The translations under genes were made by a program, and so were the position numbers. This document shows positions 1 to 64,000 of a DNA stretch of 64,000 bases, one piece after another. How positions within the stretch are numbered: the stretch's first letter is position 1; the number at the start of each line of letters is the position of its first letter. Source of the DNA: Gammaproteobacteria bacterium (lineage in GTDB: Bacteria; Pseudomonadota; Gammaproteobacteria; SURF-13); the NCBI GenBank assembly GCA_030680605.1, contig JAUXUQ010000001.1, positions 139,046 to 203,045 of the forward strand. Reading direction: 5' to 3'. The notes beneath the pieces were generated by a model. The model searched no databases, was not told where the DNA came from, and worked only from the letters and a program-made list of their open reading frames with translations.

Positions 1-321
1 GTAACTGACTCTGTAGTGAACATCTGGGCCAGCGCCGACTGGTATGAGCGTGAAGCATTCGATTTCTTTGGTATCCTGTTTGAAGGACACCCCGACTTGA
101 GGCGCATACTCACTGACTACGGCTTTATTGGCCACCCCATGCGCAAGGATTTCCCGCTCATAGGTCAGGTCGAAATGCGCTATGACCCGGACAAGAAACG
201 CGTAGTCTACGAGCCGGTGAGCATCAAGCCACGCATACTGGTGCCGCGTGTCATTCGCAAAGATCATCGCTATGTGGCCGATGCAGCCAGAGAGGGTGCG
301 GAACGCGATGGAAATTCGTAA
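1..321 (+). CDS. nuoC: NADH-quinone oxidoreductase subunit C, C-terminal part (5' end outside window)
   Basis: Frame is open from base 1 to the stop at 319-321. [42 protein letters not shown] is the conserved 30-kDa subunit core. 14-nt overlap with nuoD. Confidence 0.9.
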
Positions 322-1558
322 CTACACCATGAACTTCGGCCCCCAGCACCCGAGCGCCCACGGCGTGTTGCGGCTGGTGCTGGAAATGGATGGCGAGGTA
401 ATCCAGCGTGCCGATCCGCATATCGGCCTGTTGCACCGCGGCACCGAGAAACTCGCCGAGAGCAAGCCTTTCAACCAGTCCATCGGCTACATGGATCGCC
501 TCGACTACGTGTCGATGATGTGCAACGAGCACGGCTACGTGCTCGCCATGGAAAAATTGCTCGGCATTGAGCCGCCACTGCGCGCGCAATATATCCGTGT
601 GATGTTTGACGAGATTACGCGCATCCTGAACCACCTCCTGTGGTTGGGCGCACATGCGCTCGACATTGGCGCGATGACGGTATTTCTGTATGCCTTCCGC
701 GAGCGCGAAGACCTGATGGACTGCTACGAAGCAGTCTCCGGCGCACGCCTGCATGCGACCTATTACCGTCCGGGTGGCGTGTACCGTGACCTGCCAGACA
801 CCATGCCGCAATACCGGTCGTCACCCTGGCACAATGAAAAAGAAACCGCGGCCCGCAACCACAACCGCCACGGCTCATTGCTCGACTTCATCGAAAACTT
901 CACCGCGCGTTTCCCCACCTATGTCGATGAGTATGAAAACCTGCTTACCGATAACCGCATCTGGAAACAGCGTACGGTCGGTATCGGCGTAGTCACGCCG
1001 GAGCGCGCACTGCAGCTCGGCTTTACCGGCCCGATGTTACGCGGCTCCGGTATTGCCTGGGATTTGCGCAAGAAACAGCCGTATGAGGTCTACGATCGTC
1101 TCGACTTTGACATCCCCGTCGGCGTCACCGGTGACTGCTACGACCGCTATCTGGTGCGGGTCGAGGAGATGCGCCAATCCAACAACATCGTCAAACAGTG
1201 CATCGCATGGCTGCGCGACAACCCGGGCCCGGTGATGATCGACGATCATAAAATATCGCCGCCCAAGCGCTCACAGATGAAAGGCGACATGGAGTCGCTG
1301 ATTCACCACTTCAAACTGTTTACGGAGGGTTTCTGCCTTCCGGAGGGCGAGGCCTATGCCGCTGTTGAGGCACCCAAGGGTGAGTTTGGCGTCTATCTTG
1401 TTTCTGATGGCGCAAACAAACCCTACAGGCTCAAGGTGCGCGCACCGGGCTTTGCACACATTTCTGCGCTGGATGAAATGTCACGCGGACATATGCTGGC
1501 GGACGTGGTCGCCATTATCGGAACCCAGGACATTGTATTTGGTGAGGTCGACCGATGA
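308..1558 (+). CDS. nuoD: NADH-quinone oxidoreductase subunit D (49 kDa)
   Basis: 416 aa from ATG 308 ([30 protein letters not shown]...), ending ...[12 protein letters not shown], a typical NuoD. The longer ORF from 248 overlaps nuoC and is unlikely. Confidence 0.95.
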
Positions 1559-2070
1559 GCGCCACCTCAATGCAAGCCTCGTCACCGCTGTCAGCGCTGA
1601 TTTCCGCAGAGGCACTGGGCAAGATCAATCACTGGCTGGCCAAATATCCCGCACAACAGAAAGTATCTGCGGTAATTCCTGCGCTCACTATTGTACAGGA
1701 CGAGAACGGCGGCTGGATTACGCGTGAATTGATGGATGCCGTTGCAGACTACCTTTCCCTGCCTGCCATCGCCGTCTACGAAGTAGCTACGTTTTACACC
1801 ATGTTCGAACTGAAGCCTGTGGGCACCCACAAGATTTCGGTGTGCACCAATATTTCCTGTATGCTGCGCGGCTCTGACAAGATTGTCGATCACCTTGAGA
1901 AAACGCTGGGTATACGTCCCGGAGAAACAACTGCCGATGGCAAATTCACGGTCAAGGAGGTCGAGTGCCTCGCTGCCTGCGGCGGCGCCCCGATGTTCAT
2001 GATCGGAAAGACCTACCACGAGAATCTGACACCTGCCAAGGTGGACCAGATACTGGCGGCACTGGAATAA
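1555..2070 (+). CDS. nuoE: NADH-quinone oxidoreductase subunit E (24 kDa, 2Fe-2S)
   Basis: 171 aa. Cys pattern VCTNISC ... [14 protein letters not shown] overlap with the nuoD stop. Confidence 0.95.
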
Positions 2071-2074
2071 ACCC

Positions 2075-3349
2075 ATGGCCAACGAAGTCTGCTTTCAAAA
2101 TCTGCATCTTGAGCAGCCCTGGACCCTGAAAACCTATCAGAGTACGGGCGGCTATGAGGCGCTTAAGCGGATTCTGAGCGAGCACACGCCGCCCGATGAA
2201 ATCATCAGCGAAGTCAAAAAGTCCGCGCTACGTGGGCGGGGTGGGGCAGGGTTCCCCACCGGCCTGAAGTGGAGCTTCATGGCACGCAATGCACCGGGCC
2301 AGAAATATATTGTATGCAATTCAGACGAAGGCGAACCCGGCACCTTCAAGGATCGGGATATTCTGCGTTATAACCCGCATGCCCTGATCGAAGGGATGGC
2401 GATAGCCGCCTATACCATCGGCGCCACGGTTGGCTACAATTACATGCGCGGCGAGTTCCATGAACCCTATGAGCGGTTCGAAGCAGCGCTCGACGAAGCC
2501 CGTGCCGCAGGCTTGCTGGGTGAAAATATCCTCGGCTCCGGGGTAAATTTCCAGCTGCATTCGCATATGGGCGCGGGCGCCTATATTTGCGGCGAAGAAA
2601 CAGCCTTGCTTGAATCACTGGAAGGCAAGAAAGGCCTGCCCCGATTCAAACCCCCGTTTCCGGCAAGCTTTGGGCTGTATGGCCGGCCTACTATCGTCAA
2701 CAATACCGAAACACTGGCCTCGATTCCTTTGATCATGCGCAACAGCGGCCAATGGTTTCTCGAGATCGGCAAACCCAACAACGGCGGCCCCAAGATATTT
2801 TCCGTTTCCGGCCATGTGAACAAGCCTGGCAACTACGAGGTGCCGCTAGGCACACCGTTCTCAGAATTGCTGAAATTGGCGGGCGGCATGCTCGAAGGCC
2901 GTAAACTCAAGGCTGTCATTCCCGGGGGTACCTCGGTACCCGTATTACCGGGGGAAACCATCATGGGTCTCAATATGGACTATGAGTCCCTCTCCAAGGC
3001 AGGTTCCATGCTCGGCGCCGGTTCGGTAATCGTGATGGATGAAACTACCTGCATGGTGCGTGCACTGTCGCGCATCTCCCATTTTTATTACGAAGAATCC
3101 TGCGGACAATGCACACCCTGCCGGGAAGGCACTGGTTGGCTGTCACGCGTCGTTCACCGTATCGAGCATGGCAACGGCAAACATGAGGACATGGACTTGC
3201 TGGTGGACGTCGCCAACAAAATAGAGGGCCGCACCATCTGCGCCTTGGGCGATGCGGCAGCCCTGCCGGTAATGAGCTTCATAAAACACTTCCGGGCAGA
3301 GTTTGAACACCACGTCGCGCACCGCAGTTGTCTGCCGGGCACGCACTGA
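2075..3349 (+). CDS. nuoF: NADH-quinone oxidoreductase subunit F (51 kDa, FMN/NADH site)
   Basis: 424 aa. [13 protein letters not shown] motif and C-terminal [12 protein letters not shown] 4Fe-4S motif. Confidence 0.95.
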
Positions 3350-3358
3350 GTTTTTCAC

Positions 3359-5728
3359 ATGGCTACGATTGAAATCAACGGCAAGCTGATGCAGGTTCGC
3401 GATGGCAGCATGATCATCGAGGCCTCGGATGAGGCGGGCATTCCGATTCCGCGCTTCTGCTACCACAAAAAGCTTTCGATTGCGGCCAACTGCCGTATGT
3501 GCCTGGTGGATGTCGACAAGGCCGCGAAACCGCTGCCTGCATGTGCTACCCCGGTCACCGATGGCATGAAGATTCTCACCCACTCGCCCAAGGCCATCAT
3601 GGCGCAAAAGGGCGTGATGGAGTTTCTGCTCATCAATCATCCGCTCGACTGCCCGATCTGCGATCAGGGCGGCGAGTGTGAGCTACAGGAAGTCGCCATG
3701 GGTTACGGGCCTGGCGTGTCGCGCTACCAGGAAAAGAAACGTGTAGTAAAGGATAAGGATATCGGACCGCTTATTTCTACCGACATGACGCGCTGCATCC
3801 ACTGCACTCGCTGCGTTCGCTTTGGACAGGAGATCGCGGGCATCATGGAGCTCGGTGCAACAGGGCGGGGCGAGCACATGGAAATCGGCACCTATATCGA
3901 AAAAAGCCTGGTATCCGAGGTGTCGGGCAATGTTATCGACCTGTGCCCGGTAGGAGCATTGACTGCAAAACCGTCGCGCTTTGCTGCACGAGCATGGGAG
4001 ATGTCGCAACGCCCCACCATTGCACCGCATGACTCGATAGGCTCCGGGCTGTACGTGCATGTGCGCGACAACCAGGTCATGCGTGTCGTCCCGCGCGAGA
4101 ATGAAGAGACCAATGAGACCTGGATTTCTGACCGTGACCGGTTCAGTTATCAGGGACTGGACAGTGATGACCGCCTGCGTGCGCCCATGATCAAGCGCAA
4201 CGGCATCTGGCACGAAACCGACTGGGCAACGGCCCTCGAAGCCACGGTGGAAGGACTGAAACACATTGCCGAGTCACAGGGTGCAGCGCAGATCGGCGCA
4301 CTGGCCAGCCCAATCGCCACCCTGGAAGAGATGTATCTGCTGCAAAAGCTGATGCGCGCACTGGGCTCGAGCAACATTGATCATCGCCTGCGCCAGACTG
4401 ACTTCAGCGGCCAGAACAATGCCCCACTGCATCCCGCTCTCAACTGCAGTATCGCAGACCTTGAACAGCTTGATGCCGCATTGCTGATAGGCTCTAACGT
4501 ACGCAAGGAACAGCCCATCGCTGCACTGCGCATGCGCAAGGCCGCCCTTCGAGGCGGGCGCCTCATGCTGCTCAACCCGCTGGACTACGAGATGAGTTTC
4601 CCGGTGGCGGAAAAAATCGTTACCGACCCTGTCGGCATGGTGCATGCACTCGCTGGCATTGCAAAGGTATTGCTGAAAGATGCGGCTGCACCTGACAAGA
4701 CGCTAACATCCATGCTGACTGATATTCAGGTCGACGCCACCCATCTCGCCATTGCCCATAATCTCAGGGACGCAGATAAAAGTGTAGTGCTGCTTGGCAA
4801 TATCGCCAGCGCGCACCCGCAATTCTCCCTGCTCGAGAGCCTGGGCCAGCTGGTTGCCGAGTTGAGCTGCAGCGGCTTTGGCATGCTGCCGGAAGCGGGC
4901 AACAGTGCTGGCGCATGGATCGCTGGGATGCTGCCGCACCGCGAAGCAGGGGGTGTGCCTGCCGCGCAAACAGGTCTGGATGCACAGGGCATGCTGGCGG
5001 CGAAATTAAAGGCCTATCTTCTGCTGTCTGTTGAGCCGGAGTACGACTGTGCTGACCCCACGCGTGCCATGCAGGCAGTGACCAGCGCGGACTTTGTGGT
5101 CGCGCTGACGGCATTCAGAAGCGCCTCCATGGACAACTATGCCAACGTCATGCTGCCTGCCGTGCCGTTTACCGAAACTGCGGGTACATTTGTCAATGCA
5201 GAAGGTCGCTGGCAAAGCTTTGAAGCCGCTGTCAACGCCCTGGGCGAGGCCAGACCTGCATGGAAAATCCTGCGTGTGCTCGGCAACCTGCTCAATGCCG
5301 ATGGCTTTGAGTATGTCACCTGCCAGGAAGTTACCGAGGAAGTGAAACACGCCACCACCCGGCAAGCATCCAGGGGCGCCGTCGGGGTCAGGGCCACAAT
5401 ACAGTCATTACCCGCTGCCGACAGCACATTGATGCGTATCGGTGATGTGCCGATGTACGCTGTGGATGCCTTGATACGTCGCGCCACTGCACTGCAACAG
5501 ACACATGATGCGCGACCCGCTGCAGCCTACGTCAATGCACAGCTTGCCGCACAACTGAGCATCGTCGAAGGACAGTTTGTGCAAGCTCGCCAAGGTGACA
5601 TGCGGGCACGTCTGCCTATCGTACTGGATGCACGCGTGCCAGACCGGTGTGTGCGGATACCGGCCGGACTCGCCGGCAGCAGTACACTGGGGTCCGCATT
5701 CGGCCCGGTTGAACTGGAGAGGGCTTAG
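3359..5728 (+). CDS. nuoG: NADH-quinone oxidoreductase subunit G (75 kDa)
   Basis: 789 aa. N-terminal Fe-S Cys clusters (CYHKKLSIAANCRMC, HPLDCPICDQGGEC, CIHCTRCVRF, CPVGALT) followed by a molybdopterin-oxidoreductase-like domain. Confidence 0.95.
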   Translation: MATIEINGKLMQVRDGSMIIEASDEAGIPIPRFCYHKKLSIAANCRMCLVDVDKAAKPLPACATPVTDGMKILTHSPKAIMAQKGVMEFLLINHPLDCPICDQGGECELQEVAMGYGPGVSRYQEKKRVVKDKDIGPLISTDMTRCIHCTRCVRFGQEIAGIMELGATGRGEHMEIGTYIEKSLVSEVSGNVIDLCPVGALTAKPSRFAARAWEMSQRPTIAPHDSIGSGLYVHVRDNQVMRVVPRENEETNETWISDRDRFSYQGLDSDDRLRAPMIKRNGIWHETDWATALEATVEGLKHIAESQGAAQIGALASPIATLEEMYLLQKLMRALGSSNIDHRLRQTDFSGQNNAPLHPALNCSIADLEQLDAALLIGSNVRKEQPIAALRMRKAALRGGRLMLLNPLDYEMSFPVAEKIVTDPVGMVHALAGIAKVLLKDAAAPDKTLTSMLTDIQVDATHLAIAHNLRDADKSVVLLGNIASAHPQFSLLESLGQLVAELSCSGFGMLPEAGNSAGAWIAGMLPHREAGGVPAAQTGLDAQGMLAAKLKAYLLLSVEPEYDCADPTRAMQAVTSADFVVALTAFRSASMDNYANVMLPAVPFTETAGTFVNAEGRWQSFEAAVNALGEARPAWKILRVLGNLLNADGFEYVTCQEVTEEVKHATTRQASRGAVGVRATIQSLPAADSTLMRIGDVPMYAVDALIRRATALQQTHDARPAAAYVNAQLAAQLSIVEGQFVQARQGDMRARLPIVLDARVPDRCVRIPAGLAGSSTLGSAFGPVELERA

Positions 5729-5744
5729 CAGCCCAGCCGCCTAG

Positions 5745-6788
5745 ATGGAATTAGTGACCACACTTTGGGCCGCCACGCCCCTCACACTACAGATCGTCAT
5801 CAAGATATTGACGATCGTGATTCCGTTGTCGCTCGCTGTTGCTTACCTTACGCTGGCAGAGCGCAAAGTCATCGGTTATATCCAGGCACGCATTGGGCCT
5901 AACCGGGTAGGCCCGCGCGGCCTGCTGCAACCGATTGCCGACGGCATCAAGCTCCTGATGAAGGAAGTCATCATTCCCACCGGGGCGAATCGCTCGCTGT
6001 TTATCATCGGGCCTATCCTGACACTTGCACCGGCGCTTATTGCGTGGGCGGTGATCCCATTTGATGAAGGCATGGTGCTTTCTGATATCAACGCCGGCCT
6101 GCTGTACATCATGGCCATCACCTCCATGGGTGTTTACGGCGTCATCATCGCTGGCTGGGCTTCCAACTCAAAATATGCCTTTCTCGGCGCACTCCGCTCT
6201 GCGGCACAGATTGTCTCCTATGAAATCGCCATGGGCTTCGCACTGGTCGGCGTACTGCTTGCAGCAGGCAGTCTCAATCTGGGCGACATCGTACGGTCAC
6301 AGGCAGGCAGCGTAGCGCACTGGTTCTGGCTGCCGCTGCTACCGTTGTTTCTTGTTTATTTTATTGCCGGCGTTGCCGAGACCAATCGCGCACCCTTCGA
6401 CGTTGCAGAAGGAGAATCAGAAATCGTCGCAGGATTTCACGTCGAGTACTCCGGCATGACGTTTGCGGTATTTTTCCTTGCCGAATACGCCAACATGATT
6501 CTGGTGTCCGCGTTGGCCGCCCTCATGTTTCTGGGTGGGTGGCTGTCACCGTTTCAGGGCATACCGGTTCTGGAGGGCCTGTTCGCCTGGGTACCGGGCA
6601 TGGTTTGGCTGTTGCTCAAGATTTCAGTACTGTTGTTCCTGTTCCTGTGGTTCCGCGCCACCTTCCCGCGTTATCGTTATGACCAGATCATGCGGCTGGG
6701 CTGGAAGATATTTATCCCAATCACGATTGCATGGCTGATTGTAGTGGCTGCCGCCGTTCTATACGAACTGCCGTGGTGGTTCGACTGA
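5745..6788 (+). CDS. nuoH: NADH-quinone oxidoreductase subunit H
   Basis: 347 aa polytopic membrane protein. [34 protein letters not shown] is the conserved NuoH N-terminus. Confidence 0.95.
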
Positions 6789-6793
6789 TACTG

Positions 6794-7282
6794 ATGAAAA
6801 CCGCATTCAATTACATCAAGAGTCTTTTCCTGTGGGAACTGCTGGGTGGCCTGAGGCTGACCGGCAGGTACCTGTTTGGCAAAAAAATCACGGTACAGTA
6901 CCCGGAAGAGAAGACTCCCATGTCGCCGCGTTTCCGTGGCCTGCATGCGCTGCGACGCTATCCGAACGGAGAGGAGCGTTGCATTGGCTGCAAGCTGTGT
7001 GAAGCCGTATGTCCGGCCGCCTGCATCACCATAGAGACAGCGGAACGCAGTGACGGCACCCGCCGCACAACCCGTTACGATATCGACCTGTTCAAGTGTA
7101 TTTACTGCGGTTTCTGTGAGGAGTCGTGCCCCGTCGACGCCATCGTAGAGACACGCATATTCGAATATCACTTCGAAAAGCGTGGCGATCACATCATCAC
7201 CAAGGACAGGCTGCTCGAAATAGGGGACAAGTGTGAAAAAGACATTGCCGCTGATCGCGCCCACGATGCGCCTTATCGCTAG
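6794..7282 (+). CDS. nuoI: NADH-quinone oxidoreductase subunit I (2x4Fe-4S)
   Basis: 162 aa from ATG 6794 ([12 protein letters not shown]...). Two ferredoxin motifs, [12 protein letters not shown] and [12 protein letters not shown]. The ORF-track start at 6731 overlaps nuoH. Confidence 0.95.
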
Positions 7283-7313
7283 CCAACATAAAAACAGTTA
7301 AACTGCCTCGCTC

Positions 7314-7922
7314 ATGGAACACATCATTTTTTATATTTTTGCCGCCATATTGCTGCTGTCAGCTCTAATGGTCATTACCGTCCGCAACCCGGTGTACGCG
7401 GCGCTGTTTCTGGTGCTTGCGTTTTTCACCAGCGCCGCCATCTGGCTGCTGCTCGAAGCCGAGTTTCTCGCGATTACGCTGGTGCTGGTATACGTCGGCG
7501 CCGTCATGGTGCTGTTCCTGTTCGTCATCATGATGCTGGATATCAACCTGACGGTGTTGCGCGATGGCTTTGCGCGCTACCTGCCTGTAGCGGCACTGGT
7601 AGCCACGCTGATTGTTGTAGAAATGGTGCTGGTCGTCGGCCCAGCCCACTTCGGACTCGACGTTATCGCGCCGCCTGTGCCGCATCCTGCCGACTACAGC
7701 AACACCCAGGCGCTGGGCAACGTACTCTATACCGTTTATGTATATCCCTTTGAGCTGGCGGCCACCATTCTGCTGGTCGCCATCGTCGCCGCTATAGCGT
7801 TGACCCTGCGCCGTCGGCCACAGGTCAAGTCACAGGATCCGGCACAGCAGGTGCTGGTGCGCAGCACTGACCGCGTGCGGATCATCAAGATGCCTTCGGA
7901 AAAGAAAGGGCAGGGGACATGA
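7314..7922 (+). CDS. nuoJ: NADH-quinone oxidoreductase subunit J
   Basis: 202 aa hydrophobic protein in the expected operon slot between nuoI and nuoK. Confidence 0.9.
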
Positions 7923-8224
7923 TTGCCCTATCCGAGTTCCTCATATTGGGCGCCATCCTGTTCTGCATCAGCATGGCGGGCATCTTCATCAACCGTAAGA
8001 ACATCATCATCCTGTTGATGGCCATCGAGCTCATGTTACTTGCCGTCAACATGAATTTTGTCGCCTTCTCGCACTATCTGGGTGACGATGCCGGGCAGAT
8101 TTTTGTATTTTTCATACTTACCGTGGCTGCTGCGGAGTCCGCCATAGGGTTGGCAATACTGGTGGTGCTGTTCCGTAATCGGCGCGCCATCAATGTCGAA
8201 GACATCGGCAGCCTGAAGGGGTAG
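7919..8224 (+). CDS. nuoK: NADH-quinone oxidoreductase subunit K
   Basis: 101 aa, three TM segments, [16 protein letters not shown] motif. ATGA overlap with nuoJ. Confidence 0.95.
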
Positions 8225-8227
8225 CGG

Positions 8228-10180
8228 ATGAAAAACGTCTATCTCGGTATCGTGCTGGCGCCTCTGATCGGCGCAATCATCGCCGGCCTGTTTGGCAAAC
8301 AGATAGGCCGCAGCGCCGCCCACTGGGTGACCACGCTCGGTGTCGCCATCTCCTTCATACTTTCACTGCTGGTTTTCAAGCACATCATCCTGGATGGTGC
8401 GCCAATATTCAACGAGGCGATCTACATCTGGATGGTGAGCGACGGCATCAAATTCGAGATTGGTTTTCTGGTCGATCAGCTGACCGCCATGATGATCGTT
8501 GTGGTGACCTTCGTCTCCTTGATGGTGCACATCTACACCATCGGCTACATGCACGACGATCCAGGCTATCAGCGCTTCTTCTGCTACATCGCATTGTTTA
8601 CCTTCTCCATGCTGATGCTGGTCATGTCCAATAACTTCCTGCAGCTGTTTTTCGGCTGGGAGGCTGTAGGACTGGTTTCCTACCTGCTGATTGGTTTCTG
8701 GTTCAAGCGCGAAACGGCAATCTACGCCAATCTCAAGGCCTTTCTGGTAAACCGCGTAGGTGATCTGGGCTTCCTGCTGGGTATCGCTGCCATACTGATG
8801 TATTTCAACACGCTCGATTACGCCCAGGTATTCGGCGCGGCACCGCAACTGGCCGGTGAGAGCATAGAACTGATTGCCGGCCATGAATGGTCGTTGATGA
8901 CTGTGATCTGCATTCTGCTGTTCATTGGCGCCATGGGCAAATCGGCGCAGGTGCCGCTGCATGTCTGGTTACCAGACTCCATGGAAGGCCCGACACCTAT
9001 TTCAGCCCTGATACACGCAGCCACCATGGTCACGGCGGGTATTTTCATGGTAGCCCGCATGTCGCCTTTGTTCGAGTTCTCTGAAACAGCACTCACCGTC
9101 GTGCTGTTGATTGGGGCGACCACGGCGCTCTTCATGGGCCTGCTCGGCATCGTGCAGAATGACATCAAGCGTGTGGTTGCCTATTCCACACTCTCACAGC
9201 TGGGATACATGACAGTGGCGCTCGGAGCCTCAGCCTACGCAGGCGCGCTGTTCCATCTTATGACCCACGCCTTCTTCAAGGCCCTGCTGTTTCTGGCCGC
9301 AGGCTCTGTCATCCTTGCCCTGCACCACGAGCAGGACATCCGCAAAATGGGCGGCTTGAGGAAGCATCTTCCCGTCACCTACGCGACCTTCCTGATAGGT
9401 ACGCTGGCGTTAATTGGCTTCCCCGGCTTCGCGGGTTTCTTCTCCAAGGATGCCATCCTGGAGGCGGTACATGCCTCACAGCTGGCGGGCGCGGGTATCG
9501 CCTATGTAGCGATTCTGGTAGGTGTATTCATTACTGCGCTATACAGCTTCCGCCTGCTGTTTCTGGTATTCCATGGCGAATCACGCCTTGACACGCACAC
9601 GCGCGAACATGTGCATGAGAGCCCGGCTGTAGTAATCCTGCCGCTGATCGCGCTTGCCATCCCGTCAGTCATCATCGGCGCCATCTACCTGGGCCCGATG
9701 CTGTTCGGAGAGTTTTTCGGCGAATCACTTTTTGTATTGCCCCAGCATGACGTGCTGAAACAGATCGGTGCCGACTACCATGGCGTGCTGGCCTTTACGC
9801 TGCATGCCCTGACCCAGCCACCTGTCTGGCTGGCCTTCGCTGGCATAGCAGTGGCCTGGTTTCTCTACCTGAAGCGACCCGATCTGCCAGACAGGATCAA
9901 GCAGCGTTTTTCCATGCTGTATCGGGTGCTGGACAACAAGTATGGGTTCGACGACTTTAACGACACCGTTTTCGCAGGGGGAGGGCGTTGGTTTGGCCGT
10001 CTGCTCTGGCAGACCGGCGATGTTACCGTTGTCGATGGCGTCATGGTGAACGGCACGGCGCGTGCCGTCGGCTGGTTCTCTTCGGTAGTGCGCCACGTGC
10101 AAACCGGCTATTTGTACCATTATGCCTTTGCCATCATTATCGGGCTGCTGTTGCTGCTCGGCTGGCCACTCTTTATCTAA
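8228..10180 (+). CDS. nuoL: NADH-quinone oxidoreductase subunit L
   Basis: 650 aa antiporter-like subunit ([27 protein letters not shown] motifs). Confidence 0.95.
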
Positions 10181-10189
10181 GGCGGTCAT

Positions 10190-11707
10190 ATGTTGGCAGA
10201 GTTTCCATTACTAAGCCTGGCCGTCTGGCTGCCCATCCTGGGTGGCTTGCTGGTGCTTGCTACTGCAAGTGAGGCGCGCATACAGTTCACGCGTGTGCTG
10301 GCGCTGCTGACCTCACTACTTACCCTTGTTGTCACCCTCCCGCTGTATACGCAGTTCGACGCCACTACGCATGCCATGCAGTTTGTCGAGCAGGCCAACT
10401 GGATACCCACATTTGATATTCGTTACCATCTCGGTATTGACGGTATCAGCCTGCCGCTGATACTTCTGACGAGCTTCATCACCGTATTGGTCGTCATAGC
10501 AGGCTGGGAGGTCATCAACTACAAGCTGGCCCAGTACATGGCTGCCTTCCTGATCATGGAAGGGCTGATGATCGGTGTCTTCGCTGCCCTGGATGCCATC
10601 CTGTTTTATGTTTTCTGGGAAGCTATGCTGATACCGATGTTTCTGATCATTGGTATCTGGGGCGGGCCCAAGCGGGTGTATGCCTCGATCAAGTTCTTTT
10701 TATATACCTTTCTCGGCTCGGTACTGATGTTGGTAGCATTCCTGTACCTGTACTTTGCCGGGGGCAGTTTCGGCATACTGGATATGCACCAGCTGCAGAT
10801 CGGCATGACTGCACAGACCCTCATTTTCATAGCCTTCCTGGTTGCCTTTGCGGTCAAGGTGCCCATGTGGCCGGTGCATACCTGGCTACCGGACGCCCAC
10901 GTCGAGGCACCTACCGGCGGATCGGTAGTACTTGCCGCCATCATGCTGAAGATGGGCGCCTACGGTTTTCTGCGCTTCAGCCTGCCGATTACACCCGACG
11001 CCAGCCGGGAACTGGACTGGTTCATGATCCTGCTGTCCCTGATTGCCATTGTCTATATTGGTTTTGTCGCACTGGCACAGAAGGATATGAAAAAACTCAT
11101 TGCCTACTCATCCATCTCCCACATGGGGTTTGTGACGCTGGGTTTCTTTATCGCCTTCGATATCCTGCAACGCACGGGCTCCACACAAGGGGCCATCATG
11201 GGCCTGGAAGGTGCGCTGGTGCAGATGATATCGCACGGGTTTGTTTCAGGCGCGCTGTTCCTCTGCGTAGGCGTATTGTACGACCGTATGCACAGCCGTG
11301 AGATCAGTGCTTATGGCGGCGTGGCCAACACCATGCCGGTCTTCGCCTCGCTGATGGTGCTGTTTGCGCTGGCCAACGCAGGGCTGCCTGGCACCTCGGG
11401 TTTTGTCGGCGAATTTATGGTGATACTCAGCGCATTCAAGGCAAACTTCTGGTACGCACTGCTCGCCGGTCTGACGCTGGTTCTGGGTGCGGCCTATACC
11501 CTGTGGATGGTCAAGCGTGTTATTTTCGGCGAGATAGCCAATGACGGTGTAGCAGGGCTCAAGGATATTAATGCCCGCGAGGCGCTGGTACTCGGTGTGC
11601 TGGCTGGCGCCGTACTGCTGGTAGGCATCTGGCCTGCGCCACTGCTGGACATCATGCATCCCACGATGCAGAACCTGCTGCAACTCATGATGCATTCGAA
11701 ACTGTAG
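10190..11707 (+). CDS. nuoM: NADH-quinone oxidoreductase subunit M
   Basis: 505 aa antiporter-like subunit ([25 protein letters not shown] motif). Confidence 0.95.
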
Positions 11708-11720
11708 AGGCACATCGGTC

Positions 11721-13166
11721 ATGCCATTCACTGCCCCTGATTTCGCACCCGCCATCCCCGAGATGTTCGTCCTCGGCATGGCCAGCATCATTCTGGTGAT
11801 CGATGCCTTTCTGTCCGAGCGTAACCGCATGGTCACCTATGTGCTGGCCCAGCTGACGCTGATTGTTGCCGCCCTGTTGACCCTTGGCCAGGCCAGTAGC
11901 GAATCAACACTGACATTCAGTGGGATGTTTATCAGCGACGGTATGTCCGTGGTACTTAAGCTCTTCATTTATCTTATTACGTTCGTCGTATTTATCTACT
12001 CACGTGACTATCTGAAATCACGCCAGCTTTATCAGGGCGAGTACTTTGTGCTGGCGCTGTTTGCCACCCTCGGCATGATGGTGCTGGTATCCGCCCACAG
12101 CCTGCTCACCCTCTACCTTGGCCTGGAGCTGCTTTCACTGTCGCTCTACACCATGGTGGCGCTGCAACGTGACTCCGTAGTCGCCTCGGAAGCAGCGATG
12201 AAGTACTTCGTGCTGGGCGCGCTCGCCTCAGGCATCCTGCTCTATGGAATGTCGATGTTGTACGGTGTCAGCGGCAGCCTTGATATCGCTGCCATCAACG
12301 CACTGCTCAGCGAACAGGATCCGGCAAAACCTTCCATCGTGCTGGTATTCGCCCTGGTGTTTGTACTGGTCGGGTTGCTGTTCAAGCTTGGTGCTGTACC
12401 TTTCCATATGTGGGTGCCGGATGTCTATCACGGTGCACCGACGTCGGTGACGCTATTCATAGGCACAGCGCCCAAAATTGCCGCCTTCGCCATGCTGATG
12501 CGGCTGCTGGTGGATGGCCTGGGTGAGCTGCATACCCAGTGGCAGGATATGCTGATTATCGTGGCCGTGCTCACCATTGCTGCCGGCAACATCATTGCAA
12601 TTGCGCAAACCAACATCAAGCGCATGCTGGCGTACTCCACCATCGCGCATGTCGGCTTTCTGTTGCTGGGGATACTGAGCGGTACGCTGAACGGCTACTC
12701 TGCATCGATGTTTTATGTCATAGTTTATGCGCTTATGAGCATGGGTGGCTTCGGCATGATCATTCTGCTTTCACGTGCAGGTTTTGAGGCGGATAAACTC
12801 GATGATTTCAAGGCCCTCAACCAGCGCAGCCCATGGTTCGCGTTCATGATGCTCATCCTGATGTTTTCGATGGCGGGGGTGCCACCCACCGTCGGATTTT
12901 ATGCCAAGCTGGCGGTGCTGCAGGCAGTGGTCGATGCTGACCTGCTGTGGCTGGCCGTGGTTGCCGTGATATTCTCGGTCATTGGTGCCTACTACTACCT
13001 GCGCATCATCAAGCTGATGTACTTTGATCAGTCCGATGACATGACACCCGTAGTGGCTGGCTTAGACATGCGTGTAGCCATGAGCCTGAATGGGCTCGCC
13101 ATACTTGGGCTGGGACTGTTCCCCGGCAGCTTGCTGGCGCTCTGCATTACGGTATTTAATCCCTGA
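11721..13166 (+). CDS. nuoN: NADH-quinone oxidoreductase subunit N
   Basis: 481 aa antiporter-like subunit, last gene of the nuo set. Confidence 0.95.
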
Positions 13167-13489
13167 TGGCAGCCAGCACTGCATTCATCTGGGTATTGCT
13201 GCTACTGGCGGTGGTTGCAGCCAATCTGCCGTGGTTGAGCGAACGCGTATTCTTTATGTTCACACCCAAAAATGGCGTCAAAAGTCCCTGGATGCGTCTG
13301 CTCGAGTGGCTTGCACTGTATTTCGCAGTGGGGTTTATAGCCATGGGGCTGGAGCTAAAGCTTACCGGAAAACACCATGGCCAGACATGGGAGTTCTACG
13401 CCATCAACTTCTTTGTATTCCTGGTGCTTGCACTGCCTGGCTTCATCTACCGCTACGACCTCAAGGCACATTTTGACAAGCGCCGCTGA
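13166..13489 (+). CDS. small membrane protein, DUF2818-like, translationally coupled to nuoN
   Basis: 107 aa, three hydrophobic segments. TGATG overlap with the nuoN stop. A gene of this type follows nuoN in many beta/gamma-proteobacteria (from memory). Confidence 0.7.
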   Translation: MAASTAFIWVLLLLAVVAANLPWLSERVFFMFTPKNGVKSPWMRLLEWLALYFAVGFIAMGLELKLTGKHHGQTWEFYAINFFVFLVLALPGFIYRYDLKAHFDKRR

Positions 13490-13497
13490 ACCCCGGC

Positions 13498-14061
13498 TCA
13501 GCCTGCGCGCTCGACATACTCGCCACTCCCGGTATTGACCTTGATGCGGTCACCTACATCGACGAACTGCGGCACCAGTACGTTCAGCCCCGTCTCAAGT
13601 TTCGCATGCTTATAAGAACTGGTTGCGCTCTGGCCCTTGACCACGGGATCCGCCTCGACCACCTGCAGGATGACATTGGGTGGCAGCTCTATGGAGACCA
13701 ACCGCTCGTTATAAAGCCTGACCTGCACCTCGGTGGAGGGCAGCAAGTATCCGACTTGCTGCCCCATGAATTCCATGGGCACACTGATCTGCTCAAAACT
13801 CTCATTGTCCATAAACACCAGCACGTCATTTTCTTCGTAGGAATACGCCATTTTGCGGGCCTCCAGATCAACCTCGTCCACCTTATCCTCGGCGCGAAAC
13901 CGCTCATTCAGCTTTGTACCTGCCTCAATGTCCTTCATCTCCACTTGAGCGAAGGCTCCACCCTTGCCGGGCTTGACGTGCTCAACGCGTGACACGCGCC
14001 AGAGTCGGCCCTGATAGTCGAGCAAGGTATTAGGGCGGACAGAGGAGGCGGCGATCTTCAT
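13498..14061 (-). CDS. efp: elongation factor P
   Basis: 187 aa. The HVKPGKGGAFAQVEMKD loop and overall length are typical of EF-P. Confidence 0.85.
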   Translation of the reverse strand: MKIAASSVRPNTLLDYQGRLWRVSRVEHVKPGKGGAFAQVEMKDIEAGTKLNERFRAEDKVDEVDLEARKMAYSYEENDVLVFMDNESFEQISVPMEFMGQQVGYLLPSTEVQVRLYNERLVSIELPPNVILQVVEADPVVKGQSATSSYKHAKLETGLNVLVPQFVDVGDRIKVNTGSGEYVERAG

Positions 14062-14282
14062 GCTTTAATTCCAAGTGTTAGAGTGCGATGATTATAGGCT
14101 GCAATTGTCGGCGCCGTAATGGTCTTTGCGGTGTGTTCACCTGATACGTGCCGTTTGGCGATCAGCACGGGTTATTTTCTGTATTTTACTATAAATTATA
14201 AATAGTTATAATAATATTCTAATGTTATTTATGGGTAGTAATACGCGTGGAATCTGGCCCCCGGCCTGAGCCTGCCGCCGCC

Positions 14283-16139
14283 ATGGCAAACACACCCACT
14301 GCCTTCGATGCGCGCGCATTTCTCAAGAGCGTCACCAACAGGCCCGGCGTCTACCGCATGCTCGATGCTAGCGGCGGGGTATTGTATGTAGGTAAGGCAC
14401 GCAATCTTAAACAGCGCCTCACCAGCTATTTTCGCAGCCAAGCCGTAACGCCGCATACTGCAAAAACCCAGGCCATGGTGGCACACATACAAGGCATAGA
14501 GATCACCGTTACCCACACGGAGACCGAAGCACTGATACTGGAAAGCACCCTCATCAAGTCGCTCAAGCCACGTTACAACATCCTGCTGCGTGACGACAAA
14601 AGCTACCCGTACATATTTCTCTCCGACAAGCATGAATACCCGCGCCTCGCATTGCACCGGGGTGCGCGGCGTGCAGCGGGGCGTTATTTTGGCCCTTATC
14701 CCAGTGCGCTTGGCGCGAGAGAGAGTCTGCATTTGCTGCAAAAGCTGTTTCAGGTGCGCCAGTGTGAGGACAGCTTCTACCGCAATCGTTCACGACCCTG
14801 CCTGCAACACCAGATCAAGCGCTGCACCGGCCCCTGCGTCGGTCTGATAAGTAAAGAGGACTATGCCGAGGACGTGCGCCACACAACCATGTTTCTGCAA
14901 GGCAAAAACCACGAGGTCATCAGCGAACTGGCAACACGCATGGAAGCAGCCGCGACCCGGATGGAGTTTGAGCAGGCGGCACACTACCGCGACCAGATTA
15001 CTCATCTGAAACAGGTACAGGAGCATCAGTATGTCAGCGGTGAGAAGGGCGATCTCGATGTGATTGCGGCGTTGGTAAAAAATGGCGTGGGCTGTGTCGA
15101 ACTGTTTTTTATCCGTGCCGGCCGCGCACTCGGCAACAAGGCCTTTTTCCCGCGTCTGCCTGCGGGCGCCACGGCGGCCGAACTGCTTGCCGCCTTCCTG
15201 CCCCAGTATTATCTCGCGGGCGAGACAAGCGCCGGTGACGGGCAACAGATCATCCCCGGCGGCATCATCACGCTACCGGCCGTGGAGGACGCAGATCTCG
15301 TGCAGCAGGCCCTGAGCGCCCGTTCCGGGCGACGCGTGACCCTTTCGAGCCGTGTGCGCGGTGAGCGGGCACGCTGGCTGCAGCTGGCCCTCACCAACGC
15401 CGAGCAGGCGTTGGCACAACAACTGGCCAGCAAAGGCCACCTGAGCGAACGCTTTGAGGCATTGCGTACCGCCTTGCAGCTCAAACAAACCCCGCAGCGC
15501 ATCGAATGCTTTGATATCAGCCACACCCAAGGGGAGGCCACCGTGGCTTCCTGCGTTGTGTTTGATGGCCAGGGGCCGCTGAAGTCCGCCTACCGGCGGT
15601 TTAACATCGAGGGCATTACCCCCGGTGACGACTACGCCGCCATGCAGCAGGCCCTGCTGCGCCGCTATACACGGCTGGCCCAGGGTGAGGGCACGCCACC
15701 TGATATACTGTTTATCGACGGCGGCAAAGGACATCTGGCCGAGGCCGTGAATGTACTCAAGGAGCTCCAGATCACCGACGTGACGGTTGTGGGCGTAGCC
15801 AAGGGGGAGGGGCGCAAGCCCGGGCTGGAATCCCTGCTGCTGCCCAACCGGCGCACCCCACTGCGGCTGGCCCCCGATGCACCGGCCCTGCACCTGATTC
15901 AGCAACTGCGTGATGAGGCGCACCGCTTTGCCATCACCGGTCATCGCCAGCAGCGGGGCAAAACGCGCACCACCTCGGCGCTGGAGGGGATACCCGGCAT
16001 AGGCCCACGCCGGCGGCGCGTGCTGCTGAGCCAGTTCGGCGGGCTGCAAGGGCTGGCCCGGGCAGGTGTAGATGACCTCAGCCACGTGCCCGGCATCAGC
16101 AAGCAACTGGCACAAAAAATCTATGACGTATTCCACTGA
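14283..16139 (+). CDS. uvrC: excinuclease ABC subunit C
   Basis: 618 aa from ATG 14283. GIY-YIG N-terminus (GVYRMLDASGGVLYVGKARNLKQRL), a UVR domain, and a C-terminal HhH (GIGPRRRRVLLSQFG). Confidence 0.95.
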   Translation: MANTPTAFDARAFLKSVTNRPGVYRMLDASGGVLYVGKARNLKQRLTSYFRSQAVTPHTAKTQAMVAHIQGIEITVTHTETEALILESTLIKSLKPRYNILLRDDKSYPYIFLSDKHEYPRLALHRGARRAAGRYFGPYPSALGARESLHLLQKLFQVRQCEDSFYRNRSRPCLQHQIKRCTGPCVGLISKEDYAEDVRHTTMFLQGKNHEVISELATRMEAAATRMEFEQAAHYRDQITHLKQVQEHQYVSGEKGDLDVIAALVKNGVGCVELFFIRAGRALGNKAFFPRLPAGATAAELLAAFLPQYYLAGETSAGDGQQIIPGGIITLPAVEDADLVQQALSARSGRRVTLSSRVRGERARWLQLALTNAEQALAQQLASKGHLSERFEALRTALQLKQTPQRIECFDISHTQGEATVASCVVFDGQGPLKSAYRRFNIEGITPGDDYAAMQQALLRRYTRLAQGEGTPPDILFIDGGKGHLAEAVNVLKELQITDVTVVGVAKGEGRKPGLESLLLPNRRTPLRLAPDAPALHLIQQLRDEAHRFAITGHRQQRGKTRTTSALEGIPGIGPRRRRVLLSQFGGLQGLARAGVDDLSHVPGISKQLAQKIYDVFH

Positions 16140-16147
16140 GGTGTGAT

Positions 16148-16699
16148 GTGAACCTGCCCAATATTCTGACCTTCATGCGCATCGGCCTGATACCGGTATT
16201 CGTACTGGTCTTTTACCTGCCCTTTGAAGGCGCCCGCATGGTAAGCGCGGCCATTTTTGCCCTGGCGGCCATCACGGATATCCTCGACGGCTACCTCGCA
16301 CGCAGGCTGGGGCAGATATCGGCCCTCGGTACCTTCCTCGACCCGGTAGCAGACAAGCTCATGGTCGCGGTCGCCCTCATCCTGCTGGTGCAGACCGACC
16401 CCACCCCCTGGCTCGCCATTCCCGCTGCTGTCATCATCGGCCGTGAGATCGCCATTTCTGCCCTGCGGGAGTGGATGGCCGAACTGGGTCAGCGTACCTC
16501 CGTTGCGGTATCGATGATAGGGAAACTCAAGACCATCGCCCAGATGCTGGCCTTGGTGTTACTACTCTACCGTAGCCCCCTGGCAGGGCTTCCTGTCTAC
16601 CCGGCAGGGCTGGTGTTGCTGTATCTGGCAGCAGGGCTGACCCTCTGGTCCATGCTGGTCTATTTGCATGCGGCCTGGCGCAGCCTGAAAGCAGGCTGA
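16148..16699 (+). CDS. pgsA: CDP-diacylglycerol--glycerol-3-phosphate 3-phosphatidyltransferase
   Basis: 183 aa with a GTG start. CDP-alcohol phosphatidyltransferase motif DILDGYLARRLG...G.FLDPVADK. Position after uvrC as in E. coli. Confidence 0.9.
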   Translation: MNLPNILTFMRIGLIPVFVLVFYLPFEGARMVSAAIFALAAITDILDGYLARRLGQISALGTFLDPVADKLMVAVALILLVQTDPTPWLAIPAAVIIGREIAISALREWMAELGQRTSVAVSMIGKLKTIAQMLALVLLLYRSPLAGLPVYPAGLVLLYLAAGLTLWSMLVYLHAAWRSLKAG

Positions 16700-16756
16700 T
16701 CGCTACCTTTTCTTGACAGCAGGTGCACGCCGGTTACAATAGCGAGCTTCATTGAC

Positions 16757-16831
16757 GCGGGAATAGCTCAGTGGTAGAGCACAACCTTGCCAAGGTTGGG
16801 GTCGCGAGTTCGAATCTCGTTTCCCGCTCCA
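16757..16831 (+). tRNA. glyW: tRNA-Gly (GCC)
   Basis: Cloverleaf readable by eye: acceptor GCGGGAA/TTCCCGC, anticodon arm CAACC-TTGCCAA-GGTTG, T-arm GCGAG-TTCGAAT-CTCGT, encoded CCA. Confidence 0.95.
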
Positions 16832-16875
16832 TGATTTGATGGTTTACAGGCCTTACTCTGCCTGGAACACGTCAC

Positions 16876-16949
16876 GGCTGGGTGGCAGAGTGGTCATGCA
16901 GCGGCCTGCAAAGCCGCGTACGCCGGTTCGATTCCGACCTCAGCCTCCA
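16876..16949 (+). tRNA. cysT: tRNA-Cys (GCA)
   Basis: Anticodon arm GCGGC-CTGCAAA-GCCGC, T-arm with GGTTCGATTCC, encoded CCA. Confidence 0.95.
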
Positions 16950-17066
16950 ACTTCCTCGGTGCACGCAGTTCCCCTTCAAGCCATGGTCCAGGTAGCCAGC
17001 GTAGTCAGGCGCTGGTCTGCCCATCCGGCAGGCGATCCTGTACAGTTGTATACTGCTCACCATAAA

Positions 17067-17153
17067 GCCCGGGTGGCGAAATTGGTAGACGCAAGGGACT
17101 TAAAATCCCTCGGCCTTACGGCTGTGCCGGTTCGACCCCGGCCCCGGGCACCA
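17067..17153 (+). tRNA. leuZ: tRNA-Leu (TAA), long variable arm
   Basis: Acceptor GCCCGGG/CCCGGGC, anticodon arm AGGGA-CTTAAAA-TCCCT, long variable arm, GGTTCGACCCC T-arm, encoded CCA. Confidence 0.95.
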
Positions 17154-17268
17154 GCCAAAACAATTAGTTACTGATCTTTTGTCAGGCACCTTGAAACGAA
17201 ACACAAACTGCCTGTCCACCACTGAAACCGACGCGATGCGTTTGAATAAGTAACCGGGTCACGGCACG

Positions 17269-20244
17269 ATGAAGAAACGATTGCCCACAGACGAAGTCAT
17301 CACCACGCTGCTCCGCGAGATCGGGATGGACGCGCAAGAGATCGCCCAGCGCAAGGCATTCCTGGAGTTCGAGCAGACCGATGTCAAACTGCTCACGGAG
17401 CTGTACCCACGTCTACAAAATGCGTCGCAGCGGTTCGTGGACGATTTTTACGCCCTGCTGCTCCAGTTCGAGGAAACCCACCACCTCATCTCCGACCCCC
17501 ATACTATAAAACGCCTGAAACAGTCCCAGGAGGCCTACTTCACCGAGCTGACTGCAGGCCACTATGACTCCGAATATATCCTCAGCCGTCTGCGCGTAGG
17601 CGCCACCCATCAGCGCATCGGACTCGAACCCAAATGGTACCTCGGCGCCTACAGAAAGTATCTTACCGGGCTGCTGCCCGAACTGTGGCGCTTGCTTGGC
17701 GACGACCCGGACAAGTTTCTCGCCACCTACCACGCGCTGCAGAAGATTGTATTCCTGGACATGGGGATTGCCATTGATACCTATATCCAGGCCGACCGGC
17801 GCGCCATCCTCGATCTCAAGCACTACGCCGAAGACATCATTACCAACCTGCCCGTTGGGTTGATCGTGCTAGACAACGCCCTCAAGGTACAAAGCGTCAA
17901 TCGCTCCTTCCGCGAGATATCCGGACTGAAGGACGGGGAGGACGTCTCCGGGCGCGAACTCGAAGACATCCTGCCACTGCCCGGCTTGCGCCAACAGGCG
18001 CAAGCCGTCCTCGCCGGCAGGATGGCCTTGCACGGCATTGATGGCGTGCTGGGCAAAAAACAGCTGCACCTCACCATCACGGGAATCCAGCTTGCAGAAG
18101 CGGCACGCCTGCTGGTGGTCGTGGAGGACTTCACCGAGCACAAACAGACAGAGGATATGCTCGCGCGCCTGGGCCGCATTCTCGATAGCTCCTCCAACGA
18201 GATTTACGTCTTCGATGCCGACACGCTGAATTTTCTGCAAGTCAACCAAGGGGCACTGCGCAATCTCGGCTATACCATGGAGGAAATGAAAGCACATACA
18301 CCGCTGGATATCAAACCACTGCTCACTCGGCAAAACTTTGAGGATCTGGTTACGCCGCTGCGCCAGGGGATATCCGACCTGACAATGTTTGAGACCATGC
18401 ACAAGCGCAAAGATGGCAGCCTATATCCGGTCGAGGTAAGAATACATTTCGCCCGCAACGAAACCCGACCGGTATTTGCAGCCCTCATCCAGGACATCAC
18501 GGCGCGCAGGCGGGCCGAAGAGGAGTTGCGCCTTGCCGCCGTGGTATTCGAGCAAAGCATCGATGCCGTGGTCATCACGGACACGGAGCGGCGCGTCATC
18601 ACCGCGAATCAGGCCTTCACGCGGATGACGGGTTATGCGCCCGAAGCAGTGATCGGGAACACGTTAAGCATCCTGAGATCCGGACGGCATGATACGGCCT
18701 TCTTCCGTGCGATATGGGAACACGTTACCAAAGATGGCCACTGGCAAGGGGAAGTCTGGAACCGGCGCAAATCGGGCGAGATTCATCCCGTGTGGATGTC
18801 GCTTGCCGCCGTGCGCAATGAAAAAGGGGTGGTCACCCACTACATCGGCATCATGAGCGATATCGCCGAACGCAAGGATCAGGAGGCGCGCATCGAGCAT
18901 CTCGCCTTCTACGACCCGCTGACCGGGCTGCCCAACCGGGCGCTGTTCATGGATCGCCTGAATCAGACTTTGGCCAATGCCGAACGGCACGGGCAGCGGG
19001 TGGCTATCCTGTTTATGGATCTCAACCGCTTCAAGGAGATCAACGACACCATGGGGCACGATGCCGGCGACCTAGTGCTGACCGAGGTCGCGCGGCGCTT
19101 CCAGGGGGTGCTGCGCCAGGCAGACACGCTTACTCGCTTTGGCGGCGATGAGTTCGTCATCATTGCCGGTGAATCCGATCAGTCTTCCACCGTCCAAATC
19201 GCCGAACGTTTGCAGCAAGCGCTTGGTGATCCCTTTACGTTGAGGGGGCAGTCTTTTTCGGTGGGGACGAGCATCGGCATCGCCTTCTATCCTGAGGATG
19301 GAAAGTCGTCCGATGACCTGCTTAAACTGGCCGACATTGCCATGTACCGCGCCAAGGCAGCAGGCGGCGGCTACCGCTTCTATCAGCCGGAGATGAGCGC
19401 GGGACTGGCCGAGCGCATGGAGCTTGCCCAGCGGCTGGGCCGCGCCCTGAAGGCTGGGCAGTTACAGCTCTATTACCAGCCGATAGTGAATCTGCAAACA
19501 AAAGCCATCTCCAGTGCCGAGGCCTTGTTGCGCTGGAATGATCCCGAATGGGGCTGGGTGAGCCCGGCGAAATTCATCCCGGTTGCCGAAGAGCGGCGCA
19601 TGATGGGGGTGCTCGGAGAGTGGGTGCTGAAGGAGGCATGCCGCCAGTTGAAGGCCTGGCAAGAGACCGGCCTGAGTTTCCCCGGGCAGCTCGCCGTCAA
19701 TAAAGCCGTCCGGGAGACCGGCCTGAATTCCCCCGGACGGCTCGCCATCAATATCGCCGCACAACAGCTTGAAGAGGCCGAGTTTGTCAGCAAGACAAGG
19801 GTCATCGTGCGTGCGGCGGGGCTGACACCAAATTGTCTTGCGCTGGAACTCACAGAGAGTGGGCTGATGGAAAATCCGGAGCGGGCAATCGGGATGATGG
19901 GGGCTCTGAAGACGGCGGGATTTTCGCTCTCAATAGACGATTTCGGCACCGGCCACTCGTCGCTTATGTATCTCAAACACCTCCCGGTGGACAAGCTCAA
20001 GATTGACATGTCTTTTGTGCGCGACATGATAAAGGACAGCAATGATTACACCATCGTTGCCACCATCATCGCCATGGCACGCGCCCTCGGCCTCAGGACG
20101 GTTGCCGAAGGAGTGGAGGAAGAGGCGCAAATGCAAAGCCTGCTGGCGCTGGGTTGCGATGAGGCGCAGGGCTATTACTTTGGTCACCCCGAACCGGCTG
20201 AGGTTTTTGCGCAGAAATGGCTTAAACCCACCGCCTCCGGATGA
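17269..20244 (+). CDS. globin-coupled sensor / PAS-PAS / GGDEF / EAL c-di-GMP signalling protein
   Basis: 991 aa. The N-terminal ~170 aa resemble protoglobin/globin-coupled-sensor domains (FVDDFYALLLQFEETHHLI..., GATHQRIGLEPKWYLGAYRKYL). Two PAS domains follow, then GGDEF (RFGGDEFVII) and EAL (AEALLRW ... DDFGTGHSSL). Confidence 0.9.
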   Translation: MKKRLPTDEVITTLLREIGMDAQEIAQRKAFLEFEQTDVKLLTELYPRLQNASQRFVDDFYALLLQFEETHHLISDPHTIKRLKQSQEAYFTELTAGHYDSEYILSRLRVGATHQRIGLEPKWYLGAYRKYLTGLLPELWRLLGDDPDKFLATYHALQKIVFLDMGIAIDTYIQADRRAILDLKHYAEDIITNLPVGLIVLDNALKVQSVNRSFREISGLKDGEDVSGRELEDILPLPGLRQQAQAVLAGRMALHGIDGVLGKKQLHLTITGIQLAEAARLLVVVEDFTEHKQTEDMLARLGRILDSSSNEIYVFDADTLNFLQVNQGALRNLGYTMEEMKAHTPLDIKPLLTRQNFEDLVTPLRQGISDLTMFETMHKRKDGSLYPVEVRIHFARNETRPVFAALIQDITARRRAEEELRLAAVVFEQSIDAVVITDTERRVITANQAFTRMTGYAPEAVIGNTLSILRSGRHDTAFFRAIWEHVTKDGHWQGEVWNRRKSGEIHPVWMSLAAVRNEKGVVTHYIGIMSDIAERKDQEARIEHLAFYDPLTGLPNRALFMDRLNQTLANAERHGQRVAILFMDLNRFKEINDTMGHDAGDLVLTEVARRFQGVLRQADTLTRFGGDEFVIIAGESDQSSTVQIAERLQQALGDPFTLRGQSFSVGTSIGIAFYPEDGKSSDDLLKLADIAMYRAKAAGGGYRFYQPEMSAGLAERMELAQRLGRALKAGQLQLYYQPIVNLQTKAISSAEALLRWNDPEWGWVSPAKFIPVAEERRMMGVLGEWVLKEACRQLKAWQETGLSFPGQLAVNKAVRETGLNSPGRLAINIAAQQLEEAEFVSKTRVIVRAAGLTPNCLALELTESGLMENPERAIGMMGALKTAGFSLSIDDFGTGHSSLMYLKHLPVDKLKIDMSFVRDMIKDSNDYTIVATIIAMARALGLRTVAEGVEEEAQMQSLLALGCDEAQGYYFGHPEPAEVFAQKWLKPTASG

Positions 20245-20396
20245 TTGGGGTGCCGGCGCAGCGGGCAGACAAGCGGGTGAGCGTCGGCATGTTTGGGTTT
20301 GAAGGATTTTCCGTCTTATTTCCAAGCTGTCCAGAAGCTGCTTAACTGGATGGGTTACCCCTCAATCACGGTAACGCCAGCAAGGAGCCCTGTTCA

Positions 20397-21053
20397 ATGT
20401 GCTTTTCGGCAACGGTAAGCTTTATCGCTGGAGCTTCTTTGTCCATACTTGGTGTGGCAACTGTAACCAAGGTGGAGCGAAAGAGGGAGATCCCGCTTGC
20501 GCTAATCCCACTTTTATTCGGGGTTCAGCAAATCATCGAGGGTATGCTATGGCTCGCATTTCGATTCGACGCTCCCTTGCTCAATGTGAGCATGACATAT
20601 GCGTTTACGCTGTTTTCGCACGTTTTGTGGCCCATATTAGTGCCTTTCTCCATCGGGTTGGTGGAAAATGTGGCTTGGCGTAAAAAAGTGATACGGGTAT
20701 TCCAGTTCATCGGGGTCGCAGTCGGCTTATACCTGCTTTACATGATCGCCAGATATCCCGTCACCTCGAATGCTGCTGAGCACATTGTTTATGTTTCACT
20801 GCATTTTTATACTGTTCCGGTGATGGTTCTTTACCTGGCGGCCACGTGCGTTGGCTCGTTCTTTTCGAGCCACAGGATAGTAAATGTCTTCGGGGTTCTG
20901 GCGCTGCTTCTTTTTATGGTAGCCTACGAATTCTATACCGTCGCCTTTTTTTCAGTATGGTGTTTTTTTGCTGCGATTTTAAGTGCTGTCATTTACCTGC
21001 ACTTCAAGCTGAGAAAACAGCACATCCCGGAGGTGATGCCGGGCCGTGCGTGA
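20397..21053 (+). CDS. hypothetical polytopic membrane protein
   Basis: 218 aa with about six hydrophobic segments. Visibly lower GC than its neighbours. No family recognised with confidence. Confidence 0.6.
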   Translation: MCFSATVSFIAGASLSILGVATVTKVERKREIPLALIPLLFGVQQIIEGMLWLAFRFDAPLLNVSMTYAFTLFSHVLWPILVPFSIGLVENVAWRKKVIRVFQFIGVAVGLYLLYMIARYPVTSNAAEHIVYVSLHFYTVPVMVLYLAATCVGSFFSSHRIVNVFGVLALLLFMVAYEFYTVAFFSVWCFFAAILSAVIYLHFKLRKQHIPEVMPGRA

Positions 21054-21222
21054 GCACCAAAACAAATCTGAGCGGTGTAAGGGCAGGGTCACCCCAATGG
21101 ATCACTCGGTTACTCGGGGTTCATAACGGAAGGTGACAGGGGTTCACTAGCGTAACGTCTACAGTAATCACTGTAACCAGCACGCATGCTTGGACGAAAG
21201 CCAGCGGTACCAGAAGGCATAT

Positions 21223-22260
21223 ATGAAAAAATTTATCCAGGAAATGGAACGTACTGTGGCAGAATTGGCGGCGCCCGGCAAAGGGATACTCGCCGCTGAC
21301 GAAAGTACTGGCACCATCGAGAAACGCTTCAAGAGCGTGAGTGTGCCCTGCACCGAGGATAGTCGGCGCGATTACCGTGAAATACTATTTACCACTCACG
21401 GGCTTGGCGAATTCATAGGCGGTGTGATTCTGTTCGAGGAAACCCTGAAACAAACGAACGCTACGGGTGTACCGTTACCGCAACTGCTCACGGAGCAGGG
21501 CATAGTCCCCGGCATTAAAGTGGATAAAGGCACAGTAGCATTGCCGGAGTTTTCCGGCGAGAAAGTCACCCAGGGACTTGACGGTCTGGCGGATCGACTC
21601 GCAGAGTACAGGAAATTCGGCGCTCGTTTTGCAAAGTGGCGTGCGGTGATTCCCATCGGCGTCGGTATTCCCACGCCGGAGGGGATCGCCGCGAACGCGG
21701 TGGCACTGGCACGCTATGCCGCAGTTTGTCAGGCACAGGGTCTGGTGCCGATCGTGGAGCCTGAGGTTTTGATGGATGGCAACCACGACATCGCGACCTG
21801 CGCACGAATCAGTGAGGAGGTGTTGCACACCGTGTTCCATGCACTTCACCAACAGCGCATCACGCTGGAACTCATGCTACTCAAACCCAACATGGTCGTA
21901 CCCGGTGTCGATTGCGCGAAGCAGGCCACGCCTGACGACGTCGCGACCGCAACACTGGCTTGCCTGCGGCGCACGGTGCCGGCGGCAATGCCGAGCATCA
22001 ATTTTCTCTCCGGCGGCCAAAGCGAGCAAATGGCCACTGCCAATCTCAATGCCATGAATATCGGCACGGTGAAGCAACCTTGGGTCTTGAGCTTTTCCTA
22101 TGGACGCGCCCTGCAGGCACCAGCACTGGCAGCCTGGCACGGGGATGCGAAGAACCGCGACCTCGTGCAGCAGGCGCTGTATAAACGCGCGCGCCTGAAC
22201 AGCGCCGCCCGCCAAGGCCGTTACACCGCCGCAATGGAGCAAGAGCCGACTGCGGCGTAG
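21223..22260 (+). CDS. fructose-bisphosphate aldolase, class I
   Basis: 345 aa from ATG 21223. GKGILAADESTGTIEKRF and LLKPNMV (Schiff-base Lys region) are class I aldolase hallmarks. Confidence 0.9.
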   Translation: MKKFIQEMERTVAELAAPGKGILAADESTGTIEKRFKSVSVPCTEDSRRDYREILFTTHGLGEFIGGVILFEETLKQTNATGVPLPQLLTEQGIVPGIKVDKGTVALPEFSGEKVTQGLDGLADRLAEYRKFGARFAKWRAVIPIGVGIPTPEGIAANAVALARYAAVCQAQGLVPIVEPEVLMDGNHDIATCARISEEVLHTVFHALHQQRITLELMLLKPNMVVPGVDCAKQATPDDVATATLACLRRTVPAAMPSINFLSGGQSEQMATANLNAMNIGTVKQPWVLSFSYGRALQAPALAAWHGDAKNRDLVQQALYKRARLNSAARQGRYTAAMEQEPTAA

Positions 22261-22429
22261 TAGCCGGGAGCGGTTCTGTCTGACGCAAGACGCTCGCATT
22301 GATGGATAAGCAGTGTACCCATCATATAAAGTACGTTCAGCCCGCTACCCCTATAACAAATCTTGCGCCGTCTGCCATGTCATGGCGTAGATGGGTACTA
22401 CGCGGCGTATTACGGCGTGCAGTATGTGT

Positions 22430-22795
22430 TTACTGAGCTTTCATCCCGCCGCCCATCTTGCTGTCACCCACATCCCGACCCATCATTCCTCCGCCCATCA
22501 TTCCTCCGCCCATCATTCCCTGCATCATACGCATGTTGTCCTGCACCATCTTCGAATGTTCTTGCATAAGTTTATCGCGTTCCTTGGCATCGCTGGACTG
22601 CATGATTTTATGCATCTGTTCATGCATCCTGAGCATACTTTCCTGCATCCTGCCCATCTGCATCTGTTGGTTCTGATCTGTCATGGCAGGTGCGGGTTTT
22701 TTATCGTTGTCGGGGTGATGTCCCTCATCTGACCATGCAAGGGGCGGGAATAGCAGCAGGGCAGCCAGTACCGCAATAATACGTGATTTCTCCAT
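22430..22795 (-). CDS. secreted Met-rich small protein (possible periplasmic metal/stress protein)
   Basis: 121 aa from ATG at complement 22795, with a GGTGGAG RBS. Signal peptide MEKSRIIAVLAALLLFPPLAWS. Very Met/Gln/His-rich with MMGGGMMGGGMMG near the C-terminus. Confidence 0.75.
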   Translation of the reverse strand: MEKSRIIAVLAALLLFPPLAWSDEGHHPDNDKKPAPAMTDQNQQMQMGRMQESMLRMHEQMHKIMQSSDAKERDKLMQEHSKMVQDNMRMMQGMMGGGMMGGGMMGRDVGDSKMGGGMKAQ

Positions 22796-23237
22796 GATTA
22801 AGTCTCCACCTTGAGGTTGATCGAAAGACTGCTTCGCTACGGGCCAATTGCCCACTCGCAAACGCCACATAATCCATTGCCAGTGATTCATTCTAGGCCA
22901 GTACACCCACATCGTCCATGGCTCATCGCGCGACATAAGTTTACGGCCCAACACAACATTGGCCAATACGGGCACTCCGAAAGCAGTCGGGGGTGGGGCG
23001 GGGTGGTATTTTCTCTGCAAATACCTTGGCGGCCACGCTACACTACAGGTTTTCAGGGGTTCCCTTGCTATCCTTGTAATTAGCACGGCAGGTTGGGCTG
23101 AACTAGTGAAGCCCAACATCAGCCAAGGATAAATAAAGCAAGCAATAGCGACAGCGTACGTTACGCAACGTGCCGTACATCGGTATAATGACTCCTAGAA
23201 CGCTGCGTCCGCAGCGAAACCCGTGGAGTGCGCACCA

Positions 23238-23570
23238 ATGCTTCAGGACACTATCAGCAGAATCGAAAACAGAATCCGACAGGCCACACTGGCGCATGAA
23301 GGCAGCAGGGAAGACCTTCTAAAACTGGTCGCCGATCTTAAAAGCGAGATCACGGAGCTTTCGAAAACACACCCTGAGCAGGCTGAAAGTATTGCGGGGT
23401 TTGCTGATATTTCTTCACACGAGGCCGTAAGGGAGGTGCGTAATCCGCATCTGTCCAAGCTATCCACCGATGGCTTGATGGCCTCTGTGCGTGAATTCGA
23501 GCAATCGCACCCGCGCCTGGTGAGTATCGCCAACACCATCAGCAACACCTTGTCCAACATGGGCATCTAG
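23238..23570 (+). CDS. DUF4404-like small protein
   Basis: 110 aa from ATG 23238. The helical N-half and the C-terminal ...HPRLVSIANTISNTLSNMGI resemble DUF4404 proteins (from memory). TATAAT at about 23185. Confidence 0.6.
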   Translation: MLQDTISRIENRIRQATLAHEGSREDLLKLVADLKSEITELSKTHPEQAESIAGFADISSHEAVREVRNPHLSKLSTDGLMASVREFEQSHPRLVSIANTISNTLSNMGI

Positions 23571-23598
23571 GGCATGCCTGCAATCGGTATACTCCTTT

Positions 23599-24244
23599 GT
23601 GCGGGGGCTTTTACGGATCACGCTCTCACCGGTTGAGGCCTATTTGCCGCGTCCGCCAGTCAATGCCGACGAGGAAAAAACACGCTCCGTAATTGCATCA
23701 CGCGAGTCCCTAGATGAGGAGATCGAAAAAAATGCACGCCTGAATCGCAACTATTTACTGCTGGTAATCTTTTCAACGGTCGTAGCTGCGATCGGATTGA
23801 TAGAAGATAATGTCGCCGTGCTCATTGGTGCGGGCGATACCCCACCTGATCAGGCGTTCCCACTCACCAACGCGGCCGGGCTGGGGCTGGCCATCGGTAT
23901 GTCAATCCTGATTGGCGTGCTGTCTTCCTCAAGCATCTATAGCCATGAGCTGCTGTCACGCACGGCTGTGGGCCTGGATTCTATCGCGCTCGCACTGGCA
24001 TCAGGAGCCGCCGCTGTGTTGTCACTCACAACCGGCCTGCCTTCTGTGCTGGCATATTGCTGGCAGTGAACGTGGTCTGCGTAAATCTGGTGGCAAAGAT
24101 CGTTTTCTGGCGCAGGGATTGCGACCCCGCACCTGGGTGGAGAAGGCGAAGGCGCACCAGTCTACCAGGGCCTATATTGTGATCTGGATTATTTCCCTCG
24201 TGATACTGGTAGTGCTGATTTATGTCCGCAGGCCGGGTGGGTAG
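23599..24244 (+). pseudogene. decayed DUF389-family membrane protein gene
   Basis: Two overlapping frames (23599-24069 and 23912-24244) each carry DUF389-like pieces: NYLLLVIFSTVVAAIGLIEDNVAVLIGA, and the C-terminal GLRPRTWVEKAKAHQSTRAY plus a TM segment. Total length is far below the family norm, which implies a frameshift plus an internal deletion. Confidence 0.5.
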
Positions 24245-24348
24245 CAGCGCGAAAGGGAAGGTGATCAAATGTACTACGTATGGCCGTCACGCAATGATGA
24301 CTGCCTTTTCAATGAAAAACACCCTGGAGGACATGCAAACACCTCCTA

Positions 24349-24567
24349 TCACATGATGGCCGCGCTGCGGTATTGCGGATCTATCCAGCAGCGTGGTAAT
24401 TTCTCGTCGGAAGGAAATACGAGATCACTCTTGTCAAATAATTCTGGCTCTGGCATTTCTTCACCGGCGTGAAAGCGTCCACGTAACGACGATTTGCACG
24501 GATCGAAGAGAGCATCCACATCGATAATCTCTACCATATCGCATGTTTTTTTGTGCTTTAAGAACAT
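24349..24567 (-). CDS. conserved small hypothetical protein
   Basis: 72 aa (MFLKHKKTCDMVEIIDVDALFDPCKSSLRGRFHAGEEMPEPELF...LPRCWIDPQYR). Resembles a small protein conserved in gamma-proteobacteria (from memory); function unknown. Confidence 0.55.
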   Translation of the reverse strand: MFLKHKKTCDMVEIIDVDALFDPCKSSLRGRFHAGEEMPEPELFDKSDLVFPSDEKLPRCWIDPQYRSAAIM

Positions 24568-24659
24568 GATGTTTTCCTTGATTAAGCTGAAATCAGATGC
24601 ACTTCAAAACGCTGGTATAAATCCTACACCATTTTTGCGTCATTTGCGCTCATACCTGT

Positions 24660-25652
24660 TTACACATGCATGAGCGGTGCCTCATCCATGAGTGCCACTT
24701 GCTCGCGCAACTCCAGAATACGATCCTGCCAGTAGCGCTGGGTATTGAACCAGGGGAAGGCCACGGGAAAGGCGGGGTCGTCCCAGCGCCGCGCCAGCCA
24801 TGCCGCATAATGGATCAGGCGCAGTGTGCGCAAGGCCTCAAGCAGATGCAGCTCGCGGAGATCAAATTCGCTGAAACCCTCGTAGCCGGCCAGCACGTCA
24901 GCGAGTTGGCGCTGCATCGAGGCGCGATCACCGGAAAGCAGCATCCACAAATCCTGCACGGCGGGCCCCATGCGGCTGTCATCAAAATCGACGAAATGCG
25001 GTCCGTCAGCCGCCCACAGTACGTTGCCCGCATAGCAGTCACCATGCAGCCGTAAATACTCTAGTTTGCCCGCACGCTCGTAACAGCGGCGCACACCCTC
25101 CAACGCCTGTTCTATGATGCTTTGCCAGGCAGCCATAAGATCATCGGGTATAAACGCCTGTGACAGCAGATAGTCGCGTGGCTCTTCGCCAAAGCTCACA
25201 ATATCCAGGGTGGGTCGAGCCTGAAATGGCCGCACACGGCCGACCGCATGTATACGCCCGATGAAGCGCCCCATCCATTCCAAGGTGGTTCCATCATCGA
25301 ACTCCGGCGCGCGGCCACTTTGTCGCGGATAGACGGCAAAACGAAAGTCGCCGAAGTTGTGCAGCGTCTTGCCGTCGGCCAGCGCCAGCGGTGCGACAAC
25401 GGGAATCTCGTGCCCGGTGAGCTCCTGCACGAAGGCGTGTTCTTCGAGGATGGCGGCATCCGTCCAGCGCTCGGGGCGGTAGAATTTCGCCACCCGCGTA
25501 ACCCCGTCCTCCATCCCCACCTGATAAACACGATTTTCATAGCTGTTCAGTGCGAGAAGACGGCCGTCACCTCTGAAGCCGACACTCTCCAGCGCATCCA
25601 GCACGCAATCCGGGGTCAGGCCGGAGTAGGGTGCTGCTTTGCCAATCTCCAT
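24660..25652 (-). CDS. srkA: stress-response serine/threonine kinase SrkA (YihE/RdoA)
   Basis: 330 aa, collinear with E. coli YihE: LNSYENRVYQV, KFYRPERW, LHGDCYAGNVLW, FVDFDDSRMGPAVQDLWMLL, AWLARRWDDPAFP. Confidence 0.9.
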   Translation of the reverse strand: MEIGKAAPYSGLTPDCVLDALESVGFRGDGRLLALNSYENRVYQVGMEDGVTRVAKFYRPERWTDAAILEEHAFVQELTGHEIPVVAPLALADGKTLHNFGDFRFAVYPRQSGRAPEFDDGTTLEWMGRFIGRIHAVGRVRPFQARPTLDIVSFGEEPRDYLLSQAFIPDDLMAAWQSIIEQALEGVRRCYERAGKLEYLRLHGDCYAGNVLWAADGPHFVDFDDSRMGPAVQDLWMLLSGDRASMQRQLADVLAGYEGFSEFDLRELHLLEALRTLRLIHYAAWLARRWDDPAFPVAFPWFNTQRYWQDRILELREQVALMDEAPLMHV

Positions 25653-25924
25653 GGGTGCGTTGCCTTGGCCGCATGAGCAGCAGCTAAATACAGCCCCACA
25701 TTGTACGCCTTATACCCCTGCGACTGTCGTTTGATCCGCACTTCGCCTGCACCTGCACGGCATAGCAAGATGCTTGAGGAGATACGTCACGCTCGCAGAA
25801 CGCACCGGTTACCCGCCTGTTGGCCATTTTTTATTAGGGGCTGCTAACTTCCTTAAATACCTATATATTATGCAAACCTACGGTCAAAACTGACGCATCT
25901 CTTTAGGATTCTTTAGGAGATAAC

Positions 25925-26260
25925 ATGCCTAGCGGAATTGAAGCGGCCCTTGTTAAGCCAATTGTTGATGCCTTCCTAGCGCTTTATAAAAACTCTAAAG
26001 GTACAAAACTTAAACATACAGCAGAGGCTGCGCTGTCAGAGGCCATTCGGGAGTTGTTATCTGTACCAACTGATCTGCATTCTACTGAAGCAAAAATTGC
26101 AGTTGCCAAAGCAGCAGGAATTATCAATGCTGATCTCATTTTAGCTGAGGAATTAATATCTAAGCATAAGCTTGCAGCGCGCAATGATGCTGCAAAAAGA
26201 AATGTGAGGCCAGTTCGTAAAAGAACAGTTCCCAGAAGAAAGCAGGCGCCAAAAAAGTAA
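25925..26260 (+). CDS. orphan small protein with a basic C-terminal tail, in an AT-rich insert
   Basis: 111 aa. Strong RBS (TAGGAGATAAC-ATG). Markedly AT-rich versus the flanks. Ala/Lys-rich helical body, then RNVRPVRKRTVPRRKQAPKK. No family recognised. Confidence 0.55.
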   Translation: MPSGIEAALVKPIVDAFLALYKNSKGTKLKHTAEAALSEAIRELLSVPTDLHSTEAKIAVAKAAGIINADLILAEELISKHKLAARNDAAKRNVRPVRKRTVPRRKQAPKK

Positions 26261-26656
26261 GTCTAAATATAATTCAGGTATAACCCCCCTCAGGTCACTA
26301 TCTCGCTAGCGGTGTAGCTGCACCCGCCAAGCGCAATCATCCGCTATTCCCGAGACCCACCTATCGTAGGGCCGAAAACCCTGATCCTACGTCGTTCTCT
26401 GCGCATGACCTTGGGCTGCTGTTCTCTAGAGTTGGGGAGAGGGTAAGGTAGCGGCCTCTGACACAGCAGACCACCAAAAGGCTTAGCGGTGATTTCTCAC
26501 CTGCTTTATAATTTAACATAATATACATTATGCGAAGTCAATTCAGGACTTCGCGGAACAGTTTCAGACTCTTACCGGGCCATTTCCGCCCTTCTCAAGA
26601 GGAACAGTTATGGCTATCAAGTAGTCTCTGAGCCGCCTGAAATGCGCATGGGTTTT

Positions 26657-27004
26657 TTATTTTGCAGGTTCGAGCTTGGTGACTGTCGGTTTGCCGTCGA
26701 TATTTTCGGCAATGAAGTTAATCTTGTCGCCCACGCTCACCTGATCAAGCAGTGATCTATCCTGCACGAGGAACACCATGGTCATGGCCGGCATATTGAG
26801 GGTGTACAGAGGGCCATGTTCAATCATGATTTTACCTGCGTCAGGATTGATCTTCTTGACCGTGCCTTCTGACATCTTGTCATGACTCATACCTTGCATG
26901 TCCACCATGCCTTCGTGCCCATCTGTGCCGTGGCCCGGACCGGCGTATACGGCACCGGACAGGATTAGTGTAGTACTCATCAGCGTAGTTTTAAGCAGCT
27001 TCAT
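26657..27004 (-). CDS. cusF: periplasmic copper-binding protein CusF-like
   Basis: 115 aa from the MKLLK start. Signal peptide, His/Met-rich N-region, then GTVKKINPDAGKIMIEHGPLYTLNMPAMTMVF...GDKINF, typical of the CusF fold. Confidence 0.85.
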   Translation of the reverse strand: MKLLKTTLMSTTLILSGAVYAGPGHGTDGHEGMVDMQGMSHDKMSEGTVKKINPDAGKIMIEHGPLYTLNMPAMTMVFLVQDRSLLDQVSVGDKINFIAENIDGKPTVTKLEPAK

Positions 27005-27084
27005 GTGATTCTCCTTGATATTGCCAGATGTTGATTGTGCCCAGCCCACATGCTCTGTCCCGTAGCGGGGCTGAAAGTTCAGCT

Positions 27085-27876
27085 TTAAAGCTCTTGCGCC
27101 ATCTGGGCAGATTTAAACAAGGCGGTAAAGTTGGCAGATGTGGCCTCCTCTACCGCAGATGGAGGTAGCGAGCGCAGACCGGCTATACATTCAGCCACGT
27201 GCTTCACGTAAGCGGGTTGGTTGGTTTTGCCGCGATGGGGTACCGGCGCGAGATACGGGGAGTCTGTCTCTATCAGCATGCGGTCCAACGGCATTTTCAG
27301 GGCCACATCGCGCAGTTGTTGCGCATTCTTGAAGGTGACGATGCCTGAGAAAGAGATATAGAAGTTGAGGCACAGTGCTTGTTGGGCCATTTCCCAGTCT
27401 TCGGTGAAGCAATGCATTACGCCGCCAATCCGCTCGGCGCCTTCCTCCTGGAGAATTCGGATAGTGTCTGCCTTGGCTTCACGGCTGTGTACGATCAATG
27501 GCTTGCCCGCGCGCAGCGCCGCCCGGATGTGAGTGCGGAACCGCTCCTGCTGCCAGCCGACATCGCCCTTGCAGTGGAAGTAATCCAGCCCCGTTTCACC
27601 GATGGCAACGATCTTGGGATGCTGCGCGAGTTCACACAGTTCATCCACGGATGGTTCGTGGCATTCACGCTCATCGGGATGCACCCCGACTGAGGCATAG
27701 ATGTAGGGATAGCGTTCTGCGATGGACAGCACAGCGGGAAAAGTCTCAAGATTGACGCAGACGCTCAGCATGCGCTCCACGCCCTGTTGTTGGGCAGCTT
27801 GAAGCACATGTTCAAGATCTGCACCCAGCGCGGCAAGATCCAGCCGGTCGAGATGGCAGTGGGAATCAGTCAGCAT
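27085..27876 (-). CDS. ycfH: TatD-family metal-dependent hydrolase (YcfH-like)
   Basis: 263 aa. MLTDSHCHLD start, GETGLDY and ETDSPYL motifs. Confidence 0.9.
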   Translation of the reverse strand: MLTDSHCHLDRLDLAALGADLEHVLQAAQQQGVERMLSVCVNLETFPAVLSIAERYPYIYASVGVHPDERECHEPSVDELCELAQHPKIVAIGETGLDYFHCKGDVGWQQERFRTHIRAALRAGKPLIVHSREAKADTIRILQEEGAERIGGVMHCFTEDWEMAQQALCLNFYISFSGIVTFKNAQQLRDVALKMPLDRMLIETDSPYLAPVPHRGKTNQPAYVKHVAECIAGLRSLPPSAVEEATSANFTALFKSAQMAQEL

Positions 27877-27885
27877 GCCAGCAGC

Positions 27886-28260
27886 TTACAAGGTGTGCGT
27901 TGCGCGTTCGGCCTGCAACAACCCGCCCAGATAACCCTCAATCTTGTTACGCGTGGCGCCACCATCCATGTCACTGAACTGCACCCCTATCCCTGCAGGG
28001 CGATTACCCTGTGCGCCCTTCGGCGTAGACCAGATGATACGTCCTGCGACCGGAATCTTCTCACTCTCATCCATGAGCGTAAGCAGGATGAATACCTCGT
28101 CACCCAGTTGATAGGTTTTAGGGGTTGGTATAAACAACCCGCCGTTTTTTATGAATGGCATGTAAGCAGCGTACAGCGAGCCTTTGTCTTTAAGCGACAA
28201 AGACATGATGCCTTGTCGGCCCACTGCAGGCACTGCGGGTTTTGTGATCTCCATCATCAT
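27886..28260 (-). CDS. pilZ: PilZ-domain protein (type IV pilus assembly PilZ-like)
   Basis: 124 aa. LSLKDKGSLYAAYMPFIKNGGLFIPT ... GIGVQF matches PilZ next to holB as in Pseudomonas. The exact start is uncertain. Confidence 0.8.
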   Translation of the reverse strand: MMMEITKPAVPAVGRQGIMSLSLKDKGSLYAAYMPFIKNGGLFIPTPKTYQLGDEVFILLTLMDESEKIPVAGRIIWSTPKGAQGNRPAGIGVQFSDMDGGATRNKIEGYLGGLLQAERATHTL

Positions 28261-28328
28261 ATGCTACCTCAACGCGCCGCCACTCCCAACTATAGCTGCA
28301 AATGAGCATGGCTACTAACATATGCCAC

Positions 28329-29360
28329 CTAGGCAACAGCTGGTTTTGTGGTCATCGGCGCCCACCCGACCAGAATTTCCTCAAGCAGCACCTGGGAGTT
28401 GACCTGCGTCGACAGCAGCCGTAACCCCTCAACTGCGCAGTCGAGGTGCTGATACAGTGTAAACTGCCCGATACGCGCCGCAATACGCTGCAGCCGGTCG
28501 CGCATATCCGGATTTCTCAGCCGTGGTGGTTGAGGCACAGATTGCAGACGAATCATGTCGATGATATAGCCATACAGCCACTCCAGCGAGGAGGCCGCCC
28601 CCCGCTCCATCCATGCAGCCGCACAGATCACCGGATCACTCTGCCCCTGCTGCATACTCTCCAGATCCTCTAGCAGTGTGATACGTTGTCCGCAAATGTC
28701 ACCCTGCGCAAGATCAAGTGCCCGGAGCGGAGCACCTCCGGCCAGCGTCAGTAACAGCGCCGCATCAGCTGCCGTATCCAGCCGTTCGCGCAGCCAAGGC
28801 AAGGCCTGTTGTGCCGGGGGCGGTGTGATTGTCAATCTCTGACAGCGACTGCGAACCGTGGCTGGCAGCCGACTGGGCCGCTGGGTAATTAAAAGCAGCA
28901 GTGTGTACGGAGCAGGCTCTTCCAGGGTTTTGAGCAGGGCATTGGCGGCAGCACCGTTCATGCTGTCGGCGGGTTCTATGACTGCTATTTTGTATCCACC
29001 GTGATGGCTCTTGAGCGCAAAGTAGGCATTCAATTCGCGAATCTGGTCGATCAGTATGGCGCGGCCCTCCTCTGCCGGCGCCAGCAGTCGATAGTCCGGA
29101 TGCGTGCCGGCCTGGAACCAGTGGCAGGCATCACAGACCTGACAGGCCTGGCCTTCGGGGCCGGGCCGGGTACACAACAGCGCCTGGGTAAAAATATCTG
29201 CGAAGTGGCGCTTGCCGACTCCTTCGATACCACACATCAGCAACGCATGTGGCAGCCGCAATAGTGACTTGCGTGCCTGCATGTCTGCCCACAGCACCTG
29301 CTGCCAGGGCAGTGGTCGCAACGCCTGTGCGACCTTATCCTCAGGCATGCAGAATCCCAT
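28329..29360 (-). CDS. holB: DNA polymerase III subunit delta'
   Basis: About 340 aa. HALLMCGIEGVGKRHFA P-loop-like region, CQVCDACHWFQAGTHPDY zinc module. Follows tmk. The start may be 29348 instead. Confidence 0.85.
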   Translation of the reverse strand: MGFCMPEDKVAQALRPLPWQQVLWADMQARKSLLRLPHALLMCGIEGVGKRHFADIFTQALLCTRPGPEGQACQVCDACHWFQAGTHPDYRLLAPAEEGRAILIDQIRELNAYFALKSHHGGYKIAVIEPADSMNGAAANALLKTLEEPAPYTLLLLITQRPSRLPATVRSRCQRLTITPPPAQQALPWLRERLDTAADAALLLTLAGGAPLRALDLAQGDICGQRITLLEDLESMQQGQSDPVICAAAWMERGAASSLEWLYGYIIDMIRLQSVPQPPRLRNPDMRDRLQRIAARIGQFTLYQHLDCAVEGLRLLSTQVNSQVLLEEILVGWAPMTTKPAVA

Positions 29361-29967
29361 CCAGCGCCTGACTGATACACGCCTGCACGACGCTCAACTC
29401 CTGTGCGGCATCAATCACGCAGTAGCGGTCACGGTACAACTCGGCCTGGCGCAGATAGTCGGCGCGCACACGCTCGAAAAAGGCCAGCTGTTCGCTCTCG
29501 AAGCGATCCAGATTGACATTACGGCGGCCCGCACGCTCCAGCCCCAGTGCAGGTGGTACATCGAGCAGCAGCGTCAAATCTGGTCGCAGCGGCCCCTGCA
29601 ACCATTCTTCCAGGGCAGCGATACGCTGCTCCGGAATGCCCCGGCCCCCACCCTGATAGGCATAGGTGGCTTCGGTGAAGCGGTCGCACAATACCCATTG
29701 CCCGGCATCGAGTGCCGGACGAATCACGCAGGCGAGATGCTCGGCGCGCGCGGCAAACATCAACAGCAGTTCGGTATCCACCGCCATGCCGTCATTGCGG
29801 TGGCTGAGCAGTACGTCACGAATCTGCTCACCGAGCGGCGTACCGCCGGGCTCACGTGTGACAACGATATCTTTGTTGGCAGCCAGCAATTGTTGCTTGA
29901 TGAAGGCGATATTGCTGCTTTTGCCGGCGCCCTCTATGCCTTCCACAGTAATAAATCGAGCCGTCAT
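29341..29967 (-). CDS. tmk: thymidylate kinase
   Basis: 208 aa. FITVEGIEGAGKSS P-loop, TREPGGTP, DRF motifs. Confidence 0.95.
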   Translation of the reverse strand: MTARFITVEGIEGAGKSSNIAFIKQQLLAANKDIVVTREPGGTPLGEQIRDVLLSHRNDGMAVDTELLLMFAARAEHLACVIRPALDAGQWVLCDRFTEATYAYQGGGRGIPEQRIAALEEWLQGPLRPDLTLLLDVPPALGLERAGRRNVNLDRFESEQLAFFERVRADYLRQAELYRDRYCVIDAAQELSVVQACISQALDGILHA

Positions 29968-31001
29968 TCCTGTGCCGCCTTTTTGCGCGCTGCGCCATTG
30001 ATTTGATATTTGTACACTGCACGATTGTGTTCTGCCAGTGTAGCGGAAAATACATGCCCGCCATCCCCGCGTGCGACGAAGAACAGTGCGTCACCCTCGG
30101 CCGGATGAAGCACGGCACGGATAGCGTCCAGCCCCGGCATGGCGATGGGTGTTGGGGGCAAGCCACCGCGGGTATAGGTATTGTAAGGTGTGTCGGCTGT
30201 CAGATCACTGCGTCGCAGGTTGCCGTCGAAACTGTCGCCCAACCCATATATGACGGTCGGATCGGTTTGTAACGCCATGCCGATACGCATGCGCCTCACG
30301 AATACACCTGCAACCAGTGGTCGTTCACTGGCGAGACCCGTTTCCTTTTCCACGATGGAGGCAAGTATCAGGGCCTCCTCCGGTGTATTCAAGGGCAGGT
30401 CTGCACTGCGGCCCTCCCATGCTGCCTGCAGATGTCGCTCCATCGCGCGATACGCGCGCTTCAGAAAATCGGCATCGCTGGCTCCCTTGGGGAAGTGATA
30501 GGTATCCGGGTAAAAGCGTCCCTCAGGGTGCTGTCCAGAAAATCCCAGCCGCGACATGACCTCTGCATCCGATAGTCCAGTCAGCGTGTGCTCCAGCTTC
30601 TCGTTACGTGCCACGGCCTCCAGCACCTGACGAAAGGTCCAGCCCTCCACCAGCGTGAGGGCATGACCAGTCACCTTGCCCAGCGCCAGCTGCTCCAGCA
30701 GTTGCGGCGGCGTCGTACCAGGCTCCAGCACGTACTCGCCCGCCCGCACACTGTGTTGTTTGCTGCCAAGATAGGACAACCAAACAAGATACGGTGCATG
30801 TGACAACACCCCGCGTTGTTGCAAATCCTGTGCGATTATCTTCAGTGTCATGCCGACTGCAACTTCATACGTCAGACCCGAACCCTCTATGTTGAGCGGC
30901 GTACTTATGAAATTACGGTAGGCCATGCCCCCCGCCACAGCAGCAGCGAGTAACAGCACGAGCAGGGTGGCGCTCAATAATTTCAGAAGTCTGCCTGGCA
31001 T
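29964..31001 (-). CDS. mltG: endolytic murein transglycosylase MltG (YceG)
   Basis: 345 aa. N-terminal TM, ASIVEKE catalytic region, YNTY..GLPP.PI motif. Confidence 0.9.
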   Translation of the reverse strand: MPGRLLKLLSATLLVLLLAAAVAGGMAYRNFISTPLNIEGSGLTYEVAVGMTLKIIAQDLQQRGVLSHAPYLVWLSYLGSKQHSVRAGEYVLEPGTTPPQLLEQLALGKVTGHALTLVEGWTFRQVLEAVARNEKLEHTLTGLSDAEVMSRLGFSGQHPEGRFYPDTYHFPKGASDADFLKRAYRAMERHLQAAWEGRSADLPLNTPEEALILASIVEKETGLASERPLVAGVFVRRMRIGMALQTDPTVIYGLGDSFDGNLRRSDLTADTPYNTYTRGGLPPTPIAMPGLDAIRAVLHPAEGDALFFVARGDGGHVFSATLAEHNRAVYKYQINGAARKKAAQE

Positions 31002-31813
31002 GATTTCATCATTTCATTCACATAGGCCGCAACACGCTGCGTGAGCGGCCCCGGCGCGTAGTGTACACCATCAAGCTCACGCACCGGCCACACCGCCATG
31101 AGGCTGTTGCAGAGAAATATTTCATCGGCCTCACGCAGCTGTTGCAGGCTGAGTGCGGTAATTTCGCAGGCGATGGAATGACGGGCAGCAAGCTCTACAA
31201 TCGCACCGCGCATGATGCCTGCGATACCGCAGCTGTCGATCTCCGGCGTCCGGAGCCGATTGTGCATCACCACAAACAGATTACTCATGGTGCCTTCGAT
31301 CACGTGATCTGTGGTGTCGAGCATCAGCCCCTCGGCAATGCCGGCATCCTGCCATTCGTTGCGGGCAAGCACCTGCTCCAGACGATTTAAATGCTTGATA
31401 CCGGCCAGCGCCGGATTGCGTGCCAGACGGGTATCACACACTCGCGCCCGTACCCCGTGCTGTGCGTTTGCTTCCGGCCAGTCGGGCCATGGATATAACG
31501 CGACCAGCCGCGTTGCATGCACCGGCGGCACGGTGCGGTAGCCGCGTGCGCCCTCACCCCGTGTCACAATAATTTTCAGCACAGCATGTACAGCACCGGC
31601 ACAGACCTGTTCTGCCTCAGCCGCAAGTAATGTATCTGCGGGTGCAGGAATGCCGAGCCTGGCGCACCCCGCGTGCAGCCGCTGCATATGTCTCTGCCAC
31701 AGCAGCGGCCTGCCCTCGCGCACGGCCAGCGTCTCGAATACGCCATCGCCATAATGCAAGCCGCGATCCTGCGCGCTTACCTGTGCTGCAGGTATGCCAT
31801 TGACCAGCATCAT
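30983..31813 (-). CDS. pabC: aminodeoxychorismate lyase
   Basis: 276 aa from the MMLVNG start (ATGA overlap with the pabB stop). Class IV aminotransferase fold (RGLHYGDGVFETL, GIKHLNRLEQV). Confidence 0.85.
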   Translation of the reverse strand: MMLVNGIPAAQVSAQDRGLHYGDGVFETLAVREGRPLLWQRHMQRLHAGCARLGIPAPADTLLAAEAEQVCAGAVHAVLKIIVTRGEGARGYRTVPPVHATRLVALYPWPDWPEANAQHGVRARVCDTRLARNPALAGIKHLNRLEQVLARNEWQDAGIAEGLMLDTTDHVIEGTMSNLFVVMHNRLRTPEIDSCGIAGIMRGAIVELAARHSIACEITALSLQQLREADEIFLCNSLMAVWPVRELDGVHYAPGPLTQRVAAYVNEMMKSCQADF

Positions 31814-33168
31814 GGCGCGCCACCCAGTGCGTGCAGCAGGCCGCGCGCCTTGGCGCGCGTCTCTTCCAGCTCCCGTTGTGGATTCGAGTCGGCGACGATA
31901 CCGGCACCGGCCCGCAGGCTGATGGCGGTATCCGTCTTGACCAGGGTACGTATCAATATATTGAAGTCCATGTCGCCGTTGTGGTTGAGGTAGCCCATGG
32001 CGCCGGTGTATGCGCCGCGCGGTGTGCGCTCCAGCTCGGCGATGATCTCCATACAACGCACCTTCGGGCAACCCGTGATGGTGCCGCCGGGAAACATGGC
32101 ACGCATCACCTCGCCCGGCGTAATGGAGGGACGTAGCCGCCCACGCACAGCAGAGACTATATGATGTACGTGGGCGTAGCTTTCAATGCTCATGAGTTCA
32201 TCTACCTGCACGCTCCCCGGCACACAGACGCGACCAAGGTCATTGCGCTCCAGATCAATCAGCATGATGTGCTCGGCGCGCTCTTTTGGATGATGCAGCA
32301 GCGCGCTGGTGTCCGGCTGGTCCAGCGCGTGATTTTCCCGCCTTGGCTGTGTGCCCGCGATAGGCCGGGTCTCGATGACGCCATCCTGCACCTTGACCAG
32401 CCGCTCCGGTGATGAACTGATGATGGCACTGGCCCCATACAGGGCGAGACCTGCGAAGGGCGACGGATTGCAGGCGCGCAGGCGCCGGTAGAGTTGTGCG
32501 GCGCTGATGTCCTGCCTGGCCTCACCCTGCCATGCGCGCGACAGATTCACCTGAAACACATCGCCTTCGCGGATATACTCCAGAATGCAGGCAACACCCT
32601 CCAAAAACTCCTGCGGCGCATCTTCCTGCAATGCGATTACCGGTGCTGCGACCTCAGCTATCTCACTCGCCGCAAGCGTGGCGATATCCTCGCGCATCTG
32701 CGCCAACAAACCCTCACCACCCTGCTCTGCAATCAGGTGAACACTTTGACTGTGGTGATCACGGATGATTGCTGCCGGGATACGCGTGGCGTAGGCCACG
32801 GGCAGGCCGGTTTCGCCTTCAGGCAGACACAAACCCGGCTCTATCTGGGCGGCCAACTCATACCCCAGATAAACAAACCAGCCACCGCGGAACGGCAACG
32901 CGCGCTCAGTGTGATCCTCTGAACTGTGTTCCGCACCCCACCAGCGATCCAGTTGCGCGAGAAAATCCACGCCCTCCACCGCCATGCCGCGCAGCGTGGT
33001 CAGGGTTGTCAACTCCAGGGTGGCACCGGGGAAGGCGAACAGGATGTCGAAGCGCGCGGAGGCCGTGCCATGCACCACGCTCTCCAGCAAACTGGGGTAG
33101 CGTGCCGGTTGGGCAGCATGCAGCGCCAACAGGTCACAATCGCCCTCGAGCAGGTAATGCGCGGCCAT
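31810..33168 (-). CDS. pabB: aminodeoxychorismate synthase component I
   Basis: 452 aa from the MAAHYLLEG start. Chorismate-binding C-domain (SPERLVKV, PGGTITGCPKVRCMEII, RGAYTGAMGY). Confidence 0.85.
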   Translation of the reverse strand: MAAHYLLEGDCDLLALHAAQPARYPSLLESVVHGTASARFDILFAFPGATLELTTLTTLRGMAVEGVDFLAQLDRWWGAEHSSEDHTERALPFRGGWFVYLGYELAAQIEPGLCLPEGETGLPVAYATRIPAAIIRDHHSQSVHLIAEQGGEGLLAQMREDIATLAASEIAEVAAPVIALQEDAPQEFLEGVACILEYIREGDVFQVNLSRAWQGEARQDISAAQLYRRLRACNPSPFAGLALYGASAIISSSPERLVKVQDGVIETRPIAGTQPRRENHALDQPDTSALLHHPKERAEHIMLIDLERNDLGRVCVPGSVQVDELMSIESYAHVHHIVSAVRGRLRPSITPGEVMRAMFPGGTITGCPKVRCMEIIAELERTPRGAYTGAMGYLNHNGDMDFNILIRTLVKTDTAISLRAGAGIVADSNPQRELEETRAKARGLLHALGGAP

Positions 33169-33190
33169 CCCGTACCCGGCCGTTGCCGTG

Positions 33191-34432
33191 TCAGCGCGGG
33201 CGGCTGAACACCAGCGTACAGTTGGTGCCGCCAAAGCCGAAGGAGTTCGACAATACAACATCAACCTTCATCTGGCGCGCAGTGTCTGGTACATAGTCCA
33301 GATCGCATGCCGGATCGGGCGTGAGCAGATTGATGGTGGGCGGCGCAACCTGGTCGCGCAGCGCCAACACACTGAACACAGCCTCGATGCCACCGGCCGC
33401 ACCCAGCAAATGTCCGGTCATGGACTTGGTGGAACTGATCGCAAGCTTGCGGGCGTGATCGCCAAAGGCACTCTTGATGGCCAGTGTTTCGGCCTTGTCA
33501 CCGGCCGGTGTCGAGGTACCGTGGGCGTTTACGTAGTCGACTGCTGCAGGCGCAACAGCGGCGTTGCGCAACGCGGACTGCATGCAACGTTTGGCGCCCT
33601 CGCCACCCTCGGCCGGCAGCGTCATATGGTAGCCGTCACCGCTCATGCCATACCCGCCCAGCTCCGCATAGATTCTGGCACCACGGCGCCTGGCATGCTC
33701 ATATTCTTCCAGCACCAGCACACCGGCGCCGTCTCCCAACACAAACCCATCACGATCCCTGTCCCACGGACGGCTGGCGGTCACCGGATCATCGTTGCGT
33801 TGCGACAATGCCCGTGCCGAGCAAAAGCCACCCAGCCCGGTGGGTGAGGTCGCCATCTCGGCACCGCCCGCGACCATGACGTCGGCATCGCCGTATTCGA
33901 TGATGCGGCCAGCCTCGCCGATGTTGTGCGAGCCGGTGGAGCATGCGGTGACGATAGCAATGTTGGGCCCTTTCATGCCATACATGATCGACACATGGCC
34001 GGAAATCATATTGATGATGTTGCTGGGCACAAAGAAGGGTGAGATCTTGCGTGGCCCCCCCTCGAGATAGGCACTGTGACCCTTCTCAATGCCGGGCAGG
34101 CCGCCGATACCCGAGCCGATAGCTACGCCGATGCGATCTGCATTGGCCTCGGTCACCACCAGTCCTGCGTCGTTTACCGCCTCTTTCGCTGCGGCAATGC
34201 CATAATGGATAAAGGGATCCATCTTCTTGATATCTTTGGCGGGAATGTAGAGGGCGGGGTCAAAGTTTTTCACGCTGCCGCCAAACCGGGTGGGGAACGC
34301 CGAGACGTCAAAGTGGGTGATGGGCGCAATGCCACTCCTGCCGGCGAGTATGTTGCCCCATGACTCCTGCACGCTAAGCCCCACGGGCGACACCATGCCA
34401 AGCCCCGTAACCACCACGCGACGTTTGCTCAC
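33191..34432 (-). CDS. fabF: 3-oxoacyl-ACP synthase II
   Basis: 413 aa. RRVVVTGLG start, active-site [25 protein letters not shown]. Confidence 0.95.
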
Positions 34433-34510
34433 GTTAAACCTCGTTGTCTATCAAGGTGAAAACCAAAGGCCGCAGCCATCGTGATGGAGCGGCCCCGGAC
34501 AGGGGATGAC

Positions 34511-34750
34511 TTATGCGGGGGCTTGGGATTTGATGTAATCAACGGCCTGCTGAACGGTTGTGATCTTTTCGGCCGACTCATCCGGGATTTCACACTCGAA
34601 CTCCTCTTCAAGCGCCATCACCAGTTCTACGGTATCGAGTGAATCAGCGCCAAGATCGTCGACAAACGAGGATTCGTTGCTGACCTCTTCTTCCTTGACC
34701 CCGAGCTGCGCAACCACGATTTTCTTGACACGTTCTTCGACGGTGCTCAT
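34511..34750 (-). CDS. acpP: acyl carrier protein
   Basis: 79 aa. The [20 protein letters not shown] motif carries the phosphopantetheine Ser. Confidence 0.97.
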
Positions 34751-34877
34751 GACAGATACATCCTCCCAGCGGTGATGAATAGTTCCAAGACTGGCGGTAT
34801 TTTATGGGAAACCGGCTGATTAGGCCATAATTACCATCAACACAATGATATTAAAACGAAAAACAGTGCAGCCAAAC

Positions 34878-35621
34878 TCAGGTCATGTACATTCCGCCGT
34901 TCACATGCAGTGTTTCGCCCGTGATATAGGCCGCCGCCGGCGAGGCCAGAAACCCCACCACCGCTGCAATCTCGTCCACGCTGCCCAAGCGCTTGAGCGG
35001 AATCTGCTGCAACAGGGCGTTACGCTGCTCCTCCGGCAAGGCCCGGGTCATGTCGGTATCGATGAAGCCGGGCGCCACGGCATTCACGGTAATACCCCGT
35101 GAACCGACTTCGCGCGCCAGCGCCTTGGTGAAGCCGAGAATGCCGGCCTTGGCCGCCGCATAGTTGGTCTGGCCGGCGTTGCCACTCGCGCCCACCACGG
35201 ACGAAATGCTGATGATACGACCGCGTCTGGCCTTCATCATGGCCGGGATACAGGCCTTAGTGAGACGATAAACCGAACTGAGGTTGGTAGCGATGATCTC
35301 CTCCCAGTCGCTGTCCTTCATCCGCATCAGCAGACCATCACGGGTAATGCCGGCGTTATTGACCAGTATACTCGGCGTACCCACAGCCTGCTCCAGCCTG
35401 CTCAGCAACGCACTGACGGAGGCCGGGTCGGTCACGTTCAGCACCTCGCCACTGCCTTTAATACCATTTTCATTCAATATCTTGACTATTAAATCTGCAC
35501 CATTTTGTGAAGTTGCAGTACCGATAACCGTGGCCCCCAACCGCCCCAACTCCAAGGCTATTGCCAGACCTATACCACGGCTGGCGCCGGTTACCAGGGC
35601 AATTTCGTTAGCAAGCTGCAT
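34878..35621 (-). CDS. fabG: 3-oxoacyl-ACP reductase
   Basis: 247 aa SDR. VTGASRGIG, NNAG, YAAAKAG motifs. Position between fabD and acpP. Confidence 0.95.
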   Translation of the reverse strand: MQLANEIALVTGASRGIGLAIALELGRLGATVIGTATSQNGADLIVKILNENGIKGSGEVLNVTDPASVSALLSRLEQAVGTPSILVNNAGITRDGLLMRMKDSDWEEIIATNLSSVYRLTKACIPAMMKARRGRIISISSVVGASGNAGQTNYAAAKAGILGFTKALAREVGSRGITVNAVAPGFIDTDMTRALPEEQRNALLQQIPLKRLGSVDEIAAVVGFLASPAAAYITGETLHVNGGMYMT

Positions 35622-35643
35622 ACTGTTCTCCTGCGATCACGGA

Positions 35644-36570
35644 CTAGGCAGTCAGCGCCTGAGCCAGTGTTGGCGTGTCATAGACGGCGAGCGTGCGCAC
35701 CTCCGGCACGATGCGTTTATTCAGGCCTGCGAGCACCTTGCCCGGCCCGCACTCGACAAAGCTGTCAGCACCCGCAGCCGCCAGCGACTGTATCACCTCC
35801 ACCCAGCGCACCGGCTGATAGAGTTGGCGCACCAGCCCATCCCGGATAGCGGCAGCAGTCTCATAGGCTGCAACATCTACATTGCTGACCACCGGGATAC
35901 GTGGTGCCTGCCATACAATCTGCTCCAGATACGCTGCAAGTTTTTGCGCGGCCGGTTTCATCAAAGCGCAATGCGAAGGCACACTCACCGGCAGCAGCAG
36001 CACCCGTTTGGCGCCCGCCTCCTTGGCCGATGCCGCCGCACGTGCCACCGCCGTCTGTGTACCGGCGATCACCACTTGGCCCGGCGCGTTGAAATTGACC
36101 GCCTCCACCACCTCGCCCTGACTCGCCTCAGCACACACCTTGCGTACAGCGGCATCCTCTAACCCCAGTATCGCTGCCATCGCGCCCGCACCGTCTGGTA
36201 CGGCCTGTTGCATCAGTTCGCCGCGCTTGGCCACCAGTGCGACCGCGTCACCGAAGCTGATCGCCCCGGCACACACCAGTGCCGTGTATTCACCGAGGCT
36301 GTGCCCGGCAAGGCGTGCGGGCAGTTTACCCTCGCTGGCCTGCCAGACGCGCCAGACGGCCACACCTGCCGCGAGCATGGCCGGTTGGGTGCGGGCGGTC
36401 TGGTTCAGCTCCAACTCAGGGCCCTGCTGCACCAGCGCCCACAAATCATAGCCCAGTACCGCCGAGGCTTCGGCGTAGGTCGCCTCTACCTGCGGGTGCT
36501 GCTGGGCGAGCTCTGCCAGCATGCCGACAGCTTGCGAGCCCTGACCGGGGAAAATAAATGCCGTCGTCAT
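35644..36570 (-). CDS. fabD: malonyl-CoA:ACP transacylase
   Basis: 308 aa. FIFPGQGSQ and GHSLGEY active-site motifs. Confidence 0.95.
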   Translation of the reverse strand: MTTAFIFPGQGSQAVGMLAELAQQHPQVEATYAEASAVLGYDLWALVQQGPELELNQTARTQPAMLAAGVAVWRVWQASEGKLPARLAGHSLGEYTALVCAGAISFGDAVALVAKRGELMQQAVPDGAGAMAAILGLEDAAVRKVCAEASQGEVVEAVNFNAPGQVVIAGTQTAVARAAASAKEAGAKRVLLLPVSVPSHCALMKPAAQKLAAYLEQIVWQAPRIPVVSNVDVAAYETAAAIRDGLVRQLYQPVRWVEVIQSLAAAGADSFVECGPGKVLAGLNKRIVPEVRTLAVYDTPTLAQALTA

Positions 36571-36575
36571 CCGGC

Positions 36576-37529
36576 TCAGTACTTCAACAGGGCCGAGCCC
36601 CAGGTGAAGCCGGCACCAAAGGCCTCCAGCAGCAGGGTGTCACCGCGCTGGATGCGGCCATCACGCACTGCTGTATCAAGCGCCAGGGGCACGGATGCGG
36701 CCGAGGTATTGCCATGCTTGTCGACGGTCACCACTACCCGCTCCATCGGCATGCCGAGTTTCCTGGCGGCGGCGCTGATAATGCGGGTATTGGCCTGATG
36801 TGGAATCAGCCAGTCTATGTCTGCTTTTTCCATCTGGTTGGCTGCCAGTGTTTCATCCACGATGCGATCCAGGGTATTGACCGCCATCCGGAACACCTCG
36901 CTGCCTTGCATGGTGACGTAGCCACCGCTGGGCGCGTCGCTGATGTCCTCTGTGGTCAGCAGGTGATGGTACTGGCCATCGGCGTGCAGATGGGTAGACA
37001 ACACGCCCGGCTCGCTGTCTGCCCGCACAATCACCGCACCGGCCCCATCGCCAAACAGCACACAGGTGTTGCGATCCTTCCAGTCCACGATACGCGAGAA
37101 AATCTCGGCGCCCACCACCAGTGCGCACTGCGTTGTACCACTGCGGATAAATTTGTCTGCAATACTCAGGGCATAGACGAAGCCGGTACAGGCGGCCTGC
37201 ACATCAAACGCCGCACCCCCCTGAATTCCCAGACGCTGTTGCAGCAGACAGGCCGTGCTGGGGAAAATTTTATCTGGCGTAGTCGTGGCGACGATAATGA
37301 GGTCAATGTCGGCGGGGTTGATACCCGCCGCCTCGATGGCCTGCCGTGACGCGTGCTCGGCCAGCACGCTGGTCGTTTCATCCTCGGCGGCAATGTGCCG
37401 TTCACGAATGCCGGTGCGCTCGACGATCCACTCATCGGAGGTCTCGACCATTTTTTCCAGGTCGGCATTGGTCAACACCCGGGACGGCAGATAGCTGCCC
37501 GTGCCGTGAATGCGGGCATAGATACTCAC
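36576..37529 (-). CDS. fabH: 3-oxoacyl-ACP synthase III
   Basis: 317 aa. AACTGF active-site Cys, HQAN, GNTSAAS motifs. Confidence 0.95.
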
Positions 37530-38596
37530 TGTAGCGCGCTCTCCGTCAAGTGTGCCTGCAAGTGTGAGCCGATGCGCTGCGGCACATCCTGCGCCACCTC
37601 CAGTATGGCTTCACGGATGGCGCAGCCAAAGGCGAAGATATCGGCGCTGCCATGGCTTTTGATCACGCTGCCCTGCAACCCCAGCAGGCTGGCGCCGTTA
37701 TAGCAACGCGGGTCCACTTTGTTGCGGAATGCCTTGAGTACCGGCATGGCAACCAGGGCGCACATCCGCGTAAAGAGATTGCGTTGAAATTCCTGCTTCA
37801 GAAAATGCCGCAGCATGTGTGCCACACCTTCGCTGCACTTCAAGGCCACGTTGCCGGTGAAGCCATCGCACACCACCACATCCGCCTCACCGGCATAAAT
37901 GCCGTCACCTTCAATGAAACCGATGTAGTGCAGGGAGCTCTCTGCCAGCAGACGGGCGGCTTCCTTCACCCGCTCGTTGCCCTTTATTTCTTCCGCCCCG
38001 ATGTTGAGCAAGCCTACGCGTGGCCGCGGCATACCATCCACTGCACTCGCCAGCACAGAACCCATGACGGCGAACTGATACAGCTGCTCGGGGGTGCAGT
38101 CACTGTTCGCGCCCAGATCAAGCATATAGGTATGACCGGTCACGGTCGGCAGTGCGGTGATGATGGCGGGGCGGTCGACACCCGGCAGGGTTTTCAGTAC
38201 GTAGCGTGCCAAGGCCATTAGCGCACCGGTGTTACCGGCACTGACACAGGCATTCGCGCTCCCCTCCTTCACCAGGTTGAGCGCAACTCGCATCGAGGAA
38301 TCCTTCTTGTTGCGCATCGCCTGGGACGGAAGATCATCCATCTCCACCCGCTGCGACGCATGCTGCACCAGCAGGCGTTCACTTGCTGCATAGTCACGCG
38401 CAGTCCTGCTGCCCTGTATTGCCGTGCGCAGGATGGCCTCGTCGCCCACCAGAATCAGGCGCAAGGTTTCATAGTCCGCCAGCGCCTTCAGTGCCGCAGG
38501 CACCACAACAGTGGGACCATGATCGCCACCCATGGCGTCGAGCGCAATCGTCAGGGCGTGCGTCGTCGACGGAACAAAACCTGAATGCAGTTCCAC
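37526..38596 (-). CDS. plsX: phosphate acyltransferase PlsX
   Basis: About 350 aa. [13 protein letters not shown]-terminal motif and HGSAD near the C-terminus. The start codon is uncertain (the N-terminal extension may not be real). Confidence 0.9.
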
Positions 38597-38677
38597 TGGA
38601 TGCCTGCTTTAAGTACGTGGGCCGTGAGGCAACAACCCGGGAAGGTTCAGAGACGTGGCTCTGGCTTTACTGCGCGG

Positions 38678-38857
38678 CTACTCACTTTTGGAGGCGACGA
38701 CCTTGCGGCCACGGTAGTATCCATCGCGGCTGATGTGATGCCGCAGATGGGTTTCACCTGTCGTGGACTCGGTCGACAAGGTGGGCCCGGTCAAGGCGTC
38801 ATGCGAACGGCGCATGCCACGCTTGGAAGGGGTTTTACGACTTTTCTGGACTGCCAT
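38678..38857 (-). CDS. rpmF: 50S ribosomal protein L32
   Basis: Not in the ORF track (59 aa). The reverse strand reads [54 protein letters not shown]..., a canonical L32. Sits between yceD and plsX. Confidence 0.95.
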
Positions 38858-38897
38858 GGGCTTAACTCCCTGTAAAATTTATCAACATCGTACGCTA

Positions 38898-39395
38898 TTA
38901 ATGCCGCTTCAGCTGGGCCAGTGCCGCAAATGGATGCGTCTCCTTTCCCTGCTGCCCACCGCCCAGACCCTGCGCCTGGCATTCTGCCCTGGCGTGCATT
39001 GGCACCAGCGGCACGGCGAGTATCAATTCATCTTCAATAATATCCGCCAACGTCATGGCGCCACTCACCATGAGTGGTTCGTAACCCTCCGGCAACTGCT
39101 CGGCCGCCTGATCTGTGGTTACCAGCCCCAGCGCAAACGTGGTATTCACCGGCCATGTCATTGGCTGCAGGCAGCGTTGGCACACCAGCCCAAGCTGGGT
39201 TTGCAAACGGCCGCTCAGGTAGGCGATATGCAGGTCGTCCCGGCCAAACTCAACCTCCACTTCCACCTTGCCCTGTACCTGCTGCAGGGTGGGTGCAAGC
39301 CGCTGCAACTGCGCCAGCTCCAGCTGACCCTGAAACCGGCTTCCCGCCTCGGCAAGCCGTATCGGGTCAATGACCAACGGCAGGCGCTCTATCAT
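38898..39395 (-). CDS. yceD: YceD (DUF177) 23S rRNA accumulation protein
   Basis: 165 aa. CQRCLQPM ... C-terminal acidic region. Conserved position upstream of rpmF. Confidence 0.85.
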   Translation of the reverse strand: MIERLPLVIDPIRLAEAGSRFQGQLELAQLQRLAPTLQQVQGKVEVEVEFGRDDLHIAYLSGRLQTQLGLVCQRCLQPMTWPVNTTFALGLVTTDQAAEQLPEGYEPLMVSGAMTLADIIEDELILAVPLVPMHARAECQAQGLGGGQQGKETHPFAALAQLKRH

Positions 39396-39481
39396 AGGCC
39401 GCGCATTGTATAATTAACTGTATTTTGTGTCAAAATCACCCAAGCCCGTCACTGCCGAGCTTTCCCGGCCACCCTTACCGC

Positions 39482-40060
39482 ATGCTGCCACTGATTCTCG
39501 CATCCACCTCACCCGCCCGCAAACAACTGCTGGAAAGCCTGGGGCTGCCCTATAGCGTGAGCGCGCCTCACGTAGACGAAGCCCGCCAGCCCGGCGAGCC
39601 GGTCACCGCCATGGTTACGCGCCTGGCCGAGGCCAAGGCCCGTGCGGTAGCCGCAGAGCAATCTGCTGCACTGATCATAGGCGCTGATCAGGTCGCGGCG
39701 CTGGGGGATGACATCCTCGGAAAACCGGGTAATCATGCCCAGGCGGTACACCAGCTACAGCGTGTCTCCGGCAAACATATTACCTTCTATACCGGGCTGT
39801 GCCTGCTCAACAGCGCCACCGGCACGGTGCAGGTCGATATCGTCCCCTCTACCGTGGTGTTTCGCTCCCTCGACGCGACACAGATCGAAAACTATCTAGA
39901 GCGCGAGCAACCCTATCAGTGCGCGTGCAGCTTCCGCTCCGAAGGTGCAGGTGCCGCACTCATCGAACGCCTGATCGGCGACGACCCCAGCGCACTCATC
40001 GGTCTGTCCCTGATCCGCCTCACGCGCATGCTGGAGCAGGAAGGCGTACGCCTTATTTGA
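39482..40060 (+). CDS. maf: Maf-like nucleoside triphosphate pyrophosphatase
   Basis: 192 aa from the MLPLILASTSPARKQLL start. Typical Maf/YceF N-terminus and GADQV motif. Confidence 0.85.
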   Translation: MLPLILASTSPARKQLLESLGLPYSVSAPHVDEARQPGEPVTAMVTRLAEAKARAVAAEQSAALIIGADQVAALGDDILGKPGNHAQAVHQLQRVSGKHITFYTGLCLLNSATGTVQVDIVPSTVVFRSLDATQIENYLEREQPYQCACSFRSEGAGAALIERLIGDDPSALIGLSLIRLTRMLEQEGVRLI

Positions 40061-41036
40061 GACCACCCCATGCTGTCGTGCCAGACAGCAGCACTTCACC
40101 CAGAGCCATACCGATGCGCTCGGCAAGCCGGTCAAGGTAGTTGCCGCGCGGCGTGAAATCGACGATGGTCTCGGCCCCTATCACTTCACGCGCTACGTAA
40201 CTGCTGCTGCCCAGCGCGTCCACCAACCCCATTTCCAGACTCTGCTCGCCGGTCCACATCAGGCCGGAGTACAGCTCGTCGCTTTCCTTCAGCCGCGCAC
40301 CACGCCCTTTCTGAACTGTCGCAATGAATTGCTGGTGAATATCCTTGAGCATGCCCTGCACGTGCGCGATGTCCTCTTCTCGGGCGGGCGAGAACGGATC
40401 CAGAAAGCCCTTGTGTTCGCCTGCCGTCAGCAGGCGGCGCTCAACACCCAGCTTTTCCATCGTCCCGACAAAGCCGAAGCCGTCCATGAGCACGCCAATG
40501 GATCCCACTATGCTGGCCTTGTCGGCATAAATCTTGTCCGCTGCCGCAGCAACATAATAGCCACCAGAGGCGCAGATATCGGTGATCACTGCGTATAGTG
40601 GTACATTGGGATACTGCTCCCGCAAACGCACGATCTCGTCGTTGATATAGCCGGCCTGCACCGGACTACCGCCCGGGCTGTTGATGCGTAAAATTACACC
40701 TTGGGTATTTTTGTCCTTGAATGCTGCACGCAGTCCCGTAATGATGTGGTCGGCGCTGGCGTTGCTGTTATCGGCAATGACACCTCCGACCTCAACCAGG
40801 GCGGTATGTTTGCTCAACGACATGCTGCCCCCGGTCAGATGCCCTGGCAGGTACAACAACAGCAGCGCGAACAGGTATCCGAAAAACAGCAGTTTGAAAA
40901 ATACGCCCCAGCGACGCGTGCTGCGCTGCTCTTTGAGTGAGGCAAACAAGACCTTATTGAGTGTCTCACGCTCCCAAACTGCCGGCTCTCCGCTGCTTCC
41001 GGGTTCAGATGTGTTTTGCCCTTCTGACATGTTCAT
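40053..41036 (-). CDS. sppA: S49-family signal peptide peptidase (SppA 36K / SohB-like)
   Basis: 327 aa from the MNMSEGQ start. N-terminal TM, LRINSPGGS, CASGGYY (catalytic Ser), GSIGV motifs. Confidence 0.85.
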   Translation of the reverse strand: MNMSEGQNTSEPGSSGEPAVWERETLNKVLFASLKEQRSTRRWGVFFKLLFFGYLFALLLLYLPGHLTGGSMSLSKHTALVEVGGVIADNSNASADHIITGLRAAFKDKNTQGVILRINSPGGSPVQAGYINDEIVRLREQYPNVPLYAVITDICASGGYYVAAAADKIYADKASIVGSIGVLMDGFGFVGTMEKLGVERRLLTAGEHKGFLDPFSPAREEDIAHVQGMLKDIHQQFIATVQKGRGARLKESDELYSGLMWTGEQSLEMGLVDALGSSSYVAREVIGAETIVDFTPRGNYLDRLAERIGMALGEVLLSGTTAWGGLK

Positions 41037-41043
41037 GCGCCTC

Positions 41044-41724
41044 TCAGGTGTTGGGAACTGAAATCGGGGCGGAGGTTGCCAGCCAGCCGGGCAGCTCATG
41101 CAGACTATCCAGACAAGCCAGTGCGCCACATTGCAACAGCCGTGCGCGCCCATGGACGCCATAGCTCACACCCACCGCAGCCGAGCCCGCATTGCGCGCC
41201 ATATTCACATCATACTCCGTATCACCGATGACCAGCGTGTTTCCCGGTGCCACATCCAGCACAGCCATGATATCCCGCAGCATTTGCGGGTGCGGTTTTG
41301 AGGGAGCTTCATCTACGCAACGCGTACCATGAAATACATGCTTCAGCCCGGTACGTTCCAGCACGTGATTCAGCCCTTGGCGCCCCTTACCGGTAGCGAC
41401 CGCCAACAGGTAGCCCTCCTCTGCCAGCCGGGTGAGCGTTTCACTGGCACCGGGGAACAGTTCGGAGGGCGTGTGTTCGCCTGCGAGAAAGTGGCGCCGG
41501 TAATGCCCGACCAGCGCCCCCTGCAGATCATCGCCGACGCCCGGCAGCAAGTTCTTCAATGCCTCGCCCAAACCCAGGCCAATAATATTCCGGATGGCTG
41601 CATCCTCTACGGCAGGCAACCCGGCATCACGAATAGCCAGGCGCAGACACTGCACAATATGGGCCTCGGAGTCCATCAGCGTGCCGTCCCAGTCGAACAC
41701 CAGCAGTTTATATCCAACCACCAC
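41044..41724 (-). CDS. HAD-superfamily phosphatase (phosphoglycolate phosphatase-like)
   Basis: 226 aa. The FDWDGTLMDS motif I and GDTEYD motif are typical HAD. Confidence 0.85.
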   Translation of the reverse strand: MVVGYKLLVFDWDGTLMDSEAHIVQCLRLAIRDAGLPAVEDAAIRNIIGLGLGEALKNLLPGVGDDLQGALVGHYRRHFLAGEHTPSELFPGASETLTRLAEEGYLLAVATGKGRQGLNHVLERTGLKHVFHGTRCVDEAPSKPHPQMLRDIMAVLDVAPGNTLVIGDTEYDVNMARNAGSAAVGVSYGVHGRARLLQCGALACLDSLHELPGWLATSAPISVPNT

Positions 41725-42677
41725 TAAACCATCTTCTCCAGCACCCGCTGCAAATCCTCCGGCAAAGGTGCGGTAACGTGAAGCTTCCGCGCCGCTCCTG
41801 GCAGTTGTAAGGCTATCTCCCGTGCATGCAGAAACACGCGCTTCACGCCCACTGCGCGCATGGCGTGATTAAAGTCGGCATCGCCGTACTTACTGTCACC
41901 CGCCAAGGGATGCCCGATATGCGCCGCATGCACACGAATCTGGTGGGTGCGTCCGCTATGCAGCCCGATACGCATCAGGCTGGCGTCGGCAAACAGACGT
42001 TGCGGCTCAAACACGCTTTCGGACAACTTGCCTTCCTCCGTGACCTGCACCATGCGCTCACCTGAGCGCAGCACATTCCTGCGCAGTGCGGCATTGACGG
42101 TTTGCTTCCCGCCCTGCCAGCGGCCCTTGACCAGCCCGAGATAATGCTTCTCGACCTCTCCAGCACGCAGCAATGTGTGTAGTGCCGACAGTGTCGGCCG
42201 TGTCTTGGCGATCATGAGACAGCCCGACGTGTCCCGGTCAAGGCGATGCACCAGCTCAAGAAAAGGGGCATCGGAACGCAACGCACGCAGCGCTTCAATC
42301 ACACCATGCTCGACCCCGCTGCCGCTGTGTACGGCAATCCCCGCGGGCTTGTTCAGCACCAGCAGGGTTTCGTCCTCGTGCAACACACTGTGCTCGACCA
42401 GATCCAGGATGCGATCGTGGGGGGCTGCTTTGGGCGCAACGGTTTCGATCCGCAGCGGCGGAATCCTCACCCGGTCACCCGCCTGCAGTCGGTAGTCTGG
42501 TTTGATGCGCCCCTTGTTGACCCGCACCTCGCCACGGCGCACTATGCGGTATACCCGACTCTTGGGCACGGTTTTCAGGTATGCCAGCAGGAAGTTATCC
42601 AGTCGGCGGCCTGCATGCTCGGCCCCGACCTCAATAAAATTGGCCTGTTTATCAATATCTTTGCAACTGTTGCTCAT
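41724..42677 (-). CDS. rluC: 23S rRNA pseudouridine synthase RluC
   Basis: 317 aa. S4 domain N-terminus, HRLDRDTSG catalytic motif. Divergent from rne as in E. coli. Confidence 0.9.
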   Translation of the reverse strand: MSNSCKDIDKQANFIEVGAEHAGRRLDNFLLAYLKTVPKSRVYRIVRRGEVRVNKGRIKPDYRLQAGDRVRIPPLRIETVAPKAAPHDRILDLVEHSVLHEDETLLVLNKPAGIAVHSGSGVEHGVIEALRALRSDAPFLELVHRLDRDTSGCLMIAKTRPTLSALHTLLRAGEVEKHYLGLVKGRWQGGKQTVNAALRRNVLRSGERMVQVTEEGKLSESVFEPQRLFADASLMRIGLHSGRTHQIRVHAAHIGHPLAGDSKYGDADFNHAMRAVGVKRVFLHAREIALQLPGAARKLHVTAPLPEDLQRVLEKMV

Positions 42678-43051
42678 TTTTGAGATAATTTACTTCAGGC
42701 GGTTTATCAGCCCATTGCCTTGCCTCAACCCAGTCTAGTTTGCGGCAATTTGCAGTGATTTGTAACTAAAATTAACGATAAGAGAGCAACACGACATACA
42801 CAATTATACCTGCCCCGGCAGGATAACCACAGTTTCAGGGTTGCCCCTCCTCGCAAGCAGAGGCGACCATTGATTGATAAAACGACGCGCCCCCGCCTCC
42901 CAAGCCTGGGAGAGGTCGAGCGGGCCCTTGGAATACGACAGCCGGAAGCACACCCTGACCCTGGAGTGCGCGGCTGGACAGAACACGATGGGCCGCACGG
43001 CTGCCGCCACAACGGACGTGGTAGAGCGCTGGTACTTTTAAGGAATATGAC
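42678..43051 (+). promoter_or_regulatory. rluC-rne divergent promoter region and long rne 5' leader
   Basis: A 374-bp non-coding gap directly upstream of rne. Enterobacterial rne carries a long structured autoregulatory 5' UTR. Homology of structure was not verified here. Confidence 0.5.
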
Positions 43052-45463
43052 ATGAAAAGAATGTTATTTAACGCAACTCAGCCTGAAGAGTTGCGGGTTG
43101 CGCTGGTTGAAGGCCAGCGTCTGTATGATCTGGCCATTGAAACCTTCGGTCGGGAACAGAAAAAATCCAACATCTACAAAGGCAGGGTCACACGTGTAGA
43201 GGCCAGCCTGGAGGCCGCGTTTATTGACTACGGCGCGGAACGCCATGGCTTCCTGCCGCTGCGCGAAATTGCCCGTTCGAATTTTCTCCCCAGCTACAAC
43301 CCGGGCGCCGGGCGCAGCGGCATCAAGGACATGCTGCGAGAAGGCCAGGAAATTGTGGTGCAGGTGGAAAAGGAGGAGCGCGGCACCAAGGGCGCGGCAC
43401 TCACCTCCTTTATCAGCCTCGCGGGCCGCTATCTGGTGCTCATGCCCAACAACCCGGGGGCCGGAGGGGTCTCCCGGCGCATCGAAGGTGAAGACCGCGC
43501 CGAAATGCGCGATGCGCTCAACTCCCTCACCTTGCCGGAAGACATGGGGCTCATTGTACGTACCGCAGGTGTCGGCAAGAGCGCAGAGGAGTTGCAATGG
43601 GATCTTGATTACCTGCTGCATCTCTGGAAGTCCATCCAGGGGGCCACCGGTACGCGCTCTGCGCCCTATCTGATCTATCAGGAAAGCAATTTCGTCATCC
43701 GCGCGATCCGCGACTATCTGCGCAAAGACATCAGCGAGATACTGATTGATAACGAGGCCGTCTACAACGAAGCACGCGAGTTCATGCAACAGGTGATGCC
43801 GCACAACCTGGTCAAGGTCAAGCTTTACGAAGACGATGTACCGCTGTTCTCCCGGTTCCAGATCGAAAGCCAGATCGAATCCGCCTTCCGGCGCGAAGTA
43901 CGCCTGCCTTCAGGCGGCGCCATTGTGATTGATCACACCGAGGCGCTGGTGTCCATCGATATAAACTCGGCGCGCGCTACCCGTGGCAGCGACATTGAGG
44001 AAACAGCCCTTAACACCAACCTTGAAGCTGCGGACGAAATCGCTTGTCAGTTGCGGCTGCGCGATCTCGGTGGCCTCATCGTGATCGACTACATCGACAT
44101 GACGCCGCCGCGTAACAAACGTCTGGTGGAAGAGCGTCTGGAAGAAGCGCTCAAAATGGATCGGGCACGGGTTCAGGTCGGGCGCATTTCGCGATTTGGC
44201 CTGCTCGAAATGTCACGTCAGCGTCTGCGTTCTTCTCTGGGCGAGTCCACCCGGATGATGTGCCCCCGCTGCAGCGGCCAGGGTACCATCCGCAGCGTCG
44301 AATCGGCCGCGCTCTCCACACTGCGCATCATTGAAGAAGAGGCCCTCAAAGAAAATACCGCGCGTATTGTCGCGCAATTACCGGTCAATGTCGCCACCTA
44401 CCTCTTGAATGAGAAGCGCCAATCCGTGCACAGCATCGAGCAGCGTCACCACATTGGTGTGGTCCTGGTTCCGAATGCATCAATGCAGACACCGCAGTAC
44501 GAAATACAGCGCTTGCGAACAGATGACATTCCTGCCGATGAGGCCAATACGCCCAGCAGCTACCAGCTGGCCACGGTAGTCCAGGCTGTAAGCGAGAAAA
44601 TGGGCACCATGCACAGGCCCACCATAGAAGAACCGGCCGTCAAAGGCCTGCTCCCCATGCCACCACCGGTACCTGTGGTGCACGTACAAAGCAGTGAGGC
44701 CGTGGCGGATGGCCCTGGCCTGCTTGTCCGTCTGTGGAAAAAACTGGTCGGTAGCGACACCCCGGCTGTGGCCACGGCAACTCCTGCACAGCGTCCCAAA
44801 GAATCTGCCGCACGTGGCCGCGACAAGGGACGCGGCCGTGAACGCAGCAAGGCACGCCAGGAGCAGCACGAAGGTCGTCGGGTGCGCGAGCGTGAGCAGC
44901 GCGAACGCACCCAGACAGCAAAGACACAGCGCCCGGCAACCCCGCAGCCTCTCCAGCAACCCGCACAAGACAGAACTGCCGCACACAAACCAGAAACTCC
45001 GGCAGACACCACACCTGTACAGGCTTCCCCGCCGCCCACCACAGAAGCCGTTGAGCGGGAGGCTGCGGCTACACCAGAACGGCCACGCAGCGGTCGCCGG
45101 GGTCGCCGGGGTGGAAGGCGTCGGCGTCCGGAAGGCGGTGCCTCTGCACCTGCGCCACAGTCCGCCACTGGCGCAGACGAAGCTACTGTAACCGGGCAGC
45201 CTGCTGCCGAACGGCCTCCCTCAGCCCCGCTTGATGCCGGACAACTGCCTGCGGCAGCTGCACACCCTGCCGAACCTGTACGCAAACCTGTCGCCAGTGC
45301 GCCGCTGCCAATTCAGGCGCCATTTCCGGCCGCAGTGATCCCCGATCTGGAGCGCTCGCGTCCGGCATTTCCGCTACCCGGGATACAACATCACAGTCCT
45401 GCGCCTGCCGCCACCGAGCCGCGTGAGAGCCTGCACGCCACACCGGAGAACAAGGCTGATTAA
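43052..45463 (+). CDS. rne: ribonuclease E
   Basis: 803 aa. [27 protein letters not shown] start, S1 domain, [12 protein letters not shown] zinc-link, then an Arg/Pro/Ala-rich low-complexity scaffold C-terminus. Confidence 0.95.
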
Positions 45464-45477
45464 TGCACGCCGCGCCG

Positions 45478-46335
45478 TCAGCAACCAAAGCGGCGCAGTA
45501 CACCCTCGACGGAGGCCACATAGCTGCCGCCGAACAGGCGCACATGCACCAGTAGCGGATACAGGTTGTAGATATCGCGGCGCACCTCCATAAAGCCGGG
45601 GGCAATCGGGTTAAGTTCGTTGTAGCGCTCAAAGAAAGGCCCGCCGAAGGTTCCGAACAGCGTGGTAAAGGCGAGCTCGATCTCGGGGTGGGCGTAGTAA
45701 ATGGCGGGGTCGATAAAGCCTGTGATCCGACCATTACGGGCCAGCACGTTGGCAGTCCAAACATCGCCGTGAATCAGTGCAGGGTACCTCGGCTCCTCCA
45801 GCCAGCTGTCGAGACGTGCCGCGAACCTTTCCAGCCGGGTCAATAATGCCTGCGGCATGCGCCGGGCAGATACCGCCTCTCCGCCCATGTACAGCAGGCG
45901 CTGGTCGCGGAAAAATTCCAGCCAGGACGCGGTCCACGGGTTTGGCTGGCGCAAACCGCCTATCAGAGTTTCTTCCTCAAAGCCAAAACCCTGCGGGGCA
46001 TGTAACCGGTGCAGCGCCGCCAACAGCTCGGCCGCATGCGATTGCGCCGATGGCGGAAACTGGCTTTCACCCTCAATGTACTCCATTAACAACAATGTGT
46101 TGCTGCTGTGCAAAACCGCCGGTACCGGCAGGCTGGTGTGCGTAGCGAGATAGGACAGCATCCGGCCCTCACAGACCAGACGCGGGGTGGGAGAGCGATC
46201 TATTTTTGCCACCCATGCACGACCATCAGCGCAGGTGACATGGTACACCTCGCCCACACAACCGCCTGTCAAAGGCTCTATGGAGCGCGGCACACTACCG
46301 GTAATCGCGGCAACCGTATCCTGCCACCCGGGCAT
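45478..46335 (-). CDS. fructosamine/ketosamine-3-kinase family protein
   Basis: 285 aa. GGCVGEVY, HGDVWTANVL and YYAHPEIELAF motifs. The start overlaps the ptp stop by 1 nt (TGATG). Confidence 0.8.
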   Translation of the reverse strand: MPGWQDTVAAITGSVPRSIEPLTGGCVGEVYHVTCADGRAWVAKIDRSPTPRLVCEGRMLSYLATHTSLPVPAVLHSSNTLLLMEYIEGESQFPPSAQSHAAELLAALHRLHAPQGFGFEEETLIGGLRQPNPWTASWLEFFRDQRLLYMGGEAVSARRMPQALLTRLERFAARLDSWLEEPRYPALIHGDVWTANVLARNGRITGFIDPAIYYAHPEIELAFTTLFGTFGGPFFERYNELNPIAPGFMEVRRDIYNLYPLLVHVRLFGGSYVASVEGVLRRFGC

Positions 46336-46823
46336 CAGCGCTTCAGATGATGCTGGCGGATATCCTCGAGCAGTCCATAAGAGGCCTCCTCAACCAGATC
46401 AATGACCCGTTCAAAACCGCTGGATCCGCCATAGTAAGGGTCAGGCACTTCGCGCTCACTCAGGTGTGGCGCAAATGCCAGCAGCAGCCGTAGCTTCTGC
46501 CGCTGGACCGTATCGACACACAGCTGCTCAAGGTTGGCACGGTTTTCATTGTCCATGGCAAGCACGTAATCAAACTGCTCAAAATCAGACACCTGCACAC
46601 GTCGCGCACGTTGCTCACGGATATCAAAGCCACGGATCAAGGCACTGCGTTGGGCGCGCTCGTCGGGCGGATCGCCGACGTGATAGCTGTGAGTACCGGC
46701 CGAATCTACAGCCACACGGTCCTGCAGGCCCTCCTGCTCAAGCAGCTGCTCAAAGAATCCGTGCGCCAGCGGCGATCGGCAGATGTTGCCCATGCATACA
46801 AATAGTACTTTCACGATTGGCAT
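46335..46823 (-). CDS. ptp: low-molecular-weight protein-tyrosine phosphatase; first 5 codons supplied by the inserted element
   Basis: 162 aa. VLFVCMGNICRSP P-loop (CX5R-S) and DPYYG motif. Codons 6-13 lie in the 25-bp att repeat. Confidence 0.9.
   Translation of the reverse strand: MPIVKVLFVCMGNICRSPLAHGFFEQLLEQEGLQDRVAVDSAGTHSYHVGDPPDERAQRSALIRGFDIREQRARRVQVSDFEQFDYVLAMDNENRANLEQLCVDTVQRQKLRLLLAFAPHLSEREVPDPYYGGSSGFERVIDLVEEASYGLLEDIRQHHLKR
46784..46808 (+). repeat. attL core (25-bp direct repeat TGTTGCCCATGCATACAAATAGTAC)
   Basis: Exact match to 56271-56295. Lies inside ptp codons 6-13. Confidence 0.9.
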
Positions 46824-46900
46824 GATTGTGGTAACATGTTGATTTATAAGAGTTGCAAAACTTATATTTACTTATATAAACATTTAATCTAGTATTTTCG

Positions 46901-46920
46901 GTGTATCCAGCGGTGTATCC
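46901..46920 (+). repeat. two GTGTATCC motifs (putative integrase arm-type sites) at the left arm
   Basis: GTGTATCC at 46901-46908 and 46913-46920. The same octamer recurs four times next to attR. Confidence 0.6.
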
Positions 46921-46927
46921 GAAGGCC

Positions 46928-47962
46928 ATGAATGAGACAACTATCAGGGCGCTGAGACAACAAGCCGCCGACTATATGACCGGGTGCGGCGGGGGCTTGT
47001 GGTTGCGGGTTCGCACCACCGGGCGCAAAACCTTCATCGTCCGCCGCAAGGTGGCCGGCAAGCCCAAAGTTATCACCCTGGGAGATTGGCCTACCCTTTC
47101 GCTCAAAGATGCATCCCGGCTTGCCGTCACCGTCAAAACACCTTCTGACGCCACCATCGGCACCTTGCTTCAACGATACCACGACGCGGTCATCAAAGGC
47201 CATGCCAGGCCCGCGCAGTTCGCCACCTACGAGAAACGCATCCGACTGGCCATGGGGAATGCCCGCGTGTCCGAAGTCACCGCGAAGCGCCTAGCGGAGT
47301 TGGTATCGAACCACCGGAGCACGCCGAGGGCGGCAGACAGCCTGCGCAGCCATCTCAAGGCCATGTTCGCCCTCGCCATTGAGCTCGGCTTGCGGGATGA
47401 CAACCCCGCTTCCGTCATTGGCGCCCGCGTCACCGGGTACACCTACGCGCCGCGCACCCGCGTCCTGACCCATGATGATATCCGCCAACTATGGGCCTGG
47501 GATGGCCGCAACGCGGCGCTGTTGCGCTTCCTGCTGCTTACGGGCCTTCGGATATCAGAGGGCCAGCATGGGCGGCAGGACGGCGATCTGTGGCGCATCG
47601 AAAAAACCAAAAACGGCAGGCCGCATTGGGTGTTCCTGACGCCCACGGCAAAAACACAGCTTGCAGAATCATTCAATGTATCCCCGACCGCCGTGCAAGC
47701 GTGGGTGCGGCGTCGCGGCGTGACTTGGACGCCGCATGATCTGCGCCGCACCTTCGCCACGCTGGCGAAAGATGCCGGCGTCCTGCCGCACGTTATCGAG
47801 AAGGCATTAAACCACGCTCTCGAAGGGATGCTGCGCATTTACGACCACGCCGAAATGACCGAGGAACGCATCGTTGCAGCGAAGACGGTCGAGCGCGTGG
47901 TGCTCGAAATCACTGGGGCCACCGGCAGTACCGGCGGCAAAAAAAGCGGGGCCGCAAGGTGA
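46928..47962 (+). CDS. int: tyrosine site-specific integrase (P4-type, with N-terminal arm-binding DUF4102-like domain)
   Basis: 344 aa from ATG 46928. N-terminal GLWLRVRTTGRKTFIVRRKVAGKPKVITLGDWPTLSLKDA, and a catalytic region with HDLRRTFATLA ... LNH ... RIYDH. Confidence 0.9.
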   Translation: MNETTIRALRQQAADYMTGCGGGLWLRVRTTGRKTFIVRRKVAGKPKVITLGDWPTLSLKDASRLAVTVKTPSDATIGTLLQRYHDAVIKGHARPAQFATYEKRIRLAMGNARVSEVTAKRLAELVSNHRSTPRAADSLRSHLKAMFALAIELGLRDDNPASVIGARVTGYTYAPRTRVLTHDDIRQLWAWDGRNAALLRFLLLTGLRISEGQHGRQDGDLWRIEKTKNGRPHWVFLTPTAKTQLAESFNVSPTAVQAWVRRRGVTWTPHDLRRTFATLAKDAGVLPHVIEKALNHALEGMLRIYDHAEMTEERIVAAKTVERVVLEITGATGSTGGKKSGAAR

Positions 47963-48015
47963 ACCACCACCAAGCGACCCCTGACCACAACCGCAACCAA
48001 CAAGGAGTAGCGATC

Positions 48016-48339
48016 ATGGCTGACACCAATTCTATCATCAATATTGAAAATGAAATTTTCGATGCAATGTGTACCGTGGACGAAGCTGCGGCTCTTCTGC
48101 GCACGTATCTCAGCTTGATGTCCGATACAATTCCTGATCTTGGGGTACCGGCATACGATGGAAAATGCCTGGACGATTCAGGCCAGAGCGCCGAGGTGAG
48201 AATGAGCTCGCGATTCTACGCACTGCTGCCGCCGGCCCATGAACAGGTGTATCGGCTTTACAGGCTTAAGGATAAGCTGGGGGCGCTCTACGCCGCCGCG
48301 TCGCGGCGGGCACTAGCAGATGGCGTTGTTTCAATATGA
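48016..48339 (+). CDS. hypothetical protein (island)
   Basis: 107 aa from ATG 48016, with AGGAG 7 nt upstream. No family recognised. Confidence 0.55.
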   Translation: MADTNSIINIENEIFDAMCTVDEAAALLRTYLSLMSDTIPDLGVPAYDGKCLDDSGQSAEVRMSSRFYALLPPAHEQVYRLYRLKDKLGALYAAASRRALADGVVSI

Positions 48340-48554
48340 ACAACCAACCTGCTGCAAGCAAGGGCGTATATTTCACCACTGACCCGAAGATGATCCGTTT
48401 GTGCAGGCAACTGGAAGCCGCACCAGAGTGGATAAAGGATAAGGCCGTACGGTACGCGATCCGGGTAGCGAACAAGGACCCCAAGCTGCAACGCCTCATT
48501 GAGTTGCGGGACAAGGGCTTCATTTCGCCTGAGGAGTTCTGGCGGCGGATGTAA
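48336..48554 (+). CDS. hypothetical small protein (island), ATGA-coupled to the upstream ORF
   Basis: 72 aa. Overlaps the previous stop (ATGA). No family recognised. Confidence 0.5.
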   Translation: MNNQPAASKGVYFTTDPKMIRLCRQLEAAPEWIKDKAVRYAIRVANKDPKLQRLIELRDKGFISPEEFWRRM

Positions 48555-48655
48555 CTAGGTTTGCCGCGCCTAGCCCGACGGGGCGAATAGCCGGGATACC
48601 TTCACCGGCATGGTGCGGCTCTTATTTGAGGGTGGCACTGTGAAGGGTGTGCGCC

Positions 48656-49396
48656 ATGAAAAAACCAATACCAATCGATGATGTACTCGATTATGTCTCT
48701 TTTCGACGAGAGGAAGACAAGTATATCCCCAAGGAAAAAGCGAAGGAGTTTCATAATACATGCTTTAAAATAGTGTCCGAAGCGCTGCTTGAAACACTCG
48801 GCAAAGTATCTGGCAAGCTACGGGATGAAGTCTCGCGTGGTAGTGGCCAACACGTCCTTGTTGAAATGCTGAGCAAAGCTTTTGAGGAAGCATTTTATGA
48901 GGCCGCGCGAAAAATTGAAAAATTAGGCGAAAATGACTGGGGCATGGCCCGTGCTGCTGCCGCTTCTGCGGCTGCTCTGCGAGGTGAGGAACCACCACCT
49001 GAGGATGATTTTACATGGCTTGCCCTGGCAGCAAAACACGGCAACGAGATTGAGTACCGCCAAGCCATGCAACACGAAATTATCGGCATATTGAAAAGTG
49101 GTAAACCACTGCCAAATGCCGCACGCCTTTGGCTAGCTTACGTTATTGAGCGAGTACAAATTCCACATGACGGTAAGCACGCACCGCTGCGCAGGCGGAC
49201 GCGCGAGGCGCGTCGATACTACTTGGCAGAGTTTATTGTCGAAGATGAAAAAGCCCATATGCGCAGCACCACCACTGCGCGATTAAAACGCGCTACCAAG
49301 CAACTGCACGTCTCTTATGAGACAGCTCGCGCCAGCTATTACGCAAAGGATTTTAAGTGGATGTTGGATTATCTGCGAAAAAAACAAGACGTGTAA
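48656..49396 (+). CDS. hypothetical protein with a possible C-terminal helix-turn-helix (island)
   Basis: 246 aa from ATG 48656. Lower GC than the rest of the island. The C-terminal segment RLKRATKQLHVSYETARASYYA looks HTH-like. No family recognised. Confidence 0.6.
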   Translation: MKKPIPIDDVLDYVSFRREEDKYIPKEKAKEFHNTCFKIVSEALLETLGKVSGKLRDEVSRGSGQHVLVEMLSKAFEEAFYEAARKIEKLGENDWGMARAAAASAAALRGEEPPPEDDFTWLALAAKHGNEIEYRQAMQHEIIGILKSGKPLPNAARLWLAYVIERVQIPHDGKHAPLRRRTREARRYYLAEFIVEDEKAHMRSTTTARLKRATKQLHVSYETARASYYAKDFKWMLDYLRKKQDV

Positions 49397-49398
49397 TA

Positions 49399-49431
49399 TT
49401 AACCAATCAGTTATTTAGAATGATTGGTTAA
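49399..49431. repeat. perfect 11-bp inverted repeat (TTAACCAATCA-N11-TGATTGGTTAA)
   Basis: Read directly. Lies between the 246-aa ORF and the excisionase-like gene. No T-run follows, so an operator is as likely as a terminator. Confidence 0.7.
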
Positions 49432-49480
49432 ATGTAGTCACGTTAGCATTCCCTCATGTTAAAGGATGTGAGGAAATGAA

Positions 49481-49768
49481 ATGCGCGACACTAAGCCCCA
49501 TGCCCCCCCTCTCCCGCTAGCGGTCAACCTCAGGGGTGCGGCAGAACTGTCGTCCTTTTCAGAATCGACAATCGACCACGCTATCCGTGCCGGTGAACTG
49601 TCATGCCGACGGCACGGCAACCGCGTCCTTATCCGTACTGCCGATCTGGCCGCGTGGATTGACGCCCTCCCGTCCGGGCGCCCTGCGGCGCCACCCCATC
49701 TCGAAGGCCGCCGTACCGGGCGCCCGCCGACGCGGCCGCAGAAAATGGGCAAGCTGCGCCATGGCTAA
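49481..49768 (+). CDS. excisionase/AlpA-like helix-turn-helix DNA-binding protein
   Basis: 95 aa. LRGAAELSSFSESTIDHAIRAGELSCRRHGNRVLIRTADLAAWIDAL matches the excisionase-family HTH pattern. Pro/Arg-rich tail. Confidence 0.75.
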   Translation: MRDTKPHAPPLPLAVNLRGAAELSSFSESTIDHAIRAGELSCRRHGNRVLIRTADLAAWIDALPSGRPAAPPHLEGRRTGRPPTRPQKMGKLRHG

Positions 49769-50090
49769 GCACCAGCCCATGCACAATTTCGTCGCTCTGC
49801 CGCCCGGCAAACGGGTGCAGGATGTCTTGCCGTGGTTCAAAGGAGTGAAGCACGAGGCGCCGCCGCTCGGCACACCATGCCCTTATTGCGCCAGCTGTCG
49901 CAAGCTATTCACGCCAGCGCGCAGGCGGCGATACGATCTCAAAATTATTCCCCTTCACATCCAGCTTCCCCTTATTTTTCTTTATCACCTTTGCGGCGCG
50001 TGCTCGCATAAATATCAGATCGGCGGTGAGGAAAAGGAAGGCGTGTTGGCAGCAGTGGAGCAATTCATTGAGGGCGAGAAAAGCCAATGA
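49761..50090 (+). CDS. Cys4 zinc-ribbon-like small protein (island)
   Basis: 109 aa from ATG 49761, which overlaps the upstream stop (ATGGCTAA). CPYCASC ... CGAC cysteine pairs. No family recognised. Confidence 0.55.
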   Translation: MAKHQPMHNFVALPPGKRVQDVLPWFKGVKHEAPPLGTPCPYCASCRKLFTPARRRRYDLKIIPLHIQLPLIFLYHLCGACSHKYQIGGEEKEGVLAAVEQFIEGEKSQ

Positions 50091-50108
50091 TCCAGGCCGA
50101 GGCTACCA

Positions 50109-50966
50109 ATGCCAAATAGAATTTTGCGCGAAGGCATTCTCGCTAGCGAGCGCGTAGCAATGCTCTCCTGGGCCGAAGAGGTTTTTTACCGCCGCATCAT
50201 GTCGGTGGTTGATGATTTTGGTCGTTATCATGCGAACCCTAAGCTGCTGCGGGCAGCATGTTACCCACTCTTGATCGATAAAGTATCCGACGCGGACACT
50301 GGGAAGTGGCTCACCAGTTGCGTGACAGCGGCCCTTGTAAGTGTGTACCTGGCACCGGACGGGAAGCGATACCTGCAACTGCTGGACTTCCGCCAGCAAA
50401 CGCGAGCAGAAAAGAGCAAGTACCCGCCACCGCCTGAAGGATGCACGGCAGCTACTACGCATGTGAGTAGCATCTGCGTAGCAGATGCGCACTTAGACGG
50501 AGACGGAGACGGAGACGTAGAAGACCTTGCGCAGCCTGCGGCATGCGCCGACACGTCAAGAGTTCCAAGAGCGCCAACAGTCAGGGGTGATGGGTTCCCC
50601 GCATTCTGGCGGGTGTACCCGAAGAAGCGCAGCAAGGGGGATGCCGAGAAGGCGTGGAAGACGCTCAAGCCGGACAAGGCGCTACAGACCACAATAATCA
50701 CCGCTGTGGAGCATGCCAAGAAGAGCAAGGACTGGGTGAAGGATGGTGGTGAGTTCATCCCCTACCCTGCTAAGTGGCTTCGGGGGAAAGGTTGGGAGGA
50801 TATTGATCTTGTCGCGGTCGCCGCGCAATCATCCAATCGACGGTCGTGCTGCTGGATAGACGATCACGGGGTGTCGTGCGCGGCGACTAGTGTTGGACAT
50901 GTATCTGGCAAGGGCTATTGCCAGAATAAAGCACACCAAGACTTTGCGTTTTACGGCGAAAAGTAA
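50109..50966 (+). CDS. phage replication-organizer-like protein
   Basis: 285 aa. The N-terminal NRILREGILASERVAMLSWAEEVFYRRIMSVVDDFGRY and the C-terminal FWRVYPKKRSKGDAEKAWKTL...W..DGGEFIPYPAKWLRGKGWED resemble prophage replication-initiation/organizer proteins (from memory). Confidence 0.6.
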   Translation: MPNRILREGILASERVAMLSWAEEVFYRRIMSVVDDFGRYHANPKLLRAACYPLLIDKVSDADTGKWLTSCVTAALVSVYLAPDGKRYLQLLDFRQQTRAEKSKYPPPPEGCTAATTHVSSICVADAHLDGDGDGDVEDLAQPAACADTSRVPRAPTVRGDGFPAFWRVYPKKRSKGDAEKAWKTLKPDKALQTTIITAVEHAKKSKDWVKDGGEFIPYPAKWLRGKGWEDIDLVAVAAQSSNRRSCCWIDDHGVSCAATSVGHVSGKGYCQNKAHQDFAFYGEK

Positions 50967-51211
50967 GGGGCGTGGATCGCTGCGCTCTCTGTGTGAGCGC
51001 TGGTGGCCGCTACCATATTGCCCGCATGTGCTGCAATGTGCGTTCGTGCTGGCACTGCCGACCAGCGACCTGCGAGCCGGGTGGCTGGCGCGAGGATCGC
51101 ACTTAAGGTACTCCCCGTCCGCTCCAAGCAGGGGTAATTCGAACCCCGATTTTTTTGTAGTGGGTGGGCTTTTGGATTGGTTAAAGGTTGGGGCTGTAGG
51201 TTAATCATCCC

Positions 51212-51616
51212 GTGATAGACGCCAGCCCATCAGTCCGCCTCCAGCGCCTGGTAGAAATCGCGCAAGAGCACGATCCGGATCTGGCGCTCTGGCTGCACAG
51301 TGGCGTTGCCGCCTGGCGGGATGGAACCAGCCTTGACGCGGCGCTCGGTCTCCAGTCCAGCGATATGAGAAGGGCGCGCGACCGTGCGCTGCGCGAGGCC
51401 GCCAGATGTATCGACCCGGATGGGGGAATGCCACGCTGGGCGGTGGCTGGCCTGCTTGCGTCTGCGCTGAGATCCTTCGAATCAACCACGTGGCTGCGCT
51501 ACAAGGAAGCGGCGGAACAGCCCCCCCTGCCGCCGCTAAAGCTGGCGCTCTGGGCGGCCTTCCGCAGTGGCGCAAGGCCGATACGCAGTCAGCGAAAACT
51601 ATTCGAGATTCTCTGA
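51212..51616 (+). CDS. hypothetical protein (island)
   Basis: 134 aa with a GTG start. No family recognised. Confidence 0.45.
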   Translation: MIDASPSVRLQRLVEIAQEHDPDLALWLHSGVAAWRDGTSLDAALGLQSSDMRRARDRALREAARCIDPDGGMPRWAVAGLLASALRSFESTTWLRYKEAAEQPPLPPLKLALWAAFRSGARPIRSQRKLFEIL

Positions 51617-51619
51617 CCA

Positions 51620-51655
51620 AATTTCTGACATTGGTCAGAAATTGGGTGTTTTAAT
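51620..51655 (+). terminator. rho-independent terminator-like hairpin
   Basis: 10-bp stem AATTTCTGAC/GTCAGAAATT with loop ATTG, followed by GGGTGTTTTAATAATTT. Confidence 0.6.
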
Positions 51656-51689
51656 AATTTCACATTAACAACTGGTGAGGAATTGAATT

Positions 51690-52736
51690 ATGCAGATTGG
51701 TAAATTTAAGCCCGCTGACATCCTCGACGCTATGCCAGATTGGGTGCTCACGCGCTCTGGAAGGCAGCCGGCAAAACCACACCCCATCGCTCGGCGAATG
51801 GTTGATGAACACGCCAGCCTTGCCGATATCGCCAAGCTGGTAGGCAGCGTTGAGGCCTTGAAACAGGGCAGGCCCGCCGATGACCTGAGGGCCCTCGGCC
51901 TGGGCATGAGTAGTTCTGACTTTACAGCGGCGCTGGGGGGCTCATTGCGTCGGGTTGTGGCGTTGGCATATGATGCCTCCAGCCCCCATCGCGCGTTCAC
52001 TCTACCGGTTCCAGCCCGGAACTTTCTGCAAGTGGATTTTCCTTCCGTTGACTTATCAGACGAACTACCTCCTGTCGGGGAGTTGAGCGAACTCAAACAC
52101 CAGGTCGTCAATGTGAGCACCGGGCTTTCTGCGCAGCTGTACACCTATGGCGGCGCAATATTGGTGACGCGGAACACTATCATCAACGACGATGTTGGGC
52201 TGCTTGACACCGTTTTCACGCAGCGAGGCGCCGCTGCGGCGCGCACCGAGGCGCGGATTATTTATGCACTACTCGAGTCGAATCCTATGTTGGCCGATGG
52301 CGAGCTGATGTTCGATGCTGGGCACGGCAACATTGTTGCCGCCAGCCTGGACGCTGCCAGCCTCGCGGCGGCCATGGGCGCCTTGCGCACACAGCCAACC
52401 CTGAGTGGCAACCTATCAAACAGCAAGGCGGCCTTCTTGATTATATCTGCCGCGCTCGAGTACCACGCCATGAAACTGCTGCATGACATCGGCGCCACCA
52501 CTATCGATATCATTGCCTCGCCATGGCTGCCGGCAGATCGCTGGTATTTGATGGCAGCGCCTTCGGTGGCGCCAGTGATTGGCCGTCTATATCTTGAAGG
52601 AAATATCGGCTCGCGGCCAACCATTGTTGAAGTGATAGAGCCGAAGATCAGTATCGACGGAATAATGTTAAGGGTGATGGCTGATTTTGGCGCTGTGCCT
52701 CTTGGCCGCCTCGGTGTCGTGCGAGGTGGCGCGTGA
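51690..52736 (+). CDS. phage major capsid protein-like (HK97-fold type, tentative)
   Basis: 348 aa. The central and C-terminal pattern (YTYGGAILVTRNTIINDD..., ADGELMFDAGHGN, AAFLIISAALEY, WYLMAAPSVAPVIGRLYLEG..PTIVE) resembles Mu gpT/HK97-like major head proteins (from memory; not verified). Confidence 0.5.
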   Translation: MQIGKFKPADILDAMPDWVLTRSGRQPAKPHPIARRMVDEHASLADIAKLVGSVEALKQGRPADDLRALGLGMSSSDFTAALGGSLRRVVALAYDASSPHRAFTLPVPARNFLQVDFPSVDLSDELPPVGELSELKHQVVNVSTGLSAQLYTYGGAILVTRNTIINDDVGLLDTVFTQRGAAAARTEARIIYALLESNPMLADGELMFDAGHGNIVAASLDAASLAAAMGALRTQPTLSGNLSNSKAAFLIISAALEYHAMKLLHDIGATTIDIIASPWLPADRWYLMAAPSVAPVIGRLYLEGNIGSRPTIVEVIEPKISIDGIMLRVMADFGAVPLGRLGVVRGGA

Positions 52737-52960
52737 TGAACGTCCGTCGCGATTACGCCAAGCTAACAGAGGCTGTGGCGAACCTGGACGCGGAGATCGG
52801 CGTCCAGCTGGAGGCGATTGATGCTGCGCTGGCGAGCGGGAACCATGCAGGCGCGGCGACGTACCGTGCCATCGAGGCGCGAGCGAGGAAGCGCCTGCAG
52901 AATCTTGTCAAAAAGGCGCAGGCTTTTCAGCGGCGCGTCGCACGAGGGCTAGCAGCATGA
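52733..52960 (+). CDS. small helical protein (island)
   Basis: 75 aa. Overlaps the capsid-like stop. Ala/Arg-rich and predicted helical. Confidence 0.45.
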   Translation: MMNVRRDYAKLTEAVANLDAEIGVQLEAIDAALASGNHAGAATYRAIEARARKRLQNLVKKAQAFQRRVARGLAA

Positions 52961-53382
52961 GCGTCCGTGAATTTGAAAAACTGACTGCCGAGATCGCCGA
53001 GCTCGATGCATTGCTTGATACCGAGCTTGATGCTTTGCACGCGGCGAAGATGGTAAAAAACCCCCAGGCGATAACCCAGCGCCGGCTGGAGGCACAGAGG
53101 ATCGAGGCAGAACTCGAAAATATAGTGGATCGGGCGCGCGTAATGCACCGCGACTTCTGGCTTGCCCAGGCTAAAAAATATGAAGCGATGATCCCCGATG
53201 CTGTGCGCCCTATCCATGCATTGCACCGCGCTCGCAGCCTTGCTGGCAAGGCACACAGCTTAGATGTCGTGATTGCCCAAGCCATCAGCCTGACCGCGCC
53301 GGCGCCCCCTTTCGAGGGCACCGAATTTCCGGAAGCGGCACCCGATTCGGACGCGCTACGCCGCGCCGAAATCGAAATATAG
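52957..53382 (+). CDS. coiled-coil protein (island)
   Basis: 141 aa. ATGA overlap with the previous ORF. The N-half has a heptad-like EL/DAL pattern. Confidence 0.5.
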   Translation: MSVREFEKLTAEIAELDALLDTELDALHAAKMVKNPQAITQRRLEAQRIEAELENIVDRARVMHRDFWLAQAKKYEAMIPDAVRPIHALHRARSLAGKAHSLDVVIAQAISLTAPAPPFEGTEFPEAAPDSDALRRAEIEI

Positions 53383-53388
53383 TTTTTC

Positions 53389-53431
53389 TATGCGGCGAGC
53401 GAGAGAGCGCCTACCCATAGCTCGCCGCATA
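53389..53431 (+). terminator. 12-bp perfect inverted repeat (possible terminator or processing site)
   Basis: TATGCGGCGAGC-N19-GCTCGCCGCATA, starting 7 nt after the stop at 53382. Only a weak T-tract follows. Confidence 0.4.
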
Positions 53432-53585
53432 TCTTGCGCGTTTCTCCGGCACGCAAGTGGTCCTCCGTATGGGCTCAGCGCACCGTAGTTGTCATCGTTG
53501 ATGGCAGCAGAAAAAACCGACGGACCCGGCCTAGGCAGCCGGTGCAAGGTTTGAATGATATCGAACACCACGCGGGAGATTGCTT

Positions 53586-56009
53586 ATGACGGTTAAAACC
53601 AAAATCATCATCGAGGGCGATGACCGCAGCAAGGCGGCGATCAGCTCGGCCAAGGCCAACATGGCCTCGCTGGCTGCTGCGGGCAACAAACTTAATGGCT
53701 TGCTGAGTCGTATGGGCGCCGGGTTGAGTGTCGCTTCCATTCTCGCATTTAGCAAAGCGTCCATAAAAGCATTCGCCGAGTCTGAGGAGGCGGTGCGCAA
53801 ACTCGACGCGGTTTTGAAGGCTACCAGGCTTGCCGCCGGGCTTACCCGGAAAGAACTCATTAAAGATTCCGCCGAGTTTCAGCGAACGCTGGGATTCTCG
53901 GATGAGTCTGTGATTGCTGCGCAGATCGAGTTACTCAAATTCCGGGTTATCAGCAAAGCCACCTTTGGCGATGCTATCCGGCTGGCGGCTGACTGGGCGC
54001 GGCTTACCGGCACTGATCTGCCAGAGGCGGCGGCCAAGCTTGGTAAGGCACTCGCCGACCCCGAAGCTGCCGCGCGGCTCCTGAAAGAAGCGGGCGTGGT
54101 ACTGACTGACAACCAGAAGAGTCTGCTGAAATCATTTGAAGACGTCAATGATAAGGCGGCGGCGCAGAACGTCATTATGGACGCGCTGCGCGGCTCCATC
54201 GGTGGTGTTGCAACAGAAATGAACACCGGCCTGCTCAAGGCAACGAATGATCTGAAAAATGCCTGGAATGATTTATTGGAGGTGCTCGGGAAAAAGATAA
54301 GCCCGGCGGCGACCGGCAGTGCAGGCGGTCTTGCCGGTGCGATCAATGTTACGAGAAAGCTGATCGAAGGGACATTTTTAGCGGAGCTGCAGGCCCCACG
54401 AATTGACCCCTTCGGCCGGGATGGCGGTCTACTCGCCGGGATAACGCTGGAGGACTACAAGGCAGCTCAGGGCCAAATTAATGAACTGACCCGCCAACAA
54501 TCCGAAAAGGATGCCGAAGACGCCAGGCTAAAATCCGAACTGGATAAAAAAGCACTGGACAAGCGAGTGGCTGCAGAAAAAGTCTCAGCGGAGGCGGCGG
54601 CCAAAGCCCGCCTGGCGCTGGCGCGCACCCAGGCCGAGCAACTGGCGCGGCTGGAACAGGACGACATCAAGCGCGCGCTGGATGCCAACAAGCAACTCTA
54701 CGACGACAAACTTATTACGGCGGGTGACTACTACGCCACGCTGGCGGCGCTGCAACAGCAGCAGGCGGCGAGCGAGATCGCGCTGCTGGAGCAGCAACGC
54801 GCCGCCGCGCTGGCCATTCAGCGCGACCCAGGCGCGGAGGCGGCGGAAAAGATCAAGGCCGCCGGCGATCTTTTGAAAATCGAGGCCGAGATCGCGCTGG
54901 TGCAGAACCGCGTCGCCGGCGAGGCCGCCGCCTCCACCACGGCGCAGATCGCCGCGCGCCGCGACGCGGTGAAGACGGCGCAGGACATGGTGGATGCGCT
55001 GACGCTGGAGGCGCGGCTGCTCGGGCTTACCAATCAGGAACGCGAGCGCAGCGTCGCGCTGCTGGAGATGGAAAAGCTGCAAGTCAATTTGACCACACAA
55101 GAATATGAAAAACTCAGCGCGGCGCTGAATGCTGCGCTGGACGACAAGCAGGCGGCGGAAGCGCGACGCAAGGCGCTGGATGAAGCGGTGGAACAGGCGA
55201 AGGATATTTACCGCGCGCTGGCCGAAAACCTGCAACGCTCGATTGCCGATGTGCTCAACAACGCCTTTACCGGCGAGGTCGCGCGCGGTGCGGTGCTGGG
55301 GCTGGTGAATCTGGTGCGGGTGTCGCTGTCAAACGTGCTCGCGGCCAGCCTCACCGATTCTATACTGCAAGCCTTCCCGCGCGAGTCGGTGATCGGCGCA
55401 GGTAAATTTTTCGGGCTCGGCGCCAAGCGCGACGGTTCCACCCAGGCGAACGCGGTCTACGTGCAAGACGTGGCCACCGCCGCCGGCGCGGATGTCGGCG
55501 GCGAGATTGCCGCGCAGACGGAATCCATTTTCTCGCGCCTCGGCTCCATGCTGTCAAACCTGCTCGGCACGCTCGGCTCGCTGCTGTCGAGCCTGTTGAG
55601 TTCGCTCGGATCGGCCTTGTCGGGGCTAGCGGGCGGCATCGGCACGCTGTTCGGTTTTGCGGAGGGCGGCTATACCGGCGCGGGCGGCAAATACCAGCCG
55701 CGCGGGATTGTGCACGGCGGCGAGTATGTGTTCAGCGCCGCCGCCGTGCGCCGCCTGGGCGTGGGCATGCTGGACAACATGCACCGCATCAGCTCGGGTA
55801 ACTTCATGCCCGCCGCGCCGCGCCTCAGTTACGCTGAGGGCGGACTGGTGAATCTGCCTGGCGCACCGAACGTGTCATTCAGCATGAAGAACATCAACGT
55901 GCTGGATCCGTCGCTGGTGGCGGGCTTTCTTGCCACTACTAGCGGCGAGCGTGCGATTCTGAATATTATCGAGCGCAACCCTGGCGCAATCCGCCAGGTG
56001 ATCGGCTGA
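53586..56009 (+). CDS. phage tail tape measure protein
   Basis: 807 aa from ATG 53586, with GGGAG 7 nt upstream. The N-terminal core (LPEAAAKLGKALADPEAAARLLKEAGVVLTDNQKSLLKSFED...AAQNVIMDAL), a long Ala/Gln/Glu coiled coil, and the C-terminal GGYTGAGGKYQPRGIVHGGEYVFSA motif are typical of lambda-type tape measures. Confidence 0.85.
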   Translation: MTVKTKIIIEGDDRSKAAISSAKANMASLAAAGNKLNGLLSRMGAGLSVASILAFSKASIKAFAESEEAVRKLDAVLKATRLAAGLTRKELIKDSAEFQRTLGFSDESVIAAQIELLKFRVISKATFGDAIRLAADWARLTGTDLPEAAAKLGKALADPEAAARLLKEAGVVLTDNQKSLLKSFEDVNDKAAAQNVIMDALRGSIGGVATEMNTGLLKATNDLKNAWNDLLEVLGKKISPAATGSAGGLAGAINVTRKLIEGTFLAELQAPRIDPFGRDGGLLAGITLEDYKAAQGQINELTRQQSEKDAEDARLKSELDKKALDKRVAAEKVSAEAAAKARLALARTQAEQLARLEQDDIKRALDANKQLYDDKLITAGDYYATLAALQQQQAASEIALLEQQRAAALAIQRDPGAEAAEKIKAAGDLLKIEAEIALVQNRVAGEAAASTTAQIAARRDAVKTAQDMVDALTLEARLLGLTNQERERSVALLEMEKLQVNLTTQEYEKLSAALNAALDDKQAAEARRKALDEAVEQAKDIYRALAENLQRSIADVLNNAFTGEVARGAVLGLVNLVRVSLSNVLAASLTDSILQAFPRESVIGAGKFFGLGAKRDGSTQANAVYVQDVATAAGADVGGEIAAQTESIFSRLGSMLSNLLGTLGSLLSSLLSSLGSALSGLAGGIGTLFGFAEGGYTGAGGKYQPRGIVHGGEYVFSAAAVRRLGVGMLDNMHRISSGNFMPAAPRLSYAEGGLVNLPGAPNVSFSMKNINVLDPSLVAGFLATTSGERAILNIIERNPGAIRQVIG

Positions 56010-56100
56010 CCCTCTTGTCAGGCTGAGTGCCAGCGCGTCGTTCAGCCATGCGCTGGATGCATCCGCTAAAGGCTAGGCGTAGCTTCAACCCCTGCCGCAC

Positions 56101-56126
56101 AACCCGCCCAAGTGGCGGGTTTTTTA
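56101..56126 (+). terminator. rho-independent terminator after the tape measure gene
   Basis: 8-bp GC-rich stem AACCCGCC/GGCGGGTT, loop CAAGT, then TTTTAT. Confidence 0.8.
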
Positions 56127-56139
56127 TGCGAGTGACACG

Positions 56140-56236
56140 GTGTATCCAGCATGGCGTTGTGGCGGGTTTTCATGTTTGCAAAAAGCGGTGGTGTATCCAG
56201 CCGTGTATCCAATTCAAGGTGTATCCGGCGGGATAC
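56140..56236 (+). repeat. cluster of four direct GTGTATCC motifs plus one inverted partial copy (putative arm-type sites, right arm)
   Basis: GTGTATCC at 56140-56147, 56191-56198, 56203-56210 and 56219-56226. GTATCCGGCGGGATAC palindrome at 56221-56236. Confidence 0.6.
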
Positions 56237-56270
56237 CGCAGCGCATAAGGCTTTTATCAGCTATGTTTCT

Positions 56271-56295
56271 TGTTGCCCATGCATACAAATAGTAC
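56271..56295 (+). repeat. attR core (25-bp direct repeat) with the relic 5' end of ptp
   Basis: Exact copy of 46784-46808. The reverse strand of 56271-56310 reads TAG ATG ATG GTA CGG GTA CTA TTT GTA TGC ATG GGC AAC, i.e. the ancestral MMVRVLFVCMGN start. Confidence 0.9.
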
Positions 56296-56387
56296 CCGTA
56301 CCATCATCTACTCCATCAACCCCTTGCCTCGCCGTGCTACGCCCTGAAAATTGGACTTTCCGGGTACCGCATGGGTATTGTATACGC

Positions 56388-56657
56388 ATGCCACACTCCG
56401 CCATCAGCCTTGAGCAACTGCGCACCTTTATCGGTCGGCGGGTACGCCATACCGGCATTGATTGCCAGGTCATCGAGGTACTGGAGGATGGCCCGGCACT
56501 GGTACTGCAAGACTGCGAACAGCACACCGTGATCCAGCCAGACCAGCATGGCGAGGCACACCGCCGTGTCGCCCCCACGTTTATTGTACCGCTGGCGGGC
56601 GATGAGCCAGGCGAATTAAATCCGGCCTTTATACATTTGCGACTATTTTCCCGCTGA
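56388..56657 (+). CDS. hypothetical small protein
   Basis: 89 aa from ATG 56388. Convergent with kdsB and overlaps its 3' end by 15 nt. No family recognised, so coding status is uncertain. Confidence 0.35.
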   Translation: MPHSAISLEQLRTFIGRRVRHTGIDCQVIEVLEDGPALVLQDCEQHTVIQPDQHGEAHRRVAPTFIVPLAGDEPGELNPAFIHLRLFSR

Positions 56658-57410
56658 GACCAACAGCCGCTCCACGCGCGCGATATCCTGCTCGCTGTCC
56701 ACACCGGGACCCGGCGTCTCCTGGGCCAGATCCACGTGAATACGATGGCCCTGCCACAGAATACGCAACTGCTCCAGCGCCTCTGTACGTTCCAGCACGC
56801 TCTCCGACCAGCCAGCATAGTGCTTGAGAAAACCGGCACGGTAAGCGTAAAGTCCGATATGCCGGAAATGCTGGGTATCCGCCGGGAGCTGCTGGCCTCC
56901 CTGGGCAAATGCCTGCCGGTGCCAGGGTATCGGTGCCCGACTAAAATAAAGGGCATAGCCCTGGCTGTCGACAACCACCTTGCATACATTGGGGTCGAAC
57001 AAATCATCGGCCTCGGTAATCATCTCACACAAGGTCGCGACAGAGGCCTGGGTGTGGTTTGCAAGATTCCGGGCAGACTGACGGATGATGGCAGGCGGAA
57101 TCAACGGCTCGTCACCCTGCACGTTGACCACTACCTCGTCGTCATCCAGATTCAGGCTGGCCGCTACCTCGGCAATCCGCTCCGTGCCTGAGCGATGATG
57201 CATCGAGGTCATACACACTTCGGCATCGAAAACACGTGCGGCCTGTGCAATGCGCTCATCGTCAGTGGCAATAATGACGCGATTTGCACCGCTTTCCAAC
57301 GCACGCCGATAGACGTGCTCCAGCATCGGCCTGCCGGCAATTGTGCGCAACGGCTTGCCCGGCAGCCGGGTGGAAGCGTAGCGCGCCGGGATGACCACAT
57401 CGAAGCTCAC
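56643..57410 (-). CDS. kdsB: 3-deoxy-manno-octulosonate cytidylyltransferase
   Basis: 255 aa. [17 protein letters not shown] start and [11 protein letters not shown] motif. Confidence 0.95.
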
Positions 57411-57586
57411 GTCGGATCTTCGCTCTGCAGGCGTCGCGCCTCCTGCTCCAGCATCACAGGGATGTCATCACGTATCGGGTAAGCCAGCTTGTCCCACTTG
57501 CAGATCAACTCTGCAGCCGACTTGTCATACAGCAACGGCCCTTTGCATACAGGGCATACCAGAATATCAAGCAGCCTTGGATCCAT
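57407..57586 (-). CDS. ycaR: Trm112-family small protein (YcaR-like)
   Basis: 59 aa from the [18 protein letters not shown] start. ATGA overlap with kdsB. Conserved lpxK-ycaR-kdsB order. Confidence 0.85.
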
Positions 57587-58562
57587 ACACTCTCTTCTCC
57601 AGAAATTCTGACAATCTCGCGCCAAAGGCAGGGTCAAGCTCCGCCGTGACTGGCACATACCAATAGTGCGGTTTTGCCACCTGTCCGCACTTTACCGCAT
57701 CCTTTTCGGTCATGAGGACATTGCGCCCGTCATCGAAATTGAAATCCTGTGCGGTATAGCGGTGGTGATCCGGAAAGGCATGCTCGATGACCCGCAATCC
57801 TGACAACCGCAGTTGCTCAAAAAACCGCACGGGATTACCGATAGCGGCAACGGCATGCACCGTCTCGGCAGCAAAGCTTGCTATTGTTCGCCTGCGCTCT
57901 TTATCCGTCAGGCTACATGCATCACCCGGTTGCAATACCATGGCGTGCTCACCTGCCCGGGCTCTGCCGCCATTACATATTCTGAGATCAACGGTCTCCC
58001 AGCGCGCAGGGCGCTCCCGCAGAGGGCCTGCCGGCAGGCAATGGTTATTGCCAAAGCGCCGCATACCGTCAACCACGGCAATTTCGATATCGCGTGCCAG
58101 CGCATAGTGCTGCAAGCCGTCATCGGCTATCAGGACGTCACAGCTGGCGGCCAGCTGGCGTGCGGCATCAAGCCGATACGGCGCCACCACCACCGGGCAG
58201 GCACTGCGGCGCGCAAGCAATACAGCCTCATCACCGGCAAGTTCGGTATCGGTATCCGCATGCACTGTCAGAGGATAGTGCGTTGCCTTGCCTCCATAGC
58301 CACGGCTCACTATGCCCGGCTTCCGGCCGTGTGCCCTCAGGTATTCCGCCAGCCAGATGACGAGCGGAGTCTTGCCTGTGCCACCCACCGTGATATTACC
58401 CACCACTATAACAGGGACACCCACCTTGATCGTCCGCAGTACCCCCGCACGATATAAACTCCGACGCAGCATGACCACCAGCGCATACAGCCATGAAAGC
58501 GGCAACAACAGGACTGCCACAGGGTTGTTGCTGTACCAGTAGTAGTCCAGACGCTTCATCAA
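57567..58562 (-). CDS. lpxK: tetraacyldisaccharide 4'-kinase
   Basis: 331 aa. [13 protein letters not shown]-loop, SRGYG, GDEA motifs. Confidence 0.9.
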
Positions 58563-60349
58563 GACAAATGTGACGTAGTGGCCTGCTGTGTGTGCCCCGG
58601 CGCAGGATCACGAAACTGCATCTTATGCAGCGCAGCATAGTGGCCATTGCGCGCCAGCAAATCACCGTGCCTGCCCTGCTCGACAATACGTCCGGCGTGC
58701 AGCACGATAATCAGATCGGCCCTTTCAACGGTGGAAAGGCGGTGCGCAATCACCAACGTGGTGCGCGTGCGCATCAGGCGCTCGAGTGCTGACTGGATGT
58801 AGCGCTCCGACTCGGTATCCAGCGATGATGTCGCTTCATCCAGAATCAGTATCGGCGCATTCTTCAACAGGGCGCGTGCAATCGCCAGACGCTGGCGCTG
58901 CCCCCCCGAAAGCAATACCCCATTTTCCCCCACCAGGGTATCCAGACCCTGGGGCAACTGGCGGATAAACTCCATGGCATGGGCCGCCTCTGCGGCCTCG
59001 ACAATCTCGCTCTCGCTTGCGGTATCGAGCCTGCCATAAGCGATATTGTGTGCGATCGTATCGTTGAACAGGATTACATCCTGGCTGACCAGTGCGATCT
59101 GGTCACGCAGGCTGCTGAGTTGCAGGCTGCGAATGTCGTGATCATCAATGGTAATACTGCCGCTGCTGACGTTGTATAAACGCGGCAACAGGCTGACCAG
59201 TGTTGACTTGCCGCTGCCGGATCGCCCTACCAGCGCAATGGTCTGGCCCGGCTCTGCCTTGAAGCTGACATCATTCAGTACACTGCCCTTGCTCTCATCA
59301 TAGCCGAACGAAACGTTATGATATTCCACCGCGCCCTGCGCCCGCGCGATGCTCTGCGTACCGTCATCTGTTTCGGCGGCATTATCGAGAAAGCCGAAAA
59401 TGCTGTCTGCGGCTGCAATACCACGCTGCAGCGTGGCGTTGATGGTCGTGATCCGCTTCATCGGCCCGAGCATGAGCACCATGGCGGCCACAAATGACAT
59501 GAATGTACCTACGCTGATGGAAGCCAGCATCTCATCCAGCGTGGCGATATAGACAATCCCCGCCAACGCGCACGCCGTGACCAGCTGGATCAGTGCGGTA
59601 CTGGTGGCCGAGGTCGCCGTCATCTTCATGTTCAGATGACGATTGGCTTCGTTGGTGCGCGCAAAGCGGTTCGCCTCATATACCTGCACTCCAAACACCT
59701 TGATCACCCGGTGCGCCTTGATCGCCTCCTCGGAGACATGCGTGATATCACCCATCGACCCCTGGATGCGCGTGCTGATACGACGGAATCGTCGATTGAT
59801 ATAAAGTACCATGAAGGCAATGAAGGGGCCCGCCAGCAGAAATGTCAGCGCCAGAATAACATTGAGATACAGCATCCACGCGACCAGACCGATCACGGTC
59901 AATGTGTCTTTTATGATCACAGTGATGGCGCTGGTGGAGGCCTGGGTGACCTGCTCCACGTTGTAGATCAACCGGGACAGCAGCTGGCCGGAGGAATGGT
60001 TATCGTAAAAGGCGGCTGGCAGCGCCAACAGGTGGCGGAACATCCGGTCACGCAGGTCATTCACCACCCTGCGTCCCATCCACGCCAGACCATAGCTGGA
60101 GACGAACGATGCGATACCGCGTATCACAAACAGGCCTACCAGCCAGATCGGCATCATGCGGATGATATCCGGATCCTTGGCTACAAAGCTGCCGTCAGCG
60201 AGTGGCTTGATGAGCGCCGCGAAGCTGGTTTCGGTCGCGGCAAAAAACACCATCGCCAGCGTCGCGATTGAAAATGCCTTCCAATAGGGGGTTGCATAAC
60301 GTAACAGACGCCGGTAAACGGTCGTTGCGCTCGCCTGGGTATGGGTCAT
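58559..60349 (-). CDS. msbA: lipid A export ABC transporter MsbA
   Basis: 596 aa. Six-TM domain plus NBD with [24 protein letters not shown] and ILILDEATS. Confidence 0.9.
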   Translation of the reverse strand: MTHTQASATTVYRRLLRYATPYWKAFSIATLAMVFFAATETSFAALIKPLADGSFVAKDPDIIRMMPIWLVGLFVIRGIASFVSSYGLAWMGRRVVNDLRDRMFRHLLALPAAFYDNHSSGQLLSRLIYNVEQVTQASTSAITVIIKDTLTVIGLVAWMLYLNVILALTFLLAGPFIAFMVLYINRRFRRISTRIQGSMGDITHVSEEAIKAHRVIKVFGVQVYEANRFARTNEANRHLNMKMTATSATSTALIQLVTACALAGIVYIATLDEMLASISVGTFMSFVAAMVLMLGPMKRITTINATLQRGIAAADSIFGFLDNAAETDDGTQSIARAQGAVEYHNVSFGYDESKGSVLNDVSFKAEPGQTIALVGRSGSGKSTLVSLLPRLYNVSSGSITIDDHDIRSLQLSSLRDQIALVSQDVILFNDTIAHNIAYGRLDTASESEIVEAAEAAHAMEFIRQLPQGLDTLVGENGVLLSGGQRQRLAIARALLKNAPILILDEATSSLDTESERYIQSALERLMRTRTTLVIAHRLSTVERADLIIVLHAGRIVEQGRHGDLLARNGHYAALHKMQFRDPAPGHTQQATTSHLS

Positions 60350-60363
60350 GCGGGCACGCTGTC

Positions 60364-60789
60364 TCAGGGCTGTCCTGCTGCGGGATTCTGCGTGGCCAGG
60401 GTGAAATTCACCAGCCCAAGCTGTCGGGCAACATCCATAACGGTAATGACTGCCTGATGGGGTGTCTTGGCATCGGCGCTGATGATGACCGGTACATCCT
60501 TGTTCTGTGCGAGTGACTGCTGCAAGGCGCGCTTCAGGGTTTCCGGTGCCGTATTCACCACCAACTGCTGGTCGATATAGTAACGCCCCTCGGCGTCAAT
60601 CACGATCTCCAGTTTCTGCTCCTGCTCGATATCGGCCTCGGCAGATGCTTCAGGCAGCGTGAGCTTGATACCGGAGTCACGATTGAATGTTGTGGTCACC
60701 ATAAAGAAGATGAGCAACATGAACACGACGTCGATCAGCGGGATCAGATTCAGCTCCGGATCCTCGCGGGTGGTGCGACGCAGGTTCAT
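60364..60789 (-). CDS. exbD: biopolymer transport protein ExbD/TolR family
   Basis: 141 aa. INLIPLIDVVFMLLIFFMVT TM motif. Confidence 0.85.
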   Translation of the reverse strand: MNLRRTTREDPELNLIPLIDVVFMLLIFFMVTTTFNRDSGIKLTLPEASAEADIEQEQKLEIVIDAEGRYYIDQQLVVNTAPETLKRALQQSLAQNKDVPVIISADAKTPHQAVITVMDVARQLGLVNFTLATQNPAAGQP

Positions 60790-61409
60790 GGATGCGCCTC
60801 ATGCTCGCGGTCGCCGTGCAACACCTCAACCATCTTGATAGCCTGTTGCTCCATCGCTACCACCAGTTCGTCAATGCGTCCGCGAAAGTAACGGTAAAAC
60901 ATCAGGCTGGGGATACCTACGCACAGGCCAGCCGCCGTGGTAATCAGTGCCTTGGCGATGCCGCCTGCCATTTCCGAGGGATTGCCGACACCATGCACGT
61001 TGATGGAGTTAAATACCTCTATCATTCCGAAAACCGTACCCAGCAGACCCAGCAGTGGCGTCACGGATGCGATAGTGCCAAGCGCATTCAGAAAGCGCTC
61101 CATCTCATGCACCACATGCCGCCCGGTTTCCTCGATACTCTCGCGCATGACCTCACGACTGTGATGCAGATTGACCAGGCCAGCAGCCAATATGCAACCC
61201 AGCGGAGAACTCTTGCGCAGATTGTCGATCTGGGCGGCATTGATCTGGTTGCTTTTGGCCCAATGCCAGATTTGCCCCAGCAGGTAATGCGGTGCGACAT
61301 GCCTGGTCTGCAGAGCCCAGAAACGTTCAAGGATGATGGCGGTGGCGGCGGCAGAGCACAACAATATCGGCCACATCAGCCAGCCGCCTGCCTTGATAAT
61401 TTCTAGCAC
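60786..61409 (-). CDS. exbB: MotA/TolQ/ExbB proton-channel family protein
   Basis: 207 aa. The LGLLGTVFGMI and ITTAAGL motifs are typical of ExbB/TolQ. ATGA overlap with exbD. Confidence 0.85.
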   Translation of the reverse strand: MLEIIKAGGWLMWPILLCSAAATAIILERFWALQTRHVAPHYLLGQIWHWAKSNQINAAQIDNLRKSSPLGCILAAGLVNLHHSREVMRESIEETGRHVVHEMERFLNALGTIASVTPLLGLLGTVFGMIEVFNSINVHGVGNPSEMAGGIAKALITTAAGLCVGIPSLMFYRYFRGRIDELVVAMEQQAIKMVEVLHGDREHEAHP

Positions 61410-61472
61410 GTTCGTCTACCTGCCATTAACCCAGCCTGTGTCACGCTGCCCGCCCCTCCCCGTTCAGCATGA

Positions 61473-62162
61473 TTACTGTACCACATCCTGCAATACACCA
61501 TCGCTGAGGGTAAGCACCCGCTGCATGCGGGCAGCCAGTGCCGGATCATGCGTCACCACTACCAGACTGGTGTGCAATGCTGCATTGATCTCCAGCATCA
61601 GTTCGTACACTTGCCCGGCATTGCGCCGGTCAAGGTTTCCTGTGGGCTCATCCGCCAGCACGCATTGTGGCGAGGTTACCAGTGCACGCGCCACAGCCGC
61701 CCGCTGGCGTTCGCCACCGGACAGCTCGCCTGGCCGGTGCTCAAGGCGTGTCACCAATCCGACCTTTTCCAGCAGTACTCGCGCCTTTGCTTCCGCCTCA
61801 TGTGGCGCGAGTCCACGAATCAATAGCGGCATACTCACATTTTCCAGCGCAGTAAATTCAGGCAACAGGTGATGGAACTGGTACACAAAGCCCAGCGCGC
61901 GATTACGCAACCGTCCACGCTCGGCATCGCTGGAGGTTGCCATGCTGCGCCCTTGCACCCACACCTCCCCGGCTGTGGGAACATCCAGCCCGCCGAGCAG
62001 ATGCAACAGCGTACTCTTGCCAGAACCCGATGCACCGATGATGGCCACACTCTCGCCAGCAGCGATGGAGAGGTCCACGTTTTTCAATACCTCCGCGTAC
62101 AAGCCGCCTTCGCTAAACGTCTTCGTCAGCCCCCGACACTCCAACACCGGCGTACTATTCAT
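61473..62162 (-). CDS. lolD: lipoprotein-releasing ABC transporter ATP-binding protein LolD
   Basis: 229 aa from the [12 protein letters not shown] start. [34 protein letters not shown]. Confidence 0.9.
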
Positions 62163-63402
62163 AGCGCAGGGCTTCCGCTGGCTGGCAGCGGGCGGCCCGC
62201 CACGCCGGATAGAGTGTGGCAAGCAGGCTCAGCACGAAGGCTACCGCACTGATGCTGATGACATCGCTCCAGTGCATGTCGGATGGTACCTCGCTGATCA
62301 GATACACCTCCGCCGACAGAAATTGCACACCGAAGGTATGCTCGATCCACGGCACCAGGGTCTCGACATTGAGCGCCAGCACCACTCCGCTTACTGCGCC
62401 CAGCAGGGTGCCCATAATACCTATCACCAGCCCCTGTACCGTGAAAATGGCAAGTATGCTCGCCGGTGTGGCGCCGAGTGTACGCAGAATCGCAATATCA
62501 GCCTGCTTGTCAGTGACTACCATGACCATGGTAGAAACAATATTGAATGCTGCGACCGCGACAATCAGCGTGAGAATAATAAACATGATGCGTTTTTCCA
62601 GTGCTACCGCCCGGAAAAAACTGACATGCTGACGCGTCCAGTCTGTGCCCATGTACTGCGCCGGCAATATCTGCATGAGGTCACGCACCACTGTCGGCGC
62701 CAAAAACAGGTCATCCAGTTTGAGGCGCACACCTGTTACTTTGCCTTCTATCTGGAACAGGCGCGCAGCATCCTCCATGTGCATCAAGGCCAGGTTACCG
62801 TCATATTCATTGTTGCCGACGTGAAATATGCCTGTTACCGTGAAGCGCTTCAGGCGCGGCAATACACCCACAGGCGTCACCATCGCCTGCGGCGTCACCA
62901 GTGTGACCTTGTCGCCTACCTCCACACCCAGATAACGGGCCAGTGCTTGCCCCAGCACGATATCGAATGACCCCGGCGTAAGATCGGCCAGTTGCCCGGC
63001 CACCATTTTCTGGTCGATGTAGGAGACCTTGGGTTCTTCTTGCGGCAGGATGCCCCGTACCAGCACGCCACTTACCACCTGCGCGTTGGTCAGCATCCCT
63101 TGCGCCTCGATATAGGGTGCCATGCCCTGAATACGCGGATGCTGCAAGACCTGATTTTCCAGCACGCGCCAGTCGCTGAGCGTGCCATCGACACCGGTGA
63201 GTGTTGCATGCGCAGTCATACCCAGAATCCCCTCGCGTATCTCACGCTGGAAGCCATTCATGACCGAAAGCACGGTGATCAGTGCCGCGACGCCCAGCGC
63301 GATACCGAGGATAGAAGTCAGTGAAATAAACGAGATGAAGTGATTACGGCGCTTGGCGCGCGTATAGCGCAGTCCTACGAAGAGTTCCAGCGGCCTGAAC
63401 AT
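62155..63402 (-). CDS. lolC: lipoprotein-releasing ABC transporter permease (LolC/LolE family, single copy)
   Basis: 415 aa. [27 protein letters not shown] start and a FtsX-like C-terminal TM bundle. 8-nt overlap with lolD. Confidence 0.9.
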
Positions 63403-63743
63403 GAGTCCACATTAAAACATATTCATAAAAAAAATGCGCCTCAGCGGGTGCCGAGACAGGCTACCCCTGCTGTTTGAGCCCCGCAATAAAACTGGGAGCG
63501 CCCAGTCTGTACTATCTGAAACAACCCTGGAAAATCCAGCCATGTATCGGGTAATCAGAAACTGTCGCTCAGCGTGAAGATACGCTGGGTCACCGGGAAA
63601 AGAACCGTTGTATATCTCAGTGCAAGTAGTGCACGCTAAATGAGACAATGGATTGGCAACGAGGCGGGGCCTCATAAAAATTTTTATAATAATAAAAAAC
63701 ACAATTATTAACAATAAGATATAAAACAATACTAAAGTTAAAT

Positions 63744-64000
63744 ATGCAATATAAAACCCATCCAAACACCCACCTGCCCCCCGAATGGTCACCGCAACAG
63801 GCGATCATGCTCACCTGGCCGCATGTCCACAGCGACTGGCGTCCGTGGCTTAGGCAAGTCGAGCCGGTGTTTATTGCCATTGCACACGCTGCGGCTGAAC
63901 ACGAGCACCTCATCATCAGCGCGTACGATGCCGGGCATCGCACACACATACAAACACTGCTGCACCAGGCCGGCATCGACCCTGGCCGCGTCGGCCTGTA
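63744..64000 (+). CDS. agmatine deiminase / peptidyl-arginine deiminase family protein, N-terminal part (3' end outside window)
   Basis: Open frame from ATG 63744 to the window end. LPPEWSPQQAIMLTWPHVHSDWRPWL...VEPVFIAIAHA matches the N-terminus of the agmatine deiminase family. Confidence 0.7.
   Translation, partial: MQYKTHPNTHLPPEWSPQQAIMLTWPHVHSDWRPWLRQVEPVFIAIAHAAAEHEHLIISAYDAGHRTHIQTLLHQAGIDPGRVGL

Follow-up and report, generated by a model that had tools for sequence, protein, structure and literature searches.

The window, i.e. the whole 64-kb stretch of DNA that we analysed, harbours at 46785-56295 a 9,487-bp island which we interpret, with a probability of about 0.72, as an intact, helper-dependent integrative element, that is, a phage satellite. 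We prefer this reading over that of a skeleton prophage because the reduced architecture recurs elsewhere and its genes are under purifying selection. The island belongs to an apparently undescribed family of ~10-kb elements, widespread in Beta- and Gammaproteobacteria, whose hallmark is a three-gene capsid module in which the gene for a stand-alone HK97-fold major capsid protein (MCP) follows an orf134-like gene and precedes an orf141-like one. A capsid protein is encoded by the elements themselves, as is a tape-measure protein (TMP) in about half of the lineages seen. The preliminary description had pictured the structural set as two isolated genes, a view that gives way to this conserved module plus TMP. 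The features of the island are the following:

46785-46808, no strand: attL core, 24-bp direct repeat GTTGCCCATGCATACAAATAGTAC, identical to 56272-56295
46900-46920, plus strand: arm-type repeats GGTGTATCC, two copies (repeat families D4 and D15), putative integrase arm sites
46901-47962, plus strand: intact tyrosine integrase, 353 aa (Pfam Arm-DNA-bind_3, Phage_int_M and Phage_integrase; phrog_1, E=4e-48)
47959-48554, plus strand: two small ORFs (126 aa and 72 aa), no assigned function
48563-48632, plus strand: int-alpA RNA motif (Rfam RF02996; 61.9 bits against a gathering score of 35.8)
48647-49396, plus strand: orf249, directly 3' of the RNA motif, no assigned function
49481-49768, plus strand: AlpA/excisionase-type HTH protein, 95 aa (Pfam HTH_17, E=2e-7; excisionase PHROGs; TIGR01764)
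50109-50966, plus strand: replication initiator, 285 aa, phage-type module (phrog_5810, phrog_270, phrog_9474)
51212-51616, plus strand: orf134, family-specific partner gene directly 5' of the MCP gene (homologs in related loci)
51690-52736, plus strand: predicted stand-alone HK97-fold MCP, 348 aa (Pfam, NCBIfam, AF2, Foldseek)
52733-52960, plus strand: orf75, incomplete copy of orf141 corresponding to its N-terminal half (39 % identity over 67 aa)
52957-53382, plus strand: orf141, family-specific partner gene directly 3' of the MCP gene (homologs in relatives)
53586-56009, plus strand: predicted mosaic TMP, 807 aa from the ATG at 53586 or 809 aa from the TTG at 53580 (TMP_2, PHROGs)
56101-56121, plus strand: intrinsic-terminator-like hairpin with T-run 3' of the TMP gene, the best terminator-like site
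56136-56238, plus strand: arm-type repeats GGTGTATCC on the attR side, three to four copies (repeat families D4 and D15; from the sequence)
56272-56295, no strand: attR core, 24-bp direct repeat GTTGCCCATGCATACAAATAGTAC, identical to 46785-46808

Both att ends and the integrase had been taken as intact, and this is what we found: the 24-bp repeat is perfect, the translated integrase keeps all catalytic residues (R-K-HxxR-H-Y), and the arm-type repeats at 46900-46920 are matched by copies close to attR. The attL core lies within the 5' end of a low-molecular-weight protein-tyrosine-phosphatase (ptp) gene (46335-46823, minus strand), whose new start (MPIVK...) and upstream region are supplied by the island, and the attR side retains the original start (MVR...); the target gene is repaired by the island's own start codon. 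Related elements display comparable parts, namely a 354-aa integrase with 38 % identity to that of the window (L013) and an int-alpA RNA motif directly 3' of the integrase gene (L029, 66.4 bits). The two small ORFs and orf249 gave no significant family match in Pfam, PHROGs, NCBIfam or PADLOC; the former yielded a weak SHOCT match only, and the sole match of the latter was an NCBIfam family far below its cut-off (E=0.0037, 16.9 bits against 245). The replication initiator shares 80 % amino acid and 84 % nucleotide identity with that of an unrelated myophage contig (L032), rep being the only part common to both.

The long ORFs at 51690-52736 (348 aa) and 53586-56009 (807 aa) exist as first described, are uninterrupted, and are the only two recognisable as virion genes with Pfam, PHROGs and NCBIfam, which among the other island ORFs found no terminase, portal, protease, connector, tail tube, chaperone, baseplate or lysis families. 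The shorter one, formerly termed capsid-like, is helical in its N-terminal region, lacks a protease domain and falls into Pfam Phage_capsid_4 (PF25209, E=2.1e-31); the NCBIfam model ‘prohead protease/major capsid protein fusion’ (E=4e-51) aligned only with its C-terminal MCP half, and solved Mu-GpT-type capsids were matched by its profile at ~1e-8. Its AF2 model (pLDDT 96.6, pTM 0.91) retrieved 322 PDB matches at E<=1e-3 in Foldseek, the top-ranked ones listed being all HK97-fold shells, with encapsulins among the best. Profile and model agree in predicting that this ORF is an HK97-fold MCP. Its phage homologs show at most 30 % identity (about 26-30 %), and the annotated ones among the records listed are mostly protease::MCP fusions. 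At E<=1e-30 there are 341 clusters at 50 % identity, and 149 of the best 150 of these do not exceed 403 aa; the stand-alone forms, with some 150 or more such clusters, constitute a large clade of their own, distinct from the fusion forms of phages.

Homologs of orf134 lie directly upstream of the MCP gene in nearly all relatives, with an insertion in between in L008; the family has no match in PHROGs or PDB, and the window copy none in Pfam. The interval 52733-53382, previously singled out next to the MCP gene, comprises two translationally coupled partial paralogs of 75 and 141 aa, orf141 being coupled via an ATGA overlap. orf75 is conserved in L021, a second copy of the window element with 84 % nucleotide identity, and orf141 is homologous to a 146-170-aa gene directly after the MCP gene in relatives, while matching no known family. 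For neither orf134 nor orf141 was a PHROG family found.

The 807-aa ORF was rightly read as an intact tape measure: it exceeds the cut-off of Pfam TMP_2 (36.2 against 30.2 bits), matches PHROG TMP families as well as a lambda-type C-terminal TMP domain, and its layout of TMP_2 (residues 31-179), coiled-coil centre, Gly/Ser/Leu-rich hydrophobic segment and lambda-type C-terminal motif is that of a full TMP. Over its C-terminal ~470 aa it shares 46-56 % identity with TMPs of siphophages that have a protease::Phage_capsid_4 fusion as their MCP. Furthermore, the siphophage contig L020 encodes a ClpP::Phage_capsid_4 fusion together with a TMP whose N-terminus matches the TMP of a Thiobacillus element (44 %) and whose C-terminus matches that of the window (46 %). 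Judged by sequence, siphophages with such fusion MCPs are the likely helper type. The earlier idea of tail re-sizing loses most of its appeal, as the closest phage TMPs measure 841-853 aa, which at 0.15 nm per residue amounts to a marginal difference of only about 5-7 nm. Across the family, TMP genes occur at the 3' end of six elements from five lineages (the window element with L021, L004, L006, L008 and L031) and belong to three sequence types (TMP_2/lambda-C, phrog_13338/8462 and PF10145); other elements have none. L004 and L009 differ in the primase module and the TMP cassette and are otherwise collinear at 84-85 % nucleotide identity. On such comparisons, the TMP gene is a swappable 3'-end accessory cassette and not part of the family core. 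The sequence of the terminator-like hairpin at 56101-56121 is kept in L021.

The orf134-like/MCP/orf141-like trio was found in at least 12 divergent lineages (L001-L009, L013, L021, L023, L026 and L028-L031; MCP identity to the window 29-41 %) from Thiobacillus, Rhodocyclaceae, Burkholderiales and Gammaproteobacteria genomes and metagenomes. Recurrence of the reduced architecture holds for the capsid trio, but for the TMP in only about half of the lineages. Between their direct repeats the elements span 9,487, 10,024, 10,496 and 10,724 bp (L031, ~9.9 kb), and where boundaries are visible, they sit at a tRNA or tmRNA gene or inside a protein-coding one. Their size is similar with or without a TMP, as would be expected if packaging limited it. 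The capsid module of relatives is adjoined by genes for DUF927 or DUF3987 primases and by Nu1-like or HTH small-terminase-like genes; several relatives carry a TerS-like gene, whereas in the window element no small terminase, cos or pac site was recognisable. Comparison with L021 gave dN/dS values of 0.16 for the MCP C-terminus, 0.16 for orf75, 0.21 for orf141 and 0.17 for the TMP (an average over the whole gene), at dS of 0.36-1.09 and with no frame disruptions; all four late genes tested are under purifying selection. Counted against a satellite are the lack of portal and protease and an MCP only ~26-30 % identical to any phage MCP found, so that its fit to the portal, protease and connectors of a helper is presumed. 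In addition, the 64-kb window contains no helper phage and no MCP or TMP paralog, and the viral contigs of IMG/VR yield no sign of encapsidation, because no close family members were found there.

Among other explanations, the best placed, though an improbable one, is an interference or defence island whose MCP and TMP homologs would be dominant-negative decoys poisoning siphophage capsid and tail assembly; the element itself would move by another route or rarely, and MCP and TMP would not serve particles of its own. The variable 3' cargo position of the TMP and its presence in about half of the lineages would suit such a role, as would the missing portal, protease and TerS of the window element and an MCP so distant from phage MCPs that co-assembly with them is not obvious; moreover, blockage of tail assembly is known from satellites and islands (Tai systems, PMC11364771; PLE11 Rta). 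However, the full architecture, near-phage length and dN/dS of 0.17 of the TMP are those expected for a working tape measure, and the narrow size range (~9.5-10.7 kb) as well as the TerS-like genes and primases of relatives point to packaging. PADLOC detected no known defence family on the island, and in known satellites interference and self-transfer are not mutually exclusive.

Very unlikely, in our view, is a once-complete lambdoid prophage cut by several deletions, with MCP and TMP surviving by chance. The gene order indeed resembles the lambdoid map, and close phage relatives exist for rep (80 % aa) and the C-terminal half of the TMP (46-56 % aa), but chance survival sits poorly with bounded ~10-kb elements that bear the reduced capsid module in no fewer than 12 divergent lineages, a large and separate stand-alone MCP clade, partner genes without PHROG family, dN/dS of 0.16-0.21 in all four genes with frames unbroken at dS up to ~1, and intact att sites and integrase beside a repaired target gene. 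Recurrence had been named beforehand as what would set a satellite apart from a skeleton prophage, and it was seen in many divergent ~10-kb elements; a full-length prophage collinear with the island at high identity (int, rep, MCP, TMP) was not found in relatives, the closest phage contigs sharing single modules only. Just as implausible is a helper-independent, tail-less mini-virus or encapsulin-like compartment built from a small portal-less HK97 shell (T=1-4 particle or nanocompartment), akin to the ‘twilight’ mini HK97 entities postulated from metagenomes: encapsulins rank among the best structural matches, ~8.9-kb integrative elements with MCP and scaffold but no tail or portal genes are on record (preprint 10.1101/2025.06.18.659913), and about half of the family has no tail gene, yet fold similarity of this degree does not tell HK97 capsids from encapsulins, the family MCP groups by sequence with Mu-GpT/Phage_capsid_4 phage capsids, no cargo-type enzymes are encoded, and the recurring Nu1-type small terminases and TMPs imply terminase- and tail-dependent particles.

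For the satellite that we favour, we propose that upon induction of, or infection by, a helper siphophage with a protease::MCP fusion, Int and AlpA would excise the element, which Rep would then amplify. The MCP and its two partner proteins, possibly acting as scaffold, size-determining or cement factors, may form or redirect small capsids fitting ~10 kb, while the helper would supply portal, protease, terminase, connectors and tail tube. By analogy with PLE, the element TMP could take the place of the helper TMP in helper-derived tails, generating chimeric tails. Speculatively, the benefit might lie less in tail length than in independence from, or resistance to, factors targeting the helper TMP, such as exclusion, defence or entry blocks.

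Several known systems share parts of this design. P4-like satellites are likewise integrative, ~10-11.6 kb long and equipped with a P4-type integrase architecture, and relatives of the window element carry DUF3987/primase-type replication genes as they do; the size of the window element, like that of P4, fits a small (T=4-like) capsid. In contrast to the MCP-encoding window element, P4 has no MCP and resizes P2 capsids via Sid and Psu; homologs of Sid, Psu, Delta and Alpha were not detected in the island with Pfam, PHROGs and NCBIfam. PLEs are ~18 kb long, carry a serine recombinase and use the external scaffold TcaP. The PLE of Vibrio cholerae encodes a TMP, TAC and BhuB, giving chimeric tails with the PLE TMP, and its virions contain ICP1-encoded capsid proteins, PLE having no MCP of its own (bioRxiv 10.1101/2025.01.29.635557). 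In PLEs and the window family alike, the TMP is encoded by the element itself and TMP groups differ between variants; PLE takes its other tail parts from the helper, which is only proposed for the window element. PLE also encodes a tail assembly chaperone and parasitises a lytic myophage, whereas the window TMP has no accompanying chaperone, and no sequence homology was found between island proteins and PLE components. Mycolicibacterium EPIPs encode MCP and TMP and lack most other virion genes, and their authors proposed that the TMP remodels helper tails (PMC12822802, preprint December 2025). Satellite-encoded TMPs have therefore already been reported, and the former view of known satellites as lacking such genes is outdated by PLEs (bioRxiv 10.1101/2025.01.29.635557) and by EPIPs with both MCP and TMP (PMC12822802). 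EPIPs differ from the window element in their actinobacterial host, in a serine recombinase instead of a tyrosine integrase, in additionally encoding TerS, head-to-tail adaptor, stopper and scaffold, and in having been isolated as particles; the sequences are unrelated.

The ‘twilight’ mini HK97 elements (bioRxiv 10.1101/2025.06.18.659913) resemble the window element in size (~9 kb) and in combining integrase, replication gene, MCP and scaffold without portal or terminase, and one of them contains a TMP-annotated ORF. Unlike the window element, they stem from human-gut samples, have encapsulin-like MCPs and were interpreted as tail-less; the preprint (10.1101/2025.06.18.659913) reports no link to orf134/orf141 or Phage_capsid_4-type MCPs. 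Proteobacterial cf-PICIs share with the window element a small integrative format, tyrosine integrase, AlpA-type regulator, replication module and an HK97 MCP of their own, their capsids being satellite-encoded and their tails coming from helpers. Whereas cf-PICIs carry terminase, portal, protease, MCP and head-tail connectors as one coherent module for head formation and packaging, the window element has only the MCP and two partner genes, and in addition a TMP. An IMG/VR contig (L010) with portal, S78 protease::MCP fusion and integrase looks, by its gene content, like an intermediate form.

The island at window 46785-56295 is, by its sequence, an intact integrative element of 9,487 bp whose ends are a perfect 24-bp direct repeat, and which carries a capsid module of three genes (an orf134-like gene, a stand-alone major capsid protein (MCP) and an orf141-like gene; the trio) together with a complete tape-measure protein (TMP), both under selection. 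Its genes lie on the plus strand throughout, as listed here.

Features of the island and its left junction
46335-46823, minus strand: ptp, low-molecular-weight phosphotyrosine phosphatase, whose 5' end contains the left att repeat
46785-46808 and 56272-56295: att repeats GTTGCCCATGCATACAAATAGTAC
plus strand: tyrosine integrase, 353 aa, every catalytic residue visible in the translation
plus strand: two small ORFs without assigned function, between the integrase and the int-alpA RNA motif
48563-48632: int-alpA RNA motif (Rfam RF02996, 61.9 bits)
plus strand: orf249, between the int-alpA RNA motif and the AlpA-type gene
plus strand: AlpA/excisionase-type HTH protein, 95 aa
50097-50969, plus strand: replication initiator (Rep), 285 aa
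plus strand: orf134, between the replication initiator and the capsid ORF
plus strand: capsid ORF, 348 aa
plus strand: orf75 and orf141, translationally coupled, 3' of the capsid ORF
spacer of 200 nt between orf141 and the TMP gene
ATG at 53586, plus strand: TMP ORF, 807 aa
56101-56121: strong terminator-like hairpin, 3' of the TMP gene

The start of ptp was replaced by the island and now reads MPIVK-VLFVCMGN, while the original MVR-VLFVCMGN is still readable at attR; along with these first codons the upstream region was exchanged (window 46785-46823 versus 56272-56310), and ptp probably remains functional under signals from the island. Copies of GGTGTATCC clustered close to both island ends are probably integrase arm sites. 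The left flank contains RNase E, a fructosamine kinase-like gene and ptp, the right flank kdsB, lpxK and msbA, and the remainder of the window, including the nuo operon, uvrC and tRNAs, consists of ordinary chromosomal genes; neither a helper phage nor paralogs were found within these 64 kb, and GC content does not distinguish the island from its surroundings. One of the chromosomal genes, at 17269-20244 and adjoining a tRNA-Gly/Cys/Leu cluster, encodes a 991-aa protoglobin-PAS-GGDEF-EAL signalling protein.

The preliminary description had recognised two structural genes and none of the rest of the virion set, and scans with Pfam, PHROGs and NCBIfam agree, as no ORF besides MCP and TMP matched a terminase, portal, protease, connector, tail tube, chaperone, baseplate or lysis family. 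Likewise, no defence families were found in the island by PADLOC, and it contains no recognisable TerS, cos or pac site. The terminal integrase, the flanking att repeats and the AlpA-type regulator in the same orientation are traits of PICIs of the Gram-negative type.

Profiles and a structural model place the 348-aa ORF as a predicted HK97-fold major capsid protein of the Phage_capsid_4 / Mu GpT-like type. It scores 110.6 bits against PF25209 (Phage_capsid_4; cut-off 27, E=2e-31) and 23.2 bits against PF10124 (cut-off 20.1), and matches the NCBIfam 'prohead protease/major capsid protein fusion' at E=4e-51; since the alignment to these fusion models of ~640 aa spans only their C-terminal part (positions 277-621 of 634), the protein has no protease domain. 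The family profile also matches solved Mu-GpT-type capsids (8rkx, 8rkc, 9jod; JBD30-type) at E ~1e-8. An AF2 model from a 4-sequence alignment was unusable (pLDDT 41.7) and was replaced by one from 121 family sequences (pLDDT 96.6, pTM 0.91). In the latter, a helical N-terminal region of ~100 residues leads into a hairpin, a long spine helix and beta-rich domains. This model has 322 PDB matches in Foldseek at E<=1e-3, the top-ranked ones listed all being HK97-fold capsids or encapsulins, and the best BFVD matches are phage MCPs. The refutation named in the preliminary description, a capsid-like ORF without the HK97 fold, therefore does not apply.

Phage homologs of this MCP are distant. Identity to phage MCPs is 26-30%, INPHARED homologs are all at most about 30% identical, with the annotated ones among those listed mostly called capsid/protease fusions, and in IMG/VR scans with MCP alignments close family members were lacking, distant protease::MCP phage-like contigs being the sole matches where there were any. 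When 1.84 billion cluster representatives were searched exhaustively with a profile, 341 clusters reached E<=1e-30; 149 of the best 150 are no longer than 403 aa and therefore represent stand-alone MCPs, the 150th (543 aa) being the sole one among these able to carry a protease. Because of the size and lengths of this clade and its distant, mostly fusion-annotated phage homologs, the stand-alone MCP is a large and old lineage specific to these elements and no recent prophage remnant. A 7.8-kb viral contig (L010, IMG/VR UViG 3300025510_000030) encodes at 2681-7787 an integrase, a portal of the lambda family and an S78 protease::Phage_capsid_4 fusion with 35% identity to the window MCP; this contig may represent a cf-PICI-like form that bridges phages and the elements with a stand-alone MCP.

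Does the reduced architecture recur? MCP relatives were sought in species-representative genomes, metagenomes and Logan assemblies and were recovered at 29-41% identity, among others in Thiobacillus denitrificans DSM 12475 and in MAGs of Thiobacillus, Rhodocyclaceae, Burkholderiales and Gammaproteobacteria. Loci with visible boundaries are small integrative elements, in which the trio is found in conserved order and whose size is narrow, about 9.5-10.7 kb with the window element included, with or without a TMP; the recurrence for which the preliminary description had asked is thereby found.

Elements related to the island, with size and site
L006: 10,724 bp, 85-bp repeats at a tRNA-Arg
L004: 10,496 bp, tRNA-Ser
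L009: 10,024 bp, tRNA-Ser
L031: about 9.9 kb, between a tRNA fragment and a tRNA
L003/L028: beside a tmRNA gene
L013: about 9.7 kb, size estimated from gene content

The common gene order is integrase, small regulators, replication module, often a Nu1-like or HTH/TerS-like gene, the trio, and variable 3' genes. The replication modules of relatives contain satellite-type primases (DUF927, DUF3987 or Toprim), that of the window element a phage-type initiator and no primase. The latter gene is 84% identical at the nucleotide level and 80% at the amino acid level to positions 964-1827 of a myophage contig (L032) with Dam methylase, TerS and TerL, portal, S78 protease, PF05065 MCP and tail sheath, which has nothing beyond rep in common with the island; this indicates that rep, as a single module, was recently exchanged between island and phage. 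The 137-aa ORF that follows rep in this phage is no homolog of orf134. Full-text searches of open-access papers and bioRxiv gave no description of such an architecture in Proteobacteria, and the minimal combination and its family appear to be undescribed.

An orf134 homolog lies immediately 5' of the MCP in nearly all loci, the exception being L008, and an orf141 homolog of 146-170 aa immediately 3' in most. In L008 the orf134-like gene is separated from the MCP by an inserted ~4-kb block (2813-6990) that includes a P63C/anti-repressor-like gene, with a duplicated orf134 fragment at 6841-6987. The additional orf75 (52733-52960) is a partial copy, in tandem, of orf141's N-terminal coiled-coil half (52957-53151). 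Profile and sequence searches with the orf134-like and orf141-like proteins gave no meaningful PHROGs or PDB match, nor do the window copies match any Pfam family significantly. A tail chaperone was rejected as the primary reading of orf141, since its homologs follow the MCP also where a TMP is lacking. Right after the orf141 stop codon, at 53389-53431, there is a perfect inverted repeat of 11-12 bp (ATGCGGCGAGC...GCTCGCCGCAT), the pairing of which is maintained via G-U changes in the second element copy L021; the 200-nt spacer as a whole folds not significantly better than shuffled sequence (z=-1.55).

This second copy, a 3.8-kb contig aligned to window 52370-56159 at 83.9% nucleotide identity, is arranged identically (MCP end, orf75, orf141, TMP). 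Nei-Gojobori dN/dS between window and L021 is 0.16 for the MCP C-terminus, 0.16 for orf75, which is kept in both, 0.21 for orf141 and 0.17 for the TMP, at dS of 0.36-1.09 and with zero frame disruptions. Random decay would not predict such low ratios with intact frames.

The 807-aa ORF has the make-up of a complete tape-measure protein, with a TMP_2 domain at residues 31-179 (36.2 bits, cut-off 30.2), a phrog_24 match (E=1e-24), a long helical centre with a Gly/Ser/Leu-rich hydrophobic stretch, and a lambda-type C-terminus (motif GFAEGGYTG...GIVHGGEYVF; TIGR01541 at E=1e-8, below the curated cut-off). No tail chaperone was found alongside it by family match in Pfam and PHROGs. In the window element and L021, L004, L006, L008 and L031, a TMP gene is the 3'-terminal gene next to attR; it is lacking in the complete or nearly complete elements L009, L013, L023 and L028/L029. 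Furthermore, the TMPs are of different types, namely TMP_2 with a lambda-type C-terminus in the window, phrog_13338/8462 in the Thiobacillus elements and L008, and PF10145 in L031. L004 and L009 are collinear at 84-85% nucleotide identity, and their sole differences are a swapped primase module and a 2.25-kb block, present in one and absent from the other, that comprises a 75-aa gene, the TMP and a 71-aa gene. The TMP is thus best seen as an accessory cassette that was acquired from one specific phage lineage.

That lineage can be tentatively located. The C-terminal ~470 aa of the window TMP are 46-56% identical to three phage TMPs of 841-853 aa: P0007 (56%; 49% over a longer 552-aa alignment), and P0009 and P0008 (46-54%) from phage contigs L020 and L022. 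The latter two are encoded in normal siphophage tail modules, in which the tail terminator, major tail protein and chaperone-sized ORFs precede them and distal tail genes follow. L020 also encodes a 678-aa ClpP::Phage_capsid_4 fusion, and its TMP is 44% identical to a Thiobacillus-element TMP over the N-terminal 240 aa, its C-terminal half matching the window TMP. Because capsid type and TMPs both point there, one phage group probably comprises the donors and probable helpers of these elements. Compared with its phage relatives, the window TMP is shorter by only 34-46 aa, equivalent to about 5-7 nm, which makes a changed tail length unlikely as its point; of the earlier idea of a satellite that resizes its helper's tail, the TMP-bearing satellite stands, whereas the resizing is unlikely here. 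The Thiobacillus-element TMPs of 556-558 aa would make a larger tail-length difference, if the helper resembles L020.

The satellite interpretation is supported in outline, with two corrections to the preliminary description: the TMP is accessory, and the claim made there that known satellites carry no such genes is out of date, given the TMPs of PLEs and the MCP and TMP of EPIPs. Classical PICIs are defined without capsid or tail structural genes, whereas the island has MCP and TMP. cf-PICIs possess a complete head/packaging module; the island has the MCP only, without portal, protease, terminase or connectors by Pfam, PHROGs and NCBIfam, and by the same scans its ORFs have no matches to Sid, Psu, Delta, Epsilon or Alpha of P4-like satellites. 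With PLEs (Vibrio host, ICP1 helper) it has a TMP in common, but neither a chaperone family match nor PLE-specific homologs. EPIPs employ a serine integrase, TerS, head-to-tail adaptor, stopper and scaffold; the island integrase is a tyrosine recombinase, and MCP and TMP alone are in common, no TerS, adaptor or stopper having been detected in the island. VEIMEs, unlike the island, are reported without MCP genes. Functionally, the island looks like a cross between a cf-PICI, which has its own capsid protein, and a PLE, which has its own TMP.

We propose that an L020-type helper siphophage would provide terminase, portal, protease, connectors, tail tube, tail tip and lysis. Int and AlpA would mediate excision and Rep amplification; the MCP, assisted by the orf134-like and orf141-like proteins in a scaffolding, size-determining or cementing role, would form small capsids for about 10 kb, and the island TMP would nucleate tails built from helper parts. 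Chimeric tails with a satellite TMP were shown experimentally for PLEs (bioRxiv 10.1101/2025.01.29.635557). It could be speculated that a private TMP frees the satellite from factors acting on the helper TMP. In its full form, the reading is that of a new, widespread proteobacterial satellite family remodelling both virion ends, in which a fusion-derived MCP and two partners form a small ~10-kb shell using helper portal and protease, and a swappable, helper-matched TMP yields chimeric tails; we give it a probability of roughly 35%.

Among the alternatives, an interference or defence island, with MCP and TMP acting as assembly poisons, is unlikely yet the best of them: the cargo-like position of the TMP fits, whereas a full-length TMP under selection fits less well, as do the size constraint and the packaging genes of relatives, and such a function could coexist with self-transfer. 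A skeleton prophage is very improbable, as the reduced set recurs with genes under selection, the MCPs form a distinct clade, the partner genes are not in phage families, and the nearest phage contigs have only single modules in common with the island. Equally remote is a tail-less mini-virus or encapsulin-like shell, for which the encapsulins among the Foldseek matches and a preprint on gut mini HK97 elements (10.1101/2025.06.18.659913) could be cited, but against which stand the sequence affinity of the MCP to phage GpT-type capsids and the recurrence of TerS and TMP genes in the family.

A satellite family that is widespread and uncharacterised, with recent conceptual precedents, is credible on computational grounds. 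If correct, it would be intermediate between satellites without an own MCP (P4, PICIs, PICMIs) and capsid-forming PICIs, would add environmental Beta- and Gammaproteobacteria to the range of satellite-encoded tape measures, which so far have experimental proof for Vibrio PLEs only and have been proposed for EPIPs of mycobacteria, and would make the TMP a modular cassette exchanged with helper lineages. Intriguing questions would follow: how does a satellite-MCP shell use the portal and protease of an L020-type helper, which has its protease fused to its own MCP whereas the island MCP stands alone, and what is the selective advantage of a private TMP? The orf134-like and orf141-like proteins provide two new marker families for finding such elements, which, to our knowledge and judged by their marker sets, current satellite detection schemes would probably miss.

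The control regions show further features. The int-alpA RNA motif of the window (48563-48632) and of L029 (1336-1404), a related element from a Rhodocyclaceae-type lineage, lies just after the integrase region and directly 5' of a ~250-aa gene; in the window, the alpA-like gene is not directly downstream. No similarity is detectable between orf249 and the 249-266-aa genes at comparable positions in relatives. An ORF at 49536-50090 (plus strand), mainly 49770-50090, overlaps the end of the alpA-like gene in another frame and fills the 340-nt gap before rep; it has a Cys-rich, Zn-ribbon-like C-terminus (CPYC...CGAC) and no PADLOC match, and may be a separate small gene starting from an internal ATG. 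L029 contains at 3125-3210 a C4 antisense RNA (Rfam RF01695, 76 bits), an RNA family known as phage P1/P7 immunity RNA. Finally, in L003/L028 a second tyrosine integrase gene (13023-14102) immediately follows the tmRNA-associated element, which suggests tandem integration of another element.
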